Assembly (NCBI GenBank): GCA_049999805.1 | Contig: JBNGIO010006380.1 | Location: forward strand, 112,769 to 176,768 | DNA from: Folioceros fuciformis | Taxonomy: Eukaryota | Reading direction: 5' to 3' | DNA length: 64,000 nucleotides | Part shown: positions 1-64,000 of the stretch, piece by piece | How positions within the stretch are numbered: position 1 is the stretch's first letter | Layout: each line of letters opens with the position of its first letter | Notes under the pieces: generated by a model | What the model was told of the DNA's origin: nothing | Database searches by the model: none | What the model saw: only the letters and a program-made list of their open reading frames with translations | Position numbers and translations under genes: made by a program

Positions 1-281
1 CCCTTACCGGCCGCTTCCGCAGCACCCGCACTGGCACTACCGCCATAACCACTCTTACTCTTGTTCTGACTTTGGGTCTGGTTCTTCTCCTTGCTCTTTC
101 CGATCCCCTGGAACCTCAAATTCAGCGTCGGCGGCCCTCGCTTGGTCTTCTCCGCCACCTCGTAATCCTCCGAAAACTTGCCCCGCACCAATGCCGCGCG
201 CCTAGCAGCGATCCTGCGCTTCGAGGCTGAGACCCCGGCGGCCCGGGCCAGGCCGTCCCGGCCCAGCGCCAAGGCGTGCAT
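1..281 (-). CDS. 5' part of an unidentified gene running off the window edge; possible organelle transit peptide
   Basis: Open minus-strand frame from ATG at 281 to the edge: MHALALGRDGLARAAGVSASKRRIAARRAALVRGKFSEDYEVAEKTKRGPPTLNLRF... An in-frame TGA lies upstream. Ala/Arg-rich N-terminus; divergent from Lhca5. Confidence 0.45.
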   Translation of the reverse strand, partial: MHALALGRDGLARAAGVSASKRRIAARRAALVRGKFSEDYEVAEKTKRGPPTLNLRFQGIGKSKEKNQTQSQNKSKSGYGGSASAGAAEAAGK

Positions 282-713
282 GGCTGGTGCTGGCAGCGAT
301 CCTTCTACCGTCCCCTCTGCCGCTCCTCATGAAACCGGGCCAGAGCTGCGGACTCCGCGTACCTACGACACCGCGGACAGGGGCTCGCTTCCCTCATCAC
401 CTCTGCCACGCCATAGCCAAACAACACGAAAGCGCAACACCGACAGCTACTTAGCTCCGAGCGCAACGGACTGATCGACTGGTGATTCGTATGAGGCGCG
501 GAAGCTGATGACGGGGAGGGAAAGGTATGTGGCTCTGTGTAAACACTTGACAAAACCCACCAACTTGGCGCCTACTCGGCATCCTGCTGCGCACTGACTG
601 GCTAGTTCGAATTCGAGCTGTGTAAATATCTGCGACGCACGATCGGGTCTCTCCACCACGCATTTTTCCTCCTCTAGAGAGAAGAAGCTCCGACCTTGAT
701 CTCCAGCTGGGCC

Positions 714-1985
714 ATGGCAGCATCTGCGGCGGCCTCACCCTGCTCCTGCTCGTGCTCCCTCCTCCCGAGCTCGTTACGCCCTCCTGCTGGTTCGGCAGCC
801 TCTAGGCGATTTTCTCATCCAGTCTCTCGGCGATGGCGGCAGCTGGGATTGTCGGTCAAGGCCGCGGCAGCAACCTCCGGCGGGGACACAGCGTCTGTGG
901 AGAGGCCTCTCTGGCTGCCGGGCTCCACGGCCCCGGACTATCTTGATGGCTCGTAAGTCTGTCTGCAGGGGCATTGTATTTGCCGGCACTAGCCGCATTT
1001 TAGAATGCTGATGTAGTGGGAATGGGGAATGATTTTGGCAGTCTTCCGGGGGATTTTGGGTTCGATCCTCTGCAGCTCGGGAAGGACCCGCAGGACCTCC
1101 GGTGGTATGTGCAGGCAGAACTCGTGCACGCTCGGTTTGCAATGGCCGGAGTTGCTGGCATTCTCTTCACTGATGTGAGTTCTGGGTGAATCGAGAGCTT
1201 ACGTTCGTTTTCGCTGCCGTGGGCATTTTGCATGGACGCATCTTTCACTGCCTTGCAGTTGCTGCGAGTTACAGGTTTGGAAGACCTTCCTGTTTGGTTT
1301 GAAGCCGGGGCAACTGAATTCGAGTTTGCTGATACGGAGACGCTCTTCATCGTGCAATTGCTGTTGATGGGGTAAGGGGGAGTCGAATTTTCGTTCCCTG
1401 GTTGGCTGAAATCGTATGCTCTGTCTGCGTTGGAGTGACGTTGGTCACTTTTTTGTCCAGGTTTGCGGAAACTAAGAGGTACATGGATTTCAAGTCTCCT
1501 GGGTCCCAGGCAGCTGAAGGTTCATTCTTCGGCCTCGAAGCAGGCTTTGAGGGGTTAGGCCCCGGGTGAGAATGACGACCTCAGGAGGCATGTGGATTTT
1601 CTGTCTTGACATCTGGCATAACGGGCATGCTTAATCCCCTCCACCTTGGGCATCAGCTATCCTGCAGGTCCTTTCTTCAACCCGCTAGGTCTGGTCAAAG
1701 ACCTCTCCAAGGATAGTGGTTTGAGACTCAAGGAAATTAAGAACGGTACGGGAGCGTATGCCATCTTCACCCTATGCTCATCCTCGCTGCTGCCTTTCTG
1801 TGTGTGAAGAGGTTGTATAAGTGGTCTCGCATGTCACAGGGCGGCTTGCCATGGTTTCTATGGTGGGATTCTTCGTCCAGGCGTCCATTACCAAAGTGGG
1901 GCCGTTGGAGAACCTCTTACAACATCTTTCAGATCCTTGGCACAACACCATTTTGCAAGTTCTCTCCCACTCAGGATCATATTAG
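714..1985 (+). CDS. LHCA5: Photosystem I light-harvesting chlorophyll a/b protein Lhca5 (6 exons, transit peptide)
   Basis: Spliced across GT-AG introns: [31 protein letters not shown]...[30 protein letters not shown]...PVWFEAGA...[51 protein letters not shown]...[21 protein letters not shown]...[22 protein letters not shown] and ILFTDLLR are Lhca5-type signatures. Stop TAG at 1983-1985. Confidence 0.9.
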
Positions 1986-2537
1986 GCACAGATGCCACCC
2001 CCAAATGGGTGGCTGCTGCACCCAGCTTCTGCGCAATCAGAATCTTTCATGTCTTTCCTGTTCGATCGTCCCGCCCTGGAATTCGTCATCAGGAACTTGA
2101 GCAGGGTCGGGACTTGGCGTCGGATATCGTCTTCATCTCTCCTTTTCATCCACGGAGACAATTCCGCAGCTGTTGTTGAACACCCCCGAGAATCATTCAA
2201 GTACATGTGATTTCATGGCGTCCATCCGGATTAGCAACTCTGGCTAACACAGGTCCCCGCTGGAAAGGTTTTGTCGACATCTGCTGTCCTGGTACGCTAT
2301 TCAAGGCACATGATTTAAAGCGCTTCCGGATATCGCCAATGGTAGGCTTACGACCTGCAGAGGCAGGCTAGCTGGAGCTGGTTGAAAATGGCCAAGACTT
2401 CCGAATGGCACGCCTTCAACATCTAAACCATCACCTTTCGGGACCGGCTCCTGTACTGGCCCTAGTTTAATTCCCTGAGCTGGGACATGTTAAAGCATGC
2501 TTAGAGTGTACTTGTGATTCAGAGAAATAGAAGTATA

Positions 2538-2805
2538 ATACAAGTAAAAGTATTAAGGTGAATACAAGTAAAAGTATGATGGTGAATACAAAACTGAATC
2601 TTGGGTGCACATTCTTATTTGAGCGCCATAATGTAGGTTTCATACCTTACCTTCCCTGACCTTCTCGTCGTCGTCGCCACGTGCCTCTTCCTTTACCCTT
2701 CTTGTCGTCGTCGCCACGTGCCTCTTCAATACTTAAACCGTGGACTGTTCACCGGGGAGAAGGCCTCTTCAATACTTAAGCCGTGGACTATTCACGGGGA
2801 GAAGT
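2538..2805. repeat. Cluster of short tandem duplications
   Basis: aatacaagtaaaagtat..ggtg about x2 (24 bp); gtcgtcgtcgccacgtgcctcttc x2; cctcttcaatacttaa.ccgtggact.ttcac.ggggagaag x2. Confidence 0.75.
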
Positions 2806-3181
2806 ATTCCGACTCTAATCCATACTCCGGATCACTTTCGCCACCAAGTGAAGAGGCAGGAAGTAGCCTGTAGTCCTCAAAAGCTCTAGTATTTCATTTC
2901 TTCATCAACTTGTGTCTTACAACAAGCTTGCAAAGTTGACACTTCCAAGCTCAATCTAGCCTTTCAATAACTCGTATTCTCTCAACGAGCCTGCCTAAGA
3001 GCTATAAGCTTATAAGAAAGAAGCGTTTGTTTCCTTCAGTCACCATAAAATCTCCTCCACCTGCATCTACACTTCTCAGAGCTGAGCTGTAACTTGGCTT
3101 CTCAAATCCTCAATCGGGTCACATGATCTTGCACACCACGCACACGCACACCTCAATCGGATTTCCAAGAAGAGAATGCTC

Positions 3182-3437
3182 CCTCAAGAGAAAGCTTATT
3201 CCCAGAAAGCAAGAGAATACAACCTCAAGAGAAAGCTTATTCCCAGAAAGCAAGAGAATACAAGCTTACAGCTGCAGCGGACACCACTGAGCTAGGCGTT
3301 TATGCGGGCTAGGCGTTTATGCGGACACCACTGAGCTAGGCATTTATGCGGGCTAGGCGTTTATGCGGACACCATTGAGCTAGGCGTTTATGCGGGCTAG
3401 GCGTTTATGCGGACACCACTGAGCTAGGCGTTTATGC
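3182..3437. repeat. Tandem repeats: about 41-bp unit x2, then 44-bp unit x about 3.6
   Basis: cctcaagagaaagcttattcccagaaagcaagagaatacaa x2; gcggacaccactgagctaggcgtttatgcgggctaggcgtttat repeated from 3278 to 3437. Confidence 0.9.
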
Positions 3438-3452
3438 CTGCTACTTTTCGTC

Positions 3453-4177
3453 TCACAAGAGTTTCGCTCCCTCTCAGCTTTCCAGAGGTTTCACGAAACT
3501 GGCGTTCCCACCCTAACCTTCTGCAAAAATTTCTCTTCCTCACAGGTGTAGAGCACCCCTTCCACTAGCCACACCAGTTGCGGAGTTGGTCACACAGCTC
3601 TTGGCCATCCCAAGATCTTCCTAGTCTTCTTGTGATGAGAGGACGGCATGCCGAATCAAGCCTCCATCTCTTGGCCATCCCAAGGATCTTCTTAGTCCTC
3701 TTGTGATGAGAGGACGGCATGCCGAATCAGGCCTCCATTGATCGGATGTCTCCAACCCATAGCACACAAATTCAACACACGGAAGTTTACACCTGGAATT
3801 GTCTAAAGAGAAAGACGCAACAAGGTCTCTAGAAAGCCAAGAGTTTCGCGAAACTCTTGTGAGCCGTCTGGCTATGATTTTTCCCTTCCTCACTTTGATG
3901 CCTAACCGAATCATGTTTAATCTTTGGAGGGGTCTTGTGTGGCCCGTGAGGGGACTCTATGTCCCAAGGAGAGGCCTGTGTGGCCTACGAGGGGACTGTG
4001 TGTCCCAAGAAGAGGCTTGTGTGGCCTAGGAGGGGATTGTGTGTCCCAAAGGTTGAGGTGGCTAGTGGAGAAGGGTGCTCTACATCGTGAGGAAGGGGAA
4101 TTTTTGCAGAAGGTCAGGATGGGGACGCGAGTTTTGCGAAACCCTTGGAAAGCCGAGAAGGAGTGCGAGTTTTGTGA
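3453..4177. repeat. Imperfect inverted repeat of about 120 bp (3453-3572 / 4058-4177) enclosing a 70-bp direct duplication
   Basis: The reverse complement of ...aaccttctgcaaaaatttctcttcctcacaggtgtagagcaccccttccactagccac matches gtggctagtggagaagggtgctctacatcgtgaggaaggggaatttttgcagaaggtc. Internal duplication ctcttggccatcccaag...gcctccat at 3598-3738. Confidence 0.8.
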
Positions 4178-4440
4178 AATTCTCATGGAGCCATCTGCCT
4201 GTTATTTTTCATGCTGCTTGACTGGATCGTGTTTCATCTTAAGAAGGAGTCTATGTGGCTCAAGGAGGAGTCTATGTGGCTTAAGAAGAATCTCTATGGA
4301 TCAAGGAGGAGGAGTCTGTGTGGCTCAAGAAGAATCTCTATCGTTCAAGGAGAAGTCTATGTGGCTTCGAGAGGAGTTTGTGTGGCTTAAGGAGGAGTCT
4401 ATGTGGCTCTAGGAGGAGTATGTGTGGCTCAAGGAGGAGG
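3925..4440. repeat. Degenerate minisatellite of about 21 bp (gtggctcaaggaggagtctat-like), in two blocks
   Basis: Repeated gtggc(c/t)..aggagg.(g/t)ct.t units at 3925-4050 and 4243-4440. Confidence 0.8.
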
Positions 4441-5608
4441 ATTGAGTGGAGATTGAGTGTGTGAGAAGTGTGTGTGGATGAGATTGAGAGGTGGTGAGAA
4501 AGATTGCTGATAGATTGAGTGGGGAAATCAGTGAGAATCAATGATGTAGAGGGGTGCCGCAATGTGGCTGGTTCTAATCTGCATCTACCAGTGAGATCTG
4601 TTATAGAAAGGTCCCGCATTGGACACACCTCCAAAAGGGACATATGGCAAATATGTTGCCACATACTTCTTGAAAAAAAAAAAAAAAAAAAAAGAGGATA
4701 GGTACCCTTCTTTGCTTTGATCCATTCTATGAGATCACCAGCAAGGAGGCCAAGAATGCATGGGTCTTTTGTTCCAACTATGTGTTCATTGAAACACATA
4801 GTTATCATCATTGTTCACAATGAATAGTTGGCTAAATTCTTTCTACACTAAAGGCTTTGGTTTCACTTCAAACCAGATTAAGGTTATGTAAGTATGGGTA
4901 TGATGACAAAGAAGAATATATGAATTGATTAACATGACTGTACAACCATTGAGGGTAGGAGGAGGAGCCTTACTGATCATGGTGAGCAATCTTCCTACTT
5001 CGGGATTTTTGAGCCCAAGAAATACTCTAGGCTAGGATGGAACAAGATGCTGGTGAGTGGAACACAAGATGCATGGATTGGTAATAATGCCTAAGCAAAA
5101 AGCCATTAAGATGCCACTAGGATTCACATGCAAATACGATTTTCATCGTCATAGGATCTAAAATAACGAGAAATAAAGGTCACCGTCCTTACAGAAGTAT
5201 TTCGTGATTTGACCGACAGGTGTACGCCGGGAACCCCGTGTATGGTCGAGCACTTCCCCAACATCACCAAAGGGGTGCGTTCTCCTTACTTCTGGATCTG
5301 TGCTGTGCTGCTTCCGGACGTCATCCGCGTGTGCGATTGTCGCGGTTCATCGAGCGTGAGTATCGGTTCCTTCTGCGAATTCTCGGCTGAGGGTTGGTCG
5401 TGAAGCTAATCTTTGTGAGACAGGATACACCGTGAGTACTCTCGGTGTGCATGCTGTGGACCCTCGTGGAAGTGTTTGTCGTTTCTGGAGTATTTGGAGC
5501 TGGCATTTTCTGGCAAAGCGCTGCGGCTGGCACTTGATTTCACCCTGGATTTCCTGTTTGCAGGAGGAAGCGGGTACAAGACAGGGCGGCAGATCCGAGT
5601 GGAGCAAA

Positions 5609-6714
5609 ATGAATGACGCAGATGTCGCCAAACAGGTGCAGCAGATGGTGCAGTTCATCCGGCAGGAAGCTGAGGAGAAGGCAAGCGAGATCGGCGTCTC
5701 TGCGGAAGAGGTGAGGGCTAAGACCGATGATCGGCCCTCTTGGTGTGGCCTCCCTTCGGTTGAGTTGAGTTTGACTGCACTGGTGGATGGTGTTTACAGG
5801 AATTCAACATCCATAAGTTGCAGTTAGTGGAGGCTGAGAAGCGGAAGATCAAGCAGGAGTACGAGCGCAAGGAGAAGCAAGTAGAAGTTCGTCGGAAAAT
5901 GTGAGGGTCTGAGAGCCTGCCTCGTTTTAGGTTAGGGAATGACTTTAAAATCTCATGACTCGTTGCGTCTCCAGTGAGTATTCTATGCAACTCAATCAGG
6001 CACGGCTGAAGGTTCTCCAAGCTCAAGATGACATTGTGCAGTCCCTCAAGGGGACGGTGGAGAAGCACATGCACGACGTCAGCTCTGACCATGAGCTCTA
6101 TGCCCATCTGCTTACGCAACTTATTGTACAGGTTCTCAATTTGTATGCCGTTCTGATTGCCTCTTATAAAGATCGAAAATCAGGTGAGGAATGTGAGACC
6201 TTGCTGTTGTTTTGTGCCAGGGTCTCATGAGATTGAAGGAACCCTCTGTGCTCTTGCGCTGCCGTGAAGCGGATCTCCATCTGGTGGAGTCTGTCCTTGA
6301 GGATGCCAAGGGACAGTATGCTGAGAAGTTAGAGACTCATCCACCCGAAATTACTGTTGATCGCACGACATATCTGTCAGCTGCTCCAAAATGGTAGAGC
6401 TTTTGGTGCTCTATCTCAGTGCCGCACCGTACCCCGCTGCCGAATTTGTTGCTGAAGGTTGAAGTCTGTTGGTTGTGGCAGTGCTGGAGGAGTGGTCCTT
6501 GCAAGTAAGGATGGCAAGATTGTTCTCGAAAACACCTTGGACGCAAGGTTGGAGATCGTCTTCAAAAATCAACTTCCGGAGGTGTGTTTTGGTTTGGTTG
6601 AGCTCTGCCTTGTCACGATTATTGTGATGCTGTGGCAGCTGACTATCTTCACATGTTATTATGTCTCAGGTCCGTAAAAGATTGTTTCGGGGTACCACAC
6701 TCTCTGGTGCCTAA
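5609..6714 (+). CDS. VHA-E: Vacuolar H+-ATPase V1 subunit E (6 exons)
   Basis: MNDADVAKQVQQMVQFIRQEAEEKASEIGVSAEE|EFNIHKLQLVEAEKRKIKQEYERKEKQVEVRRKI|EYSMQLNQARLKVLQAQDDIV...|GLMRLKEPSVLLRCRE...|CAGGVVLASKDGKIVLENTLDARLEIVFKNQLPE|VRKRLF. TAA at 6712-6714. Confidence 0.96.
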
Positions 6715-8198
6715 GGAGATGGAACTGTCGCAGGGCTCTTGGCACGTCCTATGCGTTTTTTGTTTTCCTTGTTTCCCTGCTCGCATGTGGCTAGGATGGG
6801 AAGTGGGGTTTGTTACTTCGAGTGGACCCTGCAGGCGCTGAGGGCTTCCCACTTAGGTATCAACTGAAACTCACATATACCTTACCTGGAACGTGAAGGG
6901 TGCCAAAGCCTTGTGATTCATGTACCGAATTCCAGAAGTCCGTTTCTTGTCCAGTTATAAATGGGCTCAGGCCATGTTCCAAGTGGATGCGAAGTCATCA
7001 GATGCTCTATGATTAAACGATTGACAAAACCTAGGGTTTCTATGTTGCATATGTCTACGGGTGGACAACAGGAGTTGACGTTGTATGACGATTGGGGTTA
7101 CAAACTCCACACTAAAATTGCAGCAGTTTCGGCTAGGAAATAATAGAGAAATTGTTTCCCTACCGTGAGCCACCCTCGACGCTTCATAAGAGTACGGAAT
7201 ATACGCACAAACCTCGGACGAGTGAGGGATCAGCATAAAAACCTGAAACCAAGCAGACATCAAATTTTGTTTTTCAACAGAGGAACATTGGCGGCACTCA
7301 GGCCAGGGCCAGCTTGGGAGAAGAAAATGAGGCCAGGGATAGCGACAAATAGACATTCACCCTGCCGGCCCACTCCAGGCCACTACAATTGAGCAGCTCC
7401 TGGAAACGCATCTGCTTCTGCTTAGTGGGATCATCTTCCTTGGAAAGGGCCCGAAGAGAGGAAGGAGCCTTCTGATTAGGTACCAGCTATCCAATGGTTG
7501 TTTGACGGCCATTGGGATTGAAATGAGACATAACAACAACCAACCAGACAAATGTCTTTGGGAAGCAGCAGGTGGTGTTGGAGGGATGGGCGGTCCTTAC
7601 GGACGAAGGCAGACCCGTTCCACGGCGCGACCACGTCAGGATCGGCGCTCGCGCTGCTGCTCTGTGTTTTCTTGCAACGCAATTATCACCGCCTTTTGCT
7701 GGTTGCTGCTGCTTATGCACTTCGTGCGGCGGCCTGGTCCGTCGCTGGTGCCACGAGCTCTCGGCCAGGACGATTACTCGTCTCTGCACCTCAAAACGAG
7801 ATCTGGCTGGAGCTCTGCGTTCGCTTTGTTTAGGGGAAACCGGAGCAAGCTGCTGAAGGAGAGAGCGACGCGGGAGATCCTTGAGGAAGCAGTCCACATA
7901 CCAAGCCTCGAGTGTCGAGAAACCGAACGATGTTGACAGGAGGGCCGTCAGTGGACACACTGACCTTCACTCACGGTTCCTCACAACTGGACGGTCCGGG
8001 AGAAGACCACATGCTGGCGCGATGCCCTGATGATTTACAGAGGCAGATTGATGAGTCTCTAAATCTTGACGCAGGATACAGAGGAGAGACCGATGGCACA
8101 GTGTGATTTGCTTGCGTCTATGAGCTGCGTCACGGAAGTCTGATATCAGTGTTTAGATTACCGGTGTAATATATAGGTTGGATGGTCCGTCTGCCTCT

Positions 8199-11100
8199 TC
8201 AATTGCTAGAAGCCAATGGCTCCTTCCCCCGGTTAGGACTACGTTTATTTTCAATCTGCCCCTCTGTCCTACGTCCGCTCATGTCAGTCTCAGAAGGGCC
8301 AGACTCGTGAATGGGCTCCGATTCCTCCGTAGGCTTAGGTTCCTCTGTAGACTCCAACTCCCCCGTGCACTGAAGTTCCTCGGTAACCTGAAAGTTCCCG
8401 ACGGTTTGAGCTCCCTCAGTAGGCTGAGCTGCCTCAGTAGGCTGAGAGGCCTCGGTAGGCTGCACCGCCTCAGTAGGCTGAGAGGCCTCGGTAGGCTGCA
8501 CCGCCTCAGTAGGCTGAACCGCCTCAGTAGGCTGAACCGCCTCAGTAGGCTGAACCGCCTCAACAGGCTGAGAGGCTTCGGTAGGCTGAATCGACTCAGT
8601 AGGCTGAACCGCCACGGTAGGCAGAACTGCGTCCGTAGCATGATAACTCACAGTAGGCTGAACATCATCAGTAGCCTGGGATTCGCTAGAAGTCGGAGAT
8701 CCCTCCGCCGGCAATGGCAGGGATTCCTCCACCAAAGCGTTGCGTACAAGAACAATCGGTGTCCGTTCGTCGGCGTTGCCTGGGAACATAAGAAAAATTA
8801 GTACTGTTCACCTTTGAACAAACACATGGTTTTCAAGGTACCCTACCGGCAGGATTGTTGATGAGCGCAGCCTTCAAGGCCTTGCGGTCCACACCGTCGG
8901 ATGTCTGTTTGGCATAAACGAATCAAACTGGTAAGAGCGAACTGGGGTATGACCCGAACTGGTACAGGACGGGGGTCCACAACAATTGGTCTTCAGGTTT
9001 CATCCTACTTACAGCTAGAATTTGGACCCTCTTCAAGTCGTTGACGTCCACTACCGCAATATTAAGCCCTGTAAACATGGTCGGTGATGCAATGATCAGG
9101 CCCAGAGGGATGGCAGAGTAAACGAATCAGAACAGAAGTGATTTACAAAGGAAGGAGTGCACACTGACCAGTTTTTGCCTTCAAGGCATCGACAGTATCC
9201 TTGACGTGGACCTGCCAGTGTTTGAGCTGAGAACTGCAACCAATGTCAAACTGGTGCAGATAAACAAAAACCGAAAGCACTGCTGACTCACTGGGCCCAG
9301 CGTAATAAACTGATCGTATGGTGGGAGAGTTCCACTCACGTCATCTATAAGTCTTGCCTGTCGGGTACATAGACAGGAGAATGTTACTGCCGACAGGCAA
9401 GAAAAAGCAAGACTCTACTACGGCACCATCCTGATTACGAAAGAAACTGGGTGAATGATGCATGTGAGAGACCTGCTGTCCAGCCAGACGGTAGAACATC
9501 CCTCGAATCCCCACCAGTCTGCACAAATTGAAGTATTCCACATGATCTTGCTTATAAGCGCCAAGGAGTCCTCTGATGACAACAACTCAAAGAACTCACC
9601 TTGCAGCCACCGCGATCATGACAGCGAACACAACCCTCAGCCTTCCGGATATGTCAACAAGAGTCTGTTACATCGGCTAGGTTAGCCCGCTGCTGCTAGG
9701 CTCTGCAGTGCCGAATCTTGAGGCAAACACAGAATTCAATTATACCTGCATCCCGCAGGCAGTGGCCAATGACGATGTAGGATGAAACAAGAGGCAAGCC
9801 AGTTTTGCAACCAGACCTGGACGAACACTTTGCGGATGACGAAACCGTCCTGCACAGCCAGGGCATCGATTGTAAACCTTTTCTCAACAAACATGCAGAA
9901 TGAGGGACACCCATAACTTCACCAGGCAATGCAGCACAATAATTACCCTGCATGATTGCCAATGGCGTTTCCGCAATTGCAATGACATCACCAGCCTTTG
10001 CATATGGTAGGACGTAACTGCAACCACCAAGGTATCTAGCTAAGGCATCAGAAATGCAAACCCCAACAAAGAATAGACGGGCAACTGTTTTACTCACGTT
10101 TCAAGAACGTTCACTGGGTCATCCAAATGACAAAGAAGATGCGTTTGAATTGGAAGAACTTCCCTCTGCTCTAGCCTGCATCAACAAAAATCACCACTCA
10201 GTTCAGGTGCAGCACATACCAGGGTTTCCTATCAGAACCCTTATCTCAAGGGCAGACGATTACTCACGGCTGCAAGCTGGGATCCTCGGACGAAGCTTCA
10301 GGGTAGTTCAAGGGCAGAACAACATGTTGGGAATGCAAGCCACGACCATGTGGCCCATATGAGACATAAGCAACCTCCAGACGGACAGCCTGCCACCAAA
10401 CATTCTTTCAGATTCCACTCCAGATGAGGGCAAAGTAAAAGTTGGGCACAACTAAGTTATGAAGACAGCTATCATTTCAGTTAGTCATGTCAGACGAAAC
10501 CCAGATTATAAGGTCTCACCAAGCAAGATGGTTGTGTCTTTAAGAGTTCATGCCTGAAGTTCCTTCAAAGATCCTTCAAAGATAGTCTGTATGTCCACAA
10601 CGACCTGCAGCCAAGTAGAGGCTCTAGCCATTAGCAGAAAACCTCATCTACAAACACAGACGGAAAATCACAAGATGAGGTGCTGCATCATACTTCCATA
10701 AACGTAGACTCTCCAGCACGGGTGATGTACGCTTGCCAATAGCCATCATCTCGTGCACTGGGCTTGTCTCCAGGATGCCGAGGCGCAACCTGCAGCTTGG
10801 CTCAAGTCAGTATTTCAGGCACAAGCTAAGGAAATCTATGCCGGATTTAACCCAACCAATCAACACCGTACCTTAACAGTTGAATGTATGTTTTCTAGGC
10901 CACCTTTAGACAACAAGCGTACTGTTGCTTTCACCTCTGGCACGAAGAGCTCAAAATTCTTGGTGATATTGCAAAACCTGCAACGTCCGAAGTCCTGATA
11001 ATGTTCAGAACAGTCTACTGAAATGAAGGTCCAACACTCCAGAACAAGACCATACTCCAGGGTACAAGCATCACGTACTGCATTTGTCCCCGCAGTCGGT

Positions 11101-11602
11101 AATGGGTAGGCTGCCTCCGCTCCCAACCCCACAGCCCACGGGTTAGCACTAACCCATCACCAGGCTTTTTCTGCAACCGCAAGACAGCATCATCCCACCA
11201 ACCATACCCTCATTAGCGCCAAAGACCCATCAGGCAGGAAATTCGTGACTGGTTGAGGCATCACCAAACCTGAATTGACAGAAGACGTGGCAATTCCCGA
11301 GAGAGCCAGTGAATGTTGCGCATGCCGTAGGTGCAGTCCCACGGAGGTGTCCGGGTGGCCTGCCGATTGTCTGCCGAGACGGTGGTCGTGGCTTCTGATG
11401 AGGCTCCAGAGCCAGCTTCGGCATTGGCTGCAGCACGAACCAGCTTCTTGGTCCCATCCTTCCACCCTCGACTGGGAACCGAAGAGGTCGACAGTCCATC
11501 TTTGTGGCCAACTTCAACGCCCCTGCATCTGGGGACTCCGAAAAGAGGCTCAGAGGGCCGCAAAGAGTGACATGGTGGAACAGCGAGCATGGAGGCACAC
11601 AT
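8199..11602 (-). CDS. Cyanobacterial-type F420-0:gamma-glutamyl ligase (CofE)-like protein, many small exons, predicted plastid transit peptide, acidic repeat tail
   Basis: Minus-strand exons read FELFVPEVKATVRLL; VAPRHPGDKPSARDDGYWQAYITRAG; YVLPYAKAGDVIAIAETPLAIMQG; LVGIRGMFYRLAGQQ; ARLIDDVSGTLPPYDQFITLGP; GLNIAVVDVNDLKRVQILA; RKALKAALINNPA; GNADERTPIVLVR. This is the motif order I recognise from cyanobacterial CofE-like proteins. The start codon is tentative. Confidence 0.8.
8413..8680 (-). repeat. Coding 18-bp tandem repeat (AVQPTE/ASQPTE hexapeptide)
   Basis: cctcagtaggctgaaccg-type units, about 12 or more copies, in the last exon of the CofE-like gene. Confidence 0.9.
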
Positions 11603-12987
11603 CGTTCCACCACCCTGCACGAGTGAGACTCGCCGAAACCATCAACCAGCAAACGTGATCATCTTCGCCATCTTCTCGTCAACCTCTCGAATTTCATCCG
11701 AGTCACCTGAAACAGCAGCACCCTGGTCTCAGTGCTCTGTTCAGCAGCAGTGAACGTGCGTAGAATGACATGAGATCGTGATTTGGCAAGCCTCGCATGG
11801 ACGGAACGGATAGCGTGCCCGGATGAATTATGAAATTTACTACGATCTTTGCTGTCCTATCACATCCTGCAGACAGATTTCGTTCAATTCACGTGACAAC
11901 CGTGAAAAGAATTTGCGTAAACACACAATGTAAACTGCAATTCCATGAAGAACTCTTAACATTGATGAAGCTATGGCTTGCATCAAGTCGGGAGGCCATG
12001 TCGAGACTTGCAGTCAGAAGTATCTGATCCTATCTGACATCAGTCTCAGGGACGGATACGGGCATGGATATTGCTACGTCTTCTAGAGATATGTTGCTAC
12101 GTCTTCTAGAGCAAGAGGGAGAACTTCAAAAGCGACTCGGGATGACGTGATTCAACACACGTCTGTCTGCGTGTTCGCGATTATTCCAGCTGCTTCACGG
12201 CGTCTGTGAGGCGACATGAGAAAGCAGAGGTCCAGCTAAACGACAACACTCGAAACCCTAACCCTATCTCCAACCTTCCCTCCACGGTGTCGTAGAGCAA
12301 AAGAAATGGCCACAATTGCTTCCGAGCACCATTCCTCCAGCAACACGATCAACGGACATGGGCTTCTCTCAACAGACTCAGCAGCCGGGTGCAGAGTGCG
12401 GGAGAGCGATGGAGGTGGTCCAAAAACCCTACCATGTCCCTGTTACCCGCCAGTAAATCCTGGGCTCAACAGCGACTGATTGTGGAGTATCTGCTGTCTC
12501 TCGACAAACTGCACGCTGTCCTGGATTCAGGATAACATCCGCTACGTGGAGATCGGATTCCGCCTACCAGACAGTCGAAGGGTTTCGTCGACTTGTACAC
12601 ACTCTGACCATGACAAACACAGACGATTCCAAGAGACTTTATTACGAAAACCAGATGGGAACAACCCATCGTGACATACTGTACTGCACTCTGCGCCGTC
12701 CGAAGTTCAGCACCTGAAACTAAGGACAGAAGATCCATTCACCCATAATGGAAAGTGAAACTCTATCAAAGGCCAACCCAAAAATGCCCATACCTCCATA
12801 AAACATCTTGTCATATAGTTACCATTGCTCATACAAGTTTCTGTGTTACAATCCGCATCCTCGGAACTGCAATCACGAAGCATCTCTGAGTCCATGTATT
12901 TACAAAGCTTAAACTCATCATATTGATGTCAAAGCTTTACAAGTCCATCTCTACTGAGGATGCTACACATGTGATTGTTGTCACGAG

Positions 12988-13174
12988 AATGAAGATTGCA
13001 ACAGACAAACTTCTTGGGCTAAAGAAACCATCTAAGATGTCAATCAAACAATGAAGATTGCAACAGACAAACTTCTTGGGCTAAAGAAACCATCTAAGAT
13101 GTCAATCAAACAATGAAGATTGCAACAGACAAACTTCTTGAGCTAAAGAAACCGTCTAAGATGTCAATCAAACA
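12988..13174. repeat. 62-bp tandem repeat x3
   Basis: aatgaagattgcaacagacaaacttcttgggctaaagaaaccatctaagatgtcaatcaaac starting at 12988, 13050 and 13112. Confidence 0.95.
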
Positions 13175-13361
13175 AAGATGACTATTGAGTTTCAATCAAA
13201 CACCATGACATACAATCAAAGACTGATACCATGATCTAAGGTGGCACAAAGACTGCTTTCTCACTCCAATTGTTCAACAAGCTAATACTACCCTATGACA
13301 AAAGGTCCCAAAGAGTACTCTCACTCGTTACTCTACAATCCCTACAATATCTCACATGCTT

Positions 13362-13478
13362 TGGACTTCAAACTTCATACAATTTGAGAAAACATGAGGC
13401 AGGGGACCATACATATACATGGACTTCAAACTTCATACAACTTGAGAAAACATGAGGCAGGTGACCAAACATATATAG
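13362..13478. repeat. 58-bp tandem repeat x2
   Basis: tggacttcaaacttcatacaa.ttgagaaaacatgaggcagg.gacca.acatata at 13362 and 13420. Confidence 0.9.
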
Positions 13479-13800
13479 CCTAATTCCTAATAATTTCACG
13501 ATAAGAATGTTCATATTCTATCATCTTTCGCTCATCACCCATTTAGAAAGGATGATAATAATCCAAATATTATAGTGAAAAACATTCTAGGTTCTGATAT
13601 GTAATTAATATTCTATTAGAATCTATATTTTATTATATTATATAATACTCAAATAAAGTAAACTATTTTTAATATTTGAAAAAAGATAAAAAATCCATCT
13701 ACTTCAAAGATGAAGAGGAACACCTCCAACAAGCCAAAGGATACTAGCCTTTTCAAATAATATTTTTTTCAGAACTATCTACCATCCTCAATATATCATA

Positions 13801-14256
13801 ATGCAGTTAACAAAAGGCTTAGACTTGCACTGGTTGTTGTTCTAAAGATTGTATTAGCGCTGCTGCTGTTGGCTTCGGTGTTTTGTATGCCAGACAGAGC
13901 GACGGCGGATGTGTCCCCCAACGTACTGCTCCAAAACCAAGCCCTGTTTGCGGGTGCGGGTCTGCTGTTGCCGCCCTACGAGTTCCTCATGCAAACGGAT
14001 TGCAACCTGGTGCTGTACGACATGAACAGTCCTCTCTGGGCTTCCAACACGTCGAAATCGGCTGTCGAGAGCTGCTACTTCCTTTTGCAGCCGGACGGGA
14101 ATGGTGTCACTCATGACACATGGCAAAATGTGCTCTTCGCCACCGACACCTAGGGCCGCAACGATGGGAAGCACACCATCACCCTCCAGAACGATGGGAA
14201 TGTGGACAAATGACCAAGGTGACACCATCTGGCAGACCGAAAGCTCCGGCCAATAG
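13801..14256 (+). pseudogene. GNA/bulb-type mannose-binding lectin pseudogene
   Basis: QxDxNxVxY-type motifs: MQTDCNLVLYDMNSPLWASNT, LQPDGNGV, LQNDGNV; hydrophobic signal peptide. Lesions: ATG at 13801 out of frame, in-frame TAG at 14151-14153, frameshift near 14203 before DTIWQTES. Confidence 0.85.
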
Positions 14257-14399
14257 CTTGCAAGCTCCATGGCCGTCTCCTTGTGTTGAGTCGGGACTGT
14301 GTTTCCCACGCCTGGAGAACGATCGCTCTGTGCCCATCTCGTAGGGTATAGACTGGATGTAAATAGGTTGGACGGATGTACAGCTTTCGGTTTATGGAA

Positions 14400-16751
14400 T
14401 TACTGTCGGTCCCCACAAGAGCAGGCGCCGTCTGAAAAATGGTGCACTCTGTGCGCGTCTCTCACTACGATGGTTCGATGCTCTAGGCGGGACATGATCT
14501 TGGTGCTACTGTGGCAGTCGTTGCACATGCGAAGGTTTTTGGTCACCAGGAGCGGGGTGCCATCTGGAGTGTTTAGGAGACCGTACGCCAAAGCCAGCTT
14601 CTCTGCATGGCCACACAGTGCATCTTCCTTCTCCTGCTCGGACACGGCCTTCAGCACCAGCTCTGTCTGAGATACATGGCCTCCCTCCTCCTTCAGCCTC
14701 GTGTGCACACTTTTCAGCTTGGAAGAGATGTCAGGCCTCTCCTCACCTACGGTGAACTCGTGCAGCTTGTCCTTCACCTCGATGCACGCCTTTGCAGGCT
14801 TCTTCGTCGCACCTGCTGACCTTCTTAAGCTCTCTATCCTGTCCACATCCATCCACCTGCCCGCGTTTGCATAGATGTTGGCCAGCAACACGTATGAACT
14901 TGCGTTCTCAGGCTCCAATGAGACGAGTCGATCGAAACATCGCTTACCACGATCGATGTCACCATGGTTTCTGCAGGCACTCAACAACGATCTCCAACCC
15001 ACCACGTGGTCTTTGAATGGCATTGTCTCCAGTATATGTTCTGCCTCGTCCAGACATCCAAACCGCCCGAGAAGATCAACCAGGCAACTGAAGTGATAGT
15101 CAGTAGGGACGATGCCATGGTCATCCACCATAAGTCTGAAGTACCGCTGGCCCTCTTGCACCAGGCCTGCATGACTGCAGGCAGCAAGAAGACTGCTGAA
15201 AGTCGTCCCATTAGGCTCCAAACCTTGCCTACGCATTTCTTCGAAACACTGCATTGCCATCTGAGCATCACAGTGTTCAGCATAGCCATTCAGCATAGCA
15301 CTCCAAGTTACCACATCTCGAGTGGGCAATCTGTCAAAGATTGCACGAGCGTCCTTCATGCTACCGCACTTCGCGTACATGTCCACCAGGCAGCTACCAA
15401 TTAGGACATCGTTGTCCAGCCCCTTTTCTCGTATCAGAGCATGAAGTTGCTTCCCTTGAAGCAAAGCTCCCACCCCTGCACATGCTTGAAGGAGGCATAC
15501 AAAGGTAACCTGATTGGCGACAGTGATGCCCTCGTGTTGCATACTCCTATACAGACAAAGGGCTTCATAACCCTTACCTTGCTGGACATACCCCGCGATC
15601 ATGGCGGTCCAAGTCACAACATCTCTTCTACCCATCGTGTCAAACACTCGCCGAGCATCCTCTAGGCTCCCACATTTTGCATACATGTCAACTAGACAGT
15701 TTCCAACTACCAAATCGGCCTCGAGTCCACTTTCCCTGAGCTGAGCATGAATCTGCTTCCCCTGATGCAACGCTCCGACGCTAGCACATGCTTGAAGGAG
15801 GCAGACAAACGTCACTACATTGGCTGGAGTCATGCCATTCAGTTGCATACTTGCATACAGATCGAGAGCCTCCTGACCCATTCCTTTCCGAGCATATCCC
15901 GCAATCATTGAAGTCCAGGACACCACATCCCTCGTACGCAGTCTGTCAAACACTCTACGGGCATCCACTAAGCTCCCGCATTTCGCATACATGTTCACCA
16001 GGCTGTTGGTGACAAAGCTGTTGGGCCTCACATCGCTGGCCCGAATATCGGCGTGAACCTCCAAACCAGACGCAAGATCCTCTGCACTGGCACACGCTTT
16101 GAGGACTGCAACAAATATGTGGTTGTTGGGCTTCAGACTCGAGCGTCTCATCTGTCGATACAGCCCCACAGCTTCCATGGGCTGTCCATGTCGGGCATGG
16201 GCCAAAATGATGCTAGCCCACAGATGGGCATCTGGTGCAGTCACTTTGCTGAAAACCTGAACCGCTTCCTCCAATTTCCCATGGGCGGCATACATATCGA
16301 CGATGTGTGTGGCCACGAATGCATTTGACTCGAATCCGCTCTCCAGAGCCAGAACATGCACCCGCCTCCCGAGCTCCAGATCCTCGAGTTCCGTGCACTT
16401 CTTCAGCACACGAGAGAATAGAGAGGTGTCAACACGACACTCCTGCTGCACCAGCCGGTCCAAAGCTCCAACAGCCTCGCTGAGCTCTCCATCCTTACAA
16501 AGCCTTCTAGAGCTTCTGGACATAGAATCCCCTCCACCCTTCCTCTTGTTGCGAACCAGACCATCGCTGCCTGCAGTCCTTGAACTGGACGCAGACAGCT
16601 CCAAAGCCGCCAACCCAGGATTGTGCTGAGCATTTACCCAAACCCCGTGGTACAACTTCTGCCCCACCTCAGGCAGGAGGAAGGTTTTGCAACAGTCCAA
16701 GTCATAGGCTCCATCCCTGGACAGCGGGACTGCGCCAAGGGCGAGCGCCAT
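14400..16751 (-). CDS. PLS-class PPR protein (14 motifs) + E1/E2 + DYW:KP deaminase-like domain (ends DRQ); candidate U-to-C editing factor
   Basis: 783-aa ORF with P-L-S triplets. C-terminus KKPAKACIEV...LCGHAEKLALAYGLLNTPDGTPLLVTKNLRMCNDCH...RDAHRVHHFSDGACSCGDRQ. Confidence 0.93.
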   Translation of the reverse strand: MALALGAVPLSRDGAYDLDCCKTFLLPEVGQKLYHGVWVNAQHNPGLAALELSASSSRTAGSDGLVRNKRKGGGDSMSRSSRRLCKDGELSEAVGALDRLVQQECRVDTSLFSRVLKKCTELEDLELGRRVHVLALESGFESNAFVATHIVDMYAAHGKLEEAVQVFSKVTAPDAHLWASIILAHARHGQPMEAVGLYRQMRRSSLKPNNHIFVAVLKACASAEDLASGLEVHADIRASDVRPNSFVTNSLVNMYAKCGSLVDARRVFDRLRTRDVVSWTSMIAGYARKGMGQEALDLYASMQLNGMTPANVVTFVCLLQACASVGALHQGKQIHAQLRESGLEADLVVGNCLVDMYAKCGSLEDARRVFDTMGRRDVVTWTAMIAGYVQQGKGYEALCLYRSMQHEGITVANQVTFVCLLQACAGVGALLQGKQLHALIREKGLDNDVLIGSCLVDMYAKCGSMKDARAIFDRLPTRDVVTWSAMLNGYAEHCDAQMAMQCFEEMRRQGLEPNGTTFSSLLAACSHAGLVQEGQRYFRLMVDDHGIVPTDYHFSCLVDLLGRFGCLDEAEHILETMPFKDHVVGWRSLLSACRNHGDIDRGKRCFDRLVSLEPENASSYVLLANIYANAGRWMDVDRIESLRRSAGATKKPAKACIEVKDKLHEFTVGEERPDISSKLKSVHTRLKEEGGHVSQTELVLKAVSEQEKEDALCGHAEKLALAYGLLNTPDGTPLLVTKNLRMCNDCHSSTKIMSRLEHRTIVVRDAHRVHHFSDGACSCGDRQ

Positions 16752-16929
16752 CCATCGACAAAATATTCCCTACGCGCCTGAAATAGTTGTCCCCAGCCGT
16801 GGAGGAGGACCCTGCCAGTGACACGGGGTAGATCTGAACGACGATATTCTGGGTTCGAAAATCACACTGCTTGGATGTCTGGATGGTTGCGAATCGATGA
16901 GAACGCAGAACTGAGTACAGTACATATTG

Positions 16930-19900
16930 CTAGTGCCAGTCTCTGCACGAACACGACCCGTCCACAAAGCGGTGGACGCGGTGAGTATCTCTAACGATGA
17001 TCTCTCGCTTCTCGATCCTTGACATGATCTTGGTGCCGCTGTGGCAGTCATCGCACATCCGGAGATTCTTGGTGACAAGCAAGGTCGTGCCGTCTGGTGT
17101 GTTGAGCAGGCCGTACGCCAGCGCTAGCTTCTCGGCATGTCCACACAAGGCATCTTCCTTTTTCTCATCGGACAACGGTTTGAGCACCAGGTCTGTGTGC
17201 GGAACATGGCCTCCATCCTCCTTCAACCGCAAGTTCACGCTCCTCAGCTTGGAGGAGATGTCATCCCGCTGTTCTCCCACAACGAACTCCTCCACCTTGT
17301 GATTCACCTCAATCCAAGCCCTGGCAGGCTTCTTGCAAGCTCCGGCAGATTTTCTCAAAGTCTCTATCCTGTCCACATCCTTCCACCGACTATTGTTTGC
17401 ATAGATGTTAGCCATGAGTACGTACGCAGCAGACTGTTCTGGTTCCAGTTTACGGATGTGATCGAAGGACCGCTCTCCCCGCTCGATGTCACCATGGCTT
17501 CTGCAAGCATTCAGCAGAGCTTTCCACCCTGCCGAGTCACTCTGAACCGGCATCGCGTGCAACATGTTTTCTGCCTCGTCTAAACACCCTGACCGGCCAA
17601 GTAGATCCACCATGCAAGTGTAATGGTACACAGTGGGCGAGATGCCATGCTCCTCCGCCATAGCTTTGAAGAACTGCTTACCCTCGTCTACCAGACCCGC
17701 ATGACTGCATGCCACCAGAAGGCATATGAAAGTTGTCTCATCGGGCTCCACACCCTGCCCGAGCATCTCTTCGAAGCACAGGATGGCAGATCGACTGTCG
17801 TTATGCTGGCCCAAGCCATTTAGCAGAGCATTCCATGTCACCACGTTCTTTGTGGGCAATCTGTCAAACACCCTCCTGGCATCCATTAAGCACCCACATT
17901 TTCCGTACATGTCGACCAGGCTATTGGCCACAGCCACATCCGCTTCCAATCCTCGTTGCTGTATCTCTAGATGAAGTTGCTTCCCTTGTGGCAAAGCTCC
18001 GATGCTGGCACACGCTTTCAAGAGACAAACAAACGTGACGCTATCCGCGGGAATAATGGAAGCCTGTTGCATACTTTCGTAAAGAGCAAGAGCGTCTTGA
18101 CCGAGCCCATGCTGGGCGTACCCTGCTAGCATGGCATTCCATGTGACCACATCTTTAGAGGGTAGTCGATCAAACACTTTGCGGGCATCATCTAGGCTGC
18201 CACACTTCGCGTACATGTCCACCAGACAGTTGCCGACAACCAGATCACCATCTAAGTTCTGTTCTTGAATCTGGTGGTGCATTTTCTTGCCTTGATGTAA
18301 GGCTCCAAGAGAGGCACATGCGCTAAGCAGGCACGTAAATGTAACACTGTCGGGTGGAGTTATTCCCTCATTTTTCATGCTAGCATACACTGCAAGAGCT
18401 TCTTGATAGAGACCATTCCGTGCATACCCGGCTATGATTGAATTCCATAACGCCACATCTTTCGTAGGAACTCGATCAAAAACTCGGCGAGCATCCTCTA
18501 AGCTGCCACATTTTGCGTACATGTCAACAAGGCAGTTGGCAAGCGATGGATCAGCTTCTAGTTGTCTTTTCTGGATATCTGAATGGAGTTCCTTTCCCTC
18601 TTGCAGTGCTCCTATGCTTGCACATGCTTTCAGCAGTGTGGCAAACGTAGTGATGTTGGCAGAAGACAAGTCCTGCTGACGAAGGCCGGAGTAAAGAGAC
18701 AGAGCTTCCTGTCCCTGTCCACGCTGGGCATAAGCTGTGATCATGGCAGTTAATGTCACTATATCCCTCGTAGGCAATATGTCAAACACTCTTCTGGCAT
18801 CCTCCAAGCTGCCGCATTTGGCGTACATGTCCACCAGGCAGTTCCCCACAACCACATCAGCTTCCAGTCCGCTTTCCTGAACCTGAGAGTGCAGCTGCAT
18901 TCCCTGATGAAGAGAACCGACACTTGCGCACGCATTAAGCAGGCACACAAAGGTAACTCTATCAGCGGGAGTTACGCCCTCCTGTAGCATGGATTGATAC
19001 AGATTAAGGGCATCTTGACCAAGACCAGCTTGAGCATATGCTGCAATCATGGCATTCCATGTCACCACATTCTTCACAGGCAGTCTGTCAAACACAATGC
19101 GAGCCTCTCCTAAGCTTCCCAACTTGGCATACATGTTGACCAGGCAGCTACCAACCACCACATCAGCTTCGAAACCTTGTTCTCGAATCTGTAAATGCAG
19201 ATTCTTCCCCTCATTCAGGGCCCCAACGCTAACACAAGCCTTCAGCAGGCTTACAAATGTTACTGGATCGGCCAGAGTGAGCCCTTCTGCTTGCTTATTA
19301 GCATAAAGAGTGAGAGCTTCGCGTCCAAGCCCATGCTCCACATATCCTCCAATCATGGCATTCCATGTCACTGCATCTTTGGTCGGGAGTCTTTCAAACA
19401 GGCTTCTAGCATCTGCTAGCCTGGCACACTTGGCATACATATTCACCAAGCAGTTGCCCACCACCACATCGCGCTCAAGCTGTCTTTCCTGAATCTGAGT
19501 ATGCAGCTGTTGACCTTCCTGGAGTGCTCCAATGCTTGCGCAGGCCTTCAAAAGTGACACAAAGGTCACGTGATCTGCTGGAAACATGCCTTCCTGCTGC
19601 ATCTTTGCGTTAAGAGAGAGGGCCTCTTGACTGCGCCCATGCTGTGCATATCCGGTTATCATGGCCGTCCATGTCACCATGTCCCTTGTTGGTAACATGT
19701 CAAATACTCTGCGAGCATCCTCTAGGCTCCCACATTTTGCATACATGTCCACTAAGCTGCTGCCAATAAGTATATCCGATTCTAATCCCCTTTCCTGTAT
19801 CTGCATATGAAGCTGCTCACCCTCACAAGCTGCTTGAATACTGGCACATGCTTTCAGGAGGCACACAAACGTGACGCGATCTGCTGGTATGCCCTCCTGC

Positions 19901-21418
19901 TGCATGTTCCGATACAATGCCAGAGCTTCTTGACCAAACCCATGCTGCACATATCCTGCGATCATGGCATTCCATGTCACGAAGTTCTTTGCAGGCAACC
20001 TGTCAAACAGTCTGCGGGCATCCTCGAGGCTGCCGCATTTGGAATACATGTCTACCAGACAGCTGCTTACTGTCAAATCAGTTTCCAGTCCTCGTTGCCG
20101 AATTCGGGAATGCAGGTCCTTGCCCTCACGCAGTGCCCCAATACTTGCACACGCCTTCAGCACGGCCAGAAACGTGACACAATTAGCTTCAGTGATCCCC
20201 TCCTGCTCCATACACGAATAGAGAGAAAGAGCTTCTTGACCCAGGCCATGCTTGGCATACCCAGTGATCATCGTAGTCCACGACACCACATCTTTTGTCT
20301 GCAAATTGTCAAAGACCCTGCGAGCATCTTGTAAGCTCCCACATTTGGCATACATGTCCATCAAACAATTGGCGACAAAGATGTTGGGCTGAACTCCACT
20401 TTCCAGGACATCAGCATGGACCAGCTTGCCCGCCGCCAAATCTGCCGCAGCAGCACAGGCTTTGAGTGCAGCGACAAAGACGTGATCATTCGGCTTCACC
20501 TTGGACTTCCGCATTTGCCCATAAAGCGTGAGGGCCTGCAAAGGCTGTCCCTGTTCCGCATGTGCCCCTATGATAGAAGCCCACACGAACGTTCCCGGCG
20601 CAGCAAGAACATCACACACCTGCAACGCTTCCTGCAGCATCCCGTGCGAAGCGTACATGCGGATGATGTGATTGCCCAAGAATGCGTCCGACTCATACCC
20701 ACTCTTCGAAATGAGGGCATGAACATGTCTACCGGCAGCCAGGTCCCTCTGCGAAATGCACCCCTTGAGTACATGATAGAAGAGATAGGCGGGCACATTG
20801 AATCCTCTTTGCAACAAAACTTCCAGAAGGTCCACAGCGTCCCTGAGCTGCCCCTCCTCACATAACCTGCTCCACGCCTCCACGTCGAAAGCATCTTCCA
20901 ACCTTCCACACCTGCAACACCCACCCCCAGTGTGTCAAAACCGTCCTCACCACCCAATTGTCGGCCACATTCCCCAGTAGTAGCAAGTCGACAAATCTCC
21001 TACCTCGGCACACCCCCAATCTGGAAAGCGACTCCCCGCTCCCCAAACCTTCCATCCCAACGACGCTGTGGGTTCTCGGTTGCGCTGTGCACAAAGTCCA
21101 GATTAACGCGGTTGATTCTCTGCAATGTCGCAACGATTGAATGCCCTAACGAAATCCACCCATTCCGGCTTCACTGACCACGCCCAAATCGCTGGCACGG
21201 ATTACCTCGCGCGGCTTGCACTCCCACTCCTTCACCTCCTTCTCCCAGCATGCCTCCCGACCTCCAACAGCCCTGGCTGCAGCCTTCCGTTGCTCCGAGA
21301 CGCCACTCAGTGACGACACCCGCCTGCACCACTTCTCCAAAGTCCCATGGGAGCTGGGATTCCTCTGCAGCAGGCCAAGCCCAGATCCCACGACCCGACG
21401 CCCCTCGCCCTGCCTCAT
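16930..21418 (-). CDS. PLS-class PPR protein (32 motifs) + E1/E2 + DYW:KP domain (ends DWH), about 1436 aa, two 5' introns; candidate U-to-C editing factor
   Basis: The 1323-aa ORF lacks an upstream in-frame ATG. Exons 21418-21206, 21119-21004 and 20911-16930, joined by GT-AG introns of 86 and 92 nt, restore the frame. C-terminus KKPARAWIEV...HAEKLA...CDDCH...CSCRDWH. Confidence 0.92.
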
Positions 21419-21592
21419 CCCCGTCTCCACGCCACACTCTCTGCATCACAAAACTACAATGTACTGTACGTAGAGTCAACCGCCCATCGAACTCCCATAA
21501 CCTAAATGCCACTTTGCTTGGGCTCACAAAATCACGTTCGTGGGCGCCCACAAAACCCGCGTCTCCGTCCGCGGGCAGACGCACCGGCAGCG

Positions 21593-22843
21593 ATGGAGGC
21601 GGCGCAGGAGCAGATCCAGGCGCTGTACGCCGTCCGAGATACGTTTTTCCCAAGCGACCCGGCGGTGAAGAAAGCTCGAGTGTCGGAGCAAATGGCGGCC
21701 GTGCTGGCGGTGCTGGACGTGGTCCCGCCCGAGAGCCGGCGTCAGCCAGGTCGACGCGCGGAATGGGAGTACCTTCGAGGGAAGGCGCTGGACGCCGCGG
21801 CCGACTACAGCAAGGAGGCCGAGGAGCATCTGGCGAAGGCCGTGAAGCTGGAGCCGGGGCTGGTGGACGCCTGGTGCTGCCTGGGGAACTGCTTCTGGAA
21901 AAAGAACGATCTGGAGGCAGCCAAGAACTGCTTCACACAGGCCCTGGCGGCTGGTCCCCACGTGCGCGCTCTGCAGCAGCTGTCCATGTTGGAGAGACGG
22001 ATGGCGAAGGGCGCGCCCGGTGAGGCAGAGGCGGTGGAGGAGAGCATCCGGCTGGCCAAACAGGCGCTGGCTCTGGATGTGACGGACGGGCCTTCCTGGT
22101 ACACTCTGGGGAATGCCTACCTGACCAGTTTCTTTGTGGGTGGCGCGGGCGCTTGGGACCTCCCCAAGCTCCGCCTCGCCCTGAAGGCGTACCAAAACGC
22201 GGAGAAGCATGAGGCCGGGAACTCCAACCCGGACCTGCACTTCAACAGCGCCATCGTCCACCAGTACCTTGAGGATTACGAGCGCGCGCTGCGGGCATTC
22301 CAGTGCGCCGGCGCCCGGGACCCCGGGCTACAGGCGGATCAGCAGGCGGAGAAGTTGTTGCGGCTTCTGGCCCGGCTCTCCGACCTGGCCGGGAGCAAAG
22401 GGAGGATGAAGCCCAAGCGGCTGTCGGCCGTAATGAGCTCCGGGGGCGGGCTGGGCGACGCTGCCGTCCCCGCCTCGCACCGCCCGGTTGGCCTAGACGC
22501 ACTCCAGCAAGGCGTCAATGCTGGTGTAGCTGTGGCCTGCAAGGTGCTGCAATCCGTGGGGCACGACCAGCCGCTGCCGCTTTTCTTCCTGCTGGCAGAC
22601 TCGTCGGAGTCGTGCGTCGTCCTGTCCGTGTACGCTCTGCGGCCCGGCGTGATTAAAGACGCTCAGACTGTGACTCTGCTGGATCCCAATTTTCGGACCG
22701 TCTCCGTCGCCTGGCAGAATTATGAACTCCGCTACCGAGCTGTGCGGGTCGACCATCCTAAGCAAATTCTGCTAAATGGCCGCTCTCCTTCCGTGCAGGA
22801 TACAGTCCGCTCCACCATCCATGCCCATCATGTGCCTCCATGA
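21593..22843 (+). CDS. TTC5: Tetratricopeptide repeat protein 5 (TTC5/Strap) homolog, single exon
   Basis: LYAVRDTFFP; YLRGKALDAAADYSKEAEEHLAKAVKLEPGLVDAWCCLGNCFWKK; LDVTDGPSWYTLGNAYLTSFF; NPDLHFN; C-terminal OB-fold-like end YRAVRVDHPKQILLNG. Confidence 0.9.
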   Translation: MEAAQEQIQALYAVRDTFFPSDPAVKKARVSEQMAAVLAVLDVVPPESRRQPGRRAEWEYLRGKALDAAADYSKEAEEHLAKAVKLEPGLVDAWCCLGNCFWKKNDLEAAKNCFTQALAAGPHVRALQQLSMLERRMAKGAPGEAEAVEESIRLAKQALALDVTDGPSWYTLGNAYLTSFFVGGAGAWDLPKLRLALKAYQNAEKHEAGNSNPDLHFNSAIVHQYLEDYERALRAFQCAGARDPGLQADQQAEKLLRLLARLSDLAGSKGRMKPKRLSAVMSSGGGLGDAAVPASHRPVGLDALQQGVNAGVAVACKVLQSVGHDQPLPLFFLLADSSESCVVLSVYALRPGVIKDAQTVTLLDPNFRTVSVAWQNYELRYRAVRVDHPKQILLNGRSPSVQDTVRSTIHAHHVPP

Positions 22844-23137
22844 ATACTGAATGGATACAGAACTCTTTCACGAATCAGAAGTAGAAGGAATCAAAGTCCC
22901 CGACATGGCAGCATCCTTGCATTTCTCGTAAAGAAGACCAAAGCGGTTTTCCATCGAGTAAGTCTCAGGATCCCCGCCTACTGAACGGCGAGGCTCCTAA
23001 TTTCAGAAAGTCAGATCAGATAGACCAGGCCGCTAGCGGATACACACCTTGGTAGAAGGTAGGTTCGGACACAAGGGTCTGTGATACAAGAGAAGATGCT
23101 GGAGCCGATGTGTTAGAAGGGTCACGATCTGCAAGAA

Positions 23138-26100
23138 ATGGGGACGCTGGAATCCCGTCTGCTGTGCTTGCTGACCTTTATCCTCTGCTTGCACTGCGTG
23201 GGGCTGTATTTCTTCACCGGAGGATTTCTTCTTACGAGAACCGAGCTTCCCTCCGTCAGCACGTGCGCAGATGCAGCTGAAAATATAGAATGCGATCTAC
23301 ATATGGGTTGGGCTGGGTCTGACGAGGAATCTTGTCCTGTCGATGAATGCTGTTCTGATGATGGCTTTGACGAAACAAGCAGTGCAGGACATCAGTGCTG
23401 GACGAAACCTCTGGCGAAGCGCCTTGTCATACTGATCATAGATGCATTAAGGTACAGCTTGCTGACCCGATCCTTGCGTCTCCTGAACAAGGTAAGGGTT
23501 CTGGAGCTCTGGGGCAAGAATTACAATACTGTCTGTTCTGCGGGAACTAGGAGGTTTGTGTATTTGTACTGAATGGTGTGTTCGTTCCTTGTTTGCAGAT
23601 ACGACTTTGTTGCACCCACCGGCAATTCAACTGATGGTATGCTTTCAAGAGTACCCACGCAATTGCTGGTTTCAGACTGCGTCTTACTTGTTCCGGTCTT
23701 TCAGCAGAGGCTGCACCTTGGACGAATAACCTGGACATTCTCCAAAAGCTACTGGGAACGGAGGGAGTCCCTGCAAAGTTGTTTAAATTCGTAGCTGATC
23801 CACCCACAACCACCCTACAGCGCCTCAAGGTGAGCAGACTGCTGTGGTGACCTCAGAGAATAAGCATGTTCCTCCTTGAGTGTGGGAATCTGAAGGATTT
23901 CTGGATACACGCAAGGGCCTCACTACTGGTGGCCTTCCGACTTTTATGGACATTGGAGACAGCTTTGGAGCACCAGCTGTTGTCGAGGATAATTTGCTGT
24001 TGCAGGTGAAAGTTGAGGGCGTTCGAAGCCCCTTTGTATATTCAAAGAAACTTGTGTTTGAAGTAATGTGTGGTGTAATCTCATGTCAACATGCATCGTG
24101 CAGCTGATGCAGATGGGGAAAAGGGCGATTATGATGGGGGATGACACTTGGATGCAACTGTTTCCGAAACATTTCCAAGAGGCTTACCCCTTTCCATCTT
24201 TCAATGTCAAGGACCTGCATACTGTAAGCTGTACCCTACCTGTTGCTTTAGGCTTGCAGTTAATCAGCGTTGCCAGACTGAACGTATGATGCAAAACAGG
24301 TTGACGACGGGGTTATCAAGGAAATATTTCCAGCATTACAGCGAAGCAATTGGGACGTACTCATTGCACACTTCCTTGGAGTGGTACATCTCTTAGTACC
24401 AGGCACGCCGCTCCACTTGACTATTTTGCTGAAGTGATAGTGTTTATCATCTTTGTTTCAGCTTCCAGCTCCTTATGATTTCTTTTCATCTTAAAATTTT
24501 CAGGATCATGTGGGACATATTTTTGGTGTGGAGTCCCCGCTGATGGTGGAGAAGCTGAAACAGTATAATGAGGTGATTAAGGTGGGTCGTCTGCCTCATT
24601 TCAATTTCGTAGGTATTGTTCTTGAATACCAGGCTTAACATCCAACTGACTTGGCTGCAGAACATTTTCAGTCTCTTGTTGAAAGAATCACATCCAGGTG
24701 GCTTGCATGAGAATACCGTATTCACTATCATGGGGGATCATGGGCAAACACGAAATGGCGACCATGGTGGTGGGACGGCAGAAGAGGTACTCAAGTTCCA
24801 CGGATCTTGATTGCTGCATGTCACCGTGATCATGCCTTCATATCAACTGCTATGCTGTAAATTTTCATGAAAGGTGGAGACTGCATTATTTGCATTAACG
24901 ACTCGGGGCCTATCTCAGCAAGTTGACCTCTCCTTTCTGTCATCGGTGAGGCTGAGTACATCTCTCTCCTGCGATCATGTCGCCTTATACCCATGTACTT
25001 CAATGGTGGACAGATTGGCAAACGAGCATGGGTCTTGTTCCCTCGTTGTTGAATGACCTTTGCCTTGATTGGCTACAGGATATGCCAAAACGAGAGTCGA
25101 TTACCACATTCCCACAGGTTGGTACCTGATGGTTTTTGGACTGCCTCTCCCTGTCTCAATCACGCCTGAAGCTTATCCAGCATAGATTTGTCCGTCTGAC
25201 AGCTGGATTTCGCTGCAACAATAGCAGCAATCATGGGAATCCCCATACCTTTTGGAAGGCAAGTTTGCAACCTTCACCTTCATACAAGGATAGAGCTGGG
25301 GGAAAGTGCTGAGATAAACTAGCCTGAGACCCTCCTTATCATCTTTTGCAGTGTTGGGCAGGTGAATCCTATACTTTGGAGTTTGGCTGCTGGTGCCAAC
25401 TTTTCAAGCCAGTCCGAAGGATGTCAGAAAGACTCAAAATCTCGGAGGAATTTGAACGAATACTCACAGGCTCTTTGCCTCAACAGTTGGCAGGTGAACC
25501 GTCTTTTGCTGCAGATTGAAGACAAGGTCCTTATGGATTTGGTTGCCCTCTTTTTTCACTGTGTGTAAGTAGCTAGCATTTCTGAGTACGTGTTTGGCAT
25601 GAAACAGGTCAAAAGGTATCTAGAAAGCTATTCAGCTCAAGCTTTGACCGGCTTTCCCATAAATGACCTATTGAAGTTGAGAGAGCTGTATGTTGCCTCT
25701 AGAGCTCCGGTGCACAAACAGCTTGTGCTTCCAGAGGAGGAGAGAATAACTGCTTTTTCTGCTTTTCTCTCAGCAGCTGCTGCTCTGGCACGATCACAGT
25801 GGACTCAGTTCCATGTTGAGTGGATGAGCATGGGGATTGGGGTGCTCTTGGCTTCCCTTGCAGTTCAAAGCGTGGCACTTTACAGAGTGAGAGAGCTATC
25901 TTCAACTACCGAGAACAGATGCACAGAACTGTTCTTTCCAGTGAAGAATGTTATCCTCAGAAGTTTGCTGTATACCTCACTATCTGCGAGTGGAATGGTG
26001 GTGGTCTTGAACATGATTCGTGGAAATGCAATTGTGGACTTCACTCTTGATGGCCAGCTGAAGGCAATGGTTCCTGGACTGTGGGCTCTAGTGGCTGCTC

Positions 26101-28158
26101 TTGTATTTTTGCTGTCGAGGGGAGGCACCACAGCGCCGAAGAAGCTTGTTTCTATGAAGTTTATGAACTCAGGCTGGGCATTGACGATCAGAACAGCGAG
26201 TGTTGGCTTTTTTGTCTTCCTACATGCCTGCAGTCTCTTCTCAAACAGCTTCATTGGTATGTTGAATCCAACCAGTCTCCTTTCTGGTAACTGGATGCAT
26301 ACGTGATTCCAGTTATGTAATTTATTTGTGTTCCCGTTGCTGATGTGTAGTCAGTGAATGGAATGTAATAAGTTTCTTCCTGGCTTCCACTGGTGTTCTG
26401 TACCTCCGGCAAAGTTTGCAGGATAGATCGAAATTTCTTAAGGTATCTGCCTGCCCTTCTTTCTTCAGTTGCCAACTTTCCGCAATTTGTTTCACTTTGG
26501 TGGCGTTTGTGTAAATGTAACTGTACTGTTTGGCAGGCTATTTCCTTCCTTTTGTCGAATTTCAGTCTCATAGCCGTTGGACTTATGGGGACACTGAAAG
26601 GAACAACAGTGGCAAACAGCATATTGTCGTACTTTGATGTCTGGAAGCACTTAGCTAGAGTCCTATTGTGGACTTCTGGCCCAGCATGCCTTGTTCTGTT
26701 CATCCTTACTGTGGTGATTCGACGACTTGGAGTGTATTATCAATCAAAGTCAAGAGGTACCTGGTTGGTGCTTGGAGTTGTAGCACCTGCAAGCTATGCT
26801 CTTGTAGCCTTGTACTGGCTAATCACAGATGTCACGGGTTCTCTGTCATCTGTTGACGGTGGAGACGGCAGCTTGTTAGCCGAGAGTGTGAATGAGATGG
26901 CTCGACTTCAGCTGCCTCGGATGGTTTTTTGGATTTCTGGAGTAATCACCCTGTACACTATGCTTAAGAGTTTGACGAAATCCACTGTAGATCATAGGGT
27001 TTTGCTGGAAGGGGTCCACGAAGCGGTCACAACTCTGCTTGTTGGCTGGAGTGGAACACTGATGCTCCTCATTGGAAAGAAAGGACCAGCAATCATTCTG
27101 CTTGCGTGTCTTCAAGGTTAGTTTCCTTAAGTTGTCTGCAGTCCCTTGTCGTCTGCTAACGGACCTCTGCATCTGAATATGTCTGCAATGTGCGTTTGTT
27201 TCAGCTTGGTGCCTGCGGGAAATGCATAGGGGACATCTCGGTAGTCAAACTAACCCTCCTGCCACTATGATGGTGGACTGGAACTTCATCGCCGTGCACC
27301 TTTTCTTTTGCACAGGACACAGGTACAGTTTTTGTTTGAAATTGTATTGCTCGGATCGCAAAACTCACTCGTTGGTATGCTAAGACGTAGTGTTTACACA
27401 GGTGTACTTTTGACGGCCTGAACTATACAGCCGCGTTCATGGGGTGAGCACATCATGTGCTGGCATTCTGTCACTTGCTGTAGAGGCTAGTTTGAAATCT
27501 TCTGTTATCAAAAGGCTGTCTCCAAGTCGGCGGTGGTGACATTTCTACCTGCAGGTTTAACGAATTCAACTTTTTTCGGCAAGGGGTTTTACTTGCCCTG
27601 GACACCTTTGGTACATCCCACCTGCTGCCTGTAATGGCAATCCCTTTGCTGATTGTAGATGACAAACTACACAGAGAAAAATTTGACCCAGACAGAAACA
27701 CAAATTTTCTGCTGAAAACAGCAAAGGTGAGCTGTTCGTCTAAGGAATCAGGAACCAGATAAATTTGAAGCTTCTGTGATCCACACCTTTCCTGCTTGTG
27801 TTGGAGGTGCCTACTTGCCTAATCGGTTTTCTGACGGTGCAGCTGTATCTTTCGTACGGACTCATTCAATCCATTAGCGCAACGGCATCAGTTCTGTGTG
27901 CTGCTCTGCAACGGCGCCATCTCATGGTATGATCCCCTAGTAGGCCTTGCAACCCTTCCTGATGGAGCTCATGTGCTGGAAAGCAATACATGCTGATGAT
28001 TCCTGCTGATGTGTTTGCAGGTATGGGGCCTGTTCGCGCCGAAATATGTCTTTGATGGTGTGGGCTTGATAGTGACTGACGTTTGCATTCTTCTGGGAGC
28101 GCTGGTAGTCGTGTCCTGCAAACCAATGAACGCTAGTTGTAAATCGGTGAAAGATTAA
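23138..28158 (+). CDS. PIGO: GPI ethanolamine phosphate transferase 3 (PIG-O/GPI13), multi-exon
   Basis: GLYFFTGGFLLTRTEL; ILIIDALR|YDFV; FVADPPTTTLQRLK|GLTTGGLPTFMDIG; MGDDTW; PFPSFNVKDLHT; IAHFLGV|DHVGH; MGDHGQTRNGDHGGG; FFCTGH; RRHLM|VWGLFAPKYVF. TAA at 28156-28158. Confidence 0.95.
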
Positions 28159-28327
28159 CCACTAATGTATGCACGTCTTTTAAAAAATGCTGTCCTTACC
28201 AAAGGGAAGAGGATCATACGCAAATGGAGTCAGGGGTCTCATTGTGCCTTACGTGAGCATGGCCAAAGGTACACTTGATCATCTGAGGAACGTTGTTGGT
28301 TTCATCAATTTTGACCCAGTGCACGTG

Positions 28328-28531
28328 TAGTAACGGTTGGTGAAAAGGTTGGTGAGAATCCATTGCCCCGAAAGGTTCCACCACGGAGGGAGAGTGAGGG
28401 CTGTGATCATTCCGAAAGGCGTAGGCAATGGACAGTAGCCAAGTGCATATTCCGGTACTATCCTCGGTCGGTTCCGATGACGGAGAAGGAAGGTTAGCTT
28501 ATAGCCGAGAGATGGTCACCTAGTGTAAGGA
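28328..28531 (+). pseudogene. Decayed plastid/bacterial-type 23S rRNA fragment (probable NUPT)
   Basis: Ordered blocks tggtgagaatcca.tgccccgaaa, ccacggaggg.gagt.aggg, ccgaaaggcgtag...atggaca, atattcc.gtacta, gacggagaagg, tagccga.agatggt, recognised from plastid 23S rRNA; many substitutions and indels. Confidence 0.7.
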
Positions 28532-30974
28532 CTCGCTGTGCCTGCCATATGGGATGGTTAAGGCCAGTCCCGCATGAGGGATTGTATGCAGAGAGCGAGG
28601 AGGTAACCGATCCCTTTTGTTCGTCGGATTTCCGACGACTTTGCCAAACCCTTCTCAAACTGATCATCGTGTCGGAGTCTCAAAGAAGATGAAGCATCTG
28701 GGTTCAAAGAAAGTGAGGAAGCTGAGTTTGCAGCCAAATGCACAGTTTGCAGTGGCTGCTTTGGGATTTGGGAGGGGGGAACAGTGGGCATCAAGCTGAG
28801 CACAGGAGATCAACACTTGAAAGTTGAACTGGAGATATTTGAGATGCTTTCTTGAACCGCAATATGGTTCCAAGTACGAGCCTTGTGATTTTAAGTACAA
28901 GCGTTTCCTACCGACCCAGACACTGTCCAAGCTTTCCGACGATCCAAGCCTTGAACACATTGCACATTTTTTATGTCTTCCTTCAAGAGACGACATGCAT
29001 GTTTTGGAGCCTTCGCAATGTCTGGAAAGCTCCTAGTCAAGTTCTGAGCTCGTCTTCGTCGCAGCTTGAACGATCATGTTGATCATTGGCGAGTAGATCT
29101 AAATTAGCGGCGTGCGATTTTGCAGGTTCGCACGTCGGCCAGATGCTGGCTACATTAATGAGCCGGCAGGCTCAGCCGATCCTAATCGATGGTGCCAGAC
29201 TCCGTGTCAATGCTTGCGTGCAGATATACGTCTTGCTTGGGAGTCTTGCTTGGGAGCAAGACTCGTTGATGATAAGATTCGTGACGGGGCCAGTTTGTCC
29301 ATCCAATTGTAAAAGAAGATATCTGCCTACAACTAGTGCCTGGAACCTCTCACTTGTTGTGATTGAGGCATGCACAAGTTGTAAGAGGTCTTTGCCTACA
29401 ACTTGGTGTCCACAATCCATCACTTGTTGTGATTGAGGCGAGCTGTGCTCTCCATCGGGAATTTGCACACAAGCATGTACGTCCTTCGACATGGACAGGA
29501 CAGAAATCTTTTGCGAGGACTGCATAGTGCTGGTCTTGGACGTGGTGCGATTTCAACGTCATGAAAGCACTTGACGATAGCGGGTTACTGGTGGTACTTA
29601 GTTGGGCCGGTCAACTGTGTACCCAAGAACCAGCAGGTGCTTGATCATTCAAGACTGTGGGGGTGTGGTGGATCCATTGAGGCTACAGATTATGGAGGGG
29701 ACATGCAGCTGGCGGGGTCTGGTTGTTCAACGCCTGAATCCTTATGTGCACCTGTGTTAGTCAGCAATGTAGATAGATGCGGTGGCTCGAAATTCATGAA
29801 ACAGCGCAAACGAGAGTACTACTCCCTGTACAACCCCACCGTACTGGTGCCCTGACGAGCACGTACATCCTTTTGACAGACGCAGCGCATCCCCCCCTGT
29901 CTGCGCCAACGAGACACAAAGCGAGCACCAACTCGCACCAACTCACACCAACTCATCAGCAAAAATCAGACACCGAAAGTTACCGGTATCCGTCGCTGAA
30001 CAGGACAAAAGAACAAATTCACCAACGCAGACCAGTGGAATCAACACCACCACATGACCGCTCGCCCCTTACATCTACCAGAGCACACCGACACAGCCCC
30101 GTTCCAGACTGTTCACAACTTTTGCGCTTCGCAAGGAACACAATTGACTCTCACAATTGATCAGCAAAAAGAACGCACCCGGAAACTTCTGCGTCATCGT
30201 CCCTGAACAAGAAGGACATGCAAACAACTACCATCCACAAAATGTCAAGAGGATCTTCACTGCGACGAGACCACTCCCCCCTCACATCTACCACAAGAGC
30301 ACACCAACGAACTCTCATCCCATACGGTTCATAACTCCTGCGCTCCACAGGACGCCTCTCAATTTCTGCCTCCCCCTTTCGTGTCGTCTCGTCCCGGCCG
30401 CAAAGGACGCCATCCACCACTAACCTGAAATAGCCAATGGGACACTAAAAGATTCTCAGGGAAGACCCAAGCTGAAGCATCGACAGAAAAGAAACCCTAA
30501 GGGCCACACAAAACTGTACACGCTGTCCAGTTTAGAGGAGGTTTGACGACAGCTCTGCTTGATTGTGGGAATCCAGGTTTTCTTGCAAATCAGAAACTAC
30601 TAACGGAACAGCGAGGATCACTCGTTACAGTTACGGATAACCGATCTCCTGGCCAGGGGTTCTGCAGAGCAACCTAAGCTTGCACTGTTATCGATCGCTT
30701 CTGCTGGATGGAGGAAGACGAGAATGCACTCGTGTGTAAAGCGATTGGAGCGTCGGTAACTTGTTTCTGGTCAGGACACTGCTTGTTTCGGTACGATGAA
30801 GATCGGTACTTTCCTCTATGTATTTGCGGTACTGAGCAGAATTTTCATTTTTCAGAAAAATTGTTACGCGGAGGAAGGAAGGTGGGAGAGATGGTGGAGT
30901 GAGTCGTGGTGGTGCTGGAAACGGAGATTGCGGAAACAGGGCGGGAGGCGGTGTAGTCTGACGCTGCTTCGTTC

Positions 30975-32914
30975 ATGGATGATGTGGATGGGAAGTATGG
31001 CCCTCGGCTGCCTCCTAGCATGCTTGCTGCTCCAAGGAAGGCGAGTGAATCGCTCGCGAGGCAAGGTTCGGAATTAGTGACACGAAAACCTAGGTTAGAG
31101 CAGAATGGAAAATCAGGGGAGGCTTTTACCAAGAGGAAACGAGAGAAAGTTACGGACACGATGGAGTCTGGCAGTGACAGTGATCCCAGCTCTGGGCCTG
31201 AGACCAGCTCGTCTTCGTCTGGCACTTCGTCGTATACGTCGTCGGATTCGGAGACAGTGAAGCGGAGGAAAAAGTCTGGTGCTCGGAGGCTCTCACGAAC
31301 TGTGAGCGCTAGTCATGAGTCTGCTTCGGATTCGGAGCCTGAGAAGTGGAGCAGGTAATGACTTTGTTTACATGGCTCTGGGGTAGCAGGCATGTGAATG
31401 GTGTATGGGGCAGGACCTGATGGGCAGGGCATCCAAGTCATGTCTATTCGAGATGGTGCTGTGGAGATAAGTCATGCTGAATGGCGTGTGTGGAAATGGT
31501 GACTTGCAGCGTGCGTTGAGAAGGGGAATGATGCGGCCTTGCAGTTCATACGTGTACATGCATTGTTATCAGCTCTCATTAGGCTTCTTTTGTTTTGTCC
31601 TAGGAAATCAAAACAGAAGCAGCGCAAGGATATGCATAGACGTAAGGAAGACAAGGTGGAGAAAAAGAAAAGGGATAGGAAGAAAAAGAGGGACGTGAGC
31701 TCTGATAGTGAAGATACGTCAAGAAGTAGAGAGCGAGAGAAGTCCAGACGAAGGGACAGCCATGACAGGCATGTCTCTAGTAACGCAAGGCATAAGAAAA
31801 GGAGGTCGGATCTGCCCAAAGCGAAGAGTGACAAGGACGATGCATTGAAACCTTTGTCGTCCAAACTTCAGGTGATGCTCCGGGTCTGCTTTGGGATTTG
31901 TTTGGGTGTTTATGCGATGTACTGGTTGCTCTTCCCCCGCATTTGTCTCAGTGGCGATTGTGGGCTCATCGTGCTTGGTGGGTGTCGACTGTTGGGCAGG
32001 TTACAATGGAGGAATATGATCAGCAAAAGGCTCTGATCCGCCGTAATGCCGAACTTGCCAAGGTCGTCTGGTGTTGAAGGTTGAACCAGCAGTTGGTTCC
32101 CAGTTTCTTCCCTTTTGCAGATGGTGCTGATTTTTTGTTGGCCATGCCTTCAGGCTAGGCTTGCAAGTGGAGAGTTGCAGAGAGCACGTAGTGAGCAGAT
32201 GGAAATGCAACGCCTATATGGTGCAGTTGACTGGCGGTAGGATCGTAAACTAGAATATTGCTCGGTTTATTGACATGTCCCCGTGATGCAAGGTCGGTGA
32301 TTCGTTCTAATTGAGACCCGTTTCTGAATGCAGAGCCAAGAAGAAACTCCAATCTGAGAAGAAGGTACCCGTGTTGATTTTCTACTGATGTACTGCCAAC
32401 ATGGTGTCACTGTTCACTGTTCTCGCATACCTAGCAAGCTATTTGAGATCGTTGAATAAGGCCCTTTTTTGTCTGTTTCAGAAGTTAGAGCGAACAGTGG
32501 CTGCAGGGAATAAGCTTGCGAAGATGGAAGAGAGGGAAAGTGCGAGGATGGATGCCTTTCGTGTTGCGGTGAGTGCTCGGTTGGGGGCCCATGTGTGCTC
32601 TTTCGATGTGCTGAGTAACCTCGTCTGTAATGATCGTATGATCTGGGCTCAAGTTTTTGGAAGCGAAACAACAATATTTTCTTCTTCTAATCAGAGGTGC
32701 ACTCGGAGTGTGTTTTGCATGAGTGTCTCCTTGGTGACAGCTGGGATTGCCGACAGCAGAAGCACAAAGGCAGGCGGAGTGGAGAGCAGAAGCTACTCGG
32801 GCCCTCAACCAGATGGAGGTCTTGGGCAAAGATGTGTCACCTTCATACATGGCCAAAGTGGGCTACAGGAGTGGCAAGCATGGAATCATCGGACCACGAC
32901 TGCCCCCTGGATGA
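30975..32914 (+). CDS. Lys/Arg/Ser-rich, probably nuclear protein with C-terminal coiled coil (multi-exon, unknown family)
   Basis: Exons MDDVDGKYGPRLPPS...SDSEPEKWSR|KSKQKQRKD...SSKLQ|...AKKKLQSEKK|KLERTVAAGNKLAKMEERESARMDAFRVA|LGLPTAEAQ...IIGPRLPPG*, mostly with GT-AG boundaries; the middle exons are uncertain. Confidence 0.7.
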
Positions 32915-35383
32915 ACCAAGAAATGTATACGCGGCCGCCTCCCCTCGTGCGTCTGCTCCTAGACAGGTCTGTTTCCGAATGTTATCCATATCCTGTTCTG
33001 TTAATTGGTGTGCAAGGAGCGCACATAGTAATGGCACTGAGCGTCGAGTCACCCACTCTACTCTATTACGAGATTCCTTAGCAATGGCAATCTGCCGCCT
33101 CTCTTCTGTCTCGAAGCGGTCACCGTCCTGGTTTCTCAATAACACAGACGCCCATGCTGTGAGAGACAGTTGGCAGTCGTCCTGGTTAACCCGCCCAGTA
33201 GGATACAGTCGGCAACGTTGTCCTCGGAAAACGAGCAACCGTCTCCTGCGCGTGGCTTCCACGATCTCCGTACATGCGCCTGGTGTGTGGCTGTGTACAA
33301 AATGGCGAATTCCGCATGACCTCTCCGCCTCAATGGCGGGACTCTAGAGATTATGGTGCTCTGTTCATCGTACAGTCACGGGATAATGTGGTCTTGATCC
33401 TTCCCTCCTATGACCGCCAAGTGGAGGGAGGAGAACGTTGGGAGGACAGACTGTAGAAAGTATGAACTTTTCTCTAGCTTACAACAATATATTATTATTA
33501 TTATATTTACTTTATCTCTTTTTTTAATGTATGAATAGATCTCAATGATTCCAAGTTCATAATCACGTACCAGATTAAAGCGCGAAATAGTTTAGGGATT
33601 AGTAACACGAAATAAAGCTGTTTCAGAATGTTAATTAAAAATATTCAGATGTTATACCTAAAAATCCACATGCATACATACTGGACGAGGAATGCGCAGT
33701 AATTGGTGTACGTGCGAGTGATACGAGATGTTGGATGAATGCAGGGGGTGATGTTCAAAATTCAAAGCGCAGTGTCCCAGTTTGCGCCGGCTCCCGCCAG
33801 GGTCCCGGGTCCCTGTCCGGCAACCCTCGGTTGGTTTGTCCGTTGCTCAATAAAATCGGTGTCCCTATTTCCGCGTGCAGTAGTGATACTGGCATGTGTG
33901 CAGGTGCCTGCCTGTTACAGGATCGAGAGCCAGATCTGGTACTAGGTGTCGGCGCAATGGCTCCTGTGTTGTACTGACTTCCCGCCTTCCGGCACCAGCA
34001 ACAGCACCAGCAAGGGGGGCCTGGCACATTTGCAGTGCAACATTTTCCCTCCGGATCGCGCGGCCGCTGCCACCGGGCCCCTCTCTCATCACTATCCATG
34101 CGGCCAGCTCCATCTCCCAGGCCGTCTGCACCTCCTGCTGGGCCCCATCGCAGTTACAGCTATCTACTCTACTACCGTCGAGCTCTGCAGACCCGCGCAT
34201 CAGCCTCCCTCGCGGCCTGCCTTGACAGCCTGCTGCATCTCCTTCTCCTGTCCCGATTTAGCTCTGCCTTCACGGATTGGCACTGCGGGTGCGAGTGCGG
34301 GTGTGGCGTGGGAGTTCCCCCGAGACGCTCTGGATAGTAGGCCCCTCCAGCTCCTCCCTCCGGGGATGATTCTTGCTGCGTGATTACAACTTCACTTGAA
34401 CATCCCAGCCTCCTGATTTGGTTCCCACCGAAGCAGTGTCCGGGCTGGAGGATCGTATCGCTTTCTGCCCGCCTACAGGAGTGGTACAAAAGCGCTACAG
34501 GAGCGCTACATCGGCTGTACAGCAGGCCCGCAAGAGCTCTACAGGAGCTCTAAACAAAGGCGCTGCCGGAGCTGCCGGGATTTTAGGCCGGCTCAAGCCG
34601 GGCCCTCCCTTTGCTCTCTGCGCCCGGGCGCTTGTTAATTCCCTTGTTACTCTCTGATCTGCCGGACATCGGGTCTGGAACCTTGTTGCCTCCTGGAGTC
34701 GTCAAGGCCCCCTTGTTGTCCAGACGCCAATGCGCAGAACGGAAAGTCATGCGGACTTCATTTCCATAGCCCAGAGCTTGGAAGGTTCGAGCAGCTGCAT
34801 CAAGGCCGTGTCTTCCTGGGATCGCCATGAGGCTGGAGCACAGAGATTGGCGCCCTTGTCCCCGTGACCAGGCCGAATTCGGGCACTCTTGCTTCCCCTG
34901 TCAATGCAATCCATTCTCCTCGTCAGATCAAGTGCTGTGAGCTTCGGAGGCTGAGTCAGGAGTCTGCCGGCGAATTGGTGACACTTCGAAATCAGGTACT
35001 TGCTCGTGTACACGTCGAGAGGCTGTCTCTTTGCCTGCTCCTTCCCTCGAAGATCTGGTGTGATGTCGGCAGCCTTGGGTGCTCGTTTTCTCCTGCAGTT
35101 GTAATCGGTGATCACTGAAACGTATGTCCGACTTCCTCTTGGCGTTGTGCAGGCAGGGGCGGCGGGATGAGTTTTTCATTCGGGCGATTGCGGTCTCCAT
35201 TTGGCCATCTGTATCAGCCGCACAATGCTAGGAAGGGACAAAATCCTCTCGACGCAATGCATTTATCTTCCATCCGTAAGTATCCGTGCTCCTTTGAGGG
35301 ACTTTGTTCTCGGCACTCGTGTGGAAGCTGTCATGGGGCGCCGTGCTGAACTGAACATATAGGCCTGTTTGTGTCTCTCAGAA

Positions 35384-37703
35384 ATGCAGGATTCCTCTGA
35401 ACTGGTGCCTATATCGTCTGTGGTGGGCACTCTCATCAGTTTGTATAACCAAGTGGATGCGCTGATAGACGAGGCCAAGATCAAGGACCAAGTAGCCTGG
35501 GAGCTGCAAACAGACCTTCGCTTTCTCCCCTCCGTTGTAGCGGAGGTGATTCCCGCCTTGAATACCGGGAACAGCCACTTCGACAGAAACTTCTTCCGAG
35601 TGGTACAGCTCATGTGCAAAGGTCTAGAGGAGGCAAGGGGAGCCCTGGATGAGTATATATTGGCCAATATCCACATCCTGCAGCTACGGACTCTAAGTCG
35701 TCGTCTTGCGGATGCAAGGAACCGCATTAGGCATGCGGTCTCTCTGTACAATACATACTGCAACACCCATCAGATGACCAAACCTGGGACAGGACCAGAG
35801 ACCAACAGCTCCATTGAAGTACAGGAACCCAGAAGGATAAGCAACGTGTGTTCCACCGACCCGCTTCTCAAGTTGAAGGAGTCGCTCCAGGAGCTGGAAA
35901 ATGCTGCGTCTCAGCCATGTCCCAGGAAGATACTCAAGCTTGTGGCCAGGCTGAGAACCAGTAAGTACAACTTGGGCTCCTCCCTGTACAAGTCCTTCAC
36001 CATGAACGAGCTGGAGCACTTTTGCAGAGTGGGCGGGCTAGAGGCTCTGGTGCATCTCCTCAGTTGTCCTTCTCACACGGTGCAGAAGCAGACCATGGCC
36101 AACCTGCAGAGCCTGGCCTCCGACCTGGAGACTCGAGAGAAGATATGCTCCACAGCAGGGGCGCTGGAGCAACTGGGCTCCCTCATTATCTCTGCTACTG
36201 GAGACATACAGTACGGAGCTGTTGCCATCGTGAGGACCCTGCTCAAGAACAACGACAGGATAGATGTCAGGAGATTTGCTCTTCCCGGAATCATCCCCAA
36301 GCTGATGCAGCTCTTGGCGATCAGCTCTCCCAGAGTGCAGGCAAACGCCGTTGGGGTTCTGTGGGAGCTCTGTGTGGTGCCACAGCATAGGTTGAGCATC
36401 GCAGGCTTTCCAGGGGCTGCTGGAATATTCGTCAAGCTCTTCAGCTCTCCAGCTCCTGCAGTGCAATTTTGTGCAGCAGCTGTTTTACAAAACCTTTGCA
36501 GAGAGAAATCATTCCGAGGAAACGTCCTGGCTATTCCCTCACCCCCGGAGAAGCTTCTCGCACTCCTTGGGGCGGACGTACCGCACATTCCATCTTCTCG
36601 GAATCAGGTCTAAATTCAAAATCTCTCACGTCGATGCTGCAGCAATCCAGACTTTACGCTCGATCAACTCTCCTGACTAACGCTGAGAACTGTGCATCTT
36701 CCTGTAGGTGACAAGGAAACGTGAAGACCTTGCTTCGGCAGGAGTGATCGGATGGGCGGTGGCAAGCCTTGAGGCTGAGACTCACGCAGAGCAAATGAAG
36801 GGCCTGGATGTTTTGCAGAGGTTTCCATCTCCTCTCATGCAGATTGCTGTTTCAGAGGGCGCCGTGTTGAGGCTGGTCGGACTTCTTTTCTCAGAATCTA
36901 CTGTCATCCAGGAAAAGGCTGCCATAGCTCTATGGAGACTATCCATTCCTGATGAGAACGAAGTGACGATTGCAGCCCAGACGTCTTCCATCTCTAGGCT
37001 GGTTGCCATGCTCGACTCTCCGGTTCTCAGCGTTCAAGAGAGTGCCGTCAAGGTTCTTGAAAGCCTCTCCTTCAATGTGGACAACAGGAAGCGGATTGGA
37101 GATGAGGAAGGTGCCATACAGAAGCTCGTTGATCTGCTCTTTCTCGACTCTCTTGGTGCCCAAGCAAATGCAGCAAGTGCCCTGTGGAACATCTCCAACA
37201 CCACCACTAAGAACAAACTCAGAATTGGCGCTGCGCCGGGAGCTCTTCAGAGACTGGTGGACCTTCTTGCTTCGGATTGCACTCTGGTCCAAGAAAAGGC
37301 AGCTGGGGCTCTTATGAACCTTTCCTACAATGGGTCCAATCGCAGGTGTATCTCCAGCGTACCCAATGTCTTCCTCAGATTGGTCGACCTGCTTGAGTCC
37401 ACGTCCACCTTGGTCCACCAGAACGCTGCAGGTGCCTTGTACAACTTGTCAGTGACTAGTGATAATGGTCAAGCTATCGCAAACACCAAGGGAGCTCTAC
37501 TCAATCTCACTCTCCTGCTTAAGAGCATGTCCACTATTGTTCAGGAGTACGCAGCTGGCGCTCTTGCCAATCTGGCATTCAGCGAAGAAACCAAGGAATG
37601 GATCAGGCAAGTAGGGGCTATTCCTTTGTTGAAGCAGCTCAAGCAATCAAGCTCTCAAGCCGTTAAGACGCAAGCCAAGAGGGCTCTAGACAACTGTTCA
37701 TGA
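35384..37703 (+). CDS. Armadillo-repeat protein with N-terminal helical-bundle domain (2 exons; intron 36608-36707)
   Basis: Repeated ARM motifs (VQANAVGVLWEL, IQEKAAIALWRLS, AQANAASALWNIS, VQEKAAGALMNLS, VQEYAAGALANLA). A phase-0 GT-AG intron joins the two ORFs. No U-box motif seen. Confidence 0.88.
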
Positions 37704-38264
37704 CCAGTGTTCTCGGTAGTCTAGAATGTACACTGTGTAAGAGTCAAGAGTTCTGAAATTTAGAAGCAATGGTGAAATAGCTTCTCTTCACCACCTGGCT
37801 ATGTTTAACCTCCAAGCGGTCTCCGTCAACAACACGCTGCATTTGCTCTACATTGCTCTACAGCTACAGGTACGAGTAGGGCTGTTAGTTGAACTGTCTA
37901 CACAGTACAGTCTTGCGGATGCCACAACCACAGTACATAAAGAAGAATTGATTCATTTCCAACAAGCACAAGGCCAAAACCTACTAGGGAGCAGTGCCCC
38001 ACCACTTCGCTGACAATCGAGAGCAGTTTATTCAAAATGGCGTGAAGAGGTCCAGTTTGCAAAACTCAAAACTTCCAACTGAGAGGTCGAAGTACAAAAG
38101 AAGCCTGAAATTTAACAAGCTCCAACAGAGCCTTTCAGTCAGACGACACACAAACCGCAAGTCCTCCCTCCTTGTGAGACTCCAAGCCCAGCAACCGGAT
38201 GCTAGTTTTAAGGTGAGTTGCACTGCTTCTTGCCCGGTTCCCTTCATCCTCAGTTAGAAGGCTT

Positions 38265-38834
38265 CTAATGATGGCCTCCTGGCCGACCTCCCGCTCCGAT
38301 GGTCTTAAGCTGGAATATCTGAGTGCAAACAGGGCACTCATACGGTTCTCCCTTCTTTAGCCTGAACCAAACCACATCATGCTCGTCTTCACCCACACCT
38401 CCTGAACAGCCAACAATACGCTCGTCGAAGTGCGACGGAATAATGGCAGGCGCTTCCTTGGTGCCAAAAGGCCCACGGGGAGGTTCCATTTCAAAACGCT
38501 GCTCGCCCCGGAGCTCGGCTTCCAATTCCTCACGTTCCAGACCCGTAGCATGTTGCAGGCTCCTATCGCTCAAAGCCGAGGCATCGCTCTTCTTCGCAGA
38601 ACTCATCAACACACGGCTCCCATGCAACCATCCACCTGAGCATGAGAAACCACGGTGCGGCTGCGACGAAGAAATCCACAAAATCTCATTTTGGAAACCC
38701 AGAGATGATGCGACACTCTGGGAAGGGGCGGCAACTCCACCCGCGACACCACCTGAGGTTGTGCCTCCCGCAGCGGTGCCACTGCTGCGCAAGATCGCCC
38801 CGTGGCGGAGAAGCCTGCCCAACGACCTTGACAT
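38265..38834 (-). CDS. COX5B: Cytochrome c oxidase subunit 5b, mitochondrial, intronless CDS
   Basis: HATGLEREELEAEL...GPFGTKEAPAIIPSHFDERIVGCSGGVGEDEHDVVWFRLKKGEPYECPVCTQIFQL; Arg/Ser-rich presequence. Confidence 0.95.
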   Translation of the reverse strand: MSRSLGRLLRHGAILRSSGTAAGGTTSGGVAGGVAAPSQSVASSLGFQNEILWISSSQPHRGFSCSGGWLHGSRVLMSSAKKSDASALSDRSLQHATGLEREELEAELRGEQRFEMEPPRGPFGTKEAPAIIPSHFDERIVGCSGGVGEDEHDVVWFRLKKGEPYECPVCTQIFQLKTIGAGGRPGGHH

Positions 38835-40891
38835 GTTTCCAACACTCCGAATTTCGAGCTGGACTCAACAAACCTACCCAGATCCAAATTCGTAAAGAAT
38901 CAACCCCGCCTCAAAAGTTCGCTTAAGGCCTCTGAACCTGCCGAAAATGCGCAAATTATAGTTAAGGCACACATCTCGATGATAAAGGCTCTTTACCAAA
39001 TTTCCCTCTGCAAAATCTTCAGCAGAACATGGCGCCGACCAAAAAGGCTCTTCATACACCTCCGCTGCACCGCATGAAGGTCCCTTCCAACAAGCATGCT
39101 CTATCAAGCAAGATCAAGCCGCACAATGCAGCTACAGAAGTCATCACATACAGCAACAACTCGTCAACCCTAGTGCAACACAGTCCAGCCGGCATCACAA
39201 CCAACAGATCTCACACATTCTCACAAAAAACGCATACAGCCTCACTGTAAAATTCCCCGTTACACAACCAGCACCGCAACAACGAGCCACAAAACCACAA
39301 AACTTGCAGTCTACTCAAGATTCTACTCACACTCAGACCGCGGCAGCCCCAATCTTCCCGTGCCGCAAAAATCCAACACTCTGCTCACGCCTGGCGATGA
39401 CATTCAGAGCAAGCCCTTACCAGCATCCAGTACAGAAGTCTGTTAAGGACCTCCCAAGCGTTTAGCTCTGAGCAGGGAAAATTCCTGCAATCTTCTGGAT
39501 CGGGAGCACTCGCAGATGGAACACGATGTCACAGATCCGAGCTGTGCCACTACACGCTTTCAGTGCGAGGCGGAAGTGATTTGCTCCCGCCAGCAGGCGA
39601 TCAGGCACAGAGCGGAGGAAGCGGAGAGAAAGTACAAATATTAGGCCGTAATAACGTAGCTAGGGTTGCGGCAGGGGAATTCGCATAATGTGTAATCGGG
39701 GGCCGGATTGTTTCGCTTCCCGTTGGCTTTCTTTATGTTTATTCTTAACCTCCGTGTCAGTACCCCACGTCGTTTTTTCCCTCAAGCATTGGGGGAGTAG
39801 GTCGGACAGGGACTCCAGATGTTTTTTTATTAAAATACGTATTTTATACACAAATATTCTATAGAATCTAAGGAATATTCCCCTATTCCCTGCCACCCTT
39901 CCAAATTTTTTAAAATATCTCTAACCACTTTGTGGACCAAAAGGGACATAGTCTATAAGAAATCGCCTGACGATTCTTTAAAGAGCGACGCAGGTCGCGA
40001 CGGTGGGTGTGCCTTCGTTGCATGGATTGTGCTCTCCTCCCTTGCTTTTCCGCCCTACTGCCTTCTAGAACTCGAAATGCAGCGCTGGGTTGCTTCCAAA
40101 ACCTCAATTTTGCTTTGGTATGCTTGGTTTGGCTACAAGCAAACGTGGCGTTCAGAGGTTTCGAGTTGCCAATGTGCGGAATTTAATGTTCAGGTGCTTG
40201 GAAACAAGCTGACACCAGAGCATGGCTCTACAATCCCGAGGGAGTGAGGACCAGACCACTCGGCATCAATTCCGCCCCAATCGGCAGGTTTCTCCCGGCA
40301 CTTGCAAAGTGATGATTTTCCCCCTTCCGGGCAAGCTTGGATATTGGGGATGAGATTTGCAACGGGAATGCCAGGGATTATCCCCAAGCTTTCATCCTTG
40401 ACGCGGTTTTGTGGCACCCGTTCCTGCAGCACTAGGAATTCTCATCTGGAAGCTGGACGCAAACACTTATCTGGACAACCCGGTGCTAGAGAGGATAAAA
40501 TAGGAGCGTGGGTACAACCACTAGGTACGTTGGAAGTGTTAAATTCGTGTTGTGCAGCATCGAAGTTTCTAAGATCTCCTCATCTGCTCTTGGCATCGGT
40601 TTGAAAAGTCAAGGGTCATGGCAACCAGCTCAAAGATAGCCTTCGGTCGCTTATGTTAGAGATGACCGGTGGCGTGCCATGCGCAACATTTTCTTGCCTT
40701 TGTTCCACAAATCAAGTATCGTGAACTACCTGCTAGTGATGACAGAGTGTGCCGACAAGCTGTGCACCATCCTATAACACTTGGAGACGAGATGGACCNN
40801 NNNNNNNNCGACAAGCTGTGCACCATCCTATAACACTTGGAGACGAGATGGACCGGGACATGAGGGATAAAACAAAGTAGGTGTCCCGTTC

Positions 40892-40973
40892 GGGACACCT
40901 ACTTTGTGCCCTATGATCGAAGGGGGCACAAGGGACACCTACTTTGTGCCCTATGATCGAAGGGGGCACAAGG
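40892..40973. repeat. About 41-bp tandem repeat x2
   Basis: gggacacctactttgtgccctatgatcgaagggggcacaag occurs twice in tandem. Confidence 0.85.
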
Positions 40974-43451
40974 GTTATGTCCGTTATATTTGCAACGTAT
41001 ACCGCCACCCTAAAATTTCTATGAAAGAACCCCTGTCCGTATCGGTATTCCATAAGTAGGAGAGATTTTATTATAAAAAAATATCCATCATTGATCCACC
41101 CGTTTGGGGACATACTTCAGTAAGCAAATATGGTGGGTTTTGTTGGTTCTACCATTTAGAAAATTTGTATCATAAGTAGAATAAGGGGTGATCAGCAAAA
41201 TAAATACAAGGACCATGGGTTGAAAGCGCGTGATTTGCTTTCATCTCAATATTTCGTCTCATTTGCTTTCATTCTTATATTTGGTCTTGTGCTTTCTACG
41301 CTTTAATACGATGCAAGATGGCGAGAAAACCATGGAAGAAAAGTAGGAAGGACAACGATAGCAATAACAAGGATTCCAAGTCCCCACATAGCCCCCTAAA
41401 GAAGAAATCTAAAAAACGTAGCCTCTCAAAGAAACCTGATGAAAAGCCTAAATCCCAAGCTGAGGAAATTTCCGCTAAAGGTGGAAGATGTTTGAGACCC
41501 AATAGACACCACTCAGCAATTGTAAAATATAATTTAAAAGTAAGCTATTCTTGCATGCAAGTTGGGATTCATCATGTACATAGTTGATTAGAAGTATTGT
41601 TTACTTGGACTAGTTGATTAGAAATGTTGTTTATATGGACTAGTGCTACGTGGTTGAAATGAAATCAAATAATGTTCACTTCATCGTTATTTGGTGTTCC
41701 AGAAATTATGTCGTAGAAGTTGTTTGTCGGATGTTTCAATAGTACTCGACAGATACGCAAATAAAGAAGACAAAAAGGTAGATGTGACCTCATGTTACAT
41801 CCTTTTTTGTGAAGGCATGTAGGTGTGTTGTGCTTGGGCTTCATAGAGTAGGCTTGTGCAAGCTTATATTAAATTTATCCTCTTACCGTGATGCGAATCT
41901 ACAAAGTGGTCTCCAAGGTTTGGCAATCTATCAAGAGGAGCACAATGTAGACCAGCATGAGTTTCTTACAAATCTTCTTCTAGAAGCAAATGGTAAACCA
42001 GTTTGGCTATAATAAATTGGATAAGAGGTGTATTATGGTACAAGTTGTCAAGTACCAAGTCCCATGACAAATTTTTTTCTCTTCGGTGGGCGATATAATA
42101 AATTGAATAACATATATATTTTGTTACAAGTTGTTAAATGTTTAGTCCCAAGATGAAAATGTTTCCTCGTTCGACTCTAATGGACTCCAATAGACAAGTC
42201 TATTCTTCGTAGTCATTCATCTTATGACAATAGGATTGCTACAATAAATTATTTAACATGTTGATGTCATGTTGTCCCTAATGTTTTAACCACATATAAG
42301 GATAAACAAAAGTTTAGCTTAAAACTAGCAAGACATCATCATATTTGTAAGAAGGTAAAGAAGAGCAACATTGATATGCTATATACACTAGTTATGTGTA
42401 GGATAGCACATAGTTTCACCAAGATCATATATTATCACCATGTTTCTTCCCTCTACAAAGTTTCAAGAAATTTGCAAAGTTTTAAGTAGGAAAAAATTGT
42501 GTAGTATGTGTAGTCCTTCAATTTTGTCTTCCACTATATGTAAAAAAGGTTTTCCAACTTCGCATGGGTTTTCCTTGCAATAGATTTTTGAAATCGCTTA
42601 GTTTTGGAATCGTTATCACATATTTTGCTTTCATTTATTAAAAGTGAGACAGGGCCATTGGAAAGGTGCACCCTATCCTACGGAGACCACCAAATGCTAA
42701 ATATTTCTCCTCAAGTACAAGAACTTAGGTGTAATTTATATTTATTTTAGAAAAATTATCCTAAAGTTAACATAAATCACTCATCATCATACTATGAGAC
42801 ACTAGGGACAAACCTCTGAATTCTAATGACTACCAATAACACATAAAATATATGGTCAAATATTCACACAATAAACAAAAAGAACCATCCAAAGAAAAAG
42901 AACCAAAGACCCATCGAATTAGCACTTTTAGAAAGTTGGTGAGATCGTTGAGAATACGATGCCATTGCTTGACAGTAGGATCACAGGAATCCAGTATGAA
43001 GTTGATGACCATTTGAATGATCATCTGGTTGCCGTAAGCATGTTGAAGAGAGTTTGTCTACAATGTGGTAGAAGTCCATCACAACTAGACTACTATTGAA
43101 GTACTCTGTCACTACCTTCAGTAGGTGCTTGTTTGCCCATATGTCCACCTTGTACTCTAATATAACCTTCAAAACCTCTTAATCCACCTCGAGGAGTGTT
43201 TGTATCAAAACAAAACCATAAATATATTTTTTATTTATGAATTATTATTCTTCTTTTTTTACAATTTATTAGAGTCAAAAGGATCCACTTTGTTTGACAA
43301 AGTCTACCGGGAGACTTCGTAGGCAATTCTTTGCAAAGAGATGGTCATATATATGATGTCTTATATACCAAATTGGCCAATATTATCTAATGTCTTTTGC
43401 ATAAAGATATATTTCATGTCTTATACATCGAATTTGCCAACATTAGCCAAA

Positions 43452-44879
43452 GTGTCAAACATGATCATGTGCTGTCGTTTAGATGCATGCAAATAGTAAT
43501 TAGTCTAAAGTAGTAATAAGTCTTAAGGAGCAGGCATAAAAGCCTAGCTCATTGCAGCTGTAAGCTTGTATCCTCTTACTATATGTGGAATAAGCTTTCT
43601 TGTAAGGTGTTCGTGTGCACAATTACAAGATTATGTAACCTAATCGAGGATTTGAGATGCATTAGTCAAGTTACAGCTCTGAGAAGTGTAGATGTAGATT
43701 GAGGAGATTTTTGGTCTCTACAGGAAGCAAACGCTTCACTCTTGTAGAGCTGCAACACTATTATGCGGTGTTTAATGTGTGTGTAATTTGTCGTGGTGTG
43801 AGTATTATTAACTAATGAACCATGCATGAGTGCGATGTTTAGTGACACAACACGACAAACATCCTTTACAGAGGGATGAATATCTCAAATCTGCTACACC
43901 TCATTGGCCAACACCCTTTGAAGAATTATGACTATCTTATGCCGTATACACCATATTGGCCAATATTCATTGAAGAGCAATGAATATTTTACTTCATATA
44001 TATTGTATTAGCCAACCCTTTGTAGAGTAATAGATATCTTATATGCCACATTGGCCTACACCCATTGCAAAGTGATAAAGATAGCTAACATCTTATATTT
44101 CGCATTGGTTAAGGCCACTTGTAGATTTGGATACACCGCATAGGCTGATACCCTTTAAAGATCATCCTTTGTAGATACCTTAGGATATTTGTCGTATTAT
44201 ACGTTAGCATTCAGCAACACCTTTTGTGCAACAATTGATATATGATTTCTTATACATCACATTGGTCAAATGCCATTAGTAGAAAAATGGATATATGACA
44301 TCTGTCAAGCATGATTGTATGTTGTCGCTTAGATGCATGCAAATAGTAATTAGTTAATAATTAAGTGATTCTAATGAATGACATTAGTGATAATTAATAA
44401 TTAATTAGTAAAGATAATTAGAAAATATAATATAATATAAAGTCAAACACACAATTAGATGTGTGGATGAGGGTGCAACACGTCTCAAGTAACAGACATA
44501 AATGCCTAGCTCAACGCTACCCGGTGCAACTGCAAGCTTGTATTTTCTTACTTTCTAAGAATAGGCTTTCTCTTGAGGGAGCATTCTCTTGTTGGAAATC
44601 CCCTTGAGGTATGCAACAAGAAATCCCCTTGAGGTATGCGTGTGCGCAGTGTGCAAGATCAAATGACCCGATCGAGGATTTGAGAAGCCAACTTACAGCT
44701 CTGAGAAGTGTGGATGTAGGTGAAGGAGATTTCATGGTGTTCGAAGGAAGCAAACACTTCACTCTTACAAGCTTCCAGCTCCATCATGCAGTGTTTAATA
44801 ATGTGTGTGTAATGTGGTGTGGTGTGAGTATTGTTAACTAATGAACCATGCATGAGTGCAATGTTTAGCGGCACAACAC
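43452..44879. repeat. Dispersed diverged direct repeat (about 43452-43853 vs about 44302-44879)
   Basis: Shared ordered blocks tagatgcatgcaaatagtaattag, gcctagctca, atcgaggatttgaga, ttacagctctgagaagtgt.gatgtag, ttaactaatgaaccatgcatgagtgc.atgtttag.g.cacaacac. Confidence 0.85.
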
Positions 44880-45279
44880 CCTCTAAACTAGTCCTCTAAA
44901 CTAGTAACATCATTATAAAAAATTCCTTATTGCTCCCAAAATGTCATGATGTGGAATAAGGAAAGACCTACCTACCACCGGTGTCGAAGAAGTCGCTTGA
45001 CATGCGCTTGTTGCTATTCTAAAAACTACATTGGCCAATGCTTTTTGCAAAGCGATGAATACTCGTTGTTGAAAGGTCACCGCAGAGGAAGAGGGAGAAC
45101 ACCATTCCTATGACTCTAATAAAATCTTGGTGCACTCCTTGATGAGCCTTGAAAAGTCCTTGGTCATAGCCCCATGAGTCTAAATAGAAAGAGGCATAGC
45201 CCCATGAGTCTAAATAGAAAGAAGCATGAAAGTATGACTGTCTTACGAACAAGAATACTTATAGACTTTGGCGCTAAGC

Positions 45280-45724
45280 CTTGCACAACCCTTAACCCCC
45301 CATAAGGGAGGTGATGATGACATGCTCACAATTAACCCCCGGGGGTGATGATGACATGCTCACAATTAACCCCCCGGGGTGATGATGACATGCTCACAAT
45401 TAACCCCCCGGGGGTGACGATGACATACTCACAAATCGAATCCTTAGTGAGGTCCGTAACAACCCTTGCACAACCCTAAACCTCCTAATAAGGGGAGTGA
45501 TGATGACATGCTCACAATTAACCCCGGGGGTGATGATGACATACTCACAATTAACCCCCCGGGGTGATGATGACATTCTCACAATTAACCCCCCAGGGTG
45601 ATGATGACATACTCACAAATCGAATCCTTAGTGAAATCCGTCACAACCACATCAGTGACACAAACTCCGTCACAACCACATGAGTGACACAACGTCCGTC
45701 ACAACCACATCAGTGACACAAACT
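45280..45724. repeat. Higher-order satellite: 32-33-bp unit (gtgatgatgacat.ctcacaattaacccccgggg) in two blocks of about 185 bp, then a 29-bp unit x3
   Basis: Each block begins ccttgcacaaccct and ends ctcacaaatcgaatccttagtga; followed by tccgtcacaaccacat.agtgacacaa x3. Confidence 0.9.
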
Positions 45725-46945
45725 TTCCACTTATATTACAACTGAATGGTAAGGTAAGGAGAGATATTTTCTGGAGGAGATCAAGTATACAGCCATCGAA
45801 ATAAAAAATACTCACAAACCCAAGCCGCCACGCATCTACCCATTTCTTTACATAGACTAGATCGAAGGAAAGAAATTAAAAAAAAAACAATTATAGGAAA
45901 TGCTATCCGCATGATAGCGAGGGAGGAAGCCGAGTTCAGCAATGAGTGGTGGCGAGTTTTGACGCTGCATTTGGGCCGAAGGGCACGAAGCTAAATCTCT
46001 GTTGACTATTGTAACACGCTGTGTTAGAGAGCATGCGTGTGTTGGCCGGCCGGCCGGCCGCTCCCAACAGCTTAATGCACGGATTAGCGCTGGTTGGAGA
46101 TAAGTACAGTAACCGGCACTGGATGTCGATAATTGAAATTGAGCATTGTGAAGGGACCGAAAGCATGGGCATGGGTGTGCCCAGCCAAACAAAAGGCGCA
46201 AACAGCAAGAATTATTAGTGTCCGGAAGAGCCAGGCCAGCCCGGGGGGCTGGACATGGCCGAGCTTGCGCTCGCAGTTGCAGGCTGGAGCTCGACGGGCC
46301 CTCATCCGGGCCTCACCAATCCCAGGGTCACGTGAGCTGCTAGTGCTTGCCACGGCGTGGGGATTGAGTCGGGCTGTTGTGGCAACCGGGCCGGGCGGAG
46401 GCTCGCGTGGGAGTGCGCTCTGGAATTTGAAATTTTCCCGGGAGCGATCGGGGGCTCGCTGGCTTCCACCGCAAGGGGAATTCTCGCAGCGTGTACGCAT
46501 GCTTCGGNNNNNNNNNNNNNNNNNNNNNNNNNNNNNNNNNNNNNNNNNNNNNNNNNNNNNNNNNNNNNNNNNNNNNNNNNNNNNNNNNNNNNNNNNNNNN
46601 NNNNNNNAGGGGAATTCTCGCAGCGTGTACGCATGCTTCGCGGGGGAGGGAGGGTGCCACGGAGCGGGGACCTGTTGGGTTGTTTATCAATTTCGTATCA
46701 CGGGGCTGGGAGGAATTTTCGTTCCGGGAGGGGGAGTCGGAGCTCCGAGCTCCGACGCGGATCTAGCCCTTGTTGGAGTGCTTGTGGTTTGATGAGGTTG
46801 ATCCCTTCTTGATCTGCGCGTTGCCCGGTGTCCAGGGGCTGGGTTTGGTGCATGCGGGCCTGAATTTGGCCGCTGGGAACTGGAGAGTGGCGGGTGCGGG
46901 TTGTGCGGGAGGAGGAGGGCTCGGAGCGGAGTTTGTGTGCCGGGA

Positions 46946-49900
46946 ATGGAGGGATCGGAGGTGGACGCTGGGGACAGGGGTTTAGGCTTTGCGGAGGATT
47001 TTGGTCAGAAGGTGGACCTGACTCAGAGAATTCGGGAGGTTCTCACGAACTATCCAGAGGGGACGACAATTCTGAAAGAACTGATTCAGAATGCGGACGA
47101 TGCAGGAGCCACCCGGGTGTGCTTCTGTATCGATCGCAGACAACACGCAGCTGAAACCCTCTACCATGCACCGTTGGCAGAATGGCAGGGCCCGGCATTG
47201 CTGGCTTTCAATAATTCCCAATTTTCTGAAGAGGATTTTGAGAGTATCTCCAGAATCGGAGACAGCAAGAAGCGGGGGCAGGCCTGGAAGACAGGGCGTT
47301 TCGGGTGAGATTCATTGGCTGTTGAGGTTGGCCGTGGGCGCGATTGTGTGTCAGGTCGTGTCGTGTGGCAATCGGGTGGAGTGTGAGGAGTCTTTTTGCT
47401 CCTGTGTTCACAAGTTTGGTTCTCTTGTTTTACAGGATTGGCTTCAACTCTGTGTATCATCTGTCCGACTTGCCATCTTTCGTTAGCGGCAAACATGTGG
47501 TGCTTTTTGATCCACACTGCAAGTTTTTGCCAAGAGTGAACAGTGCGAATCCAGGAAAGCGCATCGACTTTGTCAGCACTGGTGCTTTGCGGCTGTACCG
47601 TGATCAGTTTGAGCCTTACTGTGCGTTTGGATGTGACATGGAGAAGCCGTACCAGGGAACACTCTTTCGTTTCCCTTTGAGAACAGTGCGGCAGGCAGCT
47701 GTTAGCCGTCTGTCCCGACAGTCGTATTCTGAAGATGATATGACGCTCTTGCTTCATGAACTCTACACTGAAGCCACATCGGCTTTGCTCTTCTTAAAGA
47801 ATGTTGAGACAATTGACATTTTCGACTGGAAAGTCGGTGCTGACAGCCCCACCAAAGTGTACTCGTGCAGGGTAAAATCGCCAACGGATGAGCTTCGCTG
47901 GCACAGACAAGCATTTTCGAGGTTGGCAAGGGGAACGCCTTCAGTGGCCTCGTCAAATATCCATGACATCTTTAAGATTGAGTTTGTCAGGGAAGTTTGT
48001 GCTCGAGATGCACGAGGGCAAGAGGAGGCTGAGGTCTTCCTACTTTCTCAGTGCATGGGTGGACCAGCGAGCAGAATCTCGGTGATGGCTACGAATGCCG
48101 CCAAGGAATACGACATTCACCTAGTACCTTGGGCTTCTATCGCAGCAAAAATCTCGGGAAAGGAGGAGGGGGTGGGTTGGCAGATGCTTCTTTTGTTTTT
48201 GAAAGGGTAAGACACACTTGGTACACATCTCAAAGACTAATGCTCACTCCTGCCTTCTCGTGTCCAGGACCTTGCTTCCAGCCGTATGGAAGGTCGAGCG
48301 TTTTGCTTTCTCCCTCTGCCTGTTAAAACAGGTCTACCTGTCCATGTCAATGGCTACTTTGAACTCTCGTCTAATCGCCGCGATATCTGGTATGGAGGTG
48401 ACATGGACAGGGGAGGTAAACTGAGATCCGATTGGAATCAATGTCTTCTGGAGGATGTAATGGCTTCAGGGTATGCAAAGCTCATCCTGGAAGCTACCAG
48501 ACTCGTTGGGTCGTCGAAGCTGTATGAGGCCTTGTGGCCATGTGGTACTTTTATCGAACCCTGGCAAGGAATGGTCAGGAGTTTCTTTAAACAGGCCGCT
48601 AAGCTTCCTGTGTTGCATTCTTCTGCTCAGGGTGGTAAATGGATCACTCCATTACAAAGTTTGTTTCATGATGAGCAGTTTGTTGATCCCGACGGCCTCG
48701 CGGAAGCGGTCGTGGCAGAAGACTTGCTCCTTGTGCGTTATCCAGATTCAATGCTGAGGATGTTGTTTACTTACTGTGTGCCTAACCCACACATGGTTCT
48801 CCCTAGTGCTATTCGTGCACAGCTGAGCAGGCCTGGCAAACATGGAGGCCTGGTGAACAGGAAGAATGCTCTGGTCCTGTTGGAATATTGTCTTGCGGAC
48901 GTGATTGATGATGAAGCTGGGGACCTTCTGGCCGGCCTCCCCCTAATACCCCTTGCGAATGGGAGGCTTGGTGTGTTTGGGAAAAAAGCCAGCAAAAGTC
49001 TTGTATTTGTTTGCACAGAGTTGGAGTATAGGTTGCTTGCACGCCTACCAGAGAAAGCCTTAGATCAAGGTATTCCAAATAGGCTTCTACAGCGGCTTGA
49101 TAGCATTGCAAAGGTTGCAAGCACAAACCTGAGGCAGCTTAGTGATGTGGAGCTGGCTCAAGTTCTGTGCTACCTCATGCCAGCAGAGTGGAAGGATCAG
49201 GAAGAAGTGGAGTGGAAACCTGAGTTGGTGGATAACCACCCTACCCAGGAATGGCTTATACTTCTTTGGCGATATTTGAAGCTGTGCTGCAAGGATTTGT
49301 CTGTTTTCAAGGAGTGGCCTCTGCTGCCAACAACGGACAATTTTCTATGCAGGCCCACATCCATGTCGAAGGTAGTGAGAGGTGGGGTGTGTAGTGCTAA
49401 TATAGAAAGCCTTTTGAGAAAGCTGGGATGTCGCATCTTGAGATCTGATTTTCCTCTAGAACATGCACAGCTGGCACACTGTGTGCATGATGCCAGTGGG
49501 CCTGGTATCTTAGATGCAATAACCTCAGCTGCACTCAATCAGGTGCCACGTCTTCAAACAATGTTTGAAGCTGTAACAGGTCTAGAGAGGCGCGAGCTGC
49601 GGGAGTACCTCTATCAACGAAAATGGTACTCAGGGGATCAGATGAATGAGGCCCGCCTTCGAATATTTCGAGCACTGCCAATTTTTGAAGCCTACGATGA
49701 GGTCAACCCTGTCGTCAAAGTATTTGTGGACTTGAGTGGTCCTAAGAGATTTTTGGCGCCCTCTGATATGGAGGAAGCACTTTTGGGCACAGAGTTTCTC
49801 TACACTGCATCTGACAGAGAAGTGGAAGTGCTCACTGGACCTTTGGGTATTAGGAAACTTGGAAGAGCTGCCTTTTACAAGTGGAGGGTGGTTGGTCGTG

Positions 49901-52900
49901 TGAGCAAACTTGCTCCTGACCTTCGTAACCGGATGATGCTGGCGGTTTTGAGGGAGCTGCCACAGCTTTGCGTTAACGATCCTACTATGAAGGAGATGCT
50001 CAAACAGTTGCCATTTGTACCTTCAGCGAGTGGGGAGCTAAGGGCTCCCAAGTCGCTCTATGATCCTCGGAACGGCGAGCTTCTCACTCTACTAAATAAT
50101 CCAGACTTTTTCCCAGCTGACGAGTTTTCATCTCCTGATGTACTGGACATGTTGCAGGGTCTAGGCCTCAAAACTGCTGTTGTACCTGAGACAGTACTTC
50201 AAAGTGCTAGGCAAGTAGAATCTCTTTTAGCTGCACAACCTGAAGTTGCTTGTTCTCAGGGCCAGGCCTTGCTCTCGTACTTGGAGTTGAATTCAAGCAA
50301 GTGGTTACCTCAATCAGCGGAGGATGCTAACAGGAGTATTGGTCGGATGTTCGTAAAGGTTTCCACAATGTTTCAGCCCCAAGAGCATGGGACGGATGCC
50401 ACCCTTAGTAGGTTCTGGAACGAGCTCATAACTATCTGTTGGTGTCCTGTGTTGATGCTCCCACCCCATCCACATCTGCCCTGGCCTTCTGTAGGTAGCC
50501 CTGTAGCTCCTCCAAAGCTTGTCCGATTACAGTCAGATATATGGCTTGCTTCAGCGAGTATGCGCATTTTGGATGGCGAATGTCGATCAGCAGGGTTGGC
50601 GATGAGGCTCGGTTGGGCTAGTCGACCAGGTGGTAGCGTATTGGCTGCCCAACTCCTGGAACTAGGTAAAAACCATGTCCTGATTGAAGACAGGGGGTTA
50701 GGCCAGGCTTTGGCAACAGCTGTACCAAGAATATACACCATTTTGAATGAAATGCTTGGAACCGAGGAAATGGAGATTGTCAAAGCTGTTCTGGAAGGAA
50801 GCAGGTGGGTCTGGGTTGGTGATGGTTTTGCAAACGTGCAGGAGGTGGCTTTCAGCGGGCCACTTCACCTTGCACCCTACTTGAGAGTTATTCCGGCTGA
50901 TCTTGCTGTGTTTAAGGAGCTGTTGCTCGAGCTTGGTGTGAGGGAAACTCTGACTGCAACTGAATTCGCCCTTGTACTCATGAAAATGGCAAAAGATTGT
51001 GATGGTTCTCCTCTCAATTCCCAACAATTGGGTGCTGCAATCTGGCTTGTCCAGCACTTAGCTGATCTACACTTCAGCGGGCAAGGAGTTACCATCTTTG
51101 TGCCTGATGCCAGCTCGGTTCTTATCACTGCTTCAGATCTTGTGTATAATGATGCACCTTGGTTACCACATTCGGCGAACATGCCCAATGCCATGGAAGC
51201 ACCATTGGCCGGATCGCCACTGACTTCAAGAAGTACAAAATTTGTGCATCCTAAGATTTCCAATGATGTGGCAGAAAGGCTTGGGGTGCGCTCTCTCCGT
51301 CGACTGATGTTAGCAGAGAGCTCCGATTCAGTCGATTTGGGTTTGCATGATGCTGCAGAAGCATTCGGTCAGCATGAAGCTCTGACCACCAGGCTGAAAC
51401 ACATAGTTGAGATGTACGCTGATGGTCCAGGAATCTTGTGTGAACTAGTTCAGAATGCAGATGATGCTGGCGCCTCAGAGGTCAGCTTTCTTCTAGATAA
51501 GTCACAATATGGAAAGTCATCTGTCTTGTCTCCAGGAATGGCTGAATGGCAGGGGGCGGCATTGTATTGTTACAATAATTCAGTCTTCACACCCCGAGAT
51601 CTCTATGCAATTTCACGCATTGGACAGGACAGTAAGATTGAGAAGCCATCAGCTATTGGTAGGTTTGGGCTTGGGTTCAATGCAGTATACCACTTTACAG
51701 ACATACCAGGGTTTGTCTCTGGCGGCAATATAGTTATGTTTGATCCTCATGCTTCCAATCTTCCGGGCATCACATCTTCTCATCCTGGTTTGAAGATCAA
51801 TTTCGTGGGGAGGGGTTTGCTTGAGCAGTTTCCTGACCAGTTCCAACCTTACTTGCTCTTTGGCTGTGATTTACAAAAGTCATTTCCAGGCACGTTATTC
51901 CGATTTCCTCTGCGTACAGCTGTAACAGCTGCCAGCAGTGAGATCAAGCAGGAGGCTTACAAGCCTGAGGATGTGGTCTCTCTATTCCAGTCCTTCCGGA
52001 CAAGTGCGGCTGAAGCTCTACTTTTCCTTCGAAATGTCGCTAATGTTGCTGTCTACGTGCGGGAGGAGACAAGCCAGGAAATGAGACTTCTTTATAGAAT
52101 ACATAGGCCATTTCCAGAGTCACAGTCTCAGCGTCCTCGGTCACCTGGTCCAGTTTTCGAATTTGTTAGAGGGGATCCGGCAAATCCAATTGACAAGGAG
52201 CAGTTTTACAGGAGGCTTTCTCGGACACCCGAGAGCCAGCTACCCTGGCAATGTACAACAGTGAAGATATGTATCAGGGAGCAAGACTTGGAGAAGACTG
52301 AGTTATGGCTTATTAGTAACGCTATTGGTGGTGGCCGCGCCAGGGAGCAAGCTGTTGCAGCTGAAAACCGAGCTCGTGGATTTGTTCCATGGGCTGGTGT
52401 GGCATCTCGAATCCTAGACAATGCTGAAGAACCAGATCACGCCAACAGAGATGTCCAGGATGGTGGGAAGTCGATGGGTGTGCTAGAAGGTCGGGCGTTT
52501 TGTTTTTTGCCTTTACCTGTTAAAACAGGCTTGCCAGTTCACGTGAATGGGTATTTTGAGCTCTCATCCAATCGTAGAGACATCTGGTATGGAGATGATA
52601 TGGCGGGTGGTGGGAAGCTCCGATCTGCATGGAATTGCTGTTTGTTGGAAGATGTTGCGGCCCCTGCATATGCTAGGATGCTAGCAGAAGCTGCCCGTGT
52701 GCTTGGACCGAGTGATGGTTTTTTCTCACTTTGGCCAACAGCAACAGTCGCTGAGCCTTGGGCGTCTGTTGTGAGGCAGCTGTACACCGCTGTTGTGGAA
52801 CTCGATCTGGCTGTTCTGCACATTGCTGCAGGCAAAGGGAAGTGGGTTTCAGCCAGGAAGGCTGTGTTTCCTGACATTAATTTTCCGGAGGCTGAGGAGC

Positions 52901-55900
52901 TTGGGAAGGCTTTGGCAGACGCAGGGCTGGCATTGATTAGTGCGCCCTCTGTGGTGGTGCAGAGATTCAGAGACCACTGCCCAACTCTTAGACACCTTTC
53001 TCCACACCTACTGCGCAAGTCATTAGCGGCAAGTAAACGAATTTTAGGGCCCGTGAGGGTAGCAGTCCTGGCTCTAAAATACTGCCTAAGTGATGTTGCC
53101 GACTTAGATGTTGGAGAGAAGCTTCAAGGATTGTATCTTCTTCCTCTTGCCACAGGAGTCCTTGGCATCCTTATGAAGGCTGGATTTGGAGAGCGATTTC
53201 TTGTGTGCAATGAAGTGGAGTTTAACTTATTGAAAGATAAGGCTCGTTTTATGCTTATCGATCGTGAAATTGAGGCAGATGTGCTGTCAAGGTTGCACAA
53301 CATAGCGAAAGCTGGACAAACAAATTTGTCTTGTTTAACGTGCCCTGTCTTGTTAGAGCTCCTACACAGGCTGATCCCTGCAGACTGGCGTGGGAAAAAT
53401 GTGGTCACCTGGACACCAGAGCAGGGTGGGCACCCTGCTGTGGCATGGGTGGAGTTGCTCTGGAAGTACCTGGCATCATCTTGCGAGGACTTAATGGTTC
53501 TATCAGAGTGGCCCCTTCTGCCTACTTCTGATGGGCAGTTACTGAGAGTATCAAAGAATTCCAAGATTTTGCGAGATGATGGGTGGAGTGAAAATATGGT
53601 TGGACTTTTGCAAAAGGCACATTGTTTTCTGCTCAGGCCAGACATTTATATAAGTCATCCTTCCTTGGCAGAATATATTCATGATGCATCAGCAGTCGGG
53701 GTTCTCGATGCTTTGCTTGTAGCAGCTGGCGACCGATTGCAAAACATCCCACACTTGTTGAAATCTGCCTCGGATGGCGAGCTGCGGGAGCTTCGCAGTT
53801 TTCTGTGCCAATCAAAATGGTTTTCAGGAGGTCACATGGATGCACTGAGAACAAAGATTCTCAGGTCTTTACCAGTCTTTGAGTGTTATGGTTCAAATGC
53901 TGGTCGCCACTTTGTTGATCTGCCAGAATCAACACGATGGCTACCTCCAGATGGGCTGGAGGATGGCATTTTTGGAGAGAGTTTCATTCGTGTTGAATCA
54001 GACAGGGAAGCAGAGGTATTGACAAAGTTTCTTGGAGTAAGGAAACTTACAAGACTCCAATTTTACCAGAATCATATGTTTTTGAACATATTACGGATTG
54101 CTACAGATGTCCGTTCTCGTGCAATGTTACAAGTTCTTGACGATCTTCCCTCACTACGTATGGAGGATCCATCCATTGTGTCTCTGCTAAGTCAGCTGCC
54201 TTTTGTTCCAACTTCTGGTGGTGCCATTGAGGCTCCTGAACGGTGAGCTTGCCATTTGGTTGTCAAGTTAGCATTTTGAACTCTTTAAAGCGAATGTTTG
54301 CTGGTTGGAACTTTTGAATGTTTGCTCAAGGTCGTAGACTGCATTGCTGTTGTCGTCATTCCTATAGTTATTGAAAGCATGTTGCATGATACCGGCTCCT
54401 TCAACTCCTTTACAAAGTAACAGGTTGCTGTAGGCTGGATCTAATGGGAAATCTAGGATACTGTTGTGGAGGTTCTGTATGCTGGCCACTTCTGTAGACT
54501 TGACTCTCTGTCTCATTTAACATGCGCTCCGTGCAGATTCTGGGCACGGTGTTAATTAGCTGTTGGTTGTTATGCAGACTGTATGATCCTCGCGTCTCGG
54601 AACTGCAGACATTACTGAATAAGCAGGCATTTTTTCCTTCGGATGAATTCGGGACTGACTCTGTGCTTGATGTTCTGGTAACATTGGGTTTAAGACGGTC
54701 TTTAGGGCGGAAGGGGCTGTTAGACAGTGCAAGGTCAGTGGCAATGATTAGTAGCTCAGATCAGCAAGAAGCTCAAGGAAGAGCCAGGGCTTTACTGGCT
54801 CATCTAGACTATCTGGAGGGTGCGATTCAAAACTGTGACGCAGTAACGACCCCTGCTGAGACGTTTTTGGCTGAAAGTCAGGACTTGCTGGGGTATAAAA
54901 AACCTGATACGGAAGTAAATCTGGAAAGAGCATACTCAAAAGCATCCGTTGATTCAGAGAAGAGCTTCGAAAGCTTAGTGCAGCTCGATGCAGAGGATTC
55001 TGAGAGACAGTTCTGGCAGCAACTTGTTAACATTGACTGGTGCCCAGTTTATCTTGAGCCTCCAGTTTCTGGACTTCCATGGCCGTCACAGAGACTTGCT
55101 ACCGTTGCTGCTCCAAAGGTTGTCCGGCCTAAGGCTCAGATGTGGCTTGTCTCTGCTACGATGCGCATTTTGGATGGGGACTGTCATTCCTTGGCCCTTG
55201 CATCCAAGCTTGGCTGGACATTACGTCCAAATGTTGCTGTACTTGCTGAGCAACTTATGCAACTGTCAAAGAATCATTTCCACCTAAGCAGGACCGAAGG
55301 CAGGTTGCCACCTCAACCTGTTGTCGACCAGATCCAAGAAGTAAATGCCAAGCTCTCTCAGGAGGTGCCAACGATATATAAGTTTCTGCAAGAGCTTGTG
55401 GACTCAAGTGACTTGCTAATTTTACAGCCAATGCTTGAAGGTGTTCGATGGATCTGGGTTGGGGACAGCTTTGTGTCAGCCAAGGAATTGGCCTTTGACT
55501 CTCCAGCACACTTCCATCCATATTTACATATAGTTCCTTCTGAAATTGTGGAGTTCAAGGACCTTCTGAGTAAGCTGGGTGTGCGTGAAACGTTCGAGGC
55601 GTCTGATTATGCACAAGTTGTTATACGCATAGGAGAAGACTGCAGTGGTCGTAGCCTTTCTAGTGAACAGCTTACATTTGTTGTCCGAGTTCTTGAGGCT
55701 CTTACAGAGGTTTTGCCTACCCAGGCCGTAATATCAGGCAGAAGCTCTGTTGGGCCAATTCTTATGCCCGACGCATCTAGTGTTTTACTTCCAGCCAAAG
55801 ATCTAGTGTACAATGATGCCCCTTGGCTGGCTAAGAGTGTTTCCGGACTAGCAGGCATGAGACGTCTTGTTCATCCAGAGATCAGCAATGAGCTAGCTGA

Positions 55901-58900
55901 ACGTCTTGGGGCCAAGTCGCTGAGGTATCTCTCTCTTGTAGATCAGGAGATGACGAGCAACTTACCATGCCTGGATGCAGGGATGATTTCCGATATACTC
56001 TCCGGCTATGGGGATGAAGACCTGTTATTATTTGATTTGCTAGAGATTGCTGATAGTTGCAAAGTGCAGAAAGTGCATGTAATATATGACAAGAGGGAGC
56101 ACCCTCGACAGTCGCTCCTTCAGCCTAATCTAGGTGAGTAACCACAAGAAGTTATCTGTTCAGAGACAGTAGGGATGGACCTCTCCATAACTTTTGGGCT
56201 TTTCAGGGCAATTTCAAGGACCTGCTTTGACTGTTGTATTTGAGGGAGCACTGCTAAGCACGGAAGAGGTGTGCATCCTGCAAAACTTCCCTCCACCCAA
56301 GCTACGTGGGCATGTATGCCAGTATGGAAGTGGTCTGCTCGGTGTTTATCACCTGACAGATCTTCCATTTATAGTGTCTGGAGGTTGCCTTTACCTGTTT
56401 GATCCTTCTGGTCTTATCCTCGCTGGCTCGTTGGCGGAGGGAAGATCAGCCCCCACAGGAAGCCCGGTTGGGAAAGCATATTCTTTAAAAGGTCTTCCCA
56501 TATACCCGGCAGCATTTGATCTAGATTTTTGCACATGCATGGAAGTGATTGCTTACTTGTAGCTTACTTGTTTTGTGGTGAAAAGGGACGGATCTTCCCC
56601 AGAGATTTATGGATCAATTCCGCCCACTGCGAGCCAGCCAAGTCTCTTGGTCCTGGATGAATTCTACTATTATACGCATGCCCTTACGTACTGCAAGCCA
56701 GGCTATGGAGAGCAAGATGAAGAGTGCAGAAGAGCATGGAGATCGAGAGGTTGCCCGTATCCTGAACAGATTCAAGCTTCATGCTTCATCGGCATTATTG
56801 TTCCTGAGGAGCGTGGAAGATGTATGTCTTGGTTCTTGAATTGCATGCCTGTCATCTGGTCTGAAAGGAAATAATTACTGATGCCAAGCACATGTTCTTG
56901 TATCCCTTTTGTAGGAACTTTTTACCGCTTTGGAGGAAGTGAGTAAAGCTAATATGCTGTCTTTGAACTCCTTTTGCAGGTTAATGTAACAGCTTGGGAG
57001 GAAGGCGAACCTACTCCTCACGACCTATTCTCTGTGCGAGTTGACCCTGCTCGTGCTGTTCTTCGACATCCTTTTCAGGACAAGAAATGGCGCAAATTCC
57101 AGCTATCAAGCCTCTTTGGAGGTTTCAATGTGCCTTCAAAAATTCACAGCATAGATGTTTTGATGACTGAGGATGGAAATCAAACGGTTGACAAGTGGCT
57201 GATCGTGCAGAGCCTTGGCTCGGCTCATACTCGAGACATGGCTTTGGACAGGTTGGTGCATTGTTTTGCTCTAGATTGGTATCTGAGTCAGACGATACAT
57301 GAACATTCAAAAAGTTGTCTTTGGTGCAGGAAATATCTCGCCTACAATCTCATGCCTATTGCTGGAGTTGCTGCACATCTTTCTCGCAATGGTGTAGCCC
57401 CATTGCTGCCTGCACAGAGTTATATCCTAGCTCCGTTGCCCTTACCGACGCCATTCAAGGTGCCTGTCACTATATTGGGGCATTTCATGGTGTCACAAGA
57501 GGAGGGTACTCGGTGCTTGTTCCATAATGCCCCAGATGTAGACAAAGTGTCAGCTTTGGGAGTTGGTGCGCAGAGTGGAGTACCCTTTACAGCTGAGCAG
57601 CTTAGAGCGGCTTGGAATAAGGAATTGCTGACTTGTGTCAGAGATTCCTATGTAGAGTTACTGCAGGAGCTACAGCGAATCGGGCAGGATCCTGTAACAT
57701 CCCGTGCAGATCCCCCCATCAGTAGAGGGCTGGATGGTACATATGGTCTACCACCAGATCGTGCATATTCTCTGTGGCCAAAGGCTGCAACGATCATATC
57801 TCTGGTCCCTGAGGAACAAGAGTCAAACGTTAGCTCTTCTGACAGTCGCAACGCTGACCCTCTGTGTCTGGTGGAATGGTTAATCAGGCCCATGTACACA
57901 CGGCTTGTGGACTTGCCGATGTGGAAACTGCATGGTGGTGCAATGACCAAAGCCTCAGAGGGCATGTTTCTTGCTCCGCCGGGGATGGAGCAGCAAGGGA
58001 TGGCACCCCCAGTGGCAGTATGTGATTTTCTTAAGGCACATTATAAAGTTTTTGCAGTTCCTTGGGATCTTACCAAAGAGATAGAATCCGCAGGAGTGGC
58101 AGTAAAGGAGTTGACACCAAAAATGTTAAGGGGCTTGCTAAGGACTCCTCAGGTTGCAGCTGCAGTTCAGTCCATCACAACACAAGTGGAACTCTTGGAT
58201 TACTGTTGTGCAGATTTGCACATTCAGCCACGTGATGGGTCTGCTAGCCTGGTTGTTGACAGTGAGGTTCCTTCTGTGGAGCGAGACACAACTGGGGATC
58301 TCCACAGAGGCTCTAGGAGCACCATCTCTGACACCTCCTCTGTCAGTAGCAGTGCTACGTGGGGTGTTGGTGGTCCTGGTGGTTCAAGGTTTCGAAGATT
58401 TAACGGGCTAGCAGATCTCCATGATCTACCTGGAGTTCTAGATTCACGATCAGATTCGTATGGCTTTGTTGCTGATTTTAGCAGAGCTATCGCTGACATT
58501 GGGAGGGGCGTGTTGGAGGATATTGATAGAGAATTTGGAAGTGAAAGCTTGACACAAAGGGCTCTTGCCGCACCTTCAGATGATGACAACTCCAGTCTAG
58601 ATAGAGTGTTAGTCAAAGAACTGAAAGGCTTGCAGTGTCCTACGGCAAAGAATGTGATGGCGAAGTTGGGGCTGTCAGAGCTGTGGGTTGGAAGCAAGGA
58701 GCAGCAAGAGCTACTTCCCAGTATGGCTGGAAAGTTTGTGCACTGTTTGTGTCTTGAACGACCGCACCTTGCAGAACTGTTCAGCAATCCTGTGTTCCAA
58801 AATGTTCTTAGATTACAGCCGTTCTCTTCACAGGTATTAGCCACAAATCTAGGGCTTATGCTCCCCAAGCAGTGGATTGCCAGAGGAAATGAGGTCGTCT

Positions 58901-61900
58901 CCGCTCCATGGGTGGTCTGGGATCGTTCTTCTGATGCGACTACACAGGGACCATCAACTGGGTGGTTACGCTTGCTCTGGAGAAATGTATCCTCTACACC
59001 AGAGGAGCTGGCCCTTTTTGCGCAGTGGCCCCTGATACCATGTTCAATAGAAGGACCAGTGCTAGTTCGTGTTGGGCTTAGACAGCTTGTTTTTGTTCCA
59101 CCAAAGCGCCATCAGGAACAGGGCAATGGGTTATCTCCAATGATAACAGTTGATGACAGTCTGAGAGATATGCCAGTGACCCTGTCAAATGCAGGAGAGG
59201 CTGTAGATATTTGGTCCCAATCATTTGACTATCTGGAACAACAATACCCTTGGTTATTGCCTTTGTTAAGGAGGCTCAACGTGCCTGTATATGACCGGCA
59301 GTTTCTGGATTGCAGTGCACTGGAAAGCTGCATTGACACCCAAGAACTTTCCGTGGGGCAAACTGTTGTGGCCAAGCTATCCGCCCTTAGCCAGGCAAAC
59401 GGGTTGCCTTTGAATATTGTTCTAGCCCCCACTGATTGTGATGTTCTGTTTTCCCTCTTTTCCTCAACTACCTCAAACCTTCCTTCAGGCTCGAGCCCAC
59501 CAGTGTTTACTGCAGATGAGCTCAATTTGCTCAGGTTGCTACCAATATACAGGACTGTGAATGGAAGTTATGTGTCAGTTGACCAGGAGGTGCATTGTGT
59601 TATTCCACCGTCATCTTTTATGCAACCTGCGGATGACCAATGTCTGCAGTACCATTCTCTGTCAGAGGGTGGATCCCTATATCAAGCACTGGGAATTCGA
59701 GAACTCCCTGATCATGAGGTTATGTCAAGGTTTGCACTGCCAAGTTTTGAAAGTTTAAACGAAAGTGAGCAGGATTCCATTCTGACGTTTTTGTTTGCGA
59801 ATTGGGCGACTTTAAAGCAACATGACGCGGTTGTCAATACTTTGAAGCAGACAAAGTTTGTTCAAAGTGGTCGTGAGCCTCAGGTTGATGATGAGGGCTC
59901 AAATAGGCTATTTTGCCCTCCGGATCTTTTGGATCCTGAGAATGCCCTTCTAAAGCAGGTGTTTGCGACTGAGCTTGAAAAATTCCCTGGAAGACAGTTC
60001 GCATCAAGCGAGTGGCTCCGTATCCTTCGTGATGCAGGATTGCGATCTGCTACAGATGCAGGACTTTTGCTAGAATGTGCTAGAAAGGTGGAGGAGCTTG
60101 GAAGACGGGGCTCACAAGAGGTTGCAGATGGAGATGTATTTGAAGCAGATGTCTCCTCTGCAGCCTCTGAAGTCTCTTTGCAGGTTTGGACAGTAGCGGG
60201 AATGCTTGTTGACGCCATTCTGGGGAACTTTGCTTCTGTGTACAGCAGTAGCTTCTGCTCTCCTTTAAGACAGATAGCTTTCGTTCCAGCTGAAAGGGGA
60301 ATTCCCAGTACAGGTGGGGCAGTAAGCAAACGAGTTCTGGCGTCATACAGTGAGGCCGTCCTCCTAAAGGACTGGCCGCTGGCGTGGACATGCGCACCTG
60401 TACTTGCTAGGCCAGGGGTTGTACCACCCGAGTTCGCGTGGACATTATTGCAATTAAGGAGCCCTCCACCGTTCTCAGTTGTCTTGAAACATCTTCAGGT
60501 TGATTAAAGCGAGCTTTCTGATATCCCTGTTTCTTTCTTGATGCGCACTGTTCTTTTGGTTGCTCACCAACTGAGTTGGCTCCTTACTGCAAGTTGGTTG
60601 TCGAACTAGTGAGGTTGGCTTGGCAAGCAAAGGGGTCTAGGGGGATAACAGAGAACTATTACTTCGTACTTACGTAGTATGTTTTCTGTTGAACTAATAT
60701 GTAGGTTGTTGGTAAAAATGGAGGAGAAGACATTCTTGCCCGCTGGCCCAATGTGAGAGGAATGAGGTCGGTGGAGGATGCATTCATAGATGTACTCAAG
60801 TACCTTGCAAGTGTCTGGGATGGTCTTTCGACCTCAGGTGAGAGTTTGAGCGTGTTTATGCACCATGAGTATGCAGCTTAGGCTGACTGCTTTAGTGCAG
60901 GCAATTTGTAGGAGTTTGCTTTGTTCGGCAGACAGTCTGAAGTGTTAGGAGCTTTCCTTTCATGCAGATAAGGACGCGTTGTTGGGAGTTCATTTCATTC
61001 CTGTTGCTAATGGCACCCGCCTTGCTCCAGCAAGTTCCCTATATGCTCGACTGGGCATGGATCTTGCTCCGTTTGTATTTGAGCTGCCAAGTATATATCT
61101 TCCGTTCGTGAAAGTTCTGGGCTTGCTGGGAATGCAAGATGGCCCCACCTTTGCAAGCATGAGGACTCTTCTGTTTCAACTTGAAAGATCCTGTGGTTAT
61201 CAGCGACTAAATCCAAACGAGCTGCATGCTGTTTTGCGAATTCTGCAATTTTTATGCGACAATAGTGGCAGACTAATTGCAGGCCACATAAATGATCCGG
61301 CCGAAGATGCTGTTCTTCCTGATGATGGTGCCAGACTCTTGCGTGCCAAGGCTTGCGTATACGTAGATGCTCTAGGAGCAAGACTGGTTGGTGAAATTGA
61401 CTCGTCACGGGTTCGGTTTGTCCATCCAAATGTGGCAGAAGAGCTTAGTGTACAGCTTGGCGTCCGTAAGCTTTCAGATGTTGTGATTGAGGTACGCAGC
61501 TCCACCGGGACCTTGTAACTCACAAGCATGCCCTTCCAGTCTTTGTAGTGTCCTGCCTGATAGGCCTGACAGACTTTCCTCCGAAAGCTGGGCTGCGCTA
61601 GTTTTGATGTGCAATTTTCTTGATGCAGGAACTTGACGCGAACAGGTCTTTAGAGGTGCTGGACTCCATTGGGCCCTTCAAACTGGTGACCATGTCTGAA
61701 AAGCTGCGAAGCGAATCTTTCGCAGCAGCTGTCTGGTCACTCGTCCAGGACTCTGGTGATGTAGTAGCTCCCTTGAGACGACTGAGCATGGAACAGACAA
61801 GAAAGGCTTTGCATCTAGCAGCAGATGGCCTTAGGTTTGTTCGACGTCTCTATACTCGCTTCTTCATGTTACCCAGTCGTGTAGATGTGACTCTCAGATC

Positions 61901-63115
61901 ATCCAGCAAAATGATGGAAGACGACGGTCACAGGGTATATGAGTTCTGGGACAAGCCCAATAAACGTGTTCTTGTAGCTGAGCCTCCGGACTACGTGGAT
62001 CTTCCAGATTTGCTGGCTGTATCGGTAAGCCATATCTTAGGCAGCCCAGTCTGTCTTCCCTTGAATGTCTTGTTCAGGTCACCTGTGGGCCATGAAGCAA
62101 ATGCGCAGCGCGTTTTACGCTTGGGCCACGGCATTGCCCATGGCCACGAGAAAGGCTTCCTGCAACAGAGTGGTATACCAGGAATGGAAGTGATTCCAGC
62201 CGACGCTGCCCTTCTTCAGTGTCACCCGTTGAGACCATTTCATGACGGGGAGATCGTAGGATGGCGTTCAGATGGAGATGTGGGCTCACAGTTGAGATAT
62301 GGGCGAGTTGTGGAGGATGTACGCGCATCTGCAGGGCAAGCTTTATACAGGCTCCAGGTTGAAACAAGACCAGGAGAGCTCCAGTTCGTCCTCTCCTCTA
62401 ATGTGCTTTCATTCAAAGGGACTGCTTCAGCAGTTCAGGACTTCCCTAATCTTTACAACTCGCCCACCTCTGTGGCCCCCAACACTAAGCTTCCCAGTCG
62501 ACCAGGAGATCTGGTCAGACCAAACGTGGATGTGGCGATGACAGCTGATCTACCGTTGCAGGTATTGCCCGTTTCTCTCTCGAGTCACAGTAACTCATCA
62601 TTTGAAAAGTCGTTCGAAACTCGCTCACCTATCATTATCAACGGCAGGGTCCGATTGAGAACACACCATCAAGCGAAGTCCCTGCTGCCGAAGTAGTGCG
62701 GGCTGTGAAGGACATGCTTTCTGCAGTTGGAATGCCAGTTGGTCTCCAGCAACTTACACTGTTGGAGAAAAATTTGAGTTTGCAGGAACAGTTGACCGCT
62801 GCTGATACAGCTCTCTCTATAGAGCAGGTCTGTTTCTGCCTTTGATTTCTGTGCCAATTTGCTCATGCCTGTTTTGGGTCCCAAGAGTATCCCTCTTACG
62901 TTGGTTATCTCTTGCAGGAGAGAGCAGATGCAGCTGTGAAGGACGCCGAAGCAGCAAAAGCTGCATGGCAATGCAGAGTGTGTCTGAGCGCAGAGGTGGA
63001 CACCACCGTTGTGCCTTGCGGGCATGTTCTATGTCAGAGGTGTGCTGCTGCTGTCAGTCGGTGTCCCTTCTGCCGCCACGCTGTAGCCAAAGCTCTCCGG
63101 CTGTACCGGCCTTGA
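46946..63115 (+). CDS. SACS: Sacsin-like giant protein (three Hsp90-like ATPase sacsin repeats) with C-terminal C3HC4 RING finger
   Basis: FGQKVDLTQRIREVLTNYPEGTTILKELIQNADDAGA...GRFG|IGFNSVYH; second repeat FGQHEALTTRLKHIVEMYADGPGILCELVQNADDAGA; degenerate third repeat LLFDLLEIADSC; end WQCRVCLSAEVDTTVVPCGHVLCQRCAAAVSRCPFCR. One exon is about 6 kb. Confidence 0.95.
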
Positions 63116-63551
63116 CGAAAGATTCTTTTTAGTCCAAGACTCCGAGCTACAGAACATATGTACATAGATACAGAATTGTAGAAGGGCCACTGCCAGAGTC
63201 TGTCTATGCATCGGGTTCCGTCTTGATTAATTTCGTCTTTTGCAGTCGAAATGACTGCCGTACTTTAGGTGGGCGGGTGTGTGAACCCGTCTAGCGAAAT
63301 ACAGTCTTTCCCAAAGTGAAATGTGAAAGACGTGCCTTGAAAGAAAGTTCGGTAGGGTGTTCTTCAAGCATCCACCAACAGCTCATTCGAACGCGGCACT
63401 GTTAAGGATAGGTGGACATCGGGATTTGCTCGGCGGAATCATCAAAGGACGCTCAACGCGCAAGGAACGCGCTTTGTCACTTTCCACCTCACGACTGAAT
63501 AAGAGTGTAAGGCATCGCGATAGAGCTGGTGTAGTCCGATTCCATGTTTCC

Positions 63552-64000
63552 ATGGCGCAACCGAGGGTGGTTGTTGGTTTAGATTTCGGGTCGACGTTCT
63601 CAGGATTTGCGTACTCTCATCTGGCTGATCCGCAGGAGATTCACACGTTCTACGAATGGCCGATGCAGGCGAAAGGAGGTGGAAAGCCCTACTGCAAGAC
63701 GCAGACGAGCCTGTACTATGTGCGCAATGCCGGAAAGAGCAGGGCAGGGTCCGATCCCGAGTTTGTGCTCAAGGATTGGGCATGGCCGGCGCAGGTGCAG
63801 TATCTGGAAGCTCTGCAGGCAGCGTCCAAGAATCGGAACCAGCAGGCGGGGGATTCGGGGACGGTTTCGGTCAAAGGCCGGCAAGCTGCGTCCGCCAGTG
63901 CGCGGGATGTCCAGCAGGAGGTAGGCTTTTTCGTAAGAAGGTTTAAGCTGCATTTGGCAAGTGCATCTGACAGGCCGGACTTCAAGGAGTTCTCCCCGAA
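63552..64000 (+). CDS. HSPA12-like (divergent Hsp70 family) protein, N-terminus; runs off the window
   Basis: Not in the ORF track because there is no stop before the edge: MAQPRVVVGLDFGSTFSGFAYSHLADPQEIHTFYEWP...PYCKTQTSLYY...DWAWPA...FVRRFKLHL. DFGSTFSGFAY, WP, KTxTxLxY and FKLHL are HSPA12-type motifs. Confidence 0.85.
   Translation, partial: MAQPRVVVGLDFGSTFSGFAYSHLADPQEIHTFYEWPMQAKGGGKPYCKTQTSLYYVRNAGKSRAGSDPEFVLKDWAWPAQVQYLEALQAASKNRNQQAGDSGTVSVKGRQAASASARDVQQEVGFFVRRFKLHLASASDRPDFKEFSP

Follow-up and report, generated by a model that had tools for sequence, protein, structure and literature searches.

Defined in 2020 and since counted in 22 hornwort genomes (PMC13386178), the DYW:KP class of PPR proteins is reported to be confined to the lineages that show U-to-C editing, namely hornworts, lycophytes and ferns (PMC9478123; PMC13386178). 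The alanine in its HxE motif (HAE) is described as specific to the class, and DRH and GRP as its hornwort variants (PMC9478123); the definitions of DYW:KP, DRH and GRP used here are taken second-hand from PMC9478123, PMC11332814 and PMC10226603. U-to-C sites are reported to go along with the presence and abundance of the class and to be matched by its PPR arrays (PMC10226603).

Activity data in the literature found come from consensus designer proteins, and U-to-C is there the one pyrimidine transition without a characterised natural enzyme; an intact and expressed native DYW:KP gene is thus a usable test object. Three of seven designer KP proteins were reported as active, namely the GRP-based KP2 and KP3 and the fern-based KP6, and their U-to-C editing depended on HAE and CxxC; KP1, mainly DRH-based, falls outside these three (PMC9478123). 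The hornwort-based KP2 and KP3 gave U-to-C editing only (PMC9478123). Lys88 of the domain is essential for U-to-C editing in designers (PMC11845758), and a model has been derived from them in which this enzymatic lysine is the nitrogen donor (PMC11332814, PMC11845758); designer proteins remain crosslinked to RNA in bacteria (PMC11332814). The original prediction called the amination chemistry unresolved, a view that the published donor model has made partly outdated.

Here we describe two neighbouring genes, A and B, found in a window of 64,000 nucleotides, this being the whole stretch of DNA analysed. They share the class, HAE, CxxC and Lys88 with KP2 and KP3 (hornwort GRP consensus) and with KP6 (fern consensus) (PMC9478123, PMC11332814, PMC11845758). 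However, the designers are consensus domains placed on a three-triplet tract and directed to an Arabidopsis site, whereas genes A and B encode natural proteins of 15 and 33 motifs. Their subclades are DRH-like and DRY/DWH-like, and for these, unlike for the GRP and fern designers, the literature found reports no activity. We consider, with a probability of about 0.7, that they are separately evolving neighbours within a large nuclear family of PLS-class PPR proteins with DYW:KP domains, imported into organelles and acting, by analogy with the designers, in U-to-C editing. They are ordinary members of this catalogued family, two among very many equivalent candidates; since the class has already been counted, and hornworts are reported to hold more than 1400 PPR proteins (PMC10030945), they do not stand out.

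Organisation of the locus and architecture of the proteins

The two genes lie head-to-tail on the minus strand, with the following features.

14400..16751, minus strand: gene A, complete single-exon coding sequence of 783 aa (ORF with ATG start; Pfam PPR, E_motif and DYW_deaminase)
14400-14402, minus strand: gene A stop codon, TAA
14403..14801, minus strand: gene A DYW:KP domain, 133 aa
14538-14540, minus strand: gene A Lys88
14601-14609, minus strand: gene A HAE
14802..15005, minus strand: gene A E1 and E2, 34 + 34 aa
15006..16514, minus strand: gene A PPR tract, residues 80-582, 15 motifs (segmentation)
16752..16929, minus strand: spacer of 178 bp, from the gene B stop to the gene A ATG
16930..20911, minus strand: gene B main exon, with PPR tract, E1, E2 and DYW:KP domain (ORF, Pfam, X2 contigs)
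16930-16932, minus strand: gene B stop codon, TAG
16933..17331, minus strand: gene B DYW:KP domain, 133 aa
17068-17070, minus strand: gene B Lys88
17131-17139, minus strand: gene B HAE
17332..17535, minus strand: gene B E1 and E2
17536..20877, minus strand: gene B PPR tract, 33 motifs, 1114 aa (segmentation)

Both genes had been described as intact, and their reading frames are indeed whole in the PPR tract as well as in the catalytic domain: neither stops nor frameshifts interrupt gene A over 783 codons or gene B over 1334. In both proteins Pfam recognises PPR and PPR_2 (E-values from 2e-67 to 2e-152), E_motif (4e-17 and 1e-17) and DYW_deaminase, PF14432 (1.2e-36 and 1.8e-34), so the architecture is far above chance. 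About 80 residues precede the first PPR motif of gene A, whose tract reads P' L' + 3x(S-P-L) + S + P2 L2 S2; that of gene B reads P' L' + 9x(S-P-L) + S + P2 L2 S2. The S-P-L rows are regular (101/102 aa) and are followed in both proteins by P2-L2-S2-E1-E2. The 14 and 32 motifs counted previously are recovered when the degenerate first motif of 29 aa is left aside, and become 15 and 33, plus E1 and E2, when it is included. A tandem-repeat scan returned a single array, in gene A (15437-15994; 306-bp period, 1.8 copies, 76% matches), which spans S-P-L triplets 2 and 3, and none in gene B; a recent triplet duplication is thus visible in gene A only.

The P/S code of the tracts predicts the sequence G A? 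n U A n U A n G A n ? from -16 to -4 for gene A, and ? A? n U A n A U n G G n U U n A U n U A n U U n U U n Y U n G from -34 to -4 for gene B. It could be argued that such tracts bind organellar RNA mainly for its stabilisation or processing, rather than for base conversion, as these roles occur among PPR proteins as a whole and the 33-motif tract of gene B is very long and unusual for an editing factor. Nevertheless, the E1-E2-DYW module is complete in both proteins and its active site is intact, and we regard a non-editing role as very improbable.

Signature, fold and phylogeny of the DYW:KP domains

The features by which the original prediction had assigned the two proteins to the DYW:KP class were all found again. 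The PG box is replaced, at the start of the domain, by KPAxAxIEV (KPAKACIEV in gene A, KPARAWIEV in gene B), HAEKLA is read in place of HSEKLA, CxDCH is kept as CNDCH in gene A and CDDCH in gene B, and the proteins end in DRQ and DWH, respectively, rather than in DYW. The SHP segment is absent as well, with gaps opposite the ...SHPQTKEIY... stretch of PG-type DYW structures; in particular, both domains measure exactly 133 aa, in keeping with the 132/133 aa of the class, and are 3-4 residues short at the xHP place. All catalytic and zinc-binding residues are retained in both. A lysine occupies domain position 88 in both genes; the same residue is invariant in 42 out of 42 alignment rows, including 7 of PG type, and for this reason does not separate the classes.

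The AF2 model of the E2 and DYW portion of gene A (pLDDT 91.8) finds its best fold match in 9kfx_A (TMq 0.92, 48% identity), a synthetic PPR-DYW protein, and the fold search also matches 7o4e and 7o4f (OTP86) and 7w86 (DYW1), with E-values down to 1e-10. No KP-type structure was retrieved, by sequence or by fold, from the PDB copies searched. Genes A and B thus have in common with these canonical DYW:PG C-to-U factors the PLS-E1-E2-DYW layout, the fold and the invariant residues H, E, C, C, H and K. They differ from them in having KPA for the PG box, HAE for HSE, the deletion at xHP and ends other than DYW, and are set apart by the branch that separates the classes in the tree described below.

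Among 64 database matches, KP-type boxes are present in the closest 35 (52-83% identity), of which 32 have HAE and 3 have HVE. HSE and PG/..YW-type features occur in the other 29 out of 29 (..PGCSW.. in PG-type rows). The C-terminal triplet of the 35 KP-type matches is DRH in 11 and GRP in 4; the remaining 20 end otherwise. DRQ and DWH had been put forward as variants to test, but in a family whose triplets vary this widely they are not special. A maximum-likelihood tree of 66 DYW domains separates the 37 KP-like rows from the rest by a branch that has 100/96 support and is present in 100% of 200 bootstrap trees, the bootstrap being not fully settled; KP labels were assigned from motifs, and the DRH label from end triplets and the text of PMC9478123, rather than from curated references. 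Motifs, domain length, xHP gap and tree therefore agree on the DYW:KP class for both proteins.

Gene A falls inside the DRH clade (96/86), where DRH is the end triplet of 11 out of 15 database rows and to which the GRP clade is sister; over E2 and DYW it is 83% identical to its relative P0001. With the hornwort DRH subgroup (Gerke et al. 2020, cited in PMC9478123) it has in common the 133-aa domain, KPAxACIEV, HAE, TKNLRMCxDCH and the ...CSCGDR- end, and differs in closing with DRQ instead of DRH. Gene B, unlike that subgroup, ends in DWH and pairs with P0017, a protein ending in DRY (95/82), outside the DRH and GRP clade. DRH and GRP are the ends carried by the DYW domains closest to those of the pair, which makes a hornwort the probable host. 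The PPR tract of gene A was less informative: its best identities are with proteins of Logan assemblies (53-57%), those with named lycophyte, fern and conifer proteins being 50% or lower, and, since repeat number dominated the ranking in this homologue search, orthologues were not found.

It is possible, albeit unlikely, that gene B (at least 1334 aa) and P0017 represent a DYW:KP subclade, outside the DRH and GRP groups from which designers were built, whose native catalysis is different, with, for example, an efficient turnover without trapped crosslink, or dual-direction editing. If so, a natural protein of this pair could reveal the way in which plants resolve the lysine-RNA crosslink, something that designers do not reveal.

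Predicted editing activity and its direction

[quoted passage not shown] Both proteins would be imported into plastids or mitochondria, where the PPR tract would recognise a single RNA site, or a few, each motif contacting one nucleotide and the last S2 motif lying at -4. The base located four positions downstream of the tract would thereby enter the zinc-dependent DYW:KP active site, formed by His and Glu of HAE and Cys of CxDCH, in which Lys88 would act as nitrogen donor by attacking C4 of the base, converting uridine to cytidine.

A protein that is DYW:KP by sequence could also be natively a C-to-U editor, or a bidirectional one, rather than a dedicated U-to-C enzyme. KP6 edits C-to-U as well as U-to-C in HEK293T cells (PMC9478123), and its triple mutant E64G-L113V-F133H is reported as C-to-U only (PMC11845758); gene B carries precisely G64, V113 and H133, and gene A G64 and V113. 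Moreover, the catalytic residues and Lys88 are common to PG-type domains. On the other hand, G64, V113 and H133 are described as the consensus of natural 133-aa KP domains (PMC11845758), the presence and abundance of the class track U-to-C sites, its PPR arrays match such sites, and the hornwort-based designers showed the U-to-C direction only. Considering also that Lys88 is found in both genes, we judge a native C-to-U or dual activity improbable and favour dedicated U-to-C editing.

As test objects, the pair offers a DRH-like domain on a short tract of 15 motifs and a domain that is neither DRH nor GRP on a very long one of 33.

Relationship of the two genes, RNA-like coverage and 5' end of gene B

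The original prediction regarded genes A and B as products of a local duplication followed by gain or loss of repeats. The present comparison lends no support to such an origin, as their mutual identity is low (54-60% overall, 44-74% by segment and 73.7% in the DYW domain), at least one unlinked database protein scores above the neighbour in five out of five segments when these are blasted against all fetched proteins, and the two DYW domains sit in separate supported subclades of the tree. The sequences thus indicate that the genes are not close or recent duplicates, which rejects recency and not common ancestry; an old tandem duplication may lie behind them, although nothing marks the two as a pair.

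Contigs of RNA-like runs lie over parts of both genes, the RNA status of these runs (X2, X4 and X6) being a program's guess; X2 and the DNA run X1 share an organism code. The X2 contigs match with zero mismatches at 14490-15174 and 15979-18241 on the gene A side, and at 15979-18241, 18213-19060 and 19951-20909 in gene B. In a silent control region (12401-13334) the X2 cover is 0, with a DNA run depth of 8-12. The spacer is bridged by one X2 contig (15979-18241), a two-gene contig that does not amount to proof of a single transcript. RNA-like contigs from two related organisms, at about 6-9% DNA divergence, also cover both genes.

The 5' end of gene B requires additional features upstream of the main exon.

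20912..21003, minus strand: gene B intron of 92 nt, GTAGGA...TTGCAG (X4 contig and splice signals)
21004..21119, minus strand: exon sequence upstream of the gene B intron, sharing the frame of the main exon
21120..21205, minus strand: predicted second intron of gene B, 86 nt, GTAATC...TTGCAG (sequence only)
21206..21418, minus strand: hypothetical first coding exon of gene B, 71 codons, ATG at 21416-21418

The frame of gene B is open from 16930 to 20934, and the first ATG in that frame is at 20658. The 92-nt intron cuts an AG|G codon; contig 22 of run X4, from a related organism, joins 20910 to 21003, and the collinear match of the X2 and X6 contigs ends at 20909 and 20913. When this supported intron alone is removed, the first in-frame ATG is still that at 20658, inside the third PPR motif. 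The original prediction had placed the end of gene B at 21418. This position is indeed an ATG, but it comes into frame with gene B only after removal of both introns, one of which is supported by a contig; the two-intron model then yields a complete ORF of 1436 aa. Starts at ATG 21418 without splicing and at ATG 21055 were rejected, the former as its frame hits TAG at 21146-21148 and the latter as its frame does not fit the supported donor.

These observations bear on the possibility that one or both genes are inactive or decaying, be it that gene B lacks a proper N terminus and targeting peptide or that DRH-like domains are unable to edit alone. In this regard, no in-frame ATG occurs in gene B between the in-frame TGA at 21171-21173 and the supported donor, and the predicted second intron is unspliced in the X4 contig, the single one to span the 5' region, which runs without interruption from 21003 to 21440. 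Furthermore, the DRH-based KP1 is not among the active designers, and within so large a hornwort PPR complement some proteins may be redundant. Against this, the long reading frames are free of stops and frameshifts, the catalytic and zinc-binding residues are complete, RNA-like contigs extend over both genes in the same organism and in two relatives, and the two-intron model restores a full ORF to gene B. We therefore think it rather unlikely that either gene has lost its function, and retain the reading of two apparently intact members of the DYW:KP family.

Two further observations concern the surroundings of the genes. A plus-strand ORF at 13761-14153, first taken for a lectin-like gene, gave no Pfam match at an E-value of 0.001 or better and was discarded as such a gene. 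The best named homologues of the neighbouring TTC5 protein, whether from moss, fern or lycophyte, are all 53-61% identical to it.

Gene models and repeat tracts of the PPR-DYW pair

The minus strand carries, from 14400 to about 21418, two genes arranged head-to-tail, here called gene A and gene B, and their reading frames, Pfam domains and motifs all bear out the presence of the two PPR-DYW:KP genes that the original prediction had placed there. In both proteins, Pfam returned multiple matches to PPR families (E 2e-67 in A, 2e-152 in B), together with the E motif (4e-17 and 1e-17, respectively) and the DYW deaminase domain (1.2e-36 and 1.8e-34).

Features of the gene pair
14400..16751, minus strand: gene A, a single open frame of 783 aa with ATG start and TAA stop
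16752-16929: intergenic spacer of 178 bp, from the gene B stop to the gene A ATG
16930 (TAG stop), open up to 20934, minus strand: gene B, first in-frame ATG at 20658
20912-21003, minus strand: gene B intron of 92 nt, GTAGGA...TTGCAG, splitting an AG/G codon and skipped by the X4 contig
21120-21205, minus strand: second gene B intron of 86 nt, predicted from sequence only, GT..AG (GTAATC...TTGCAG)

The architecture and the residues of both proteins are directly established. The motifs, S of 31 aa, P of 35/36 aa and L of 35 aa, line up in regular rows of 101/102 aa. In gene A, a degenerate P' of 29 aa and an L' are followed by three S-P-L rows and by S, P2, L2, S2, E1, E2 and DYW, giving 15 PPR motifs; gene B begins and ends in the same way, but nine S-P-L rows bring its total to 33. 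The numbers proposed previously, 14 and 32, agree with these once the degenerate first motif is left uncounted. The PPR code (T/S+N for A, T/S+D for G, N+D for U, N+N/S for C/Y) was read from the fifth and last residues of the P and S motifs; with S2 at -4, it predicts a target with G-A-n-U-A-n-U-A-n-G-A at -16 to -6 for gene A and a 31-nt pattern for gene B. A tandem repeat within gene A (15437-15994; 306-bp period, 1.8 copies, 76% matches) covers PLS triplets 2 and 3, where the code residues are identical (ND, TN, VD). This repeat marks a triplet that was duplicated relatively recently, and recent change in the repeats shows nowhere else in the pair.

PPR-like sequence extends upstream of the ATG at 20658 in gene B. 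In run X4, from a related organism at about 6-7% divergence, a contig goes straight from 20910 to 21003 and is then contiguous to 21440, and the collinear matches of contigs from two RNA-like runs end at 20909 (X2, same organism code as the DNA run) and 20913 (X6), leaving 85 and 25 letters over, respectively. Upstream of the donor of the 92-nt intron, the in-frame reading meets a TGA at 21171-21173 with no intervening ATG. Removing 21120-21205 as well brings the ATG at 21418 into frame and yields a protein of 1436 aa; the X4 contig retains this 86-nt interval unspliced. The candidate start at 21418 is compatible with the reading frame when both intervals are removed; the second removal is not supported by the X4 contig, and we give the two-intron model a probability slightly better than even.

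Class and fold of the DYW domains

The DYW:KP class was reportedly defined by two studies in 2020. In both genes, the DYW domain is exactly 133 residues long, starts with KPAKACIEV (A) or KPARAWIEV (B), and has HAE at domain positions 65-67 and a lysine at position 88, within TKNLRMC; gene A features CNDCH and the C-terminal end DRQ, and gene B CDDCH and DWH. When aligned to solved PG-type DYW domains, the queries show gaps exactly opposite the SHPQTK stretch of the latter.

The E2+DYW region of gene A matched 64 database proteins (P0001 to P0064). The closest 35 (52-83% identity) come from unnamed assemblies, except for one EukProt transcript, and all named matches are at most 45% identical. 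The motif census separates all 64 cleanly into two sets: P0001-P0035 present KP-type boxes, HAE (32/35) or HVE (3/35), and non-DYW ends (11 DRH, 4 GRP and 20 others), whereas P0036-P0064 present HSE (29/29), PG-type boxes and ..YW/..FW-type ends. In a maximum-likelihood tree of all 66 DYW domains, with every row kept, a single branch separates the 37 KP-like rows, including both genes, from the PG-type rows (ultrafast bootstrap 100, SH-aLRT 96), the labels having been given by us from the motifs and the bootstrap having stopped short of full convergence. Gene A falls within a clade of DRH-ending proteins (96/86), whose sister is the GRP clade (96/83). The partner of gene B is P0017, which ends in DRY (95/82), and both lie outside DRH+GRP. 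On these motifs and this topology, the assignment of both genes to DYW:KP is sound. DRH and GRP have been described as distinct subgroups of hornwort DYW:KP variants in PMC9478123.

The AlphaFold model of the gene A E2+DYW region, built from a 42-row alignment, reached a pLDDT of 91.8 and superposes on 9kfx_A, a synthetic PPR-DYW/RNA complex with which it shares its fold (TMq 0.92, 48% identity); the structures of OTP86 and DYW1 were also matched. No KP-type structure was found either in the structure sequence search, where all three matches were PG-type, or in the fold search with this model.

Candidate U-to-C editing activity

We infer the U-to-C direction and the targets of both proteins by the reasoning that is standard, though still indirect, for the DYW:KP class. 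The proteins would be imported into an organelle, where the P and S motifs would bind RNA, at one site per protein; S2 at -4 would bring the target uridine into the HAE/CxDCH zinc site, where Lys88 would attack its C4, forming a Schiff-base intermediate to be resolved to cytidine.

According to PMC9478123, three of seven consensus designer proteins (KP2 and KP3, derived from GRP, and KP6, derived from ferns) edited U to C in E. coli, and mutating HAE to HAA or CxxC to AxxA abolished activity. The original prediction described the amination chemistry as unresolved, which needs correcting: a lysine-donor model and an essential Lys88 have been published for designer proteins. Designer DYW:KP proteins crosslink to RNA, and the nitrogen is proposed to come from a lysine that attacks uridine C4, the way in which native enzymes resolve the crosslink being stated to be unknown, in PMC11332814, which contrasts synthetic DYW:KP proteins with native enzymes; Lys88 is essential for U-to-C editing, and its replacement leads to C-to-U, in PMC11845758. 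Among the titles and abstracts listed in the literature searches, none describes testing the function of a native DYW:KP protein.

Several observations argue against a U-to-C activity. The DRH-based designer, representing the subgroup of gene A, is not among the active ones in PMC9478123, where KP6 also edits in both directions, with C-to-U as well in human cells. Gene B has all three of the residues G64, V113 and H133, which restricted KP6 to C-to-U editing (PMC11845758), and gene A has two of them; they are also the family consensus. Furthermore, Lys88 is invariant in the PG-type rows too, in an alignment of 42 of the 66 sequences, from which P0025, P0032 and most of the nearly identical PG rows from grasses are absent.

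Origin of the pair and its neighborhood

Genes A and B are collinear at both ends, with identities of 58% in the atypical first triplets, 59% in the last triplets, 63% in S2-E1-E2 and 73.7% in DYW (overall, 60% across 675 aa; in the N-terminal 516 aa, 54%), and their central triplets are about 53-72% alike irrespective of the gene of origin. In all five segments examined by blast against the set of retrieved proteins, at least one unlinked database protein is closer to A or B than its neighbor is, and the two DYW domains belong to different supported subclades. It follows that the architecture common to A and B is a family trait, and a recent date for the originally proposed local duplication, with repeats gained or lost, is not upheld. 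The pair may descend from an ancient duplication.

The genes flanking the pair are ordinary plant nuclear genes.

Neighboring features
13761-14153, plus strand: ORF that converges on gene A and whose N-terminus includes a hydrophobic stretch
21506-22843, plus strand: TTC5-like gene, a single 445-aa ORF with TPR repeats and a TTC5_OB domain, head-to-head (divergent) with gene B
35363-37703, plus strand: armadillo-repeat protein gene, two ORFs about 95 bp apart, likely separated by a short intron
38265-38864, minus strand: COX5B exon (E 1.4e-19)
47326-60507, plus strand: very large sacsin-like gene, with very long ORFs of 294, 2001, 545 and 1184 aa

Zero-mismatch X2 contigs lie at 14490-15174, 15979-18241, 18213-19060 and 19951-20909, and X2 cover is absent at 12401-13334, a stretch that X1, the DNA run, covers at a depth of 8-12; X2 behaves like RNA, its label as an RNA run being a guess of the software. 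The contig 15979-18241 spans the A/B spacer; read-through transcription, UTRs that overlap or a merge during assembly could each account for this, and the contig is no proof of one transcript. An X2 contig of the TTC5-like gene starts at 21402, within the reach of the X4 contig of the gene B 5' region, and the two units may be driven from one bidirectional promoter, or their 5' ends may overlap. The TTC5 protein is about equally identical (53-61%) to the closest named homologues from mosses, ferns and lycophytes, which places the organism outside the well-annotated groups. Taken with the relatives of DRH/GRP type, the 178-bp spacing of the genes and the introns of 86-92 nt, this makes a hornwort the most likely host. 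On the other side, an X2 contig (13768-14517) covers the convergent ORF and overlaps the 3' end of gene A; this ORF, which may be lectin-like, drew no Pfam hit with an E value of 0.001 or below. Two of the ORFs at 47326-60507 contain Sacsin domains (PF25794; E 5e-42 and 2.5e-79), and the series as a whole is a plant sacsin-like gene of giant size. The G+C content is 0.34 at 42001-44000, compared to about 0.5 in the rest of the window.

Follow-up and report, generated by a model that had tools for sequence, protein, structure and literature searches.

The window analysed here is a 64,000-nucleotide stretch of a Folioceros fuciformis contig (JBNGIO010006380.1, forward-strand positions 112,769 to 176,768). 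Judged from its sequence, the locus of interest is a nuclear gene for a PLS-class pentatricopeptide repeat (PPR) protein with E1, E2 and DYW:KP domains, followed by a tandem paralogue (Table 1). The minus-strand open frame at 16930..20901 comprises 1323 codons and is intact. Exon 2 coding extends from a split codon (AG/G) to the stop codon at 16930-16932, and the first base of the exon, 20911, directly follows the acceptor 'ttgcag'.

Table 1. Features of the PPR editing-factor locus and its tandem neighbour, in window coordinates
Feature	Coordinates	Strand	Residues	Basis or remark
Tandem paralogue, 783 residues	14400..16751	minus		PLS-E1-E2-DYW:KP, ends GDRQ; context only
Exon 2 of the PPR gene	16930..20911	minus		Large second exon; open frame and contig joints
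DYW:KP deaminase domain	16933..17334	minus	1190-1323	Pfam, residue numbering, alignment to solved domains
E1 and E2 motifs	17335..17535	minus	1123-1189	Motif walk
PLS array, 33 PPR motifs	17536..20895	minus	3-1122	Motif walk and Pfam PPR families
Motifs 6-33	17536..20382	minus	174-1122	Source of the 19 canonical fifth/last pairs
Intron, 92 nt	20912..21003	minus		GTAGGAGA...TGTTGCAG, GT..AG ends; spliced out in contigs
Exon 1 / 5' region	21004..21440	minus		Contiguous in organism B contig (record 23, 21003-21440)

Splicing was evidenced in contigs from two related organisms. Position 20910 is joined to 21003 both in record 23 (run X4, organism B) and in record 30 (run X8, organism D); none of the listed runs carrying the sequence is recorded as RNA, that the runs giving this spliced form are RNA is our guess, and the intron-skipping contigs suggest processed transcripts. 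A third match, record 14 (run X2), ends at 20909, its other 85 letters not being listed, and would fit splicing at the same junction. An organism A contig (run X1, guessed to be DNA) is unbroken across 20920-21639, intron included. The original prediction had placed the upstream end of the feature at 20911, and the contig joints and the sequence make this a true exon boundary.

The 5' end offers no conventional start codon. In the spliced frame the last in-frame stop of the exon 1 / 5' region is at 21173, and no in-frame ATG occurs between that stop and codon 82; in this same stretch, no presequence is recognisable upstream of motif 1. Three other models were rejected. An ATG at 20969, used with a 39-nt intron, fails because it falls within the 92-nt intron. 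The ATG at 21055 is shifted by +1 from the reading frame once the observed intron is removed; several more ATGs lie further upstream. An additional intron, with a donor at ~21206 and an acceptor at ~21121, would have mismatched phases, and the organism B contig runs through this part without a break. The contigs of organisms B and D show no gaps relative to the window over 21003-21203 and 21003-21440, so the 5' layout is shared and old rather than the product of recent damage or of an indel in the assembly. On one unusual and somewhat doubtful reading, the gene is conserved and spliced and yet would depend on a non-AUG codon for its translation.

The PPR array was evident both in Pfam matches on the protein (PPR, E 4e-155; PPR_2, E 1.6e-153), far above chance, and in a motif-by-motif walk. 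It is gap-free, consisting of ten P-L-S triplets, with a degenerate first P motif, and then P2-L2-S2. Motif lengths alternate in the manner of the PLS class, for which P and L motifs of 35-36 residues and S motifs of 31-32 are characteristic, at 35 or 36 residues for P, 35 for L and 31 for S, ending with 35, 36 and 32 for P2, L2 and S2. An unbroken array of 32 motifs had been reported previously; it is indeed unbroken, but the motif walk counts 33, so the earlier figure was off by one. Triplets 3-10, taken as L-S-P, share 54-66% pairwise identity as protein and 61-70% as DNA, and no tandem DNA repeat was detected within the array. It is therefore old and diverged, and these same observations reject a recent internal duplication of triplets.

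From motif 6 onward, the fifth and last residues of successive S and P motifs are ND,TN; SN,ND; SD,TD; ND,ND; SN,ND; ND,TN; ND,ND; ND,ND; NN,ND(P2); and TD(S2). All 19 pairs agree exactly with those read previously. Motifs 1-4, with the non-canonical pairs VP, YD, NG and AN, had rightly been omitted from that reading.

The C-terminal region was assigned by Pfam as E_motif (residues 1136-1198, 1.2e-17) and DYW_deaminase (residues 1231-1322, 1.9e-34). Its homology to solved DYW:PG domains is strong (E 3.8e-43 for 9kfx, 1.2e-33 for 7w86 and 5.9e-30 for 7o4e). The zinc-site signature HxE...CxxC is present: HAE fills domain positions 65-67 and CDDC positions 93-96, the cysteines being C1283 and C1286. 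Several features separate the domain from the PG type. KP occupies residues 1191-1192, in a box KKPARAWIEV that aligns to kkePGcSWIEV of 9kfx; H1255-A-E1257 gives HAE where the three solved PG domains carry HSE; and a 4-residue gap faces the 'kshp'/'shpe' of the PG domains, such that the xHP segment is missing. K1278, within LLVTKNLRM, is Lys88 of the domain, the residue described as essential for the U-to-C activity of designer KP proteins (PMC11845758). Counted from the KP lysine the domain has 133 residues, and its terminal triplet is DWH. The sequence features by which PMC11845758 and PMC9478123 define the DYW:KP subclass are found here: KP, HAE (the subclass has HAE or HCE), 132-133 residues without xHP, a variable terminal triplet and Lys88.

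We compared the locus with its relatives. Contigs of organisms B and D differ from the window at 369 positions, of which 40 were shown; among those 40, 30 affect the third base of a codon and 30 leave the amino acid unchanged. The gene is, from this mostly synonymous pattern among the differences shown, kept in relatives. Among the matches listed in protein-collection searches, the best identity was 57% for the whole protein and 64% for the C-terminal 456 residues, and neither search listed an orthologue. Nor did any of the 31 KP-type homologues compared share the code, the best of them matching at 7/19 and 6/10 positions. The nearest database relatives, which are Logan-derived and 52-64% identical, have C-terminal ends such as GDRH, GGRP and GDRP. 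The tandem paralogue is 60% identical to the PPR gene product over 675 residues; it begins with an ATG of its own and is extended at the N-terminus by roughly 100 residues.

The array can be read with the published PPR code, in which T or S with N specifies A, T or S with D specifies G, N with D specifies U and N with N specifies Y, for P and S motifs only and with S2 opposite position -4 (PMC10482289). This yields a predicted cis-element for positions -31 to 0 of 5'-UAnAUnGGnUUnAUnUAnUUnUUnYUnGnnn[U]-3'. The code and register of the original prediction are exactly those of PMC10482289, and the target derived there follows from both. Its choice of an edited U is reasonable, since the deaminase domain is of the KP type, which is linked to U-to-C editing. 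Its further suggestion, that L motifs sit on wobble positions when a second codon position is edited, is an idea already in print (PMC11983096). We regard the target prediction, predicted from the protein code alone, as sound. Some background bears on how such a prediction should be used: a pyrimidine is favoured at -1 (PMC11845758), and, as described in PMC10482289, few S2/-4 pairs obey the code, N-terminal motifs usually carry little weight, and code-based predictions generally give many surplus candidates.

How distinctive the element would be was estimated from assumed organelle sizes and base compositions, counting strict matches at the 19 coded positions. The expected number of chance sites is 6-16 at 14/19 matches or better and about 2 (plastome-like) or 0.75 (mitogenome-like) at 15/19 or better, and falls below one only from 16/19 matches up. 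At the underlying per-site rate, 1000 sites would yield about 0.15 chance hits at 14/19 or better. The element had been called close to unique in an organelle genome; this holds if the true site matches at 16/19 positions or more, but not below that.

We also searched metagenome contigs for exact matches to the code-derived pattern, allowing Y at position 0. Most of the 39 loci found were rich in AT, and several shared one sequence. A frame of at least 80 amino acids overlapped the match in 27 of the 39; the 12 shorter-frame loci were left out of the Pfam scan, and eight more (L011, L020, L023, L025, L027, L032, L033 and L038) were dropped as their printed match and frame length duplicated those of scanned loci. 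Ten of the 19 loci scanned encode non-organellar families (helicase, P-type ATPase, retroelement RT/integrase, BacA, CAP, FAD-binding, cNMP-binding, Mu portal, GCV_T and TonB plug) and the other nine gave no family. We rejected all 39 matches as chance, with no organellar family among the 19 scanned.

The explanation that we favour, and consider rather probable, is that the gene encodes a PLS-E1-E2-DYW:KP protein acting as a site-specific organellar U-to-C RNA editing factor. Its 33-motif array would lie along a single-stranded organellar transcript, one nucleotide per motif, with the bases read by P and S motifs through residues 5 and last and the terminal S2 placed opposite position -4. The DYW:KP domain would then convert the U at position 0 to C, a reaction for which the active-site Lys88 would be needed, and position -1 would probably be a pyrimidine. 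If the edit were at a second codon position, the wobble positions would face the L motifs. Binding to the predicted RNA, editing direction, target organelle and identity of the site are what we infer beyond the gene itself.

The direction of editing could be otherwise: the protein might be a site-specific editor acting C-to-U, or in both directions, with a genomic C at position 0. The designer protein KP6 catalyses both directions and small substitutions flip the direction (PMC11845758), natural KP proteins were still unassayed at the time of that paper, and the zinc-binding HxE...CxxC site is intact here. Set against this, every KP hallmark tied to U-to-C editing is present, including Lys88 and HAE, and KP domains are described as confined to plant groups that have U-to-C editing (PMC11845758, PMC9478123); we consider the C-to-U or bidirectional reading quite unlikely. 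An alternative concerning the target is unlikely too, namely that the protein binds organellar RNA while its code points to no single site, either as it serves several sites, as its true site departs much from the predicted sequence, or as its role is not editing at all (stabilisation, or acting as a helper). One characterised factor serves two native targets as well as more than 100 off-targets, and effects of context and of L motifs, together with surplus predicted candidates, have been described (PMC10482289); the chance expectation given above also climbs steeply under 16/19 matches. Yet 19 consecutive P and S motifs here are canonical, which is more information than most characterised factors carry, and the catalytic residues are complete.

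It could also be that the gene is disabled, decaying from its 5' end, with no usable start and no organelle-targeted protein, in which case the 'target' would be a fossil. The missing in-frame ATG and the frame-shifted ATG at 21055 would fit such decay, as would the tandem paralogue, with its normal ATG and long N-terminal extension. Several observations stand against it: the 1323-codon frame is intact, three-quarters of the shown differences from organisms B and D are synonymous, the intron-skipping contigs suggest that transcripts are processed in two organisms, and the gap-free contigs make the 5' layout an old, shared one. We judge decay improbable, and retain the editing factor as the preferred reading.

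Among known systems, the closest to this putative editing factor is probably the 'DRH' variant of hornwort DYW:KP proteins, as described in PMC9478123. Hornwort KP proteins come in DRH and GRP variants, and KP proteins have been matched to U-to-C sites by the PPR code (both Gerke 2020, via PMC9478123). Common to the protein studied here and the 'DRH' variant are a PLS array, E1, E2, a KP box, HAE, the absence of xHP, a length of ~133 residues and a terminal triplet other than DYW; the triplet itself differs, being DWH rather than DRH. The tandem neighbour ends in DRQ, and several database relatives end in DRH like the variant. The designer proteins KP1-KP6 share with the protein studied here the KP-type C-terminal module and its Lys88, and are the only KP proteins described with demonstrated U-to-C activity (PMC9478123; PMC11845758), no natural KP protein having demonstrated activity as of the latter. 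By contrast with the natural protein here, with ten triplets and P2-L2-S2, they are of synthetic consensus sequence, have three PLS triplets and are directed at the Arabidopsis rpoA site. Canonical DYW:PG C-to-U factors such as PPR56 (PMC10482289) share the architecture, a homologous deaminase and the same code and register. They differ in having PG in place of KP, HSE in place of HAE, the four residues at xHP that are deleted here, and DYW rather than DWH, and the presumed direction of editing is the opposite.

The gene belongs to a known family, of which it is a new but unexceptional member. Hornworts have over 1400 PPR proteins (PMC10030945), and for the family as a whole, KP proteins have already been paired with U-to-C sites by their code; the gene therefore adds one more candidate and no new principle. 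The protein family, with predicted sites, may already be catalogued in supplementary data to Gerke 2020 or Gutmann 2020. No experimentally assigned natural U-to-C factor in Anthoceros was found in the titles and opening lines of abstracts listed by a literature search.

It is possible, if somewhat doubtful, that this natural KP protein, with its run of 19 canonical code positions, matches just one of the mapped U-to-C sites of its own organelles, which would make a clean factor-site pair. If so, the pair could be used in existing E. coli and human-cell assays, and might give the first U-to-C editing by a natural DYW:KP protein. As presented in PMC11845758 and PMC9478123, U-to-C is the sole direction of base editing that lacks a characterised natural enzyme, the only proteins shown to work being consensus-designed KP proteins. 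A natural KP factor with a long readable code would be a practical candidate for site pairing and testing.

The minus strand at 16930..20901 is a single open frame of 1323 codons. Its product matches PPR families in Pfam at E 4e-155 and 1.6e-153; Pfam also places a DYW-family deaminase domain at residues 1231-1322 (E 1.9e-34) and, ahead of it, an E motif at residues 1136-1198. The PPR array was delimited by stepping through the protein in standard motif lengths. This walk counted 33 motifs without gaps, rather than the 32 of the original prediction: ten P-L-S triplets, the first P motif degenerate, and a closing P2-L2-S2, followed by E1, E2 and the C-terminal domain. Motifs 1-4 have non-canonical fifth/last pairs (the base-specifying residues), namely VP, YD, NG and AN; from motif 6 to S2, all 19 pairs previously read for the S and P motifs were correct. 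Mutual identity of triplets 3-10 is 54-66% for protein and 61-70% for DNA, and the array DNA gave no tandem-repeat call; together these rule out recent internal duplication as the origin of the array. When contigs at 90% likeness were collected for 17700-20400, S-motif segments drew hundreds of paralogue contigs; their word depths summed to thousands, and many spurious joints linked one repeat to another. In short-read assemblies the gene is scattered over fragments 250-2260 nt long.

With the KP lysine as residue 1, the C-terminal domain spans 133 residues and includes HAE (65-67), Lys88 and CDDC (93-96). It aligns to the solved DYW:PG domains 9kfx, 7w86 and 7o4e (E 3.8e-43 to 5.9e-30), but their PG is replaced by KP, their HSE by HAE and their C-terminal DYW by DWH, and four residues are missing at the xHP segment. 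Features of this type (KP, HAE, xHP gap) are given in PMC11845758 and PMC9478123 as defining the DYW:KP subclass, described there as confined to hornworts, lycophytes and ferns, with a link to U-to-C editing. The gene product is a natural PLS-DYW:KP protein and adds one more, unexceptional member to an established family. Two hornwort KP variants, ending in DRH and GRP, are described in PMC9478123, whereas our protein ends in DWH and its tandem neighbour in DRQ. The nearest database relatives end in DRH, GRP, DRP and similar; annotated proteins from ferns, lycophytes and conifers are further off, at 33-55% identity. Compact gene spacing and a 92-nt intron agree with hornwort genomes. Hornwort origin of the gene is likely, though short of proof.

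The open frame begins directly past a ttgcag acceptor. Contigs from four public runs were aligned on 16700-21700. One contig each from the related organisms B (run X4, record 23) and D (run X8, record 30) joins 20910 to 21003; shifting the joint by one base puts the skipped stretch at 20912-21003, a length of 92 nt with GT..AG ends. A contig from organism A (run X1, record 8; DNA by guess only) is unbroken through 20920-21639. Because this stretch is skipped, 20911, originally proposed as the end of the gene segment, is the true exon start. The joints are good evidence for the intron, short of proving expression, since the kinds of run are only guessed.

Splicing adds 59 codons upstream, ending at a stop at 21173. 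From that stop to codon 82 there is no in-frame ATG; the first is codon 82 itself (20658), within motif 3. An ATG at 21055 is shifted by +1 from the PPR frame, and short frames open at several upstream ATGs. An assembly indel as the cause is not supported, since the organism B and D contigs have no gaps across this region. Translation may begin at a non-AUG codon, a further exon may have escaped notice, or the 5' end of the gene may be impaired. The organism B and D contigs differ from the window at 369 places, of which 40 were classified, a partial sample mostly from the E1/E2/DYW part; 30 of the 40 fell at third codon positions and 30 of the 40 were synonymous, a pattern consistent with purifying selection.

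As set out in PMC10482289, the PPR code covers only P and S motifs (T/S+N:A, T/S+D:G, N+D:U, N+S:C, N+N:Y), with S2 opposite -4. Applied to our motif table it gives the predicted target 5'-UAnAUnGGnUUnAUnUAnUUnUUnYUnGnnn[U]-3', reproducing from the 19 pairs the string first proposed. The same source treats a code-conforming S2 as an exception, gives N-terminal motifs less weight and reports that code-based predictions usually bring many surplus candidates; for designer KP proteins, purines are described as disfavoured at -1 (PMC11845758). The suggestion that L motifs sit on wobble positions matches a published proposal (PMC11983096), in which a second-position edit places them opposite third codon positions, and hence is not new. 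The method behind this prediction is sound, and the target it yields is a candidate.

The motif had also been called close to unique. Chance-site expectations were computed with a U at position 0, organelle sizes and base compositions being assumed, not measured. Under strict matching (ND read as U only), 19/19 matches would give ∼1.6e-5 chance sites in a plastome-like and ∼3.7e-6 in a mitogenome-like genome, rising to 0.22 and 0.07 for at least 16/19, 2.2 and 0.75 for at least 15/19, and 16 and 6 for at least 14/19; with ND also taking C, ∼1 is expected at 17 or more matches. Because chance sites accumulate at fewer matches, uniqueness holds for a near-perfect site and fails below that. Among mapped U-to-C sites, a far lower match score would already be significant.

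Searching metagenome contigs for exact matches to the target pattern returned 39 loci; no organellar gene family appeared among the 19 distinct overlapping frames scanned there, and the loci were rejected as chance matches. Among the matches listed in two homologue searches of the protein collection there was no orthologue, and none of 31 KP-type homologues compared shared the code. Gerke 2020 and Gutmann 2020 reportedly catalogue such KP proteins and predicted sites.

Neighbouring features in the window
Feature	Position	Strand	Content
Tandem paralogue	14400-16751	-	783 residues, PLS-E1-E2-DYW:KP build like the long PPR protein
Two adjoining open frames	35369-37703	+	armadillo repeats (ARM_PUB-like)
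Assembly gap	46508-46607		Ns
TTC5-like protein gene	21506-22843	+	TPR repeats and TTC5 OB-fold domain, E 2.3e-27
Very long open frames	47344-60507	+	288, 1986, 539 and 1177 residues

The tandem paralogue is 60% identical to the long protein over 675 residues and has a normal ATG, an N-terminal extension of ∼100 residues and a C-terminal GDRQ. Aligned to the long protein's motifs, its last nine pairs are TD AN ND TN ND TN SD SN SH; this code differs, and the paralogue should therefore address a different editing site. The TTC5-like gene is divergent to the PPR gene, starting ∼500 bp from PPR exon 1, and the organism B contig with the spliced 5' part extends to 21440, near that start. The armadillo frames are probably exons of a single gene. 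Sacsin domains were found in 47344-48210 and 48286-54246 (E 5e-42 and 2.5e-79) and no Pfam match in the 539- and 1177-residue frames; the whole may be a giant sacsin-like gene interrupted by short introns.

The long PPR protein is predicted from its domains to be, most likely, a U-to-C editing factor of a hornwort, and its code is long and can be read cleanly. Natural KP proteins are described in PMC11845758 as not assayed as of early 2025, and our literature search on Anthoceros, covering titles and abstract starts, found no natural U-to-C factor assigned since; for these reasons the protein is valuable as a test candidate.
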